DNA of 64,000 nucleotides from Takakia lepidozioides (lineage: Eukaryota; Plantae; Bryophyta). Where the stretch lies: the NCBI GenBank assembly GCA_030704615.1, contig CM060733.1, positions 36,084,001 through 36,148,000 of the forward strand. The letters are read 5' to 3'. Shown piece after piece: positions 1-64,000 of the stretch (positions are counted from its first letter, which is position 1; the number at the start of each line of letters is the position of its first letter). The notes beneath the pieces are model-generated. The model had not been told where the DNA came from and made no database searches. It was given only the letters and a program-made list of their open reading frames with translations. Position numbers and translations under genes: made by a program.

Positions 1-79
1 GATGCGGTTTGGTACATGATGTCCAGGCTTGGCAATTTCAGCATTTACAGCCAGAAGGTGTTGAAGGTAAGAGGAGTAC

Positions 80-3000
80 CCCAGAGACGCTGATGATGTT
101 CTCACTGGATATGGAGGAGCCATACAGGCGAGCTGCACTCTACAGACCCTAGCAAGTCCAAATGCCAACCATCAAGGCTCGATAAAAGCCAATGAAGTGC
201 CCTTCCATCCTAAAGTTTATAAGAGTGCCAGAATGCATTATCAAACACCTCATCATACCTTCTGTATTCATGTTGGGAAGGATGGAAGAGGGACAAATGG
301 GACAGGCCCTGCGAGACAAAATATTCAAAAATGCTTAACTAAGTGTTATAGCTGTCACCTCCCCAACCTAGCATAGACAGGCAAAAAGCACAGGGTTCAA
401 AGGGGGTCCAATGATGACTCCATACAAGACTACCTGCAGCCAGTTCATCCCAGGCGATTAATATGTGGTGAGAATGATGATAGGGACTCTCACTTCAACA
501 GTAAACTAAAGAACAGATCTCATACCTGAAGGCAAGTGATTGCCCGCCGCAAATCACCATCTGAGACTTTGCTGAGTGTGGACAAGGCCTGCACTGACAG
601 GGACTCATTTAGTTTAGAAAATAGTTCCCACTGTGTTCTTCTTAATCTGTACACAAGCTTACATCGAGTAACCTGATTTTGCAGCTTCCCTCCACTTCAT
701 AAGAATTTCAGAATTCAATTACCAGGGGTTCCAGCATTGAGTTCTTACACTGGGGCCCTAAACTACATGCCTGAAGGAATTCAAGAGGACAGACCCTGCA
801 CCAGTTTGGACTTTGCAGCTAGAAGTTGGGAGAAAACAAGAAAGGCAGGAGAGCAGAATGGGAGCTGCTACCAGTGGCAAGTTCATTCTAGTCGTGCGAG
901 TTACCTTTGTAGCGTAATTCTAGCCTCCAGATTTCACAAATATACCAACAAGATTATTGAAATACCTCCAGATTCAGACCCAAGGAGAGTCCCAGCTATT
1001 AGCATTGTCTTGAGCCTCTTTTATTGGGAGCACAGATGTGCACTACTAATCTTTCGAATGTAGTCCCCCTTCAAGACTGAGACAGCATCTTGGGAACAAC
1101 TGCTGGGTCAATATAAGCCGTCCCTTTGGGTGGACCCAACCAGCAACCCGACCTAAGAAGTTTAATCAACCAATTCACAAACTACTATATCCATACTGTC
1201 GATTGGTGTGAACATGCATATTATCTGGAGAGGTTAGGAAGCACCACCTCAGGCTTCAGCTCTAGGCCTTCCTCTTGGCAAATGTACGATATGCGACGAG
1301 TCATGATGTCTTCGATCAGTGGTTTAAATCTGAATTTGGCACATCGTGATGCCAATGGCTCTATTATCCTGGCCAAAGCATCTCAAAACATGAGGTAAGA
1401 CACACACCATCTACTTGTTTAGGTGAAACACACTCCTGTTGATTAATACCCATTGGATCTTCCAGATTCTTCTCACTACACAACAACTTCAAAGCAAGCG
1501 AAAACTGTGAAAAGCAGCCAGAAAGGAAGAGGGAGTCACCGGCTGACATAGTTGCAGATGAAGCAGAAGCGGGTGACTTTGGAGTATGTTTCCATGGTGC
1601 GCCGCAATGCATTCTGATGAACAATACCGCAAAGGAAGTCTTCAGAGACCCTACCACCGGAGAATGACTTAATTTACACTGGGCTCTGTTGCCAAGACCC
1701 TGTGCCTAGTCTTGCTGGAGCAGAGAAGGAGAGAAGGGAATGGGGATAGGGATGAGCCTCTGACAGAAGAGAAATGAAATGAAATGAAATGGTGCTTTAT
1801 AACGTCCACGGAAAGCTCATAGAGCTTATGGGAAGAGAGAGAGAGAGAGAATGTACTCATAATTGCTGTAGCCTTGTGTCATAGACCCTGCACCCAGTTT
1901 GGGCGGAACAAGAGGAAACAGACACTACCTTTGTGAGGGGCTCACTCTAGTGGTGGGACTTACCTTGGTATAAATAATTGGTTCCGGTTTTCCAGATTTT
2001 CTCTAGAAAGCCCTTCCCCCAAGCATCAATTGCTGTGTGTGAGCTGCCCATCTAGACCCCAGCAGTGCCAGGGCTTTAGGATTAACCGGATCACAGAGAC
2101 CAAAACATTTGTCTTCAAATTCCTCCCCCACGTAAATCACCACATATACTTACTGCCATGCAACGTTGCATGATTCAAGTAGACTCTGGGGCTGTATTTT
2201 GCAGCCTCGAGAATTTGACAGTAGGTGAACAGAGGTGCAGGGACTATGTTCTTGATGGTCCTGAAGAGGGTTGCTCTCGCTCTCGATGAGATTACCCTGG
2301 ATAATGGATTTTGTCTTCAGGCCCCTCGCCATCAGGCGTTGACAATCCCCTTTCCTCCCTGCATCTGTTTTTTGTTCAAAGGTAGACTCCCTGCCTGAGT
2401 TAATTTCAGTCTAGTGCCAAGGGTAGGTAGGCAGAGAGAGGGAGAGAAATGTACTCATAAGACGTTGTTTGCCGTACCCTAGAGAGAGGGAGAGAGAGAG
2501 AGGGAGAGCAGGGCCAGAACAAGAATGTGTACAAGCCAGCTTTCCTGACACCTACAAATATTATTCATGTATCCGTGGTCAAGTCTTAGCGGTTTGTAAT
2601 TATACCTGAGCATCTTCAGTCATGGAATCTGCCTCATCTAAAATAATTATCTTGAAGGGGGGACATGGATACCCACTGCACACACAATCCCCACATGAAG
2701 AAGGCGGTGAAGATCTTGGAGAAGATACAGAATCTGACAACTGAACAACATGTACACAAAGCAAGCTTTTACACTACGAAAGAAGATTAAAACAACAACT
2801 GAAGAAAGGGACAGATGGAGAGCACACCACAATTGTCGACTAATGCTGCTGCCTCTCATTAGGCAATGCTCTCAATGCACCGAGTCCCCTGCAAGCTACT
2901 AATAGAAGTTGACAATGACAGCATTGGTGGAGAAAGGACAAACCTGACACCAGAACCAACTGCAACAGCAGCAAAGTCTTTGATCTTTGTTCGGACCACA

Positions 3001-4200
3001 TTGATCCCACGGTCATCACTTGCATTGAGCTCCAGTACTCTTGACTTGTAGAGCTCCTGTCTGTACTCACGCAGGAAAGAAAGCATTTGAAACCTAGAAA
3101 GTCAGAATCTTCTTAAATGATTTTGTTCAACATGGTCAGTCAGGTTGCAAAGAGCTTGGTGTGAATTCAGGATAGAGGGTCTTCGTGCACAGGTAACCAT
3201 GCACAATGGCTTTCATCTTCACGTCTATTTTGCTCGTCAAAACTTGAAAAAAGATCTCTGTCTCTCAATCACAAAAATGATTTACAGGTATTTGCAACTA
3301 AAGTGCGATTTGTTCTCAAAATAAACCCAAACACACCTTACTCATGATAATTGATCCCACGAAGCTAACCCTAAAATGTGGATGCTGAGTTCAAATCCAC
3401 AGAAAAGTGAAAAAACAAGTTAACTAAAAGTCTTCTCTGAATGTTTCATCACATAGCAGATTCTGGGGACAACGTATGTCAGTCCTACATTTACTACAAT
3501 CAGGGGGCAAGAGAGACATCTCACCCAAAAAGCTGATGAGCAATTGCTAGTGCAGTGGATGTTTTGCCAGTGCCAGGAGGCCCATAAAACAGTAGGTGTG
3601 GTAACTGCATGCCTTTCCCCCTCACCCAACTCAGTATTCTCCCTCTCTGTCAAGCCCCCTCAACTCGCAGACCATGAAATTAGCTTCAAACAGGAACATT
3701 CATACTGTGATTGTGACAACAGCTTCATTATAGTCAAGGAAAAACGCACATTTCCAGTTTCCAGCGTGTTAGTGAGTGTCCGCACAACCTCCTCTTGATG
3801 TGCAACGTCCTTTACCTGCCTGGGCCGACTGCCATGACATCCAACCCCCTAACTTAAGCTACTATCAAAGATAGACATTGGCATGGAGAGTCCTCCAAAA
3901 CCCTATCGACTAATTTCACATTCACCGAAAGAGTCTGAGGAGACCCTCAGCAGTGGCAACCCCTAACCATCGTACCCCCCAAAAACCCAAAACGCGCAAC
4001 TCCACATACATACTAAGCAAAAAATACATGTACCTGCATTCGCGCAGAGGAAACGCGATCTACGAAGAGGTAAACGTCATTACACTCAAACAAACTGGTG
4101 GAAGGATTCCCAAACCTGAAAACTTCGGTACAAGCGACTGGAGTAATTTCACTTACTACTTTTCAACCCACTGCTGCGTGCTGTGCATGACGGGCGCCAT
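80..4200 (-). CDS. RFC4: Replication factor C small subunit (RFC4 type), spliced; 3' end lies outside the window
   Basis: Exons with GT-AG borders: 4200-4157 ([15 protein letters not shown]), 3828-3750 ([15 protein letters not shown]), 3604-3525 (Walker A GPPGTGKT), 3060-2944 ([15 protein letters not shown]), 2675-2606 (Walker [10 protein letters not shown]), 1613-1540 (ALRRTME), 1368-1248 (SRC motif), 588-526 (GDLRRAIT), 139-80. Confidence 0.95.
1851..2395 (-). mobile_element. 5'-truncated LINE 3' end in an RFC4 intron
   Basis: Aligns by eye with 27085-27545 (shared blocks ctctagaaa.ccctt...aagcatcaa, cagcctcgaga, tgttcaaaggtagact), which encodes a LINE CCHC finger. Abuts a (GA)n tract; a second terminal fragment sits at 2448-2480. 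Confidence 0.65.
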
Positions 4201-5221
4201 CTCTCGCCCTTCCCCTTCCTCTCCCCTCAAGGAGAAATACCTGCGTCCTGCAACAGCGCGAGTTGTGGCGGGAAGCAGAGGAAGCAGTGCGGATGAAGCC
4301 TGTTACATCCCTCATCGTCGTCCTCATCTCTACAGCAACCACGGATGTATGAATGCATGTAGCGATGGATGGCGACCACCTTTCACAATACGAAAAGGTC
4401 AAAAGAAGGAGGAACAGTGCAGGATGGATTGGGTGCAAGACGATACGTGGTTCGTGCAACGTGCATGGCAACCCAACCCCCCATGACAGATCGCTCACTC
4501 CTCGTCTCATGTCTCTCCTTGTCCCTCTCTTTCCTTTGACACAAAGTATGGACAAGTTTCAACCTTTCTCTGATCTTTCTGTCTCTCTGGACCTGACGGG
4601 AGCAAACTTCCAAGTTTCCTTTGATGCAACCTGGAGGCTGTCTGGACCTTGAACGACGGCTTGTGTAGACCTTTGTAAAATCTTTGCATAGAAATCGGGC
4701 CAAAGTTTGTTGCACTCCTCTTTGAGACTTCTAGTTAGTGAGTGTGGACGCAGCGGCCAATGGGTGTTGGTCTCGTGATCACACAACCTTTGTGGACTCT
4801 GTATGCAGTAACGATTACGCTCAAGTGGCGGGCTTTCATCTCAGTTCTTTCAATTGTTTCCATAATTGTGGAATCGTTCAGTTAGCTAGTGCGTCAATCA
4901 CTGTGTCTGAAAGGCGTTCCACAAGATGGAGATGTTCTTGCCAGAGTAAGAAGTGCTCACTGGCGCGTGGGTGGTCGGAGGCCCGAATTCTGAAAAAGGG
5001 CTGTCCAAAATCAGTGAGCATCCTAGCCTAGTCCCGTGCCCTGTGGCGGCCCCAACAGATTCAAGATACTGAACAATACGAGCTGATCAACAACATTGCT
5101 CGCTGGTTACAGATTTACTATAGCTAGAAGTCCTATCTTATTGGGTCAACTGCACAGTCACATACGTGAAGAATCAAGACGTGATACTCGTCGGTGTATA
5201 TCCAGTGCACAATCAGGCCCC

Positions 5222-7786
5222 ATGGGCAGATCGGACGAGAGAGAAAAAGAGAAGACGGGCTTCAGGTCCCATGATATTGAGCTGAGTAGCTGGAGCGGGA
5301 TAGCTTATTCCATTCAGAAGAAGTTTGTAGGACGGAAAACAAAGGAGAATTTTATGCTTTATGTATTGCTGTGTATAGCGGGGTTTACATTTCTACAGTT
5401 CTTTGTTTACCAAAAGAGATCGAGTGACATTCGGGGCTCAGAGCTCCATGGCCTTCATAGTGCAACTACGGCGTATAATGCAGCATTTCTCCAAACCAAG
5501 AGCAGCCAGTGGAAACAATCACGGAAAGGTATTGTCCAACCATCTTTTTCCGAACAGTCTTGTTCAACAGGAATCACTGATCAGTTAGACTTCACACCAG
5601 CCCTCAGATACATTCTGCAGCATATGGGACTCAACAAGCTGTGACCAGGAGATGGAGCGGATACATGTACCTGAACACAGCAGTTTCTCTCTTCTCTCTC
5701 TTTCTTTCTCTCTCTCTCTCTTTAAGTGCTCCAGGCTACGGCAAACGTCAAGATTATATTCACATGAGTATATTCATTCTCTTGTAGAGCTCCATTGATT
5801 CCAATCGTTTGGTTTTCTCTTATTCTCGTACTGTGCACATAGGCCTGGCAAAGGCGTTGAAGTTGCTTATTCTCTCTGTGCACATCGTCTGACCCCGTTA
5901 AAGCTATATTTTATTCGTAACTAGGTGGTGCAAGACGTCCTGAATTGGTTTCAGACGTTGAGAGTAACTCGAACTTAGGCACAAAGGCTGCCAAGATTGC
6001 TAGAATGCAGAAGACCGTGAAAGAAGCTGCTGTATGCATGAGTTCTAAGTTACTGGCCGCCTCTTATGGTTCGGACTCCGAGGTGGACATCATGAAGGTT
6101 AGGACCGACTGCTTTCAAACGGCCTTGGTAAGCCAACAAGAGGAAGAAGAACTCGAGGAGATGGACAATGGGCGACAGGACTACTCTGTAATTCAGCAGG
6201 ATAAACACGAAACTGTACCTTATACAGGGACATCCGATCAGATAGCAGTATCATCAGATAATAAATTGCCAGAGGAGGTGCAAGATGCCGACACTTTCCT
6301 ACCCCTTAAGGACGTAGAGGAACAAGGGCTAACAGACACTGACCGTAACTGGTTCATGAGCTCTATTAGAGGCAAGCCTGGAAATGGTTTTGCAGAAGCT
6401 TTCGACTTCCCAAGGGAGCAGTCAGAGGGAAAGCTTCTCTGTGTTAAAGGAACCGACACTACAGATGGCACTCGGAACAGCTATGGGTTCCTGGATAAAC
6501 AGAAATTACCGCCTGGATCGACCCTCCTCAGTGGCGTGACTCTGATTGCTGATAACTATTGGGACTACGAGAACCCTTGGCACAGTATGTCGGCCATGAC
6601 AAATTTTGCAACTTGGCGGGCAATGAATGAGTGCGTGATTCCTGAACGTGTGGTGCTTTATCACTGGGGACAGCTCGTGACAGGCATGGGATCCTGGATC
6701 AGCAATGTGCTGCATGCAAGTCTGGGTAGGCACATGGAAGTAGACTCCCTCAACTATGGGGACGGTCCCGTTTGTTTTGAGCGAGCAATCGTGCACCGCC
6801 GGGGCTTGGGAGGAATCTCGCCAAGCAATATGCACGACCTGTTTTCTGTGGTTCGCTGCAAGGTTCGAAAGTTTTGTGGGATCACAGCGGGAAATGGCGA
6901 CATTGCTTCTACAGTGAAAGGGCAGTCTGTAGAAATCACAATTCTTACAAGAGAAGGGGCGCGAGCTTTCTCAAATGCTTCCGGCGTAGCTGCCGTCGTG
7001 GAGGGCGAGTGTAAGAAGGTGAAAGGATGCCGTTCACGTGTTCAGAACATTGGGGATCTCACCTTTTGTGAGCAGGTAATACTGCAACCCTGGAGGATTC
7101 ATCACGGGTAGACAATCTTTCATGTTGTCAAGATGCACGGTAGGAGTGAAGCTTTAGGGTCATGCAGAGAGTCAGAGATCTCAAACTGGAGACTGAGGCA
7201 AAGGTAGAGATGCGTGGAGTAAAGGGAAAAATTAGCATGCATGTTCAAAACTCGGGCCCGGCTGCCTGGAGCAAACCTCCTCCTATCAGTTATACTTCAC
7301 TTGAACCATCTGTTTGCTGCGGACTTCATCGTTCAACTTGTAAGTATCTTGGGTGGCATACTGCAGGTGGGGTTGATGAGCAGCACGGACGTGTTAGTTA
7401 CAGCGCACGGAGCTCAAATGACCAACATGATGTTCATGTCAGCCGGAGGAAGCGTCATGGAAATGTATCCCAAAGGCTGGCTGGAGTTTGCTGGCATTGG
7501 GCAATACATCTACCAGTGGCTCTCTGACTGGGCCCAAATTGTTCACGAAGGTGCTTGGCGGGACACAGAAGGGCCCGATTGTCCCTACCCTCCACACGAA
7601 GAGTTGAAATGCTTACTGTTCCATAAGGATATGGAAGTGGGCTTGAATGCCACACACTTAGCCCAGTGGACCGATCAAGTTCTGCATAGATTTCTGGAGA
7701 GAAAGGCTGATTTGCAAGAGAAGGGCGGGATCAGCAGTGACGATGATCATGTTTGCCTTTGTGATGACGTTGACAAATTTTACTAA
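5222..7786 (+). CDS. Glycosyltransferase family 61 (DUF563) type II membrane protein, 3 exons
   Basis: Exons 5222-5528, 5925-7075 and 7367-7786 with phase-compatible GT-AG junctions. N-terminal TM (FMLYVLLCIAGFTFLQFFVY), NPWHSM, VCFERAIV, and TFCEQV...HGAQMTNMMFM...VMEMYPKGW motifs. Confidence 0.88.
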
Positions 7787-8289
7787 ACGTACAAGTTTCT
7801 GACAACACACAGTGGACATGAATTTTTCTTTGAATGCATCTCTTCTTGTGGATCCAGCTCCCTGTCCTCATTCCTCTTCCTTGCTCCTTCCAACACACAA
7901 ATCAATCTCATAAGTTTGGCGCTCTCCAATCTTCCTTCATGATCTATATGAGCACAAAGATATGGAGGCTCCAAATGAAGCCATCCAAAATCAATAAATT
8001 TGCAAGTCCATCCGGTGCCGGAGTGATGCCCAATCCTCATAATCCCCCTGCAAATTTTTGGCGAAAAATATCAAAAAATCTTGCCATGACTGACTCTACA
8101 AATCACTCCACCAACTGAGCAGGGCTCAAACCCGCTTTTTGCCCCATATATGTATAGAGTCCCCGCAGCATACCGAGAAACCACCTCATTTCCCCAACTC
8201 CACATATATGCCGCTGCACCATCCCACCTCTCTTGAAAAGAATCCATGACCAAACAATGACTCTCCCAATCAAAGATATGAATCCCCCA

Positions 8290-9160
8290 CATACACATAT
8301 CAGCCCAATAACAACCCTTGTCCAGTCATACACATCCCACCCCTTGTACAAACTAGCAACAGGAAAAACAGATGAGAAAAATCACCAACCCACCAAAAGT
8401 CTTCATGTACCCACCGCCGAGGTTGATAGTAGCTCCCATCCCAAGAAAGGTGAGCTGAAGGCAAAATCTAGCAATTGACCTTTTGCTAGTGTCAAGCAAA
8501 AAATTGTACCATGGTGCTATCACTTGCGTGTCTTTGTTTGCACACTATAGGCCCCTCTCAATTGATCATGCACATCTACACCATGCATAAAACATTGGTA
8601 CTGCAGGTGCATTGGGCTTGAGGGAATTTGCACTCGAGCATTGCCCACAAACCTTCGCCACAAACCTTCGCACTATCATTGGAGAATAAGGCCTAGCAAC
8701 AGGTCTGGCTGCACTGGACAGAAGGTACATTGCCTTCTTATCCCAATACACCACAGCCTTGTCCTCATGCATCTTGAACCAAAATTCTCCCCGTATTCCA
8801 GTCTTACTCTTCTTTTTAAGCGTGAGCTTACGAGGAGCCCCTTGCGCTTGGCCCGCTAGCACGTCCCCTAAGTACCAGATTGTGCAAGTTGTCCGTAACA
8901 ACTACATGACCCACCCTATGTAACCCACAAAGCAGGCGCATGACCACATCATAATCTTCCCCACCCCACTCTTCTCTCTGGCCAGACTTGTAGGCCTACC
9001 ATCCTTGCCACACTATCCATTGTATACATAGTTGGATACTGAATGAGCCACCATAATTTTATCCCCCACCTCATAGGTTTCTAATTTGGCATATACTGCC
9101 TGGCACAGTACTTGCCTTTGAAGTTTCACGATCCCCCTGAAACGTTGTCTCGGCTGATTC
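8290..9160 (-). mobile_element. Degenerate piggyBac-like (DDE_Tnp_1_7) transposase remnant
   Basis: Minus-strand motifs in the expected order across frameshifts: FKGKYCARQYMPN*KPMRWGIKLW, HVVVTDN, RGE..FKMH...VYWDKKAMYLLSS, YQCFMHGVDVHDQLRGAYSVQTKTRK**H (KWW). Confidence 0.78.
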
Positions 9161-9254
9161 CGACTCCACAACTTTGCATTCATTGCCTCATCATCGCCAT
9201 GTGGCTCAATCAACCAATCCTCATCTACACCGAAGTCATATTCCCAATCTCTCT

Positions 9255-9540
9255 CTCACAAACAGAATGGAACAAAGGGGATGATTTGGAAAGAGATCCG
9301 TCGCTAATAACCTTATTAGAGGCCTAACTAAGCAGAATATGAACCCAAGACAAGAAACTACCCAGGACACCAATTTTGGCAAAAGTCCGCATCAAGATGT
9401 CAATATTATCAAAAGCCATCTCAAAATGAAACATCAACAAAGCTAAGGGCTGATTGATGAATTCTGCGAGATCAATGGCTTCATTGACTAGAGGGATGTT
9501 ATCCAAAATGTAAATGTAAAATCACTGCCTAGGTACAAGC
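9255..9540 (-). mobile_element. LINE (L1-like) reverse transcriptase fragment
   Basis: ORF 9324-9506 DNIPLVNEAIDLA..NQPLALLMFHFEMAFDNID resembles the LINE RT DNI....E......LDFEKAFD region. Confidence 0.7.
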
Positions 9541-9650
9541 AGAAGGCCAGACCGATGAATGATATCTGGCTCTACCAATTTGTAGTGATAATCTACAAAA
9601 CGACAAATCGTTCGACACACATTTTGTCCAACTCCAACCCTCACTACAGT

Positions 9651-9762
9651 TCTAGCGACGACCGAAGGTCGGAAGCTAGTTTAGCATAGAGCGGAAATAG
9701 GGTGCCATAGTGCCACGTCATCGTCGCCACATCATCGTAGCCAGGTCATCGTAGACACGTCA
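9651..9762. mobile_element. Helitron-like terminus (hairpin plus CTAG) with subterminal gccacgtcatcgt repeats
   Basis: tctagcgacgaccgaaggtcggaagctagt contains the hairpin cgacc-gaa-ggtcg and reads ...gtcgCTAG on the minus strand. The adjacent sequence is shared with 50614-50660. Confidence 0.55.
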
Positions 9763-10600
9763 GAGGGTTACAGAGGTGGGGGTTACAGAGGGTTACAGAG
9801 CGTTACATGGGTTACAAAGGGTTACAAGGGGTTACAGGTGAGGGTTACAGAGGGTCCTGGGGGTACATGGGTTACAAAGAGTTACATGGGTTAAGAGGGT
9901 CACAGAGGATTACATGGGTTGCAAAGTTTAACATAAGATTACATGGACTGAGGGTTACATAGGGGTGGGGGTGACACTCTGCGGTGCTACAGAGGGTTAC
10001 ATGGTGGTGAGGGTTACACCTAGTGAGGATTACAGAGGGTTACGAAAGCCATCGAAAGGCAGCCGGCTAAGCTCGGTCAATCCCTCCCCACCCCCGCTCT
10101 CATCCCATCGGCGTTGTCATCCCCGGATCGTCGTCGTTCTACGACACCAATCCGCCAGTAACCACGAACCACCATGTAACCCTCTGTACAACCCATATAA
10201 TCCCATGACCCTCTGTAACCCTCACTAGGTGTAACCCTTTGTAACACCGCAAAGTGTCACCCCCACCCCTATGTAACCCTCACTCCATGTAACCCTCTGT
10301 AAAACTTTGCAACCCATGTAATCCTTTGTGACCCTCTGTAACACCGCAAAGTGTCACCCTCACCCCTATGTAACCCTCACTCCATGTAACCCTCTGTAAC
10401 CCTCACCACCATGTAGCCCTCTGTAACCCATGAACCCTCTGTAATACCGCAGAGTGTAACCCTCACCCCCATGTAACCCTTTGTGACCCTCTATAACCCT
10501 CACCACCATGTAAACCTCTGTAACCCATGTAACCCTCTGTAACACCGCAGAGTGTCACCCTCACCCCTGTGTAACCCTCACTCCATGTGACACCGCAGAG
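9763..10600. repeat. Foldback (large inverted repeat) made of GGGTTAC/GTAACCC minisatellite units
   Basis: Left arm (about 9763-10042) is gagggttaca/catgggttac units; right arm (about 10173-10600) is the reverse complement; about 9895-10040 aligns to 10210-10335. Spacer about 130 bp. Confidence 0.85.
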
Positions 10601-11361
10601 TGTTCATTCTCTGTGTATGAGGTGGTGCATGTTGTGGAAGAAAAGCTAAGGGGCTACATAGGCTAGGGCTTGAAGACAACAAAAGCAACCACTTGGAGAG
10701 CATCAAGAAGCTCTAGATGACTCCAAAGGAAAGCATGTGGGTGAGAATTCTATCCATGATGATGTGAAACCAAGCCTAGAGTATTGAAGAGCTTGGAGCA
10801 CATGTGGGAGATCATTGGAGGTGGTCTTCATGAAGAAAGGAGATTGTGGCTCACGGCATGCATAACAACTTCAACCATACATTAGCATGTGACAAGACAA
10901 GGAAGGGGAAGGTGAAGCTCATGTATTCATTCTTTTTTTGCTTAAGTTTTGTGGTGGATGGTTGATCAAGCAAGTGATGCTTATGTGGAGCATGCTCTTT
11001 AGGGCTTGTGACTTCAAGTTTGAGAAGATGAGCTCTTGAATAGAGGTGTGGATACACATTATGATGAATGAAAAGAACACTGACGTCAAGAGGTGGAAGT
11101 GTGTGTGACTAGCCCATGCAAGGGAAAGCACATGGAAGATGACATACAAAATTCAAATTCAAGCAAGGCTTGGCGCTTGTCATTGGGCACATTAGCTTGC
11201 TATGAGTTCCAAGGAGATCAAAAAGAACTTGTCAATTTGGGATGAATGCATTGCAAAGTAAGATAATGCAATCTTGCATGCAGTTAGGGGGGAAGATACC
11301 ATGAAGAAGGTGTTTCTTACTATACTCTACAAACCCTAGTCTCCATACTCTTCAAGAAACT

Positions 11362-11565
11362 GTGTATGGGCTCCCTCTGCCCATCATACACTTTTGTGAA
11401 CAATGTATGGAACCCCTCTGCCCAACATACACTTTGTGAACAAAGTATGGGCCCCCTCTGCCCAACATACGTTTTTGTGAACAGTGTATGGGCTCTCTCT
11501 GCCCCACCATACCCTTTTGTGAACGGTGTATGGATGCAAGTGGAGAGACTTTGCCTACCATACGT
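11362..11565. repeat. Tandem array of ~40-bp partly palindromic units (4-5 copies)
   Basis: Unit gtgtatgggctccctctgcccatcatacacttttgtgaac repeated with small variation. Confidence 0.85.
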
Positions 11566-11609
11566 TTTCATTAAAAGTGTATGACATCTAGGGTGTATCT
11601 GGAGGAGTA

Positions 11610-11935
11610 TTGCCTTTGGAGGATCTTTGGGGGGTCCTTTGAGAAGCTTTTGTAAGACACTTGAAGAGCTCTTGAAGGGGTGTTTGGAGGACTATTGGGG
11701 GTCTTTGAAGACCAATATTTGGCAAACATTTGGAGCTTTAGAGGGCTATTTGGAGGACTATTTTGGGGTCATTGGAGGCTAATATTTGGCGAGCTTAAGG
11801 AGTCTTTGCCAACTTGTCTGAAGGACTTTTTGGGGTCCTTGAGGGCCAAGATTTGGCAGGCTTTGGGGGCCTTAGTGAGATTGTTTGAGAGACATCTTGA
11901 GGGCTCTTGGAGAGTTTTTTGAGAGACCCTGGAAG
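11610..11935. repeat. Degenerate tandem repeat (~60-bp units) in LTR-like sequence
   Basis: Recurrent tttggaggactattgggggtctttgaag...atatttggc blocks. Confidence 0.6.
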
Positions 11936-12532
11936 GTAGTTCTGTCTGTTGGTCATGAGCAAGAGTGTTTAGAGATAAGGGGAGACTAGTGGGATGAGAG
12001 CATTCTGGGATTAGGAATTGCTTTAGTTTCTCTTCCTTGTAGTCTTCTACCCTCTATGTAGGCCAAAACCTTTCCATAGGTAGAGGCAAAAGTCAGTCCG
12101 GGTTTGGGCTGGGGTGTCCTTGCAGGAACGACACTGTGGAGTGTTTTTTTTGGTGTGGGGGAGTTACTGTCTTGATTTTCTTGTGTTTGGATCCCCCCCG
12201 CACCTGCATGCTTGACTGTGCGCCATGTCAGTTTTGTGTGGGCACTTGTTTTCATAGGAGGTTGGTCCGGATTTGATCACTGGCCAATCCTAGAGCATGC
12301 TGTCGGTGGTGAGGCTGGGGTGATGATCAGTCAGACCACCATTGTTTCTCTTATGGTGAGGCTAGGTTGATGACCAGCAGACCATATGAGTGCTTGCAGT
12401 GGATGCAAGTGCAGGTTTATGTCACGAACCTAGTAGTCTAAGCCATAAGCCACAACAGGTTCTCTACCGGTTACCTTGTGGAAAGGGGGATTAGAGACAG
12501 GTTTACAACAGGTGTGGTTGTGAGTTTTCATC

Positions 12533-14200
12533 ACGGAGGTGCCACCAATTGCTGAGGAGAGTGCCGGTACGAGCACCAACGATACTAGTGGGTATACAAG
12601 ATGAGGTGTGCGGTTTAGGCCACCTTCACCTTCAGTGTCATCTGAGGAAGGTTCAGACCCAGAGTTAGGAGGATTCTTGCCGAGGGTGCAAGCCATTTCC
12701 GTGCCATTGTTGTGGGATACGATGGAGGAAATGTATGGAGCATCCAAGGGGCCACGTCAGTACTATGGAGTTGTGGGCACCATCGAGCTTGATGATTTCA
12801 TATAGGAGTTTGATAGTTGGTGTAATTTGCAGCAGATGCGCAATCCACAACTGTTTACACCTTTCATGGCGTGGAAGGGGCTGTTTCAGCACCTTGAGGG
12901 GCCGCCCATGGATGACTACCATGAGTTTAGGCGGGGACATGAGGTGGAGATTGAGGAATGGCAGGTGTATTGGTCACCTGACTATGTCTCCATCACTAGA
13001 GGCACAAGGGCAGTGGTGACACCGGCAGCTACACCGGCAGCTTCTGCAAGCAGCAGTGGGACGTCAAGTGGAACAGGAGCTGGGAAGTCCACCCAAGCTC
13101 CTGCTGCAGCACCAACACCCGTGCCTGCCTTTAACCCAGTTGTGGAGTTCTTCGAGGAGTTGAGGAGAAACTACCAAGGGATAAAGACGGAAAAATTGCG
13201 GAGTTTGCAAGAGTTCCAACGAAAGCCTGCCGAGAGTTTAAGGGAGGCTTACACGCGCATGAGACGATTGATAAATGTAACCCAAGGAGTTACGGAAGCT
13301 CAAGCAGTCCAATTCTGGTATGGGATATTGGACAAGGAGCTAAGGAGAAAGGTGCGGGATGCAACTCTCCTACAAGTGGCCCAACCCACCTTAACAAACG
13401 TGTTTTTGCTGGCAGAGCGGATAGAGCTCAATATGGTAGAGGAGCAAATGGTCATGGTGGGGTTTGGTCAGGAGACACAACGAAGTGGGGCTCCTAGCCA
13501 ACAACAACCACTACCCCAACGTGCTCAAGGCAACAAGGGGGCTCAGGAAAAGCCCAGGGAAGGGCCGAGATGATCTCAATTGCAGAGGTCACTTCCTTCA
13601 TTCTCAGACCAACAACAGTCGGGAGTGACATGTTGGGATTGTGGAGGACCCCATGTTAAGAGAGATTGCCCGGAAAGAGGCAAAGGGCCGGCACAGGCAC
13701 AGCCTACACAACTACAATGTGGGCATTGTGGCAAGTATGGGCATGAAGAGGCCTATGACTTGCATCCTGAGCTGCGGCCAGGCCAGTTCCAAAGGAACAA
13801 TAGTGGCCGAGGACAAGGCAATGTAGTCCAGAGAGGTAGAGGAGGCAGAGGTCGGGGTGGAGGACGTAACCAAAACCAAGGAGCACAGGGGTCAAGGTCA
13901 TGATCAAGGCATGCTGGATAGACTTGCCCAGCTAGAGCAACGTCTTGCTGCCATGGCCACTACTCATGTTGCGCCAGCTCCAAGACTTGAGGTTCAAGCC
14001 CCACCTGCACAACTTCCTATGCCTAGGGAAGACCAGATTGGTATGGGCTTCATGTGTGGAGCCGTACTTGCAAGACCATTGCATGTGGACTCTGCAGCTG
14101 CTATCACTCGAGCAGCAACGCGTGCTCCTGAGCCAAGAGGAGCGGATGTGGATTTTGATCCACAAAGAGGGGAAGCAAGCCGGCAGACAAGGCTTCCATA
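12533..14200 (+). pseudogene. gag: gag with zinc knuckles and RGG-rich region
   Basis: Frame broken by stops at 12602, 12803 and 13571. Retrotransposon gag motif FQRKPAESLREAYTRM; CWDCGGPHVKRDC knuckle; second damaged knuckle CGHCGKYGH; RGRGGRGRGGG. Confidence 0.8.
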
Positions 14201-14699
14201 GTCTTTCACATTGGCTGAGACAGTGCCAACTATGTCATCGATGGCACCCGCTCCCCCAAGTGTGTCAGAAGTAGAGCCACGAGTGTCATTACGGAGAGTT
14301 GATGTGGCTCGGGAAATGCCAATGGGTGGTGCAGCAAAGCAAGGTGCAGCCAGTACATTGTTGGGGGCGGCTACGGCAATTTGCCAAGCTCCATTGTTTT
14401 CTGCCACGACAATTGCAATGCCGGGGATGCGGCCAGCTGCAGTGTTTAGACTGGCAGCTAGACTCTGTGAGAGTGGTGATGCATCGGCACTATCTGCGGG
14501 GATAGCGGATCAGGTGCAGTGCATGGATGCCCTGGATTCAAGGGTGAAGACAGCCACAGCTGCGCCATGGCAAGCGGCAGCTGCAAGGTTGCAAAAGTTG
14601 TCAGCTAGACCAGCCATTGAGCGTAGTATGGTGACTCATGGGGTAGTTCTGGTGGACAATCAGGATGATGTGTTTCAGTTGGGTGGCCCGGCTGGGAGG

Positions 14700-15000
14700 A
14701 GGTATAGGCCACTGCGGGTCTTGTTGGACTCAGGAGCACAGCCATTGATGTTGGGGAAAGCAGCAATTGCAGGCTTGGGCCTTACAGAGGCGGATTTGAA
14801 GCCTTGTCCTTTCCAAATTCAAACATCTTTGGGCGGTTCAGAGAAAACACGAGGGATTACACGCCATAAGCTCTTCATTCGATTGCAGCCAGATCATCCT
14901 ACATATGGCTCTGTCATGAGAGCTAAAGCCATTGTTATGGACGCGATGTCTTATGATGTACTTGTTGGTGAGGCTGTGTTATACCCAATGGGCTTTACTT
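14700..15000 (+). pseudogene. Retropepsin-type aspartic protease domain
   Basis: VLLDSGAQ active-site motif (Asp at 14727) and downstream YDVLVG. Confidence 0.8.
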
Positions 15001-15440
15001 TGGACTTTTGGGAGGAAACGGCATCCTACAGGCCGGAATGGCAGTCAAGGGATGGTGGGCGTGCACTGCTCCCAGTGCGGTTTATTGGGAATATAGCGGT
15101 GGATCATAGGAACATGATGCCCACATTGGCTGCATCCTCAGGGGTGGTGGCTTGGGGTGGTGAGCTCTTGGAGGGCAATAGCCATGCAGATGATAGGCCA
15201 CCACCTGATGAGGACAAACAATTGACATACAATGCTGATTTGCTTCCTCATGTGTCTGTTCATATTCCATTGTGGGGTACAGTTAGGAATTTGCATCGAG
15301 TAGCAGGCGAGTGTGTGCACCAAGCATGGCAGGAGGCCTATCCATTGGTGAGTGAGGGGAGTTCAGTGACATCACCTGGACCTCCTCAGTTAGCTCCTTT
15401 GGATACAGTGCCCATTACCTGGCAACCACCTGACTCAGGG

Positions 15441-16400
15441 ATTTGTTTGCTAGACCTGTTTGGAGGCATGAGCACTGGGCTTGCAGGAGTGTTGCAAGCT
15501 AGGATTAAAGTACGCAAGTACTTGTATGTGGAGAAGGATGAGATAGCTCGGCGTATTTCTATGCGCCACATCGCCTTGCTCACACACCGGTATCCTGAGT
15601 TGTTGTCTCTCTCAGCAATTCAAGGGTATCAAAAGGCCTTGCCAATAGACATTACCTTGCTGGGGGCGGATAATTTGGACCGGCATGGTGCCATTGACTT
15701 GGTGATAACTGGATGGCCTTGCCAAGGACACTCTCCCACTTGTCATGGGAACGGCTTGGATGATGCTCGATCGCATTTGTTTTGGGAAATATTGAGAGTG
15801 TTGCGTGACTTGCAGACGAGACAAGTGCAACCTCTAGCCTATATCTTGGAGAATGTTCCTCTTATGGGGGACTCTCGGGCCAGGGTTATGGCCAGTATGC
15901 ATCAAGTGCGGTCTAGGATTGGATTGGCGGTGCTATTGGATGCAGCAGCGGTGGGATCACAAGCATCGACCTCGATTGTGGTGGACCAATCTTGCACCAC
16001 CAGAGCTGCTCAAGAGAGCATACAATACCATTCAACGGCCACCCAATCTCACAGTTGAGGGCATTTTGGACCAAGGGAGGCAACCACAGAGGGTGCGACA
16101 TGATGACCATCCACCTCTAACAGTGGTAAATCGAGTGGGGCAACCACGTGCGGCCTTGCCTACGCTCATGAGCTTTCCCTCGTCTCATGCTTTTCAAGAT
16201 AATGGTCCTGGGTTGATTTGGACAGTGTGCTACAGCAATTGGTGGAGCCCAATGCAGATGAGCGAGAGCAGGCAATGGGATATGCCACGGGCACTACAAC
16301 TGTGCCAACTCTGTTAGAGGCATCACGCCGACATGTGTTGGGTCAAGCAATGGATCTAAATTGCTTGACATGGGTCATTGGCTTGTGCATGGCTGAGCAA
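15441..16400 (+). pseudogene. C5 cytosine DNA methyltransferase domain inside pol
   Basis: Motif I LDLFGGMSTG, II YVEKD, IV VITGWPCQG (catalytic Cys at 15720), VI YILENV, VIII HRPRLWWTN after a frameshift near 15963, IX EPNADEREQAMGY after a frameshift near 16218, X RRHVLGQAMD. Confidence 0.9.
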
Positions 16401-16919
16401 CGGAGGTTGCAGACAGTGGTGGCTACTTATGCATTCCCATTTGATATTGTATCCTCTCTGCCAACTGGGACGGTTGAGGTAATGAGTGGGGGCAAACACA
16501 GGATCATGGGGTGCAAACACCCATGGTAGATGTGGGATGAGATGCGGTAAGAGAGAGTCCTTAGATCTCTCAAGCAGCAATATGAGGAGTGGGGAGAGCC
16601 ATACACTGAGGATCAGTTGGAGGCCAAGGTGGCCAATGTTTTTGAAGAGGTTGAGAATGTTTCTTCCCCAGATGATGTTCTCAAGGTGGTTATGGCAGAG
16701 CAAGTGGAGGCTATGCCACAGTCAGCTTGGGCGGACAAGGCCCAAGAGGTTGCTATCTAGCAACCAAATGATTCGTCTCCTACCCCCAAGCCTGATGTAC
16801 CCAAGGTTACAGTCACTGAGGACAATTGGGAACCAGATGTTGGACCTACAGTCACCGAAGGAGAGAGACGGAGGATCCAGCGATTTCTAAGGGCTTATAG
16901 AAATTGCTTTGCCTTCGGT

Positions 16920-18260
16920 TTGAAGGATTTGGGGAGTTTGAAGGGTCAGGAGATTCGTATTGATTTGGCAAGTGACACGCCAATCTTTCGAAGGCCCTAC
17001 CGGTATAGTGACATGGAGAGGTCATTGATCCAGTCACGGACTATGGAGTTGTTCGAAGTTGGATTGGTGGAGTTGTCAGGCGGGGAGTATGCCTCGGCAA
17101 CGGTGATGCCAGCTAAGAAGGATATCTATGGCAATTGGACAGAAAGAAGGATGTGTGGGGACTATCGTCCTATGAACCGTTAGACTAAGTCCGATAGATA
17201 TGTCATGCCAACTCCAGAGGAAATCTTTGATGTCATTGGGCATGCGAAGGTGTTTAGCACATTGGACTTGCGATCTGGTTACCACCAATTGCCAATCAAA
17301 GAGGCTGACAAGCAAAAGACGACATTCTGGGGGATTGACCAACATAGGAAGGATTGTTTGTACCAATGGCGCTTCCTACCGTTTGGGTTGAAGAATGCTC
17401 CGACAGAGTTTCAGAGGGTTATGGATAGGATTCTCGCAGGGCTAGACTTTGCCCAGTGTTACATTGATGACATCATCGTCTTTAGTGCTACGGTTGAGGA
17501 GCATGAGAGACACCTTCAGGTGGTGTTTGAGCGCTTGAGAGCGCATAGGTTGAAATTGCACCCTGGGAAATGCAAGTTCTTCCATAACCAGATTGAGTAT
17601 CTGGGCCACATGATATACCCTGGAGGATTGGGTGTTCAAAAGACGAAGGTGGAGGCCATTGCACGCATTCCACGCCCCATAGATGTTAGCAGAGTTCGTG
17701 CTTTCATGGGATTGACAAACTACTATCGACGGTTTGTCAAGGGATTTAGCAGCATTGCAAAGGCTCTTGCTAAGTTGACCAAGGTGGGTCAGGAGTGGCA
17801 GTGGGAGGAGGAGCAGGAGGAAGCCTTTGAGGAACTCAAGGCTCGATCGACTTCTGCACCTATTCTGAGGCGGCCTATTCGGGGGTGGCCTTTCCAGCTA
17901 CATACGGATTGGAGTATGCTGGGGATTGGAGCAGTGTTCACACAGATGGATGATGAGGGAAGAGAGTTCGTAGTGGCATATACTAGCCGCTCAAACAATG
18001 ATGCCGAGGCGAAGTATAGTTCCTATGAGAGGGAGTGTCTAGCTGCGGTATGGGCAGTGGCACATTTCAGATGTTATCTCTATGGCAATCTCTTCACCCT
18101 TGTCACGGATCACCAACCGTTGAAGTGGTTGATGGAGTCAGACAAGCTTACAGGGAAGCTTGCACGGTGGCCACTTATGCTTCAAGAATACGACTTTCAG
18201 GTGGTGCATCGAGCCGGTATTGTCAATCGGGATGCAGATGGATTGAGTCGTAATCCATGC
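16920..18260 (+). pseudogene. Reverse transcriptase and RNase H
   Basis: RMCGDYRPMN, FSTLDLRSGYHQ, LPFGLKNAP, YIDDII, EYLGH; RNase H FQLHTDWS, YSSYEREC, LVTDHQPL, DADGLSR. One in-frame stop at 17181. Confidence 0.95.
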
Positions 18261-18639
18261 ACGAGCAAGCATGATGATACTGGAGCTCGGTGGGATGGTG
18301 AGACGGATGAGGAGATGGTGCCAAGATGGCATGCATCTGCTTTTTTGTGCATCCTAGCAATGGGAGCTCAAGTTGGTCCATCCCATAGCATTGGTCATGT
18401 AGATGGTGTGCATGACAATCCGGAGATCAGTGAGGAGCTTGGTGGTGCTAAAGATGTACATGAAGATGCAGCAGTGTTGGCCTACCTTCGTATTGGAGAG
18501 ACAACAGCCAGGGTGACTGCTAAGGAGAGAGATCGGATCCTACAACGAGCCAAAAGGTTCAGGGGACTCACCTACTCCGAGTATGGGAGGATGGACGAAT
18601 GAGGATTGTGCCTCATCCAACACAACGAGCGCGATTGGT

Positions 18640-20060
18640 ACGCCATGCCCATGAGGAGTTGGGACATTTTGGGGTGCGGCGCACTCATAGTTTGCTGCAA
18701 GGACAGTACTGGAGGCGGGGCATGCACACGGATGTGCAATAGTGAGTGGCAAGTTGACATTCTCCATCTGGAACATATCCACACATGCGTATATAAATAC
18801 TTAAAAAACCAAATGACCATCAAAACTGGAAGTTGCGGACGAGGCTTATAAAAGTGGAGACGGTCATTTGCCTATTTAAGGATTTCTGCTCACATATGTG
18901 TATGTGTTCCAGGTGGAGAACATCAACATATTGGATAAAGTGGACATGGAGAAGCACCCCATTACGAAGCAGGAGACACTACAAAAAGAGCTTCAAAGGG
19001 CATACCATGTAACAGGCCCCAGTATAATCAAAGACGAAACCCCATTCATTCAATGGGCAATTGAATGGTTGCCCATCCAAATGATTTTCGTTTGCTTTCA
19101 ATCTTTGCCACTCTGTTCAACATACCATGTATTAGGTCCCGGACTAATATGAGATCAATCGAAATTCATTCGATGGCTCAACGGATGGTTGGCCATCGAA
19201 ATGATTTTAGTTCACTTTGAGATGTATGATAGAGTACGAGCTTCTTTCAATGCATCTACTCCACAATTGCATCATTTACCCATTATGGGTTTGGGCTATC
19301 GTTGGAGTCTTGACTTCGCAGGCCCATTGCCACTAACGATTCACCATAACAAGTATGTGCTGGTGATGGTGGAACATTTCTCCAAGTGGATTGAACTGGT
19401 GGCATTGCCTGACAAGGCAAGTGAGGGGGTTGCGTATGCATTCTTAGATCGAGTGCTTAGCCAATTTGGTGCTCCAGCCGAGGTACTCACGGACCAGGGG
19501 AGAGAGTTCTTGGGGGAGTTTCAGGCTTTGTGTGAGCAAGACTTGATAGATCACCGCACTACTTCTCGGGATTATCCCGAGGCTGATGGCCTGGCAGAGA
19601 AGGTTGTACAAACAGTCAAGCGAGGCTTGTGCAAGTATGGCTTGCAGAAGGGACACTTAGGAGATTGGGACCTTCAACTACCTTGGTTGGCCATGGGCTA
19701 CAGGTTTAGCAAACAAACATCACTTGCCTCGTTCTCGCTGTATTTCCTTATCTTTGGCCGAGAGCCAGATTTGCCTACATCTATTCGCAGGGAGACTGCA
19801 AAAGTTATCAACCTTGATGATCCGGATGTGTGGACACAAGCATGTACCCAGCAGGCAGAGTTGTTCAAGAGAGTCATGCCTATGGCTTTTGAGAACCTTG
19901 CTATTGCCCAACACCGAAACACGTTGAGGTACGCCACTATATGTGGAGGGGGATATCGGCCAGGTGTTCGGCGTTTCCACCCTGGGAACTATATGTATCT
20001 GCAGCAGACAGCGACTACGACTTTGGATGTCACAGCAGGGCATGTGATTTCTAAGGGTCC
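18640..20060 (+). pseudogene. Integrase (HHCC finger split by an insertion, DDE core)
   Basis: HEELGHFG..RT at about 18650; core WSLDFAGP, VLTDQGREF, DGLAEK. Confidence 0.92.
18753..19220. mobile_element. ~470-bp hairpin-rich insertion in the integrase zinc finger
   Basis: Imperfect ~70-bp inverted repeat spanning 18753-18927, then two related ~100-bp palindromic units starting at 19001 and 19121. Integrase resumes at YDRVRASFNA. Confidence 0.7.
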
Positions 20061-20209
20061 GGGAGGTGTTGCCTTCAGGAGTGTTGATTCTGTGGGGTCA
20101 AGATGGCATGGTATGGAAGGACCATGTGCGCAATTGTGCGCCATGTCACCTTCCATATGTGGATGGGAGGATAGATCCCAACCTTGCAGTGGTACCTGCA
20201 GGGTTGCGT

Positions 20210-20359
20210 TGCATGCTATGTGGGCATGTTGGTGGTGCCGCGACCATGTTGGTGTGTGACAAATGCTCAAGGGGGTGGCACATGGGATGCTTGACACGGC
20301 CACTTGAGGAGGTTCCTAGTGGAGAATGGTTGTGTCCACGATGCCTTGGACATAGGTAG
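20210..20359 (+). pseudogene. PHD finger at the C-terminus of the polyprotein
   Basis: CMLC...MLVCDKCSRGWHMGCL...VPSGEWLCPRC is a complete C4HC3 with the conserved Trp; stop at 20357-20359. Confidence 0.92.
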
Positions 20360-20702
20360 TGGGTATGACAATGGTGGAATTGACAAGTGATCCAAGGTCT
20401 AGCTGATGGGAGCTCAACGCCATGGATACTTAATTGAAGATCATGGATTGCAGGAAGGCGAGTAACGATGGGGCTACTTTTGCACCCGGCCTCTTGATCT
20501 ATTGACTTTAGATACTGGGACATGTGCGATTGAAGACCAAGCGATGATTTTATTGAGATGGATACTTGTCAGCTATCCAGTGTTAGAGGGACCTAATCAC
20601 CAGCTAGGGGGGCGATTGTGGCATAGTTTTCTAGGATTGTGTGCTTAGAATGTATGGTGGACAACGATGTATGTTGTGGCACGATGCTTAGGTGCACGAC
20701 AT

Positions 20703-23700
20703 ATGAATGATCCAAACTGCAACAAAAAAATCAAATAGAACCCAAATCAATAAATGGTTGAAAACATTACGCAAATCCAAAAATCCGCCCACCGGCATTG
20801 ACAACGACCTGTACGAGTTTGCAAATGCAACTCAGTCATCCAAAATCATTAACCTCTAACACAAAAATCCAGAATTGAGAGAAATTTCAAAAACCGAATC
20901 AATGGATATCACAGATGACGACAATTACGATGTAGATCTTGATATCGTGCACAATGGAGATCAACATCAAATAGCTAAATATTTTGTGATAAAAAAATAC
21001 AAGCTCAACACTTCGCAAGAATCAGCATTTGAACGTTTCATAGATCCTCAAAATCACCATCTCGATGGAAGAAAACAAATGTTAATGTATGTGGGAGGTG
21101 CTGCCGGAACGGGAAAGACAGAAATAATTAAAGCAATCCAAACGTACTTCATGAAAACCAAGAGATCCACAATATTGAAAATCGGTGTCTACACAGCAAA
21201 CGCCGCAACCCTCATAGGGGGATCAACCATCCACGCTCTATTGAGACTGAAAATCAGCTAGACTGTCAACGAATCCGACACAAAAAATTTCATAAACGAA
21301 TGGTCCGGGACAGACTATTTGATTATAGACGAAGTATCTATGGTCGGATGCAACATAATCGCCGATATCTATCTGAAGTTACAAAAATTCAAATCGAACA
21401 TGTTACCATTCGGAGGACTCAACATAATGTTCATGGGCGATTTCATGCAGTTTCCACCAGTCACTGACGCGCCTCTATATTCAACGAACATACAACCTAT
21501 ATTCACATTCACAAAATACACACAAAAAAAGATTATAGGCAAGAGCCTATGGGAAAATTACATACGGCCTAACACAATCATATTGACCCAGCAAATGAGA
21601 CAAGCCCATGATCTACAATATGCGAAATTGCTACAGAATCTACGTGAAGACAACTTCACCCAAACGGATTTCGAATTATTACAGACAAGATTCATGTCGA
21701 ACCTGAAAATCAACCTCTTCAACGAACCATGGGATAAAGCAACGTACATTGTACCTCGAAACCAGTTAAAGAACGCCATCAATCACCAAATGATAGAATA
21801 CTACACACGTAAATCTAACCACGCATCCTACACCATAGTAGCCACAGACACCTACAAGAAGCACGTACTCCGCGACGAGTTCCAATTCGCAATCCGACAG
21901 ACCGTACCCGGGAATAGAAGCCACAACCTTCTTCCATTTTTGAGATTGTACAAAGGAATGACAGTCATGCTAACCGACAATTTGTATCATAGATTGGGAC
22001 TTGTAAACGGTGCAGTCGGACAAATAGTGAGGATCTCAACAACAGAAGACGATTGGATCGTATGGGAAGATAATTTAATGCACCTGCCAAATCACGTATT
22101 AATCGACTTCGGGGAATTCATCAGTCAACACTAAACATTGAGCAGCATAAATTTAGAAAATCTCCTAGAAAACGTAGTGCCCATCATACCTGTTTCAAGA
22201 ACGTTCGATTATCACCACATGGAGGATGAACTGAAAAAACCAAATAAATTCAAAATCAGCAGGCGTCAATTGCCTCTGATACCCGCATACTGCCTAACCG
22301 ACTACAAAGGCCAAGGCAAAACTTTCGACGGGATAACCATCGACTTGCAAAAACCACCAGATGGACACCCCTTGAACATGCACAACATTTACGTCACACT
22401 GTCTCGTTTGCGTTCCCTACAAGGACCAGTATTACTTCGGGACATTAAGTTCGAAGACATCTAAGGAGCCAAATTCAAGACAAGCTCACTAGAGTTCATG
22501 GCTCCACAAGCCGATTGTAACGTCCAAAAACAAAAATCACATAAGACCACAGAACACATCAGCACATTGAATACAAACCTTGCCGCCAAAACGCTCCAAC
22601 CAAGACACACATACGGAGAAATAAAAATGCCAACCAATTCTAAAGCCGAACATCCCACACCGATAGAATCAAATGAAAACCAAACTTGCTCAAAATTAGC
22701 TCCTGCACCGCTCAAAATCATAGAAATCAATTCAAAAGACGAACAATCCGACACAGAAAACACAAATTTCCGCCAATAAACATATTGGCACGAAGATCTC
22801 TTATTGACGGCGCACGACGAACAAATCATCTTGGATGACAATGGATGGTTATGTGACCAGCATTTGGCGGCCGGGATGCAAATACTATTTGATCAGGGAC
22901 TGGAAACACAAAACTACCAGTAACATGCATATTCGACTCTTCTGGGCAGAACGTCAACAACAACCATTGGATTCGACAATGATAAATCCGAACGAAACGA
23001 ATTGTCAATGTACGGTGTTCGATTCCAGCATGCCCGCGGATAAGCGGCTACAGACCGAAATAGAACAACATCTCGCGAAATTAATCCCAGTCCCACAATT
23101 CAATTATATCTATGCCGATGTCATGCAACAGACTGACGGTTCATCCTCTGGCGTATTTGCAATAGCTTATGCCACGGATATAACATTCGGATTAAACCCC
23201 GCACATTCCCAATACGCAACATCCGCTATGAGAACCCACTTGAGAGATTGCAACCCATAAGTGGACAAATTGTGTAGCCACTGGAGTCGACATTTTAGTG
23301 AGGCCATCAAGCATGCCATTTCCAAAACAACATTAAATTTAAAATGGTGTAGTGTGCGTGGTGCTGGTTTGCTATTGCGTGGGATCCAGCCCGATGTTGG
23401 GAGTGCCATAGGTGTGTGCGTCAGTAATTGTTGTTTCCTTCGAGGCTCATTGTCCGGATGCTATGGAGGGCTTGGGTTTCTCAATTTTTCTGGATGTTTT
23501 TTTTTCTTTCCTTATTTCGGGAGGGCAATCAGTGCAACTACATGGGGTGGTTATTTGATGTGATGTCTGATGCTTGGGGAGGGACGGACGGAGGGAAGGG
23601 GAGGGGTATCTGCATACCGGGCAGAAAAGGGGGTTCAACTCCCCCTCACTTCTTGGGCATAGATAGGGGTATGGCTATGATGGTTATACTTTTGCATAGT

Positions 23701-23843
23701 TCCTCATGTTTTCTGCATAGTATATATTTCCAATTATCAAAAGAATCACTGTATGTGTGGGGATGACCCACCCCTTTTTGTGCCAATTGAACGTAGTTCT
23801 CAGAATTTGTCGCTAGTAGTGCGGAGCAACGCGAAGCCCTAGT
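20703..23843 (+). mobile_element. 3' part of a Helitron-like element: PIF1 helicase pseudogene, Ulp1-like protease, CTAG terminus
   Basis: Collinear frame 20875-22779 broken by stops: GGAAGTGKT, GGSTIH, IIDEVSMV, PFGGLNIMFMGDFMQFPPV, LTQQMRQ, LGLVNGA, RRQLPLIPAYCLTDYKGQGKTF, YVTLSR. Ends gcggagcaacgcgaagccCTAGt at 23821-23843. No Rep domain seen. Confidence 0.85.
22790..23260 (+). pseudogene. Ulp1/SENP-like (C48) cysteine protease remnant
   Basis: Across frameshifts: GWLCDQHL, NNHWI, VFDS, QQTDGSSSGVFAIAYA (expected catalytic Cys reads Ser), MRTHL. Confidence 0.65.
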
Positions 23844-24247
23844 AATATAGAACAGGCTGACAACCAAGTTGTAGTCCAGTGGTAATGGGCACATACCACG
23901 TCAGAAGTGGTTGTGGGTTCAATCCACCAATTGGTGTCACAAAGGTGTCCACCTTCCCACCGGAAGGCATACGCTTCCTTCGGGAGGCATCAAATATTAG
24001 AACAGGCTCCAAGAAGACTGGTAAGCATTTCCAGTCAGCTGAGACAACCTGAGCTTAAATATACTTGGAAAGGGAGGTGAAAACTAATTCTTAACTCGAC
24101 TGCTGATCTGCCGCTGAGGTCAATCACAGTAATGCTCGTTAGCGAAACCTCACCCTGGGAAAGGAGCCCAATAAAGAGGGGAGGACTGGGAAACCCGTAT
24201 TTTTTGCAAGAGCATTGCCATTGGTAGTGACTCACACCACCTTGACC

Positions 24248-27200
24248 TCAACCACCACCTTGACTTTTAGCTTGCTTCCAATACTCAGTCACCAATTTTG
24301 CAAACAACGATGTATCCCTTTCTAGCAACTTTTGGGGCGAATCAAACTCCGCAAGAGCACCTGCAAACGGGCCCACAAGTTAAAAAGGGGGCATGGAAAT
24401 ATCGACTCTCTCTAGACCGTCACATTGACGTGTGCATTGTAGTAACATGAACCAAGCAAAAAGTACATACCATCAGCGAGGGCCAGGACCATATCACTAT
24501 CCACAACAGTAGGTATCCGATGAGCGACAGTGACTACAGTGCAGTTGGAAAACTCCTTCCTAATTGCTCGCTGAATAATAGCATCAGTGGTGGTATCAAT
24601 CGATGCAGTGGCTTCATCCAATACAAGGATTCGACTGCGTTTCAGTAGCGCACGTCCCATGCAAAAGAGTTGTCGTTGACCCACACTCCAATTCTCACCC
24701 TCATCACTCACTGCATACATAACATCCATATACACCAATCAGGGAAATTCTCAAAGAAACACAGATCCACCACCATAGAAAAGAAAGGAAGTACGATTGT
24801 GAACTTGATAACACTGGAGCTGATGGAAATAAGCAGCTTTAAACCGCATGACATGCCTAGCTGTAGCAAAATCTCACCTAATGCATCAAGTTTCTCAGGT
24901 GCCTCATGGATGTTGTCTGCCAACTGGCACTTGACTAGTGCCTGCAACACACAACACACAGCATGACATTAGAGACATTTGAGATCCTCCAAATATTGGC
25001 AGAGACTTGCATGGCTAATATCTTCTGAAAACTCATTTGTCGCAAGGATGTCAGTCAACGACCAACTGCAAGACTGGGGAAGTGCTTGCAATGAGGAGAA
25101 GTACCCACCTTCTTTTAAAGATTAATTGGAACGTTCAAATACAATCTATGCCTAATTCATGACTATGGTTGAGCAGTACCTCCCAAATCTCTTCATCCGA
25201 ATGCTTCCCAAGAGGATCGAGATTTGTTCGCACTGTACCCCTGAAAAGTGTGGGTTCCTGAGGAATGATTCCCAGCCGAGACCTCAGATCATGAAGGCCG
25301 ATGGAGGCAATGTCAAGACCATCAATCAGAATCTTGCCCCCAACTGGTTCCACAAGCCGGAAGAGGGCGCTGATGAGGGTGGTCTTCCCACTACCCGTAC
25401 GGCCCACCACACCTACTCTCTGCCCACCCTGAAGTGTGCATGTTATTCCTTTCAGCACCACTGGGGCATTGGGCCTGTAGCGAATCTGTTCCAGGTATAG
25501 TGAGGCAATGACTTCAGCATAGTATGATTCAAACTGACTGAATACAGTCATCTGGTGAACAGTACCTTCAACAGAAACTTCTATTAAATAGCCTGTGTCA
25601 TGATAAAACGGATGAACCCTACTGGTCGAGCAGCATTGTCAGCATTCTGGTGGAGGGATGTAGTACCTGTAGTTTGTCAAGCTCAATTGTGCCCTTAGTT
25701 GGCCACTCGGGAGCAGGTCGGTGCTCCTCAATGACATAGGCAGCTTCACTGGGAATTTTCATATACTGCTTTATCCGCTCAACAGAGATAATGTTGCTTG
25801 CCAGTGTGCATTGATATTGGATGTAGAAAACCAGAACCCCATTCAGAGTTAGACCATACGCCAACGATAACCCTGCAAATCCTGTTATTCCAACACCACA
25901 AATTTCTCACTCCCAGTGGTTGTAAGCCAGAAACCTCAGTCAACAACCTTAAATATCAGGTGATACTTGGCAGCTCATGTGTCACCATCACTTACAAGTG
26001 GAAAAGTTCACCTGCATATGGAATGTGAAAGACATTCAATCCTATTACTATAAGATAGGAAGCATACCTGCATCAACCTTGTTAGCTGGAAGGATAACCA
26101 TGAGAAGCGCAGAGGTGCAGAGAACAACTGCACACATAGTTTCAAGCCGCAGCACAAGCCACTCATATGCTGTAAATGTGTAGAAGAACAGGCTAGCATC
26201 AACATCAACGAGCTCCATGTTCTTCCTCTTGAATTCATCAACCATTTTGAAAGCCCGGATGGTTGTGGAGCCAGATATAGTCTCCCCAAAATTGTTGACT
26301 ATGGGGGCCTTGGAAGTCCCATTCACTCTCATCAGCTCTCGTGCCGAGGTCACGTAATAGCGCTGTCATTTCGAAAAAAATAAATCTTTCATCAGCCGCC
26401 AGATTTTTCTTTGAAGGTGGCTAAGACCTTTAAGAAAACTACTGAAAGTGAGGCAAAAGCAGGACCAACTGCATTATACGAGCTTCAACAGCAGATGATG
26501 GGAAAGAGACAGATCATGATAACCAGGTAGAAGGCTGTCAGTATTGACAAGGCAAAAAAAAGGTGGGAAATATGTTGCACTACAAAGCTGAAGATTTATA
26601 CGCACCTGGAGCCACCTCAAAAGAAATAGCATGGGAATGACGACTATGAGAACTTGCCATGTCACCACCGCAACTATAATGATAATTCCAATAATCTCTA
26701 GTGACACCGTGGACACAAAGCCCACGCTGAAAGGGATATCAACATCCAATAAATTTAGGTCTGCTGATAGCTGCCCAACATTCATCCCCAAGAAACAAAT
26801 TAATACAATCATGGCCACACAACCAATGAAGTGAACATGAAATCCCTCCTAGCATGCTACAAATCTCATTATTTGACTGCCTGTTTGGCTATTCACAATT
26901 GGAAAAAGGAAAAGAGGAAACTGGCCAATGTCACAGAGGCATTCAAACAGACTGACGTACAACGTGCAGGGACATGAGAGCAAGACAGAAGAACAGGAGA
27001 ATTTTAGTATGTCCACGAGAGGCCCACAGGATCAAGGGACATTGGACAGAATGCTACCTTGGAAAACAGAATCATAGAGGGAGGAATGTACTCATAAGAC
27101 GTTGTTTGCCATAGCCTTGTGGCCATCGACCCCGCGCCCACTTTGAGCCGAACACAAAGGGGGATGACGCCAGTAGTAAGACTTAATAAACGATATCCTC

Positions 27201-30200
27201 TAGAAATCCCTTTACACAAGCATCAACCTGCTGTGTGTGGTTTGCCCAATAACTAGGCCTCAAAAGGGCCTGGGCTTTTGGCTCAGCCTCGAGACTTTCA
27301 AAGTTTGTAAACAGAGGTACAGGCACAATTCCCTTGATAGATATGAAGAGAGCGTCTCTCTGGTGAGACGCGATCGGGCGCAGGAGGCGCCAACCCCGGA
27401 CAATGAATCAGAAGATGAATACTGTCTTCAGGTTGCCCACACAACGGGCAATTCCAATCTCCCTTTCCTCTTTGCTTCTGTTTGCTGTTCAAAGGTAGAC
27501 TTCCCTTTCTCTCCCATAGGGGGAGAGAAAGGCAAGGAAAGGAAAGAAAGGAAGTGCAAACAAACTTGAAAGAGTCCTCAGGAAGCCCAAAGAGAAGTGC
27601 AAACAGATTGCAAATGGTCACTTACCCGACTCAGAATTCTGCCCAGAGGCGTAGAGTCAAAAAAAGACATGGGGGCCCGGAAAATTGAACTATTGATGCC
27701 CTCAAAGAAAGCTCTGGAGCCCCTTAGGCCCAAAGCAACAAAGAACTGTGACCGTCCAAAGACAAAAACACCACTGGCAATGGCGAGAGTAGCATATACT
27801 CCAACCAGCAGTCGATCTGATATAGCTGGATTAGAAATCTCCGTGGCAAGCCAGTAGTTGCTGGACATCTGTAAAATAACGAAGGTAATTTGAGCCACCA
27901 TCATCCCCATACAGATCCACCAACCTTTTGAGATGGTAACATAGTCTCTGTAAATTTGGGAGCCAGAATCACCTGTCTCTTTCTCCTCCTCTTGTGTCAA
28001 CTGGCTTGACTGGTTTGGCAGCTCTCTCCGGCTACTATCCCGGCTTAACACACAACTTGATTTTTTCAACGATGGGTTCCTCCCAAAACTGGACGATGTG
28101 TTTCTGAAAAGAGTGATCTCTTCTGCAGCATTTTCCTCATCGGCGGCATGGCTAATTCGCGCACCTCCCATGGCTTCATGGTGAGCGTAAACAAGTTGTT
28201 CAAAGACTGTTCCATCTTTCATCAGCTCATCATACCTACCTTGTTGTTTAATTTCTCCCCCCTCCATGACCTAAGAAGACCAACATCGCAAGGAAGCGTC
28301 AGTTGCAAGTACGAACTTCAACAAAAAGCATCACATGTTTCCCTCAGGCCTCTCAGTTTCAGATGACACTTGTCCTCCAGCTCTACGTCGCTAAAATGCT
28401 GTCCTTAAAAAAAAACGGAGCAGAAACTCTAATTTAAAGGCTCAGAAGATCAATCCTCAATCTCATCCCTCCTACATTCTGCTTTTGACTTACTAATCGG
28501 ACTCCATGCTGGGGAGAAGAAGTGACTGGCAAAAATAGAAGGTTATGGAGAGACTACCAGGATGAGATCAACACTAGGCAGGAACTCCACTTGATGAGTT
28601 ACCAGAATCACGGTCTTGTTTGCCAGGGCCCCCATGACACAGTTCTGCACAAATTAACATAGAACAGAGGATGCATTGTCAGGGGAAAGGATGCTCTCGA
28701 AACTCAGAACATATTGGACTATCAAGATTGTGTATATTCAGCTGGCAAAGATAAAAGAAGGTGGAAGATGAGTGGACACATGACAGGTAAAAGGTTTTCA
28801 ACAAGGAAGGCAACAAAACCTTGAAAAGGCTGGCCTGCGTGTGTGCATCAACAGCACTGAAAGGATCATCCAGAAGATAGATGCCTGCATTTCTGTAAAC
28901 TGCCCGAGCCAGTTGGATTCTTTGCTTCTGTCCTCCACTCATGTTGATTCCTCTCTCTCCTATCTCTGTCATGTCTCCATATGGCATGCTCTCCAGGTCT
29001 TTATCTAATGCACAAGCTTGGAGTGACTCCAGGTAGCGGGTTGTGTCCATTGGCTGTCCAAAGAGAACATTTTCCTGCAGTGTTCCACTCTGAATCCAAG
29101 CTGACTGGGCCACATATGCAATGCTGCCAGACACTTTCACCTGAGATTGGCAGATAATGATGGATCAAAACTTCATCTGTTTGACATTGTCTAATCGAAG
29201 CTGAGAAAATTGCTCCCATCATGTCACTGTTGGATATTAAATTTGCATTTCTTTTGCCCAGAGTGACTATCGCTGCATGTTGGGATTTTTCAGTCAAGGC
29301 AAAACTATGTATTACATGTCATGATGTAGTGTAATATTTTTCATCTCCAGAAATACAAATACCCAGAGACGTACAGAACTTCTTTGAGATGTGATAATCA
29401 TTGACAAACATGAATTTCTGCTACTGCAACAAGACAAATATTAAAATGCCAGCTGAGAGCATACATACAACTTGTTCAAAGGCTTTGAGAAGTACATGAC
29501 ATCTTCAGGAGGGTGTGTGCATTTCACAAAGAACTTGGGGAGGTCAACGACGTAGACTACCGTGACACATACAATGGTGGTCATCAAAGCCCAAAAAGCT
29601 TACATTTCCTGATAGTTTTGGAATTTCTCCAAGAATAGAATAGAGGAGGGTAGACTTTCCAGAACCAACGGCTCCACAAACAGCCACTTTGTTCCCGCGC
29701 TTGACTTCCAAGTTGATGCCCCTTAGAGTAGATTTGTGTAATGTGGGTTCCCAGCTCAATGTGCCATCCTTAATCTCCACTGCTAGCTGGTCTTGATCTG
29801 ATTCTTCCTCAACCACAGCATCCTCCCGGAGTTCATCATCCTGCAAGTACTGGCTCAGTCGGGTTAGCGATAGCTGAGCTTGGATTACAATACTAAGAAC
29901 ATCGGGCACCTGCCGAATAGGATCTTGAATGATCCGAAAAGCAGCAAGAGCTGTGAATGCAACAGAAGGGGTGAGTTCATGGCCCAGGGCACAATAAGAT
30001 GTGAATACAACTGATGAGACCAGGGATGGGGTCAGCCAGAAGAGTATAGTGCCCATTGATCTCCTCCGCTGCACGGAAGAAAGCCACTTGAATTCAACAC
30101 TACGGAGGCCTGCCACCATCTCTCGAAATTTATCTTCCCAGGCCTGCAATACAGTCTTCATACTTTAAGAATGTGATTACTTACCAATCAATGTCTGTAA

Positions 30201-32827
30201 CTGGCAGTTTAAGAAAAATACACAACTTAGACTGCTATTCACAGATGATTGTTGTACCTATCAAAATCAGTAGAGGTTCACTGTCCAATGGCACAAAATT
30301 AGTCCACTGATTCCCAGAAAAACAGTTAATAAGTTATGGCGCAAAACATCTGCAACAAAGTTGGCATGACATAGCAAAGACTGGCCTGTAGTTTGATGAT
30401 TTTCATGTTGTGAAGGACTTCAGTGGATGCCCTTAGACGGTCATCCTGGGCGCGCATCCTCTGCACCTGGAAAATAAGATTTGGAACATAACAACATTCC
30501 ATGCTCAATGAGGAAACACCAAAATGTCTCAAGGCTCACAAATTTCTTCAGAACTGCACAAATACCAGATGGCAATGTACAAGAAACTTGACACAATTAA
30601 GTGAAAGACTGGATTACGGATGCTGCCAGCCTCAGAGTAACATGAATTGAAAGCAATCTACTCCACTTGTCGCTGAAAGTATTCCATACCTGGGCTCGCT
30701 GCATAGCTCGTGCTAAGGGAGTGTTGGCAACCATGGTGAGGACCACGATACAAAGACCTGGGATAGTTGCCATGCCTACTGTGTAGAAAAGAATGGCAGA
30801 AGCTATGGTAATCTGTAGAGGAATGACCCAAACTTGATGTAGCCACCATGGAAACTCTCCCAGCCTGTAGGCATCCACAGCTAAATAATTCACAATCTCT
30901 CCAGCTGCATGTCTCTGCCTCCCCAGGTTTGAGAGCTTCAATTGTTTCTGGTATACTGCCCCAAGGAGACCAGAGCGGAGCTGCATCCCCACACTCCTGC
31001 ATAATAACTTTAAATGAGTGGGAAATGAATGAATTGACTGGAATCGAAATGATACTTCCTAGGGGAAATTACAAAACTTTGCAATGTCCAAGGCCCAAAG
31101 AGCCTTATAAGGCGCGAAAAGGATGCACAAGAGAAAGTTGGCTCAAAAAAACTTATGGAACAAATGAAAGCAGGATACAAGACAGAATTTGGGCCCTCGA
31201 CAAGCAGCCCAAAAACAACTACTCCACATATTTTCCAGCATGGAGAGCCTCATGGGGAAGTGCATGAGGCTGAGGGTAGGAGAACAAGTTTGACATTCCA
31301 GTTGCCAACATGTAGAAAATACCTCTCAGCTAAACATCTTTTGCTTCATCCTTCTACATCACCCCAGTCTAGCACTTGAAGGTGCACTGATTCTGTGATT
31401 TAGCTTCTGGACGAAGAACTCTTCCTGTTACTCGCCAAAGGATCATACTGGCAGCTGTCTCACTGTAGTTCCGGAACTTGGAATGTACTTGCAATTACTG
31501 GGATAAGAAGGTCTGGAGTGGATATAGGCATACAGCACTTCCTGACACATGATGGAAACGATGTTGCCATGGCTAACCTGTCAAGCTCAATGCTGCAGAC
31601 ATCCCTGTTCCCCTGTACCAATCTCCAAAGAAAGTATACCCAAATGACTACTTGTGCTAACCCCAATTTCAAAATGCAAAAGATGTTAAGAATCCCTTAC
31701 CGAGCACCGAAATACCAATGGCGCTGCGATAGTGACTCCAGAATTTTAGCCACAAATAGAATGGCCACAAGAGTGTACCCTTCCCCAACGAAGATCTGCT
31801 TTCCAGCAGCAAAATCAAGGAAAAACAACAAAACCAGAGGTCCTGTAGCTGATGTCACAGACTTCGTGAAAGCAAGTAGGCCATTAAGCACAGTGGCCTT
31901 CCCATATACAGAGACAAGCGCCCAGAATACTGATTGAGGTTTGGTGGGGTCCTGCCTCTTCTGGAGATCCCAGGCCGCCGAGAATGCATTGTATGCTGTT
32001 TTTGCTTGGTTGTCTGCGTTGAGGTGGGGCACATCAGTTTGGGACAGGGGGCGTTTGTAGCCTATTGACAGTACCTCATCAATCCATGAAAATGTCAAAC
32101 GTCTAAAAACTCCAGCAGTAGCATATGGTGTCTCGTGTGCATTCTCCGTCTCTTCCTTTGAATGCCCCTCGAGTAGAGGCTCTGAAAGACCATTCGCCTC
32201 AGAAAGATTAGCCAGCCTTGCTCCTGTCAGGGCACAAACGAGTAGAAGACAGCAGACAGGCCATACTGCTATGGCCAGAAAGGAATCGACAGATAGTTTG
32301 TGGGATCCCTCAACGAGGTATTCTAAAGCCCACACAGCTGTGAACGTCCCAATCAGAAATGTTACGATCCACCACGTGTAAGCAACATTCTTCGTTGGTT
32401 TCCGCAATCGCATTCGTAAAGAGAATGCAATGGCGATCCATGCTAATGCTTGAACAATCAGGTACGTCCACTCGTGTGAAAACGTTGAGCGTGCTCCACT
32501 CCAAGAAGATATGAGAACCCACAAGGCAACTCCCAAGTTGGCTACGCCCACAAGGGCAGCAGCTGCAGCCGTCACGCTGAATAGGACTGATCCCGCACGG
32601 ACAGAATGTACTGGAAGGTTGGCAGGTACAGGTTGCTTGAGGCTGGTGGAAATACCCAGAAAGACAGAGAAGACGGAGAGGAAGATGAGGTGAGTAAGAT
32701 AGACAATTACATCCCGAGTGCAAGTAGAGGGCCGGGGAAGACCCCACCACAGCAGCTTTGCAGGGGAAGCACAATCTCCCTCACAGTACTGGCCATCCAA
32801 TTGACTTTGATCACCCCCACAAAGCAT
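24248..32827 (-). CDS. ABC transporter C family (MRP-type), spliced
   Basis: TMD0 exon 32827-31701; NBD1 [36 protein letters not shown]; TMD2 [15 protein letters not shown]; NBD2 [25 protein letters not shown]; last exon ends [12 protein letters not shown] at 24248. True start may involve an upstream exon. Confidence 0.93.
27085..27545 (-). mobile_element. 5'-truncated LINE 3' end in an ABCC intron
   Basis: Encodes [18 protein letters not shown] (LINE ORF2 C-terminal CCHC finger) and ends in the shared tail aatgtactcataagacgttgtttgccatagccttgtggccat. Confidence 0.72.
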
Positions 32828-35076
32828 CTCCCATGGCCCTTCCAATACACAAATTACAAAGATTCAGTGAACAACAAGTTGAAACACTTTCACGATGCTC
32901 ACATACCAAAATCAGAAGATAGTAGCGTAAGACTACATAAATCTCGTAGAGTTGAAGGTCTACCTGTCAACGAATGCGCAACCAATGCCAGTGCCATTGG
33001 AGCTCGATTGCTAAAGGTGACCCACAGTAGTTTATCAACCTGCCAATCACGGTCAGAACCCATCACCACCAGCTGTACCCAGTTCTCGAGACAGTGCACC
33101 CACACAATGGAGAAAGCCCCCCGGGGAGCAACTCGTGAGGTGGGTTACTTCACTCAGAATGCAGGGAATCTTTCAAATACTTGGTCGATTCCCGCGACCA
33201 CCGTTTACCAAGAGCCTGCCCTCATGGAGCTGCTTCTCTCTTCCTCGCTCACGAGAACGCAACCCACTTCTCTGGCCTTGCAATTTCCACCTCTTGCATC
33301 CCCGTGTCCCGTCTGTCAGCGATGCGTACTTGCTGGCCCTCCTCTCAACCTCATTCGCATGCTTTCGAAGGTGCAGAAGACTCGCTCACTCCCACCAAGA
33401 CCGGACTTCCCCCACCATGGCCACAATGCTCTCTGCCTTCCCAAATCTCTACACTACCCACCTCGCCTCCCTCATCAGGGCTATCATTCGATGACTCCTG
33501 CCAACTTGTCCTGACGAACCTGTACATGTCCATCTCCAATTCCGAGCTCCACACCTCTAATTAAGCTCAACTCTTGCCCATCGCAGGCCACACATGTCGC
33601 TACGAAACGGCCCCGCAGCCGACGCTTTCCAATCGTCAGCCTTGCCGTCTTTATAACCCAGAGGGCTTAACACTTCACTCCCGTCGCTCTACTCATCTGT
33701 ACCGCTTCTGTAGATCTCAAGGAATTTTAATGATCCCTGAAGCAGTGTTTGGCACCTCATCTGTTTGTGAATATTTCGAGTTCTGAAACCATGTCATTTC
33801 CAGCTAGTTTTCTACTGCGCTGCCTTCATTCTCCTTCTTATATTATCTTACTTACACAGTCGGCCCTCTATAAATGTTACCTCCTTATTAGAGGGTCGAC
33901 TCTATCTCCCACTCTACTCTCTTCACTACTTGGTGTAGCTGAGTTATCTCGATATGATAACATACGTGGGGTTGACACTTGAGACGAATGGCGGCGGAGC
34001 AGCCTTGTAGACCACAGCTTCAGAGGGTGGGGCCGCCACCCTGACATTGAGAGGGTATACGAAGGAGAGGAGGGTTCTCCGTGTGCTACTTACTACTTCA
34101 GTGGGCTCTGCACGCAGCCCCCACTAAAAAAACGTAAGCATGAGCACGGACCATAACTACACTAGTTAATTGGGGTTGTCTGAAAGAGCAAGCTTGAGGG
34201 TCAGGAGATGGAGAGAACAGGCTGCCACATGCTAACATCAAGGAAACAGAGTAGAGTAACAGAGACCTAGAGAGTAACAGAGTAGAGAAATCTGGAATCT
34301 GGAAGCACAGTGCGCAAAGCAGGCCTAGTTTGTGAAGGTGACTCTATAGTGAAGCCAGGGAAAACTGCCGACGCAGACAGTCACATGGAAGTTTGGAGTG
34401 TGCTTTGGTGCATGTTCAATGAAATATTGGGTGCGGGGAGGTCGGCATTTTGACTGTGGAATGATCACCTGTACCAATTGGGAATTCTTGCGAGAGGCTT
34501 TTATTTTCTGCCAACCAGCCCATTCTATTCGATTTGAAATCGGCAACAATCTCACTAGGCCGTTGTACAGGCAGGGCGTACGTTCGCACTACCAGAATTA
34601 GCCACAACGGTCAACAATGCTTGATTCTCAAAACATCCCATTACCGCACGTGGAGTTGCAGCGAGCTTCAGTCGATGTAGATCTGACCAGTCGGGCTTCT
34701 CGGCAGAATGTTTCAGAAGGGGCAATTTTTTCGTTCCCCGTTCCAAACTGTTAATGCGCAGTCAAGGCAGACTGCTGCATGAAAGCCAGGACTGAAAACA
34801 GCCCTCTTTCGTCTACAAGGGCCGCCATTTCCTGCCTCAACTCAGGCCTATGCAGCTCTTTTTTCAACCAGACTGTGCACATCAGAGCTCCCCTTCTGTT
34901 CTGCAATTCCTCCATGTCTCGTTTGTAACTAATTCCCGGCTGCCACCAACACAACTGGATACAAGATTTATGAGTACCCTTCTAGCATGTTGGCATGTTA
35001 CCATATGCGAAGTTAAGAAAAGCTCAATAAACGCTAAAGCGAAGGGACAATGTATAGTGTGGAGTACGAAGGCTAC

Positions 35077-35262
35077 GCTTGAATGCCACACGCTTAGCCA
35101 AGCGGACCGATCAACTTGATCTCCATCTAGACTTCCGGAGAGAAAACTGAGAAAAAGGCTGATTTGCGAGAGAAGGGCCAGATCAGTAGTTACGACGATC
35201 ACGTTTGCCTTTGTGATGATGCTCAAAAAATTAATTCTACTGAATGTTCAAGTTCCTGCACA
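35077..35262 (+). pseudogene. Duplicated fragment of the GT61 gene 3' end
   Basis: Aligns to about 7641-7805 (gcttgaatgccacac.cttagcc.ag.ggaccgatcaa...gagaagggc..gatcag.agt.acga.gatca.gtttgcctttgtgatga), with indels. Confidence 0.88.
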
Positions 35263-35987
35263 ACAATCCAACCTGATCAACTGGTTCGAAAACATATAAT
35301 CTTTTGCCCTTCTTTTACGCTCTGGACAACCTTCCTTCCAGATCACCACAACAATCTAGTGTAGGAAAAGCATCCAGCTAGAGCGTCGCATGTCCTGGAC
35401 CTAAACCCCTCATTTCATACTCATTAACAGGCACTTCTCGATCAATCCAAGTATCCTCAGCAGCGATGGTCTCTATCTGTCAGAGGATCCATGGAGATCG
35501 ATACCATCAACTCTGCGCACTATCCCCGCCCTCGGGATCGTTTTTGTTAAGCTTAAACGTCTCTTTTCCCCATTCATAATTTCATATCCTTATGGATGAA
35601 GTCTGTATTCGGTCCACTCAACAGAGTCCAGGGATGAGTTCATTTCGTGAGATGAGTTCTGTAGTACGCGGTCACAGGGGAACATGGGAACCTGCGGGGA
35701 CCCAAAGTGCCACCTGGCATGCCAATTGGCTTGTGGAGGCGGTGCCGCGTGCCACGGTTGATGATGGATGGGTATAGATGGGTATCATCCATTAATGGAT
35801 GGTTATCATCCATGGGCAGGCGAGGAGAGGCGGCAGGGCAGTGGAGGAGGAGCGAGGAAGACGATGCCGAGTGCGAGCTTCGATGCGCGAGAGCATTGCG
35901 GGCTTGCAGGATCTCTGCAGCGAGCTCAACAATCTCATGTATCGGCAGAGAAGCGCATGAGGGAGGGAAGGAGAAGAGGAGGATTTG

Positions 35988-37526
35988 ATGTATGAAAGGG
36001 AGTTCGTCGGACTCGTGTTGGAGAAAGTGTATGCGGTGCTGGAGATGCCGTCCTCATCTTCGTCTCACAGCTATGCAACTACGGTGGCGGTGGGAGTAGC
36101 CGTCACTGCTGTTGCAGGTGTAGCAGTCGCGGCTGCCGTTGGCGGGTTGGTGTACTACAATGAGGGGAGCTTTCCTTTCAAGGCTCCGTGGAGTAGGAGA
36201 ACACAGCGTCCCCTAATACCGAGCAAGTGGTTCGATGCGTTTGAGGCTGAAGAAGGCCGGCTCATTGATGATGGTGATAGTGTAATCTACAGAGTTCGGA
36301 GGGGAGGCATTGACCCGGGTATTCGTGCAAAGGTGTGGCCGTTTCTCCTGGGTGTCTATGGTTTTGACAGCAACTCTGCGGAAAGGGAAGCTGTGAGGTT
36401 CTCCAAAAGGGAGGAGTACGAGGAGTTGCGGCAGCAATGCTGCCAGGCTTACGAAACCCTATCTAAACAGACCGACGAAACCCTAGTTCCTTCCGGGCAG
36501 GAGATGCCCTTGACTGGAGACAGCACCTCCGATCGCCAGTCGTCAGACTTTCCAGACGAAAGTGCCAGAGTAGCAGATAGTCCAGAAGCTGAAGCTTCCA
36601 GTAGCTCTGGCGGAAAGAGGGATGGTAAGACAGCGCAGGGTGCTGCCGTCGAACAGGGCACCATCAAGCAGAGTGATGGCGAAGGGCGCAGTAGATTTGC
36701 GGACAGGGGAAAGCAGGCGATGGAAGACTTCAGCACTTGGCAGAGGATTATCCGGCTGGATGCGGTACGAATGAATGCAGAATGGGTGCCCTATTCAGAA
36801 TCACAGGCAAATGTGGGTGATGAAGAGGCGGCTCGGTTGGCAAAAGAGGTTGGAATTGTGGACGATGAGCATCTAGAGGCATGCAGAAGACACCATGCAG
36901 CTCGTTTGGTGGCTATCCTGGAAGCATATGCACTCTTTGACCCTGATACAGGGTACTGCCAAGGAATGAGTGACCTTCTCTCACCGTTCGTTGCACTTAT
37001 GGACGACGACTTTGAAGCATTTTGGTGCTTTGTCAAGTTCATGCAGGACGCACGACACAACTTTCGGTTGGATGAAATCGGCATCCGGCGACAACTAAAC
37101 TTAGTTGGCAGCATTCTGAAAGCTTCTGACGCCCAACTTTATGATCATCTCTGTAGTATTAGATCAGAGGATTGCACCTTCGTCTATCGAATGGTGGTGG
37201 TGCTAATGCGAAGAGAGCTGAGTTTTGAGCAGACACTCAATCTTTGGGAGGTGATATGGGCAGACTGGGCAGCTCTTGATACAGGGAGGGGCCGGGGAGT
37301 GAAGAGGAGACAACGAAACAGATTAGGTCCTCCTTCAAGGGATTTGCTACTTTTTGTTATTGCTGCAGCTGTCCGCAGGAAGAGAAGAACAATTTTGGGA
37401 AACTGCAGGGGACTGGATGAACTTGTGCGGGAGTGCAATGGCATGGCTGGCAACTTGGATGTCTGGGAGCTGCTGGATGATGCCCGGGAGCTGGTGCGGA
37501 CTGTGCAGGACAAGGTTTCTAAGTGA
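35988..37526 (+). CDS. TBC-domain Rab GTPase-activating protein, intronless
   Basis: GGIDPGIRAKVWPFLLGVY, IRLDAVR (IxxDxxR), GYCQGMSDLLSP (YxQ), RRELSFEQTLNLWE in one ORF. Confidence 0.93.
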   Translation: MYEREFVGLVLEKVYAVLEMPSSSSSHSYATTVAVGVAVTAVAGVAVAAAVGGLVYYNEGSFPFKAPWSRRTQRPLIPSKWFDAFEAEEGRLIDDGDSVIYRVRRGGIDPGIRAKVWPFLLGVYGFDSNSAEREAVRFSKREEYEELRQQCCQAYETLSKQTDETLVPSGQEMPLTGDSTSDRQSSDFPDESARVADSPEAEASSSSGGKRDGKTAQGAAVEQGTIKQSDGEGRSRFADRGKQAMEDFSTWQRIIRLDAVRMNAEWVPYSESQANVGDEEAARLAKEVGIVDDEHLEACRRHHAARLVAILEAYALFDPDTGYCQGMSDLLSPFVALMDDDFEAFWCFVKFMQDARHNFRLDEIGIRRQLNLVGSILKASDAQLYDHLCSIRSEDCTFVYRMVVVLMRRELSFEQTLNLWEVIWADWAALDTGRGRGVKRRQRNRLGPPSRDLLLFVIAAAVRRKRRTILGNCRGLDELVRECNGMAGNLDVWELLDDARELVRTVQDKVSK

Positions 37527-38429
37527 ACAGGGTGTCTTTGATTCTGGCTATGCATTCTCAGTCTCTTGTATAAACTTGACTGCATGTGAGCCCAATGGCT
37601 TCTGCCACATAAGAGTGGTGATGTTTCCAAGTCCCCTGCTGCTCCTAGCATTGGATAAAAGCTAAGATTCAATCCTCTTTTTGTGAACTTGACATGGTGG
37701 GTAGTGGGATTACTGCACAACACAATTCCATGGATAGACCAGACATTGATCATCACCAATGTTTGTGATAGTGTGATCATTTATTTGATCATTTGCTTAA
37801 AAGGCAGCAAGTCACGGTTGGTGTTTTGCCCGTGCTTCCTTGCTGGAGGCACCCTGCTGGGAGTTTTAGGATAAAGTTGAGCTCCTAAGTCTATACTTGA
37901 AAGTGCAACATGCTTGAAATTGATGCAGCAGTCACAATTGGGCCCACTATAAGTTGATCTTCATCATTAACACTTGTTGGGACTGCTAGAATCAAGCATC
38001 TGAGAAACTCTGTTGTATGTGTTTTGACATCTACTATGTTATTATGAGATGGGTGACTGCAGTGGACCCAACATATGTGAAGTATGTCTCAATAACTGGT
38101 TACCCTCCACGCTCCAATCACAGTGCTGTTGGCAACTGTAAAGTGGATTACAATTCTCATTCACTAGCAAACCATCCCAGGGCAAACCTGTGGAAGGTAA
38201 CTTCTCTTGCATTTTTTGTCTCAGGCTCCCGCATGGATAAAACTTTCCTGTTTTTGTTGGATCACACTAATTAGGCTGCACTCTGCTGTTATATGCTGCA
38301 ATGGTCAACCTCCAAATTGTGAACTACTTCACAAATATTACTAGAACTAGACTAATTGCTGTTGCAAATATCTGCTCGAGGTAGGTGAATTCATGTGGAA
38401 TGGGTTCTGCTACTTGATTTAGGAGAGAA

Positions 38430-38540
38430 ATAGCCTTGTGGCCATAGACCCTCATGCCCAGTTTGAACCGAAACACATGAAATGGGCACTACTTACTTTT
38501 GTGAGAGGCTCACTCCAGTACTGTGACTTATCGTGATATA
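38430..38540 (-). repeat. Short copy of the dispersed LINE 3' tail
   Basis: tagccttgtggccatagaccc...cccagtttg...ctttt.gtgagaggctcactccagt matches 1869-1952. Confidence 0.7.
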
Positions 38541-39078
38541 AACAATTCTAGGAAATACAGAGGCGGTGTGTAAGCTTGCAAGATGGCAAAAATTTGTTAC
38601 TTATGCTTGTTCCATTTATGTTGACTGGCTGCATCTCCCTAGTTTGGGTACTGTGTGGAAAAGGATAGTGCTAAGTCTGTTCAAAGTGGGAAGTAGTGTC
38701 TCCTATCTCTCTTCTTTGTACTTCTATTGTTGAATATGAGATTAAGATCCTTTTGGACTAGAGCTAGCTAATTAGGAATTTTCTTAGAATGCCATGATAT
38801 CCCAGACTATGGTTATGAACAGCCTCCAAAGTTGTGCAAGTGTTAAGTGCAATCGTAAAGGCCAATATAACTAGCGATACTAAAATCATTATTTTGTACG
38901 AAATCTTGCTTTCAAATTATCAATAGATCGAGCTAATGGATTATGTTCTTAATCTCCAATGTGTTATTAAGGTCAAGTTCTCTTTCTCCGAGAATATCAG
39001 AGAATTGGTTTCAGCCACCTGCTCCCCTGACAAGTCCAATGCAAACTGTACAGGCGGCGGTTGCCCAACGATTGTAAC

Positions 39079-39790
39079 CAGCGTTTTTTTTTTCATTTAA
39101 GAACTTGAGCCATGGTGGCTCCTGGCTGGCCTATGAGGAAGATCAATTGGCGACTCTGTGGCATGTGATCTCGAACCGGTGGCTACTATCAAGAATGTTT
39201 GATGAGTTTTATGCGAACTCAACTCATGTAGTGTTCGGTTTGTGGGAGCGACAAGGGAGGTAATTTTTTGTAAGTGACAATGACACTGCATATTGCAAAG
39301 CATAGCACAACTCTGTCACATGGATACAATCCATTGACAAATATGACTACTCTTGTCCAAGATCAGCAACTCTCCTCAAAGCCTCATGTGCCACTGCAAG
39401 AGGCGGTGCAAGTCTACTTAAATGGAGGTGCATGACACGGATACTAGGCGGGTAAGCAAAACCTAAATGAGAGTTCCCTCCATAGCTTGATCCATTGGCG
39501 AAAGCGGGAAGACTTTGAACCCAAGGCTTTGCTCCTTGCGCTGGCAGGGTGGTAGGTTTCTAGAAATCGATAGACAAGATCATCTGGATCTAACGAACCC
39601 AAATGGCATGTGGCTCTTTCCCTGTGTGACAGTTGTACAGGCAACGTCCTCATTGCAACGACATGATGGCATTAAGGAGGGCAGTAAAGCGGAACAGTGC
39701 CATATTTTAAACCATAATTCCTTTGTAAATTTCGTGAGGCCAATTTCTGGATCGAAAAGTGGCGAAATTTCGCACCAAAAAAAAACGCTG
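39079..39790. mobile_element. Non-autonomous hAT-like DNA transposon
   Basis: TIRs cagcgttttttttt / aaaaaaaaacgctg flanked by an 8-bp TSD attgtaac / attgcaac (one mismatch). Confidence 0.8.
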
Positions 39791-40187
39791 ATTGCAACAT
39801 GTGATGAGTCCCTTGATGCAGCACAGTGCCTATTTGACGTTGGCTTCCGAACCAACCAGAAGTGCTGTGATAACTAAAATAACCACAAACTCTGACACAC
39901 TCCAACACCGATGAGAGACGGGGAGCTTGATATGCTGAATGTACTAGGGTTGTGAATCGTGATGAATCATGATGCTTTGTGTCGTCTCTCACGGCCCCCA
40001 TTCTGTGGTCATTTGTGCAAGAGTGTACTCGCCTGCACACACTTTCGCAGCCCGACAACGATTGACAATGTCGTCTTCTCACAGTGTCCGCTTCAAGCTC
40101 CGCCATTCTTCAAGAGGCAAATGTTTCTTACGAATTAGGGTTCGGAGAACCGAAAATGGTGGTGTGGTATCACACATAACGACATTG

Positions 40188-40251
40188 AAACCCTAAACCT
40201 AAACACCAATATCCATCCAGACCAAAACCTTGAACCTTAAACCCTAAACCC
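40188..40251 (+). promoter_or_regulatory. Telo-box (AAACCCTA) elements upstream of gyrB
   Basis: aaaccctaaa at 40188 and 40239 plus degenerate copies, 60-125 bp before the ATG. Confidence 0.5.
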
Positions 40252-40313
40252 GGGGGGTAGCAGAGCAGCTTCATCAGTGTGTGAGCTGTGCGTGTGTATG
40301 GAAAGGCGTGGCT

Positions 40314-48776
<8,463 letters not shown>

Positions 48777-49970
48777 GGACAGTTATGTGCTGTTGCAACT
48801 GGCCTGGAAGGGTTGCAAGGGACTGCATCATGCTACAACATTTGTGCCATTCACAAATGTCAAATGGCAGGGTGAGGAGGTATAGACTACTATCGCCATG
48901 CAATGAGACTCTTCCATGCGTTTTCCGTACTTGGAATGTATGGAAGGAACAATCTCTCAAGTGGGCGTTTTAAAGATTTATGCCCTTTTCTGGGTAGGAG
49001 AGGATACCATCCTAAACAGAGGAAAGGAGATTCTCACTCATATATGTGCAGCTGGAGGTGCTGGTGCTTAGGGGCTACTCTTGCAGCTGCTTTCCAGTAA
49101 AACTACCAACTGAAGTTTTTACTCGGCAGTTCTCGTCAGGCATATAACTGCTTCTGGAGACAGGATTCACAGGCTTTCCTGGCTTGCCTTGAGCTGGCTG
49201 TGGCTGAATTTATGCTTGTGGAGTTTCCATTCACAATGGAGGCCCATTACTAAAATCCAAATTCATCATCTGACAGGCTAGAGTTATCTGTTGTTTGTGT
49301 TCTCGGATCGGACATCTTACGAGTACATTATATTCCTGGGGACTGAGATCTAGAATGCGGTATCATGTATCATGGCCCTCTGGGGCTGCCCGCTTTGTAT
49401 TCGGATGGGAAACTTTTCAGGCTGTGAACCTAAAGGTCAGGTACAGGCAGGACAGGTGAGGGGTCATGGAGGATTGGTTCACTGGGTTCTTCAGTGACCA
49501 CATAGTCATGGAGTGGAAGGAAGCCTGAAACATACCTCAAGGGTTGCAAGACATGTCCTAGGGTGAAGTATTTAAGAGACGTTGTAATCTGCAAGCAAAG
49601 ATATAATGTGAAGTGTTCACACTATCCAATGCTAAATTCGCTGGGTCCTGCCCTCAGGGAAGGCACATATCCGCCAGCCTGTCCCATGATTTGTTTTGTG
49701 AATCATTGGAGGTTAAACTTCTTTTCCTTTCCTTTGGCCTTGAGCCTGTACAACAATAGAGAAGACCAGATTGAACCCATGCAAATATGAATATATTTCA
49801 ACGAGGAAAGTAAGTTGCCATATTAGATCCTTTATTTTTATTTTTTTTCTGAGAAAGGGCGTGGATACCCTAGAGCTTTATCAGCTTTAAAACAAGAGGA
49901 CAAAAAAAGTCCCAGGAGTATTCGCTGAAGGTGCCATAGAGGCTGGTCTGGGAAGGCTCTACTTCCTAAC

Positions 49971-50115
49971 GAGTGTTGGACTGGTATACAAGGTCTGGCC
50001 GGGTATCAACCAGGGTATTGGGTATCAACCAGGGTATTGAATAACCGACCCTGCTGGTATTGGCAATTCCAATACTATGGTTGATAACCTTGATAACTCT
50101 GGTATTGCCAAGGCA
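49971..50115. repeat. MITE-like fragment with ggtatt/aatacc subterminal repeats
   Basis: Begins gagtgttgg; same motif vocabulary as 52227-52420 and 58595-58797. Confidence 0.5.
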
Positions 50116-50581
50116 GTAGTTTGGACGTGGCGGGGCCACAGGCCTATGTGTGTGCATTCAAGACGCCATTAATCTAAAATGAGAGGCCAGAAAACTCCCA
50201 ATTTTCCTAACTGATTTCTCCTAATTATATCTACAAAATCAGTATATATGATGCAAAGGGCAGAATTTATTTTCTTTGGAGACCAGGTATGCTTATCATT
50301 TCTTGAAAAACAAATTCAGACAGGAAAATACGAAAATACCTGCCAAGAGTGACTGCTGACAAATCAGGCCCCTTAATTAGTGAGCGGAGAAAATAACCTC
50401 TTTCAAAGTAACCTGCTCAACGGACACTACAAGAGGGAAGGGGGGAAGAAGATTACACCACACCCGACAAGATAGCACAGACTCACTTGGGTGGCACTCG
50501 ATGCTCTATCCAACTGAGCAACCAACTAGTGTTACTTATAAATTGTAATGAGAACTTGAATGTCTTGGCTACCACTTTGAG

Positions 50582-50705
50582 TTAGGGCTTTGCATTAGTA
50601 CCTAGTGATGGCTTTAGTGTAGAGCGGGAATAGTTTGTCATAGTGCCACATCATCATGCCATGTCATTCTTAACACGTCATTGTCACCCACATCATCATT
50701 GTCAT
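50582..50705 (-). mobile_element. Degenerate Helitron-like 3' terminus
   Basis: ttagggctttgcatt..tacctagtgat resembles the reverse complement of 23809-23842; the following ttagtgtagagcgggaatag..atagtgccacatcatc matches 9681-9725. Confidence 0.55.
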
Positions 50706-50739
50706 TTTGTTGGCATCCCCAAATAAAAACCTAAAGTTT

Positions 50740-51960
50740 GAAGATCTTTTTTGCAATCCCAAGCTTCTCTGGTTCCTTACGCCCGTGTCCCTTCTACAGT
50801 TTGATCCATGGGAGTGGATTTGGAGAAACAAGCAACATGCCCCTTTTTTTGTTTTTAGAAAACAGGGGACAGAGGCCCTGATGAAAACTTTACTAAGGGA
50901 ATGGCGAGGAGAAAATAACCTGGATGAGTACACCATAGAGGCTGAAAAAGGAGGCACCGCCCCCAGAACTAAAAACCAACAAGAAGGCCCACTGCAAAAA
51001 AGGAAACTCCAGTGGGGAGAGAGGGGGGGGCCTATCCAAGGGGACACAGGAAGGCCTAAAGCAGACAAGAATCTGATAATCTGCCTAGAAGAGAAGAAAA
51101 CACCAGAGAAGAACCACCAGAGAAGAGAAAGGAGGGCTACAGACTTCCCCTTCTCCTCTTAGAAGTTTCAAAAGACAATTGAGCTTTGGATTTTCCTTTT
51201 CTAAGGCTTCGCTTGTGCCTCCATTGACATCCGAGTCCTCACCCTCAGTAGGGGATTGCATCGCGGTAGCAGAACTCCCAGCATGTCCGGAGGTGATCGT
51301 ACCAGACAATCTTTACCTTTTTTTTTCCTTACAAAGTCAAACAGAAAAGATTAAAAAAAAAAAAAACTAGGCTATAAGTTCCTTACCTAAGCTTGTAGTC
51401 TCAATGGACTCTAAATTGTCTAAAAAATGTCACATTTGGCTGACTGAAAGCTATTTGGGGCGACGTCTGGAGGAAAGATGGTGCAGCTAGAGTTAGTGGG
51501 TTCCTATGGAAGCTAGTTGATCGTATCCTGCTTAGCTCACACACCTTCAACTTGTAAACTCTGCAACCTGTAGGTCCTTGAGACATTGGAACATTGTTTC
51601 CTTATTTGCCGAAGCAGCAAACACCTAGAAGAGGGCTCTTTCTTTTTACTCCCATTGGAAAGTCCTGCCTGCTGATTTTGCTTCTAAATTTTTCTGCAGT
51701 ATCCATATGGTCTAATTGTCCTGTTTGGTCCATACTTCGAGCTCATACTCTATGGAATATCTGGAAGCTTGTTGTTGGCAAATCGACTTGTGTGAAGTCT
51801 ATTCTGTTTAAGATTCACTCTGACGTGATGTCTATGGCTTGGATGGCTTGGTGGGTCTAGGAGAAGTTCTTTGCAGATGTAGCCAGAGAAGAGGATCACA
51901 ACTTCTCGTTGAATTAGACAACACTTGGGGCAAGGGAGCTCGAATCTATTCTAGAGACTC
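50740..51960 (+). mobile_element. Degenerate LINE ORF2 C-terminal remnant
   Basis: IWGDVWRKDGAARVSGFLWKL...CKLCNL*VLETLEHCFLIC (zf-RVT) and LWNIWK at about 51450-51770. Confidence 0.65.
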
Positions 51961-52226
51961 GGATACAAGAATTCATTGGTGTGACACTATCCCACCATGC
52001 TAGCAGTTCGCATAATGCAAGGTATTCTCTTTTGGAGGGTGGGAGCCTTAAGTTATTTGGAGACACCGTAGATCTTTTAGGAAAGGGAAATCAAAAGGCC
52101 ATCTTTATTTCGAACCCCATAGAAAAAATAATAATAATAGCTATTAGCATTGTTGTTTGCTTTATCTTCTCTTCTTTTGTCTTTCTCCCTTTCTAAATCT
52201 TTGCTAAATATAACTAAGGTTACGAA

Positions 52227-52420
52227 CAGTGTTGGGCGGGTATTACTTTTTCTAATACCAGCCGGGTCTGGGTATTGAAAAGAAATTAATTTGCAATACC
52301 AGCCGGTTCCCTAGTATTGAAAGATTCCCTTAATTTCAATACCCGCCGGTTCTCAATAGTAGTATGATTTTCGATTTGCGGACGGGTATCAATAGGATGG
52401 GTATCCAATCTACGGGTATA
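52227..52420 (+). repeat. hAT-like MITE end (CAGTGTT terminus)
   Basis: cagtgttgggcgg terminus followed by aataccagccgg repeats. Confidence 0.55.
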
Positions 52421-52681
52421 ATTTTTTTTTTTTTTAAAGAAAAAAAAGATAACCACTAAATCATTAATATGTATTGAATTTAGAATATTTCAGTTGATTT
52501 CACAAAGAAATTGATTATTATGTTGCAAAATTCAGTCTTTGCATTGCATAATAACAACGTTGCAGATTTTAGTATCCAAATTGAAGCAAGCTTAGTTGAA
52601 AGAAGACTGATTGCAACCCTCATCGTCAAATAAACCAGCATCTCCATTGAGGTCCTCATAAGACACCCTACATGTGTTAAA

Positions 52682-52715
<34 letters not shown>

Positions 52716-52718
<3 letters not shown>

Positions 52719-54670
52719 GCGGCCCCGCCCTACTAAGAAATGAAGCATAGTGGCGGGCCCTTGTGACATGTGCACCCTCTTACCCTAACCCCTAACGTAA
52801 CACCTGGGAAAACAATGACCAATTTTTTAGCACCCATGGTAACCTAAATCTACACCATAATATTCAAATGGTTACCGATCACCACCGACGAACCAACACC
52901 TACTACTTATCGCATATTCATACCCAATATGCGGATGAACCACAAGCCAACAATAGACGTTTCATCAGCCCGCCACGAAATATCCCAAATCTATACATCT
53001 TTATAGCTGAATGTAACCCAGATAAAGACATCCTGAAGTCCCACGCCCGCATACACGCTCACAATAACTTGGCACACATATATGGACCACTAGGGTACTA
53101 CATTGGTACCATAACACTCCAAAGATTTGGAGTGGTTATGGAAAAGATTTCATTCCAACCCACTCCACCTCACAGACCTGCATACGCCGTCAGCATTTGC
53201 AGGTACAAGTCTCCAGACTCATCCAACGCTACGCCCAAGACCTATCACCCAAAACACCCACAACAACAAACAAACTTTCACTTGCACACTCCCACTCGAC
53301 CCTCCCCGCACTCCTTCTAGACTTCCTCACCACGGAGCTACAACTCAGTCACTCATACTACTCTAACCTTATATACCCGATCATAACACCTATACGGAAT
53401 TTGCACACACGCATTCAAGGCGAGACCAAACTACTCATACAAGAATCCCGCACCTACAGAAAATTTGTACACAAATAAGTGGGTCTTGTCCCCACACCTG
53501 CTACATAGTATGTCCAATCATTTCTGGACATCCCCCAGGGTTACCGATGCACAAATCAAACAAACTTTGAAATTTCAGTATGGTCAATACATGGGCAATT
53601 AACGACGGAACCTGTTCTGGCCATTATTATATCCAATAAACACTGCGTGTTATGTTCATCCCAAAATCCCCAAATAGATACATGGCCACACTACCCCATA
53701 ATACACGGGTTGCGGGTAACTAGACATAACCAAGGGGTTAGACAACTCCACAAAATTCTCACTTCATGGCTGATTTGCTCCCCCAGACTGTCATGGTGTC
53801 GGACCGAACATATCAGTTATTCAGCACCTTTGGACGAGGGAATGATTCACAGTTCACTTTGGTTCTGCTTTGACCGTTTGGAAGGACTCTCTCCCCGTCT
53901 TGGGAGATCACCGGTTGAAGGTGAAGAGGAGGATGTCAACTGGCGGCACCGTCGTGCTAGGGATTCAAAGCGTGAAACACAGATTGTCCAGCAGCTATAT
54001 TTCACAGTTGAACGGGTGCCCATGTCCTTCAGCGGTGCACCCCATTTTGATTCACCTTTGGAATCGAAAGAGGCCAGATGGTTTAACCTCATCAATGTAG
54101 ACACATTCCAAGGTCGCCCACCGGACCACACCATACCCCCATGGCTGCTACCGTGTATATGCTCCCAAGGACACCCGTGCATTTGCTAGACTATGCCCAG
54201 ATATTTTGCTAATCCAGGGACTTCCTATACTGGCATTGCCACCGACAGAACCACTTCCATATCTCAAAATACATTTTTTGGAATTTGCATTCTGCCATGA
54301 TCGAAATCCAGATCAATCAATTATGTACAAACATGAAAATGTGACCGAATCATACATGCCCTCCGTCACAGAGGCTGGAACACGACACCTCTGACCGTCA
54401 TCACTGCGGGTGTTAGGGGCGGTGCTCATACCCATAATATCCAAGGTTTAAAAGATAATCTTAACCTACCACCCAAATGCACTACACCTCTACTACGCTT
54501 CTTGCATTTCACAGCTATTTCATCACTCACATCCCTAATTCTCAATAAACGTAAGATTGAAAGTGGCCAGCTAGCCACTGTGGTTACGGTTCAAGTAGAG
54601 CCCACCCCTCAAAAGGGGCAGTACCCGCAAGGGGAAGAGGTTCTTATTTATGCTAGCTTTGGTTGGCGTC
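52716..54670 (+). mobile_element. Internally deleted RLE-type non-LTR retrotransposon between two (AT)n tracts
   Basis: C-terminal module CVLC...DTWPH, RHNQGV, PDILLIQG, IHFLEFAFCHD, RGW...VITAGVRG, LHFTAI..L..LILNKRKIE. (AT)n at 52685-52715 and 54671-54694. No RT motifs seen. Confidence 0.7.
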
Positions 54671-56530
54671 ATATATATATATATATATATATATTGTGTA
54701 CTCAACCAATTTCCTATTCATACCATGGTATAGTCCTTGTTTTTGCCTATAATATGGGTATGCAAACAAGGGGTCACCCCCACCATGGCCGGGTCCATGT
54801 CCTAGGGTTTGCCGCTACTTATCAGGGCAGACCCAGAGAGGGTATGCTGCCATTTAAATTTTTTTAGAGATTTTATGAGTTTTCCCAACTTCAAAAACAT
54901 TGTTTACAAGTATCTCAATTATCCACCTAGGGTTATGCCAGTTACACTATGCCGTTATGGCCTTTCTCCTTCCTCATGAAGAGGGTCTTTCTTTTGGGTC
55001 CCTTCTTTCGTTATGAGGGTGATGGCCTATTGGAGACTCTGGGTCTCTACCGCTTACTAGTGTTTCACTCTGGGCGGTGTATAGTTCTTTGTTACAGGTA
55101 TTGTTATTTTAGGCTACAGATCTTCTGATATCCAACATGGTCTCCATGCGAAAAGCTTTATGGCAGCCTTCGTGCAAAGAAGGGTTTTAATTTTTTTCCC
55201 TTCAAATAATCATTTTAATAAGGTGCATCCTCTGTCCCATGTTCCTAAAAATATTTGAAAAAAAAAAAGAAAAAACGTATCATACTAAAGTTATCTGTTA
55301 AGTCTAGGGGATGGAGGGTGAGTTAGGCCAGTATGGCCGAAAGACAGGATGAAGTGCAATAAATGTCAAAAGAGCAAGGGATTAAAATACCAGCAAAAAA
55401 AAGACATGACCAAACTCAAAATAGGACCAAATGAGAGCAAAACGAGTTTCATCCTACATTTGTTTTTTGGCTTTCCTCTTGGGTACCTGTTGCGGCATGG
55501 AACCAAGCGGGCAGGGAGGCTAGGGCGGGGCCCACACTGACTTAACTTTATGTGGCCGGTCCCTAGGTACTCTATCTGCAAGACTTCCCCGGATACGCAC
55601 CCAGGAGAGGTATAGTGGGGATGTATAAAGGGGCGGAAGGGATGGTCACTTAACGGATAACTTTACTACTATCATAAAAGCCATGACCACCATACTGTCA
55701 CCATTAGGACATCTGCCACTTTCTCACCAGCCTTCAAACTTTTATTGATTTATTCTATATTTCGACATGGATTAGCATATGCGCCTAACAAGAGGCCCTC
55801 TGGCAGGTCTGCGGGTCTACAGGTGTGTGGGTCTGCCAAGTGGGGCTTGAGGAGACCCTCCATGCTGCAGACCATCCCTGCAGACCCATGGGCCGGGTGG
55901 GGTGGGGTGTCCCTCTCCTATTTGCGGGCCGCGATGTAATCAAGACACCTATTAATCTACAGTGGGTGCCAACTTGCGACGGCGTGGAACATGTGTTGCA
56001 TGCGTTAAGGGAATGAGCGAGGAAACGGGCCCTCGGATTTGTCCCATACTGCGATGTGTGTGAGTGAGGGAGAGAGAGAAAGAGAGGGAGAGTCAGTCGA
56101 ATGCGTTTCAAAATCCACGGTGTTGAAGAATCGGCTGCCCAGGCACGCCAGTGGCTTCAAGGTGCTTTCTTGGTAGAGTATGCTACAGCCGTTTTGGATT
56201 TGTGGGTTGGAATGCTGACATCGAGCTCTGCTGCACGGTCTCAGCTTCACTCTGGTGCATCAGCTCTTGCATAAGGTGCTCTTCGGGCGCTAGGTGGCTT
56301 AGAAGGCAGCTTCAACTGATGAGTGGTAGCCTGAATCTGGTGGCCAGTCATTTGTTGAACCCCTTTCGGTGAGGTTTTAGTGCAAAAGAGTCTTGGGGAA
56401 GAGAGAGGCTCCAGGATCTTCTTCTACATATTGTCTGCGAATATTAGTCTCCATCTGAGGGATTGAAACTTTGGTTCCCTTTGTTGAAACTCAAGAGAGC
56501 GGGAGTTGTGCTTGCTGGCCAGCAGAAGAG

Positions 56531-58138
56531 ATGGCGGAGCAGGACTCTTTGCAGGAGCCCTTCATAGGCAGGGAGGAGTCAGCACACCTCTCCACACTCG
56601 AACCCACCACAAATTCACACGCGTTTTCATTTGGTAATGGAGGAAGTAATGGTCACAGTGAGATGGATGATAGAGCGTCTATCTTATGGCCAGCAAACTG
56701 GTCAGTATGGGAAGAGATCAGGATCCAGCTAACGATTGCAGTGCCAATGATATGTGTGAATTTACTTCAGTACTCACTGGTTGTAGTGTCCGTCATGTTT
56801 GTGGGGCACTTGGGTGAACTTGCCCTTTCCAGTGCTACTCTGGCCAACTCCATCGCAGGTGTTACAGGGATAAGCCTTCTATTGGGAATGTCATCCGCAT
56901 TAGAGACCTTGTGCGGGCAGGCATACGGAGCCAAGCAATACCACATGCTGGGGATCTATCTTCAGCGTGCAACGTTGGTCCTCTATCTTACGAGCCTGCC
57001 TGTTTCTGTTGTGTGGTGGAACATGGGCTATATTCTCAGGGCTCTTGGGCAGGATCCTGAGATCTCAGTTGTGGCAGGAGAATACGCCCGGTGGCTGATT
57101 CCAACCTTATTTGCGGTTGCCTCTACTCAAACCCTGGTGAAGTTTTTGCAAACACAGAGTGTCGTGTTGCCAATGGCATTGATTTCTGTCACCACGTTGC
57201 TTCTCCATATCCCCCTATGCTGGCTGGTGATTTTCAAGCTGGACTTCGGATTTCGCGGGGCAGCTATCACGAGTGGCATTTCAAACTGGCTGAATGTTGT
57301 GCTCCTGTGTGCTTATGTGGCGTTTTCACCTAAGTGTAAGAAGACTTGGACATCGTTTTCGACGGAGGCGTATAAGGACCTCGGAAGCTTTTTCAAGCTG
57401 GCCATCCCCTCCGCAGTCATGGTATGCTTGGAGTTATGGTCATTCGAAATACTTGTGATTCTCTCAGGCCTGTTGGCACACCCACAGTTAGAAACGTCCA
57501 CCTTCGCCATCTGTATGACGAATCTCGTGTTGATGTTCATGGTGCCATTTGGCCTCAGTGCTGCAGCCAGCACTCGCGTTTCCAATGAGCTTGGAGCTGG
57601 AAACCCACAAGCGGCCAAGTATGCGGTGGTCGTCGCCGTTGTAATGGCCGTGTTGGAAGGTGCTCTGATGGCAACTCTGCTGCTAACAGTTCTGCGCAAT
57701 ATCAATGGCCGGGCCTTCACAGATGAAGCCGAGGTTATCGAGTACGTGGCTCGTTGTATACCCTTTCTTGCAACAATTGTTAGCATGGATGGCCTTCAAG
57801 GTGTCCTTTCAGGCGTGGCGAGGGGATGCGGCTGGCAAGCTCTTGGAGCATACACGAACCTCGGGTCGTTTTACATTGTGGGATTGCCATGCTCAGTCGT
57901 ACTGGCCTTTGTCTTCCACTTCAACGGCGTGGGACTGTGGATTGGAATGATCGCAGGGATGACAATCAAGACTCTTGGCCTTGTCCTTATTACACTCTTC
58001 ACCGATTGGGACAAGCAGGCCATGAAAGCATCGGGTCGGATCTACTCATCTTCAAGCGCGGTACTGCCCCTTCTATCAGAAAAGATTCAACAGCATCATC
58101 TCTGGAATGAAGAGAGGGATTATCAGGTGACCCATTGA
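56531..58138 (+). CDS. MATE (DTX) efflux transporter, intronless
   Basis: SVMFVGHLGELALS, ALETLCGQAYGAKQY, LAIPSAVMVCLELWSFE, STRVSNELGAGNP, VLSGVARGCGWQ, GLWIGM; about 12 hydrophobic segments. Confidence 0.95.
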   Translation: MAEQDSLQEPFIGREESAHLSTLEPTTNSHAFSFGNGGSNGHSEMDDRASILWPANWSVWEEIRIQLTIAVPMICVNLLQYSLVVVSVMFVGHLGELALSSATLANSIAGVTGISLLLGMSSALETLCGQAYGAKQYHMLGIYLQRATLVLYLTSLPVSVVWWNMGYILRALGQDPEISVVAGEYARWLIPTLFAVASTQTLVKFLQTQSVVLPMALISVTTLLLHIPLCWLVIFKLDFGFRGAAITSGISNWLNVVLLCAYVAFSPKCKKTWTSFSTEAYKDLGSFFKLAIPSAVMVCLELWSFEILVILSGLLAHPQLETSTFAICMTNLVLMFMVPFGLSAAASTRVSNELGAGNPQAAKYAVVVAVVMAVLEGALMATLLLTVLRNINGRAFTDEAEVIEYVARCIPFLATIVSMDGLQGVLSGVARGCGWQALGAYTNLGSFYIVGLPCSVVLAFVFHFNGVGLWIGMIAGMTIKTLGLVLITLFTDWDKQAMKASGRIYSSSSAVLPLLSEKIQQHHLWNEERDYQVTH

Positions 58139-58594
58139 ATGTTTCAGCTGCAAATAGGTACTTCTATATCATTTTAGAATATGGATTTTCTTCCATGCAG
58201 CTCACAAATTTCCGCAAGGCACCCCTCTCTTATCTTTGTCACATGGGGGACTTTCAGATACTTCGACGAGCCCCCAAAATTTTGCACCTAATTTTGCAAG
58301 GGAGAACAACCCTGCAACCTCTGAATTGGCATCTCTTGTGCGAGGTAGAAGAACTCTCTACAATTAGTTTGTGGAGGAAAATATGCAAAGTTTTGTATCT
58401 CCAGGGGAAAAAATAAATAAAAAATTGGCTTGAAGCCTGTACCGCATCTGCAACAAGGTTCTTCTCATCCACCATATTACATTCAGACACAAGGTTGGCA
58501 GGGTAGAGCAAGTTGGAGGTAAACTAAAGAGCAGGTGGTGGGCACTTGGCACCCGCACAACATTGGTTTATACTTGCATGGTCCATGGTCCTTG

Positions 58595-58797
58595 TTTTTG
58601 CCCCTAACACGAATATTGCCTGGGTGTTGCCTTTGCCAACACCAGCCTAGTTAGGGTATTGACCTAGCTATTGCAAGTGCCAATACCAGTGGGTCCGGTT
58701 CTTAACCCTAGTATTGCAAAAGAAAACACCGGCGGGGTGGGTTCTTTAGTCCCCTTGTTGATACTTGGTACCCGGATTGATAGCCGCCCTAACACTG
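58595..58797 (-). repeat. hAT-like MITE end, same family as 52227
   Basis: Ends ccgccctaacactg (reverse complement cagtgttagggcgg) with aatacc/ggtatt repeats. Confidence 0.55.
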
Positions 58798-59481
58798 ATG
58801 TAGTCTTGCGCTGGACATTCCATATAAGCACACATCCAGTTCAAAAAAAAATTGAATCGAAAAAGTATCAAACTCAGGAAGCGAAGTCTTTGAGGGTCTG
58901 AGGCTGACTCTCTACCAACAAGTACTTGGCCATGTGGTTGCAATCAGTAAATACAGGAAACCTCGGTGATAGGATGAAGACTGGCATAGGCAAGTGAGAA
59001 AAAACCAACATACAATCCAATCAAGATTGCTTGCATAACACACCTTGAGTAGGCAAGGATGATTCGTCCATAAAATCAATTTGCAATCCTTTAGTACAGA
59101 GAGAAACTCCACTTTCGAAGTCAAGTATCAAAACAATGTTGTTCTTTAGTTTCCTTCCTTTGCACTTCTCCATTTCTAGCACGAAATGACGTGCTCCCAC
59201 CCTCCACAAACCTCCATAGCCCTTGGAGCAAGTTTGAGAAGGACACTTCCAAACTACGATTTGGGGGTAAGGCAAGCCCTAGGGGCAGTGTATGGTTAGG
59301 TGACGAGAAGCAGCAAGGTAGCTCATTCAGGGTGTTGGAAAAATCTGGGCACCTATTCACGGAACCTCAAAAGGGCATAAGGTGCTTTTCCCAACTGTCT
59401 GTTCCCTGAGAATTCAACCAAGTGACCCCTGGTAGCCTAGAACATTTCAGCCTCTTTCCTACTGGTGGACAGTCTATTGCT

Positions 59482-62400
59482 TTAACTTTCTGTGAGCACA
59501 TCCAGTGTCGGTGGCAATATGTCAAGAATTTTTGGCCTTTTCTCCCCTTGTCGGGCTTCCTCTTCCTCAAACTTCCTTTTCGTGCCTCCAGGTTTCTCCT
59601 CAGTGACCATGACCAGATCATCATCATCCCCATCTCCATTATTGACCTTGTCAGAGGAGGCCTGATATGAAGGAGTGCCTGGTTGCAAAACTTCCGCAGA
59701 AGAGCTGGAAGGAAGTTCTCCTGTGATGAGCATCCCGTCGGGTTCCTTTTCTTCGTCAAATGACTCTCTGAGAGAAAGGAGCAAACAAACCATCCATCCA
59801 TCCTATGTCAAAACTCCATGATTGTTTCAACCCAATCATGACAAGGTTCTCGAGAATGAACAAGTGAGCGCCGCTTAACTGACGGCTGTTGTGAAAAGAC
59901 CATAGACTTAGAATACAGTTTGACAGTTAAGAGTCTCCTTATCACAAATTTTGACTAATCACCATCTCAACACACCTGTGCTTCACATGAAGGCTGCACC
60001 GAAATTCCTGTTGCGAGTCCTCCACAAGCAGAACCACACCACTTGTGATAGGCGTGGGAAATGAGTCCAGACTCTGATCCAAGCCATCAGCGCACTGTTA
60101 TGTACTGCGGCAAATAATGCAGCTTTGGTCCCATGGACTCTGTTATTCAAACAATCGGTGCATGATAGAATAGTCCCAAGTTTACAGACCTTGTCAAGGA
60201 TGGAGGCATAGTGAGCAGCCATGTCTTCCTCTAAGTCATCGCCAGTCTCATACAGAAGAGTGGAACCCTGCATAATCAGGGGAGAGTTCACACCCAGCTT
60301 GCGCTTCACTGCCTTCTCAATAATATCCCGCATTGTCGCTGTTGTAGTGTTCACCTCCAATACCAGTGGTGTCTGTCCTCCAAAGCCCCACACACCTAGA
60401 CCTTTGAGTCCACTTACTAAAGCTAGTGGCAAAAATTCATCACACCATCGTGGGCAGAACAAATGCAAAATACCTCAGAGCACACATAGCAGCGCGGGTT
60501 AGGTTCAGCTGGCTCTACTGGCACCAATAGCATCTTCCTGGTGGGATGTTCAACGCAATATGTCATCCTGTGCCCCACAGAGCCACAACACATGACATCT
60601 TCATCTTTAGCAACCAACTCAGCTGAAAATAAAATATTTGCATGTTGTACACATGGCGGTCCCCCAGGCTCCCCTACCTACATGCCACAGTAACATACAA
60701 TTTAAAATATAAAATGTACTCAGATGAACTAACTGGAATTTAATTGCTGTAGCCTTGTGGCCAAAGACTCTGCCCAGTTTGGACACTGTAGAAAGGAACA
60801 GGAAGCTGGGGTAGGGGAAATTGAGTCTCGTTTTCAGAATCTCTCGAGACATCACTTTCAACACATAGCACGTGTCCACTCTGGAGCACTTGAAGGCATT
60901 GTGTTGAAGTTTTCCAGGAGTTTGAACTGCCTCCCAATTAAGTTCAGCCCCTCCCCAAACCCTTTGTCTGTACCAAGCTTTCCCCACAAGGGAATTGAAA
61001 CCCCCATTGAGGTTACTTGAGATCAAGAGAGCTCACCTCCTCATAAGCCTTGTCAGTTCACTATACATGGGTATACCCACAAGCAGGTCTTACTCCATGA
61101 GCCCTTTCAATTTAAGCACAACCCGATCTCGCGGGCAAGATCAGGAGCTCACCAATGTGATCCATCACAAAAATGATACCTAATTTTGACCTATCCTACT
61201 CCCTTTAGCCTCCTCATTTCACAGATCTTCTGACACCATTTTCAGCCCACAGACTCCCCACAGACTCATCCAAAATATTCCATGTCTCTTGCCATATGGT
61301 GGATAAAGTCAGGGCGCACCTCAATCTGTTTCCTCGAGCTCGTCAGACCATTGAAGCTAAAGGCATTGAGATGAGTCCCTGTTGGGGAGAAACTTCATGG
61401 CTAGATGGTTTCTTGCCAGCAACATCACCTTTTATACCAAGCAATGTCCTGGAGAGCAAAAGAGTTTTTGAATACTCGACATCAAACGTGTTTGCAGTAT
61501 GCATAGCACCCAGAGAGAGAGAGAGAGAGGACCCACCGGCACTGCTGGACTTGTTTCGTAAGAAGCTTAACAGCCTCAAGCACAATAAGGCCAGCAATTA
61601 TTGCATTGGTGGTGGCAATGGCATGCACAATGTTGCCAGCCATGCCCTTAATCTCAAATAAGCTGTGTGCTGCTATCCCAAATGACTGCGCCCGAAGGTT
61701 GGCAGCTGCTGTCACAAACTCCACTGCCAGCTGGTCATCCTTGTCGAAAGTAAGCTTCCCAATATCCTTCACACCCAAAGTGGAGATCATCATCATCATA
61801 AATTGTGCTAATGCACTCCGGAATGAATTCAGTCACTCACCCACAACTAGATTTGTGAGTATGTCAAACAGTGCCAGATTTCTCACCTTACTCCTCTGCT
61901 GAAGAAAAAGTTTCACTGATTCCAGAAATACTCTAGAATTATCCTTCAAACTCCAGGTTTCTTGGGGATCCTTCAATCCCAAAGATGCCATAGCAGACAC
62001 TGTGGGATGCTCAGAACCAACCGCGCCGTTTCCATCTATCACCTGCTTTTCATATGACAGAATCTCGTCAAGGTACAGAGGACAGGGCTTTGTTCTCCCT
62101 TTCCAGGCCTCCTCATTTTGAAGAGACGTTTCAATGTTGAGACGAAAAATGCGGTCAAACACTCTTCCTGCAAAAGCCCGACTGCTCTCTCCATCCTTCA
62201 CTTCAAAGGCTTGTGCATCATTGTTGGCCTCAGGGGGGACGATTCCACCATCAGCAGTGGAAGTCCGCACATCCAAATCATTGGCCTGGCTTCGGTCTCC
62301 AAACAGCTTTGCAAATGCTAGCTCTTTTGCCCAGACTATGCAATGGATTGGCTGCCACACAAAAGCACAATAAACACAAATAGAGAGATTCAGTGACTAT

Positions 62401-63340
62401 ATGTCAGAATGATAGTACAAGGTGGATTGGTGCAGCACTTGCGAACTTGCTCTAAACATTATCACTAGGAAGGAACTAGTGGGATGCAAGCAGGGGACTC
62501 TGCTTGTATTCAATTTCAGCTTCTTCATCAATCTACTCACATACACCTCCATACAAACAGATGCACTACTCCGGCATATCTCTCCTCAGAGCCTTTTGTC
62601 CAGAAAGATTCTTTTGAGCATATGAATATGTACAGGAATGATAGAGAGTACCTTAGAAGGGGTGCTAGTGATGGTACAGACAGGATACGTTTTAGGTGCA
62701 GGCTTAGGTTGACATTCATAGCACTCCGTGTGCCCCTTGACATGCACTGTCACCTGCAAGGTAAGAAAAATATGAATTGAGTGCACTTGCACTGAAGCTC
62801 CTTGAATTAAGATGCTGGAGCGAGGGCCAATCTAGCGACACTGGCATAAAGTTTATACCTGACCAAGGTAGCCAGTTGTGCCACTTTCCACCAACGGCTT
62901 TCCAGCAGCCAAGCACATGCGGTTGACATGTCGGCGTGCATCCAGGTTGTCAAGGCCATTAAGTATCACACTGAACTGTTTGAAAAAGTCGATGTCGAAC
63001 TCAGGGCTCTTCACATTGCCATGGTGTGCCACTATGTCCACTCCCGGCCTAATCTTGAGAACTGCCTCACGAGCCACCTGGTGCCACAAACCTGAATAAG
63101 GGACCCTGCATAAGGACACCTGCCTAGACACCTCCCAAACATGGGTGAATCTCAAACAATCAAAGAACACTTCTAATATCCGAAATGAAACTGAAGAAAA
63201 AAGCTCGCTCTTTTCCACCATAATATGCACCATCCAGATGTTTGAGTATCTCATACCTTGGCTTTGGACTGCCCCACATGACGCTTGCGGAACAGGAACT
63301 GTCTGTTAAGGTTGCTTACTTCTATGGTGTCCATGTCAAT
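59482..63340 (-). CDS. SAE2: SUMO-activating enzyme subunit 2 (UBA2), spliced; 5' exons not found in the window
   Basis: [64 protein letters not shown] (catalytic Cys), [34 protein letters not shown]; stop at 59482. Confidence 0.93.
60713..60786 (-). repeat. Short copy of the dispersed LINE 3' tail in an SAE2 intron
   Basis: aatgtactca...taattgctgtagccttgtggccaaagactctgcccagtttgg matches 1851-1902. Confidence 0.65.
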
Positions 63341-64000
63341 CTGCAAACACATCACCAAGGCAGAACCCACTTAGAGAGATATAGACAGAAAGATGGGGAG
63401 GGGGCATGAGCCTCAACGCAATATTCTCAAGTCATATATCACAACAGGAGAAAACGCACAAAGCATTTGATTTTGGTGGAATGCTTTGAAATACCCGACA
63501 AGGTAGTAAACCGACTCTTTGACACGGCGGTACCACAACCATCCAACATTTACAAGGTCACAAAAACTTTGGAGGCTCCATCGACCCACATTAAAACCTG
63601 CAAAGTTTGCTATTATTTGGCAATATCACATAAAGGACATAAAAAGGGAGGCAATATAAGCAAAACAATCCCCCACCCTTCCATTTGGAAAGAAGAAACA
63701 AGTGAAACAAAGCCACTGGCTTCCTCCTCAGGTTACTGGTTTGGAGAACTCCCCCAACTAGTGGTGGTATACAATGGTTTGGTGCACACCGACTTGTTAG
63801 AATCGACAAATATTCAGTCTGCCCTTTAGCAGTAGGGCTGGAAGCGACATCTGCTTGTGCCTCTGCATTTAGCTTGTCAAAGATCTCCGGAAGTCCCACA
63901 AAGTAAACCCTTACAGCTAAACTGTGTCCAGTCTCATCCAAGCGCACCTTCTGTTTTTTTGAGGAGCACGCATTCCCCCATCTAATGCTATTCACAATTC

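Follow-up and report, generated by a model that had tools for sequence, protein, structure and literature searches.

A Ty3/gypsy retrotransposon of Takakia lepidozioides with a DNMT3-type DNA methyltransferase domain ahead of a conserved stop codon

What use does a retrotransposon make of a silencing enzyme? The question is raised by a locus of the bryophyte Takakia lepidozioides, for which a Ty3/gypsy element with its own C5 cytosine methyltransferase (DNMT) had been predicted within a stretch of 64,000 nucleotides (contig CM060733.1, positions 36,084,001 to 36,148,000; in the following, the window). A DNMT in a gypsy element has been known since 2018, and the paper in question left open how a retrotransposon would use it, its plant example being inactive in yeast (de Mendoza et al., PMC5890265). 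The reading that we favor, with a probability of roughly one half, is that the locus is the decayed remnant of an old Ty3/gypsy lineage of green plants. Its DNMT3 would enter the particles in amounts similar to the capsid protein and, inside them or shortly afterwards, would methylate newly made element DNA prior to integration.

The element extends from about 11950 to 20701 and has the order Gag-PR-DNMT-RT-RH-IN-PHD, which includes the Gag-PR-RT-RH-IN order of Ty3/gypsy elements. Together with the PF00145 match described below, this bears out the original prediction of a Ty3/gypsy element with a C5 DNMT. The Pfam scan covered 28 ORFs of the window, and the following features were assigned:

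11950..12255, + strand: candidate 5′ terminal repeat A1 (weak assignment)
12722..13900, + strand: gag with two CCHC-type knuckles, decayed (PF03732, E=8e-4, below the cut-off)
14616..15086, + strand: aspartic protease (LLDSGA at 14721; alignment with relatives)
15438..16412, + strand: C5 cytosine methyltransferase domain, DNMT3-type by ranking and predicted fold (PF00145; frameshifts near 15962 and 16219)
16758..16766, + strand: TAG-CAA-CCA, an in-frame stop that is conserved and probably leaky, closing ORF1 (homologous stop in relatives)
16818..18257, + strand: reverse transcriptase and RNase H (PF00078, 4e-31; PF17917, 9e-35)
18590..19899, + strand: integrase (PF00665, 3e-14)
20210..20344, + strand: PHD finger at the integrase C-terminus (PF00628, E=1.6e-10)
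20589..20701, + strand: polypurine-tract (PPT) block and terminal repeat B, ending CACGACA (similarity to the PPT region of relatives)

The copy in the window is dead. In gag, which shares 46% identity with a Marchantia protein, stop codons are present at 12803 and 13571 and the frame changes near 13900. Further damage comprises one or more stops in the spacer before the protease, which has no Pfam match in this copy, and three frameshifts over the Gag-PR-DNMT part. The RT-RH region contains a single decay stop, at 17181, and the integrase is split by an insertion of about 480 bp (about 18740–19222), at which contigs of related copies skip 484–486 bases. Three in-frame stops are found in the linker between DNMT and RT; those at 16527 and 16548 sit where relatives have residues, and the one at 16758 is conserved in relatives. 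At both DNMT breaks, the length of the window differs from that of contigs assembled from public runs for related copies, and therefore the two breaks are not common to all copies. Relatives keep open frames, which supports the claim of a dead copy in a family that may not be dead.

The ends of the window copy are poorly preserved. Its PPT block is 85–93% identical to the PPT region of relatives, and the end motif CACGACA of repeat B lies at 20695–20701. The start of A1, its TATA side and its TTTTCA end have short likenesses to the A repeats of relatives, most of them non-significant (best E=0.024). The repeats A2 and B2 are missing, leaving PPT, B and the weak A1. Searches within the window revealed no LTR pair and nothing clear for a target-site duplication, a clean self-primer or tRNA genes. 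In public runs, the read depth was about 30-fold higher from the bin at 12002, in the A1 region. Two public runs that are presumed to be RNA covered parts of gag, PR, the first part of the DNMT, and RT; their depth was lower over PR-DNMT than over RT/IN, and neither this difference nor the gaps in coverage were counted as evidence.

The type of the methyltransferase was analyzed from its motifs, its sequence and a predicted fold. As originally described, protease and DNMT motifs I (LDLFGG, 15450), II (YVEKD, 15525), IV (GWPCQ, 15711) and VI (LENV, 15846) share one stop-free frame of the + strand (14202–16058), and the remaining motifs follow across the two frameshifts: motif VIII (HRPRLWWTN, 15964) is in another frame, and motifs IX (EREQAMG, 16260) and X (LGQAMD, 16338) are in the first frame again. 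PF00145 was matched with E=1.1e-10 and 42 bits (cut-off 22), and 197 of 312 scored positions were identical to the Marchantia protein P0075. Motifs I to X are non-permuted and include the catalytic Cys, Glu and Arg-x-Arg, as in DNMT3-type enzymes, and no BAH or chromo domain was scored in the ORFs scanned; both points had been made before. When the relative P0007 from Calypogeia was used as query against solved sequences, the top matches were DNMT3A and 3B (8e-11), followed by DRM-type plant enzymes (4e-7 to 2e-4), HaeIII/HhaI (4e-4 to 3e-3) and DNMT2 (9e-3). An AlphaFold model of the open DNMT domain of locus L014 (pLDDT 73.5, pTM 0.82) was compared with Foldseek, and DNMT3A/B/C filled all listed top ranks (E about 1e-11, TM 0.55–0.58). 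In the ESM Atlas, Streptophyta and phage DNMT clusters were tied at 0.96. Judged by the phmmer ranking and the predicted fold, the DNMT of the element is of the DNMT3 type. The layout had been likened to DNMT3-type or bacterial enzymes; the first half of this proposal stood, and a bacterial origin was rejected (HaeIII 4e-4 versus DNMT3A 8e-11). Identity with DRM, CMT or MET1 was also rejected (DRM 4e-7 versus 8e-11 for DNMT3A).

The position of the domain relative to RT was analyzed next to its type, with loci from a metagenome scan that yielded 324 relatives, the best 80 of which were used. The DNMT-RT junction is spanned by 49 of the 80 loci, or 43 after collapsing near-identical copies, and 40 of these belong to the window's clade. 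An in-frame stop is present at the homologous place in 39 of the 40 (30 TAG, 9 TAA); because 39 of the 40 loci represent one subfamily, the stop at the DNA level rests on three lineages, i.e., the main subfamily, L014 and the window. The single locus without a stop reads TAC. The stop is followed by CAA-CC in 38 of the 40 loci; the window and L014 read CAA-CCA, and most others read CAA-CCC, which falls short of the full CARYYA context. On the + strand of the window, this context follows 10 of 2663 stop triplets. Proteins end in agreement with the stop, about 70–100 residues past motif X, in five Marchantia ORFs (1278–1281 aa), the Calypogeia protein and several others. Sphagnum proteins terminate at the same place, their stop being read from the protein ends, and the peptide that precedes the stop in the main subfamily is the same, residue for residue, as the C-terminus of the Sphagnum protein P0067.

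The DNMT had been placed within pol. This did not hold for the window's clade, in which the conserved stop parts Gag-PR-DNMT from RT-RH-IN; because the stop lies between DNMT and RT, the DNMT is part of a Gag-PR-DNMT ORF1 and not of the rare Pol. The type I leaky stops of TMV and BNYVV similarly have UAG followed by CAA and pyrimidines; their consensus is CAA-UYA, in contrast to CAA-CCA (window, L014) or CAA-CCC here, and it is by this analogy that we infer Gag-PR-DNMT to be the abundant product and RT-RH-IN-PHD its readthrough extension (PMC2754532). In the plant assays described there, the CAA-UYA context allowed 32% readthrough in transient expression and 6–10% in stable lines. The stop might instead be bypassed via splicing or internal initiation, and the main subfamily indeed has an in-frame ATG two codons past the stop and reads CAA-CCC. 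However, the ATG is missing in the window, L014 and L045, although the frame and CAA-CC are kept, and we consider this bypass unlikely. It would concern the expression step only, and ORF1 would still be the abundant product. A stop of this kind does not occur in subclade B (L076–L078), where the DNMT is in frame with RT, as in the algal relatives; a Gag-level dosage of the DNMT is therefore not universal.

Homologue searches with the PR-DNMT ORF gave 74 plus 10 matches, the named ones from Marchantia, Calypogeia and Sphagnum. Among these 84 PR-region homologues no member lacking the DNMT was found; those without a PF00145 match mostly stop before or inside the domain, as judged by inspection. 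In Marchantia, Gag-PR-DNMT is a single ORF, and several full-length ORFs of the family are present in Marchantia polymorpha. Wherever the metagenome contigs reach, the order is Gag-PR-DNMT-RT-RH-IN-PHD, and the PHD finger is kept in the relatives. Closterium has the order PR-DNMT-RT. Searching with a DNMT profile, which gave 499 clusters at E<=1e-30 (the top 150 of them listed), and a final homologue search (102 matches) revealed a second architecture, RT-RH-DNMT-IN-PHD, with the DNMT between RNase H and integrase. Its named members are all chlorophytes, namely Haematococcus, Monoraphidium, Chromochloris and Scenedesmus. Motif conservation was quantified in 112 polyproteins in which DNMT, RT and RNase H are each nearly complete (104 with the second architecture and 8 with the first). 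All 112 retain the catalytic Cys, the E-N pair in motif VI, the second Arg in motif VIII and the G..D pair in motif X; the sampling favors this count, because a DNMT profile was used to retrieve the set. In 83 of the 112, E stands in place of P in the PC motif.

Quick IQ-TREE trees (LG+G4) were calculated for RT-RH and DNMT from 41 of the 104 polyproteins, all 8 of the first type, five loci and the window, with 10 extra rows in the DNMT tree. Both trees separate the two architectures, with a support of 100 (RT-RH) and 97 (DNMT), and the DNMT of the window clusters with Marchantia, Calypogeia and Sphagnum-type loci (support 98). For 55 shared rows, the patristic distances of RT and DNMT were correlated (Mantel r=0.81, with 0 of 999 permutations as high); 18 of 25 strong RT splits reappeared in the DNMT tree and 3 were in conflict. 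The congruence of DNMT and RT, a comparison that had been suggested at the outset, was thus found in trees of element sequences, i.e., without host DNMT3. These trees, built without an outgroup, fit one old capture plus a relocation within the polyprotein; two captures of related enzymes would be the alternative.

Selection was analyzed by dN/dS (Nei-Gojobori, 67 loci collapsed to 56). Between lineages, the DNMT value was 0.12–0.17 for the three pairs with estimable dS, dS being saturated in three others. Among the decayed copies of the main subfamily, the values were 0.50 for DNMT, 0.53 for PR, 0.41 for Gag, 0.34 for RT, 0.37 for RH and 0.41 for IN, and about 0.9 for one close pair. A DNMT value of 0.50 in this subfamily would be as expected from decay after insertion, yet it suggests a weaker constraint than on RT. 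The values support the view that the DNMT is kept under purifying selection across the family. It had been stated that members lacking the domain, or neutral evolution within it, would speak for a one-off capture; neither was observed in the 84 homologues and in the comparisons between lineages. That the element has merely taken up a host DNMT3 gene once, or carries it as a neutral passenger, would suit a broken copy that is the sole one in the window. Liverworts, peat moss and Closterium, however, share both the domain and its location, and purifying selection and congruent trees contradict a one-off event as well, leaving it a negligible probability.

The termini of the relatives differ from those of conventional LTR elements. 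A repeat A of about 290–340 bp precedes gag, and the PPT is followed by B-A-B or by B alone, so that instead of two flanking direct LTRs the structures A-int-B-A-B or A-int-B are found. The clade is therefore not a conventional LTR element but has split A-B-A-B repeats, which are DIRS-like and combined with Gypsy domains. As stated earlier, elements of this kind are known: Gypsy-DNMT3 elements in Klebsormidium and DNMT3 in Symbiodinium elements are described (PMC5890265). TG...CA ends, a PPT and a short target-site duplication are present in relatives; the window has the PPT and the CA end. Both ends are available for 12 loci: 9 of them show a perfect 4-bp duplication of the target (8 sites), 2 show one with a single mismatch, and 1 is cut by the contig end; 5-bp duplications did not occur. 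Membership in DIRS/Ngaro was rejected, because the elements have a DDE integrase (PF00665) rather than a tyrosine recombinase and 4-bp duplications. A chromovirus-type (Tcn1, Chlamyvir) chromodomain at the integrase C-terminus was also not found; a PHD finger is located there instead.

The joints between the repeats give hints to the replication cycle. Of 13 B|A joints, 11 read CA-NN-TG, and the two exceptions come from a single rearranged copy. Of 12 A|B joints, 9 are flush and 3 contain 15–19 extra bases; in L049/L074 (one copy), the extra bases start with the letters that follow A1, i.e., those of the primer site. In 18 of 30 loci, the stretch of 14 bases that follows A1 finds its best complement at A positions 164–167, about 25–30 bases past a TATA-like box, and the divergent L078 has the same pairing with different letters on both sides. 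One further locus, with its pairing at 181, was left out of this count. These sequences suggest that the relatives prime their own reverse transcription and that the A|B joint is the junction of a circle. A 2-LTR circle that can be cut at either site should, however, also yield the mirror product A-B-A-internal-B, which none of 28 loci shows, and the A-int-B form can equally come from recombination between the two Bs.

Taken together, the following cycle can be proposed. The DNMT, as it lies ahead of the conserved stop, is probably synthesized abundantly together with the capsid protein, and RT-RH-IN-PHD would be produced through occasional readthrough. The protease would release the DNMT from the polyprotein, and the enzyme would be packaged at capsid level. 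Reverse transcription would be self-primed, the reverse-transcribed repeat would be B-NN-A, and the ends of the cDNA would be joined into a circle, which the integrase would open at the internal CA-NN-TG site. The DNMT would methylate the cDNA, probably at CG, so that new copies would land pre-marked. De novo CG methylation has been described for the Symbiodinium retrotransposon DNMT3s (PMC5890265). The depletion of CG (o/e 0.27–0.62) and of CHG in the elements is compatible alike with self-methylation and with methylation by the host.

The PHD finger may steer integration via histone H3 tails. Its best solved relatives are those of CHD4, PHF12, KDM5A/B and KMT2D, several of which read H3 tails unmethylated at K4. 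The likeness to KDM5/CHD4 would also suit a different role of the DNMT, namely that, carried into the nucleus by Gag or by the integration complex, it is active on chromosomal DNA, be it at the insertion site, in older copies or in competing elements. Chromatin is a substrate of DNMT3 enzymes, a Gag-level output far exceeds the enzyme needed for one cDNA, and the chlorophyte DNMT adjoins the integrase. On the other hand, no PWWP or ADD targeting module was present in the polyproteins seen, and the K. nitens methylome is described as ordinary and plant-like despite such elements (PMC5890265). Chromosomal action is thus possible, yet clearly less probable than methylation of the cDNA.

Still less probable is a third role, in which the DNMT modifies element RNA or an RNA:DNA hybrid, or brakes the element's own transposition. 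The enzyme of KnitGypsy-Dnmt3, the Klebsormidium nitens element, yielded no DNA methylation in yeast, a result that the authors call inconclusive, and RNA methylation (for a LINE enzyme) and self-limitation were suggested by them (PMC5890265). The frequent E for P in the PC motif means that specificity may have shifted. These points are opposed by a sequence and predicted fold nearer to DNMT3A/B than to DNMT2 (E 8e-11 versus 9e-3) and by the invariant glutamate of motif VI, and packaging with methylation of the cDNA remains our preferred reading.

Among described systems, KnitGypsy-Dnmt3 is the most similar. Gypsy domains, an intronless, non-permuted Dnmt3-type domain under purifying selection, and DIRS-like A1...B-A2-B repeats are reported for it (PMC5890265), and an intronless DNMT under purifying selection was also found here. 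The paper confines the capture to the K. nitens lineage and places the DNMT in the Pol ORF, and the text available names no Marchantia (PMC5890265); in contrast, the family analyzed here extends to land plants and has a chlorophyte sister group. A DNMT in the RT/RNase H ORF is the case for subclade B and the algae, but not for the window's clade, owing to the stop. The integrase here carries a PHD finger, and the word PHD does not occur in the paper's text and text supplements, Fig. 4c aside (PMC5890265). The likeness to KnitGypsy-Dnmt3 is one of description, as no homologue named Klebsormidium came up.

SymbioDIRS-Dnmt3 also combines a retrotransposon Dnmt3 domain, with CG activity shown in yeast, and split repeats, but it is of the DIRS class and a separate capture according to the paper (PMC5890265), whereas the window's family has a DDE integrase and 4-bp duplications. 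The EpiLTRs of Cymbomonas and Euglena are likewise Ty3-like with a cytosine DNMT and a chromatin reader; their own features are a DNMT sister to DNMT4, a DAM and a chromodomain, and in the portions available they are set apart from streptophyte Gypsy-DNMT3, which is cited as previously described (bioRxiv 10.64898/2026.05.21.726589). Predicted self-priming and presence in non-seed plants are shared with Tf1/Sushi and plant Tcn1 chromoviruses, which, unlike the present family, have paired LTRs and a chromodomain (PMC6317226). The survey of Neumann et al. 2019 required LTR pairs, and the words PHD and methyltransferase are absent from its available text (PMC6317226). No literature was found on the family in bryophytes or chlorophytes, on the stop, or on the Marchantia gene ids in a search that extended to sources other than subscription papers and Repbase, and the accessible parts of PMC10952607 and PMC11982613 contain nothing on these elements. 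What is added to prior knowledge is the range across green plants, the conservation of the stop and the structure of the termini.

A wider scenario can be put forward only tentatively. A lineage as old as the chlorophyte-streptophyte split would have kept one DNMT3, relocated it within the polyprotein and, in land plants, joined it to Gag ahead of a leaky stop; DNMT-loaded particles would methylate a cDNA primed by the element itself, integration would proceed from a circle that is opened at an internal att site, and LTR finders would miss the lineage, with the Marchantia ORFs annotated as host genes. If the lineage does predate that split, the capture was no quirk of one alga. The termini suggest a DDE integrase working on an internal circle site, which would be unusual for Ty3 elements. 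Studies of bryophyte methylomes and counts of DNMT genes could also be affected by additional de novo methyltransferases of transposon origin. Because Marchantia polymorpha, a genetic model, has several full-length Gag-PR-DNMT ORFs, the question of what a retrotransposon does with a silencing enzyme is directly testable.

Upstream of the element, the decayed Ty3/gypsy copy at about 11950-20701, degenerate short repeats form two arrays at 9750-10600 that are opposed as inverted arms, with complementarity of up to 92% across 108 nt. They are followed at 11352-11513 by four tandem copies of a unit of about 41 bp, and degenerate G-rich repeats lie between this array and the weakly assigned 5′ terminal repeat, candidate A1 (11950-12255). 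Read depth showed that the tandem array and the G-rich repeats have further copies elsewhere in the host. On the other side, decayed PIF1-like helicase ORFs (PF05970), which probably belong to a Helitron, occupy 20860-23560 and begin shortly 3′ of repeat B, the end block of the element. The integrase region is interrupted by an insertion, the second half of which has a high depth in public sequencing runs, and which is possibly a MITE. The insertion and the host-like genes of the window are as follows.

Insertion within the integrase and host-like genes in the window
18740-19222; insertion of about 480 bp, imperfect palindrome (18753-18927) and short direct repeat
7223-7786, + strand; glycosyltransferase-61 fragment
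27578-32863, - strand; multi-exon ABCC transporter
35988-37526, + strand; Rab-GAP TBC protein, single ORF
56531-58138, + strand; MATE transporter, single ORF

Among the relative loci on metagenome contigs, one with few stops (L014, 600-6810) was strongly depleted in CG (observed/expected 0.27) but not in CWG (1.56), whereas the values for decayed copies were 0.58 and 0.71-0.77, respectively; the L014 side of this comparison is a single copy. The L047 contig carries, alongside its main copy, additional DNMT-bearing elements of a divergent type at 600-5500 (- strand) and 18500-19800.

Two full-length Gag-PR-DNMT ORFs of 1281 aa, Mp_Vg00370 (P0340) and Mp_Vg00540 (P0341), are located on the Marchantia V sex chromosome and are annotated as hypothetical host genes; in the latter, DNMT motif X deviates. 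The polyprotein P0279 has the full order RT-RH-DNMT-IN-PHD and is labelled as originating from a bacterial MAG (Minisyncoccia), which probably reflects algal contamination of the bin. In the set P0085-P0318, glutamate replaces the proline directly ahead of the catalytic cysteine in 83 of 112 polyproteins. For many chlorophyte-type polyproteins of this set, PF00145 is also missing from the precomputed Pfam lists, and therefore, they would be overlooked by domain screens.

Follow-up and report, generated by a model that had tools for sequence, protein, structure and literature searches.

A PHD finger that closes a retrotransposon polyprotein raises the questions of whether it belongs to the integrase before it, what it would read, and how it relates to a DNA methyltransferase (DNMT) encoded by the same element. 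The case considered here lies in a 64,000-nucleotide stretch of Takakia lepidozioides DNA, hereafter the window. The account that we favour, at a probability of roughly 50%, is that the finger is the integrase PHD of a dead Gypsy-DNMT3 copy, and that in relatives it would bind unmodified histone H3 and tether integration to quiet chromatin.

The finger and the decayed element around it

The C4HC3 PHD finger is complete at 20210..20344 on the plus strand and closes the Pol frame of a Gypsy element that has decayed. The stop-to-stop plus-strand frame at 20048-20359 reads LRVREVLPSGVL...CAPCHLP...C55-C58-C70-C73-H78-C81-C96-C99...stop, with ligand codons at 20210, 20219, 20255, 20264, 20279, 20288, 20333 and 20342 and the ORF stop at 20357-20359. 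The ligand spacing is normal for a PHD, the Pfam PHD match (E=1.6e-10) is better than the cut-off, and the assignment agrees with the model of an 81%-identical relative, P0001. Furthermore, six-frame translation of the window contains a single instance of the C4HC3 pattern, and none of 30 shuffles has one. The first-pass annotation, which had placed a complete finger at the polyprotein end, was correct on this point. Its span of 20066..20359 does contain the finger, but its first ~35 codons still belong to the integrase and encode the latter half of the SH3-like barrel at the C-terminus of that protein, so that the break between the integrase and PHD frames lies inside the integrase. Specifically, the rest of this SH3/Tudor-like barrel, with a PCHLP motif whose Cys is invariant, and a linker occupy 20051..20209 according to the fold alignment. 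The single frameshift proposed near 20055 is real but lies a few bases earlier: it is a one-base shift at 20048..20052, the point at which intact relatives begin to align in the other frame. This copy contains at least five frameshifts in all.

The domain order of the element is gag-protease-DNMT-RT-RNase H-integrase-PHD, all on the plus strand. The gag region with zinc knuckles (12722..13903) is broken by a stop at 13571 and a frameshift near 13822-13900; its Pfam Retrotrans_gag match is weak (E=8e-4), and it matches residues 1-371 of Marchantia P0027 at 53%. The aspartic protease region (14202..15100), with LLDSGA at 14721, was assigned from our own AP profile and the motif position, and its relatives match Pfam Asp_protease_2. 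The DNMT3-like C5 cytosine methyltransferase (15438..16364; Pfam DNA_methylase, E=1.1e-10) retains motifs I (15453), IV PC (15711) and VI ENV (15849) and contains frameshifts near 15962 and 16220; the label 'DNMT3-like' derives from PMC5890265 (partial text) and from RT kinship. An in-frame stop at 16758..16766 separates the Gag-protease-DNMT ORF from the RT ORF. The RT and RNase H (16761..18560; Pfam RVT_1 and RT_RNaseH) contain YIDD at 17460 and a decay stop at 17181. After a frameshift near 18560, the N-terminal zinc-binding part of the integrase (18560..18753; 62% to residues 587-646 of P0223) carries stops at 18740 and 18743. A 469-bp non-coding, unstranded insertion of another repeat follows (18754..19222), as delimited by an X2 contig that joins 18753 to 19223. 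This repeat has high depth and contains a direct repeat of 98 bp as well as an imperfect palindrome. The remaining integrase (19223..20047; Pfam rve, E=3e-14) comprises the catalytic core (D 19312, D 19492, E 19597), a long helix and the first strand of the C-terminal barrel; its core frame (19153-20259) is adjacent to the PHD frame, and the integrase model of a relative matches the PFV and Ty3 integrases. Downstream of the finger are a 3' non-coding motif with a G tract resembling a polypurine tract (20582..20621; 92-95% over 41 nt in related loci) and a 'B' terminal repeat (20617..20701) ending in CACGACA (20695-20701), whose start was placed from the B position in loci L008 and L032. The A-B copy that comes next in complete relatives is missing after this single B.

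With its frameshifts, several stops and the insertion within the integrase, the window copy is dead. It belongs to a repeat family in the host genome: 45,341 contigs of run X1 fall on a 9.6-kb stretch, a count that is not a copy number, and X1 depth drops more than 100-fold after about 20790. No LTR pair was found within the window, and a search for TGT(C/T)A(C/T)G in 6000-12800 gave a single site, at 12420, without a matching target duplication; high-depth sequence extends further upstream of it. No match to the element was found among the viral contigs searched. Run X8, presumed to be RNA, does not cover the PHD, which speaks neither for nor against its expression. CpG is depleted in the element (0.46, against 0.61-0.69 in host genes), a depletion that is not specific to its own DNMT.

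Several further features were observed in the window. Contigs of X1 and X2 link 12451 to 20433, which suggests internally deleted derivatives. Upstream of gag, at 9750-10600 and 11352-11513, there are tandem arrays of the TGTAACCC type in mirror arrangement, together with a tandem repeat of 41 bp. A broken PIF1 helicase at 20790-22500, likely a Helitron relic, adjoins the 3' end of the element. The host genes encode a glycosyltransferase 61 (5921-7786), an ABCC10-like transporter (27578-32863, minus strand), a RabGAP-TBC protein (35961-37526) and a MATE protein (56459-58138).

Integrase-PHD fusion and clade placement

The PHD-frame query recovered one-ORF integrase-PHD proteins (P0006, P0008, P0015-17, P0019 and P0021) among 21 matches. 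The best 150 representatives at 50% identity contain a PHD in 130 cases, with all eight ligands in 121, although this set is biased toward the PHD because it was recruited by a PHD-containing query. Domains in this set were called with our own profiles, seeded from proteins of the analysis, and Pfam was positive at E<=1e-3 for 20 of 24 proteins spot-checked for the PHD. In the 130 PHD representatives, the finger starts 129-184 residues (about 150) downstream of the integrase core. An RT-only query, which is unbiased in this respect, yielded 50 proteins whose integrase is complete and whose tail reaches at least 190 residues; a terminal PHD is present in 45 of these. Among 80 metagenome loci, including some duplicates, 66 contain both core and PHD; the two share a frame in 55 of these and are connected without a stop in nine. 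Locus L021 consists of two intact ORFs separated by one stop, Gag-protease-DNMT and RT-RNase H-integrase-PHD. The in-frame arrangement in intact relatives, a check named beforehand, was thereby confirmed. The frameshift near 20048 is attributable to decay, since a single ORF spans both domains in relatives. A one-letter difference from the window at 20048 is present in 14 contigs of X1, 8 of X2 (the same sample as X1) and 1 of X5, and this variant makes up only ~13% of X1 depth, a level that short contigs cannot resolve. A programmed frameshift at this site was considered and rejected, as out-of-frame loci are a minority (11) and intact ORFs are common.

In each of 15 pairs compared, with synonymous sites near saturation, the finger has a pN/pS below 1; the mean of 0.51, compared with 0.36 for the core, indicates weaker constraint on the finger. 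The PHD is thus almost certainly a genuine, selected part of the integrase, and it is fixed directly behind the SH3-like barrel across the clade from green algae to bryophytes. Some proteins of the algal-type branch (P0055, P0063, P0078, P0021, P0133 and P0333) have the order RT-RNase H-DNMT-integrase-PHD, followed by a stretch that we call Tudor-like from its sequence appearance and by a methylase-like tail. This tail is present in 69 of the 130 PHD representatives, 42 of which also have a DNMT; it matches the Pfam D12 adenine methylase in P0021 (E=4e-4), and its neighbourhood in the atlas, at 0.95, consists of phage clusters that resemble SAM methylases.

A tree was built from RT-RNase H by quick search without bootstrap (151 rows, with 1 left out because its coverage was short). 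The window element groups there with Marchantia and Calypogeia; all three belong to a clade of 108 rows, supported at SH-aLRT 99, that also contains Closterium, Klebsormidium nitens (three proteins) and Scenedesmus. The three seed-plant gypsies, all those sampled, branch outside this clade, and we take them to be chromoviruses. With its weak base (0.78) and its rows recruited by the PHD query, the integrase tree was left out of the monophyly argument. Among named relatives, RT places Marchantia and Calypogeia closest, and DNMT places Sphagnum closest. K. nitens P0308 has the order protease-DNMT-RT-integrase and shares the integrase tail of the clade up to the end of its gene model; we infer that the three K. 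nitens models are the elements of PMC5890265 (passages available).

In relatives, the terminal sequences form split direct repeats in the order A-ORFs-B-A-B. B is repeated in 19 of 52 loci and A in 5, and L008, L011, L041, L057 and L061 show A-ORFs-B-nn-A-B with TGTCA...GACA ends. In 19 of 66 loci, the repeats meet end to end at an internal junction with 2-3 nt between them; three of five complete copies are flanked by target duplications of 4 bp. Relatives therefore appear from their sequences to combine integrase-type insertion with DIRS-type repeats. Because it shares the RT clade of K. nitens, the architecture of P0308 and, through its relatives, the split direct repeats, the window element is by sequence criteria a land-plant member of the Gypsy-DNMT3 clade described from Klebsormidium. 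That description, KnitGypsy-Dnmt3 (de Mendoza et al. 2018, PMC5890265, partial text), reports a Gypsy pol with an intronless DNMT3-like domain and DIRS-like split direct repeats, from the alga only. Both have a Gypsy order with an intronless DNMT upstream of RT; the DNMT of KnitGypsy-Dnmt3 lies in the Pol ORF, whereas in the window subfamily, a land-plant one, a stop stands between DNMT and RT. A PHD is not mentioned in the searched text or supplements of that paper, of which Fig. 4c was out of view.

The finger had also been described as standing in place of a chromodomain. It does occupy the same terminal slot, which in chromovirus integrases is called a 'putative targeting domain' (PMC3059260, partial text), but the data do not point to a swap: Pfam Chromo matched 0 of 120 RT neighbours, none of 24 scanned relatives and nothing in the window element, and the seed-plant gypsies lie outside the clade. 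Ten PHD-less proteins scanned as candidate chromovirus references also lacked a chromodomain. The two groups share a chromatin-reader fold at the C-terminus of a Gypsy integrase; in chromoviruses this is a chromodomain or CR motif (PMC3059260, in the passages seen), while the window clade has a PHD, split repeats and an RT branch separate from the three sampled seed-plant gypsies.

Predicted histone reading by the finger

The nearest solved fingers by sequence are KDM5 PHD1, CHD4, PHF21A, ATXR5, UHRF1 and BAZ2. In the P0001 model (mean pLDDT 84; finger pLDDT 81-95), the finger superimposes on ATXR5-H3 with Z 9.8 and an rmsd of 1.4 over 52 residues, and on ORC1b with unmodified H3 with Z 8.5 and an rmsd of 1.7 over 51 residues. 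The barrel matches the C-terminal domain of foamy virus (PFV) integrase (Z 6.3, rmsd 3.0, 66 residues) and, further, Tudor/KOW barrels. In both sequence and fold, the clade finger best matches structures determined in complex with H3 or with unmodified H3. In 59 terminal fingers, a PxGxW-type pocket is found in 54, an Asp after C3 in 54, and a Gly two residues before the His in 55, with Trp at this position in none. We take these sites to be the N-terminal H3 pocket, an H3 contact and the position of the K4me3 cage Trp, respectively. PHD fingers of the ING/BPTF type read K4me3 with an aromatic cage that includes a Trp two residues before the His. Judged by these residues, the clade finger lacks a K4me3 cage.

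On this modelling, binding of the H3 tail by the finger is predicted with somewhat better than even confidence. Since the finger models on readers of the ATXR5/ORC1b type and lacks the K4me3 cage, it is further predicted to tether the integrase to unmodified H3 tails, a proposal to which we give an even chance. ATXR5, ORC1b, BAZ2A, UHRF1 and KDM5 PHD1 share sequence and fold with the clade finger; they are host chromatin proteins with fuller acidic contacts. In many readers of unmodified H3, acidic residues contact R2 and K4, and such residues are poorly kept here: the second Asp (C4+1) occurs in 11 of 136 fingers and an Asp or Glu within the four residues before C1 in 21 of 59 terminal fingers, while the window finger has neither. 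This weakness is one reason to consider that the finger might be a non-histone module of the integrase, which reads no mark but has a part in barrel stability, in DNA binding or in contact with a host protein. The invariant Cys-His pair of PCHLP, just upstream of the PHD and absent from Closterium along with it, suggests a structural zinc site shared with the barrel, and the low pTM of 0.47 for the P0001 model allows various packings of the domains. Nevertheless, the N-terminal H3 pocket and the first Asp are retained in 54 of 59 fingers, and the best fold matches are H3-bound plant fingers; we regard the non-histone module as less likely than H3 binding.

The H3-tethering account proposes that the finger of working relatives would hold the unmodified H3 tail and bring the integration complex to quiet chromatin, which would bias insertion away from K4-methylated, active chromatin. 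Such a putative steering of insertion has about an even chance. Gypsy-7a_cRei of Chlamydomonas, a PHD-bearing Gypsy element with LTR 'subparts', inserts 2.6-fold more often between genes, although, as its authors point out, this bias could reflect selection after insertion, and its PHD precedes the integrase (bioRxiv 2022.06.16.496473, partial text). Its order is RH-PHD-INT with no DNMT named in that text, whereas in the window clade the PHD stands behind the integrase and a DNMT is present. Proteins with this RT-PHD-INT order branch just outside the 108-row clade. The Gypsy proteins P0305, P0311 and P0314, which also branch there and have the order RT-PHD-integrase, match Pfam Dam (PF05869). 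REM1 of Chlamydomonas reportedly also carries a PHD in a Gypsy element.

The methyltransferase and the meaning of the clade

The element does combine a reader and a writer, as had been proposed: 75 of the 130 PHD representatives encode a DNMT in the same ORF, and RT, integrase, DNMT and PHD share one ORF in 24 of 106 clade proteins. This co-occurrence, which was to be followed across the RT tree, is incomplete, because the Closterium branch has a DNMT in 9 of 17 rows but a PHD in 0 of 7 long tails. Outside Closterium, 63 of 64 long tails have a PHD, and the lone exception is a divergent Cys/His finger. Since the Closterium branch persists without the PHD, the finger is dispensable for spread there. 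In P0176, P0268, P0274, P0320, P0276 and P0294 of Closterium, a short basic tail (GPxTRAR) lies where the PHD would sit; it presumably resembles other integrase tails and may be a replacement tether.

The two ORFs of the window subfamily are divided by a stop of recurrent context. It reads TAG CAA CCA in the window (16758-16766) and TAG CAG TTA in L021 (5083-5091), both in full agreement with UAG-CAR-YYA, and a third family (L011, 6940-6948) has a stop at the same codon in 22 of 23 loci, 20 of them as TAG CAA, with CAA CCC fitting at 5 of 6 positions. This context was found at 0 of 95 decay stops. CAR YYA after UAG is the readthrough signal of TMV (PMC2754532, partial text), and by its sequence the stop is a likely candidate for such a signal. 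The split is not general, since a second subfamily (L041, L056, L057, L059 and L067) fuses DNMT to RT without a stop.

An earlier proposal treated PHD and DNMT as a coupled unit of the ADD-DNMT3 kind, in which the finger would guide or gate methylation where the element inserts. Their frequent sharing of an ORF would suit it, as would their sequence-based dating to the base of the clade for both domains. However, in the 24 one-ORF proteins the DNMT lies before RT in 8, after RNase H in 16 and beside the PHD in none. In the ADD of DNMT3, a GATA-like knuckle and a PHD directly precede the catalytic domain. Neither the Pfam results nor the 60 PDB matches listed include an ADD domain; the finger is a canonical PHD located 3.8 kb downstream of the DNMT and across the conserved stop. 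The encoded protease would also be expected to cut the DNMT and PHD parts from each other. The analogy with DNMT3 is thus not supported, and we consider joint action improbable. As Closterium keeps the DNMT without the PHD and the stop splits them in the window subfamily, reader and writer look separable and independent on sequence grounds.

The H3-tethering account accordingly leaves the DNMT to a separate role. In the window subfamily the DNMT ends the Gag ORF; it would therefore be made in Gag amounts and could methylate freshly synthesised cDNA. RT-integrase-PHD would be scarce, arising from occasional readthrough of UAG-CAR-YYA. Retrotransposon DNMTs can methylate CG de novo, as shown for other elements (PMC5890265, passages available). 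Finally, the idea that the PHD comes from a host gene that adjoins the window copy or was recently caught by it, prompted by its position out of the integrase frame and by several Marchantia matches whose annotation is that of a stand-alone PHD protein, has a negligible chance, as those gene models start within the integrase, the fusion is intact among sequences less than 50% identical, the 3' motif and terminus of the element come after the finger, and one-ORF RT-integrase-PHD proteins and locus L021 rule it out.

PHDs in retrotransposons have been called widespread (PMC6673714; also PMC8557442 and PMC2836005; partial texts). EpiLTRs of Cymbomonas and Euglena likewise join a reader and a DNA methyltransferase in one LTR element, with a chromodomain, DAM and a DNMT4-related enzyme, but no PHD is named in the passages available (bioRxiv 10.64898/2026.05.21.726589), unlike in the window clade; the text seen of PMC12344493 added nothing on elements with a chromodomain and a methyltransferase. 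For the PHD-tailed gypsies that the first-pass annotation mentioned for lycophytes, no description was found, and 'phd' occurs 0 times in the portions available of PMC3350952, PMC2864245 and PMC6317226. Openly accessible article text, without Repbase, figures, theses, subscription papers or bioRxiv supplements, gave no description of a PHD in Gypsy-DNMT3, of representatives of this clade in bryophytes, or of the stop between DNMT and RT.

Taken more broadly and only tentatively, these elements could represent a green-lineage Gypsy clade apart from chromoviruses, with a PHD for unmodified H3 as its targeting module, split repeats, leaky-stop dosing of the DNMT in bryophytes, and an algal stack of DNMT, PHD, Tudor-like and adenine-methylase-like parts in one ORF. 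The findings extend DNMT-carrying Gypsy elements, a family already partly described, into land plants, and add a candidate programmed readthrough for a plant retrotransposon. Some annotated 'PHD' and 'DNMT' genes of Marchantia are fragments of such elements. Steering of insertion by transposon PHDs has long been guessed, with no test found in the literature passages available. The clade offers such a test of PHD-directed integration, with a finger fixed in the integrase, many bryophyte copies, including those of the chromatin model Marchantia, and a PHD-less sister in Closterium.
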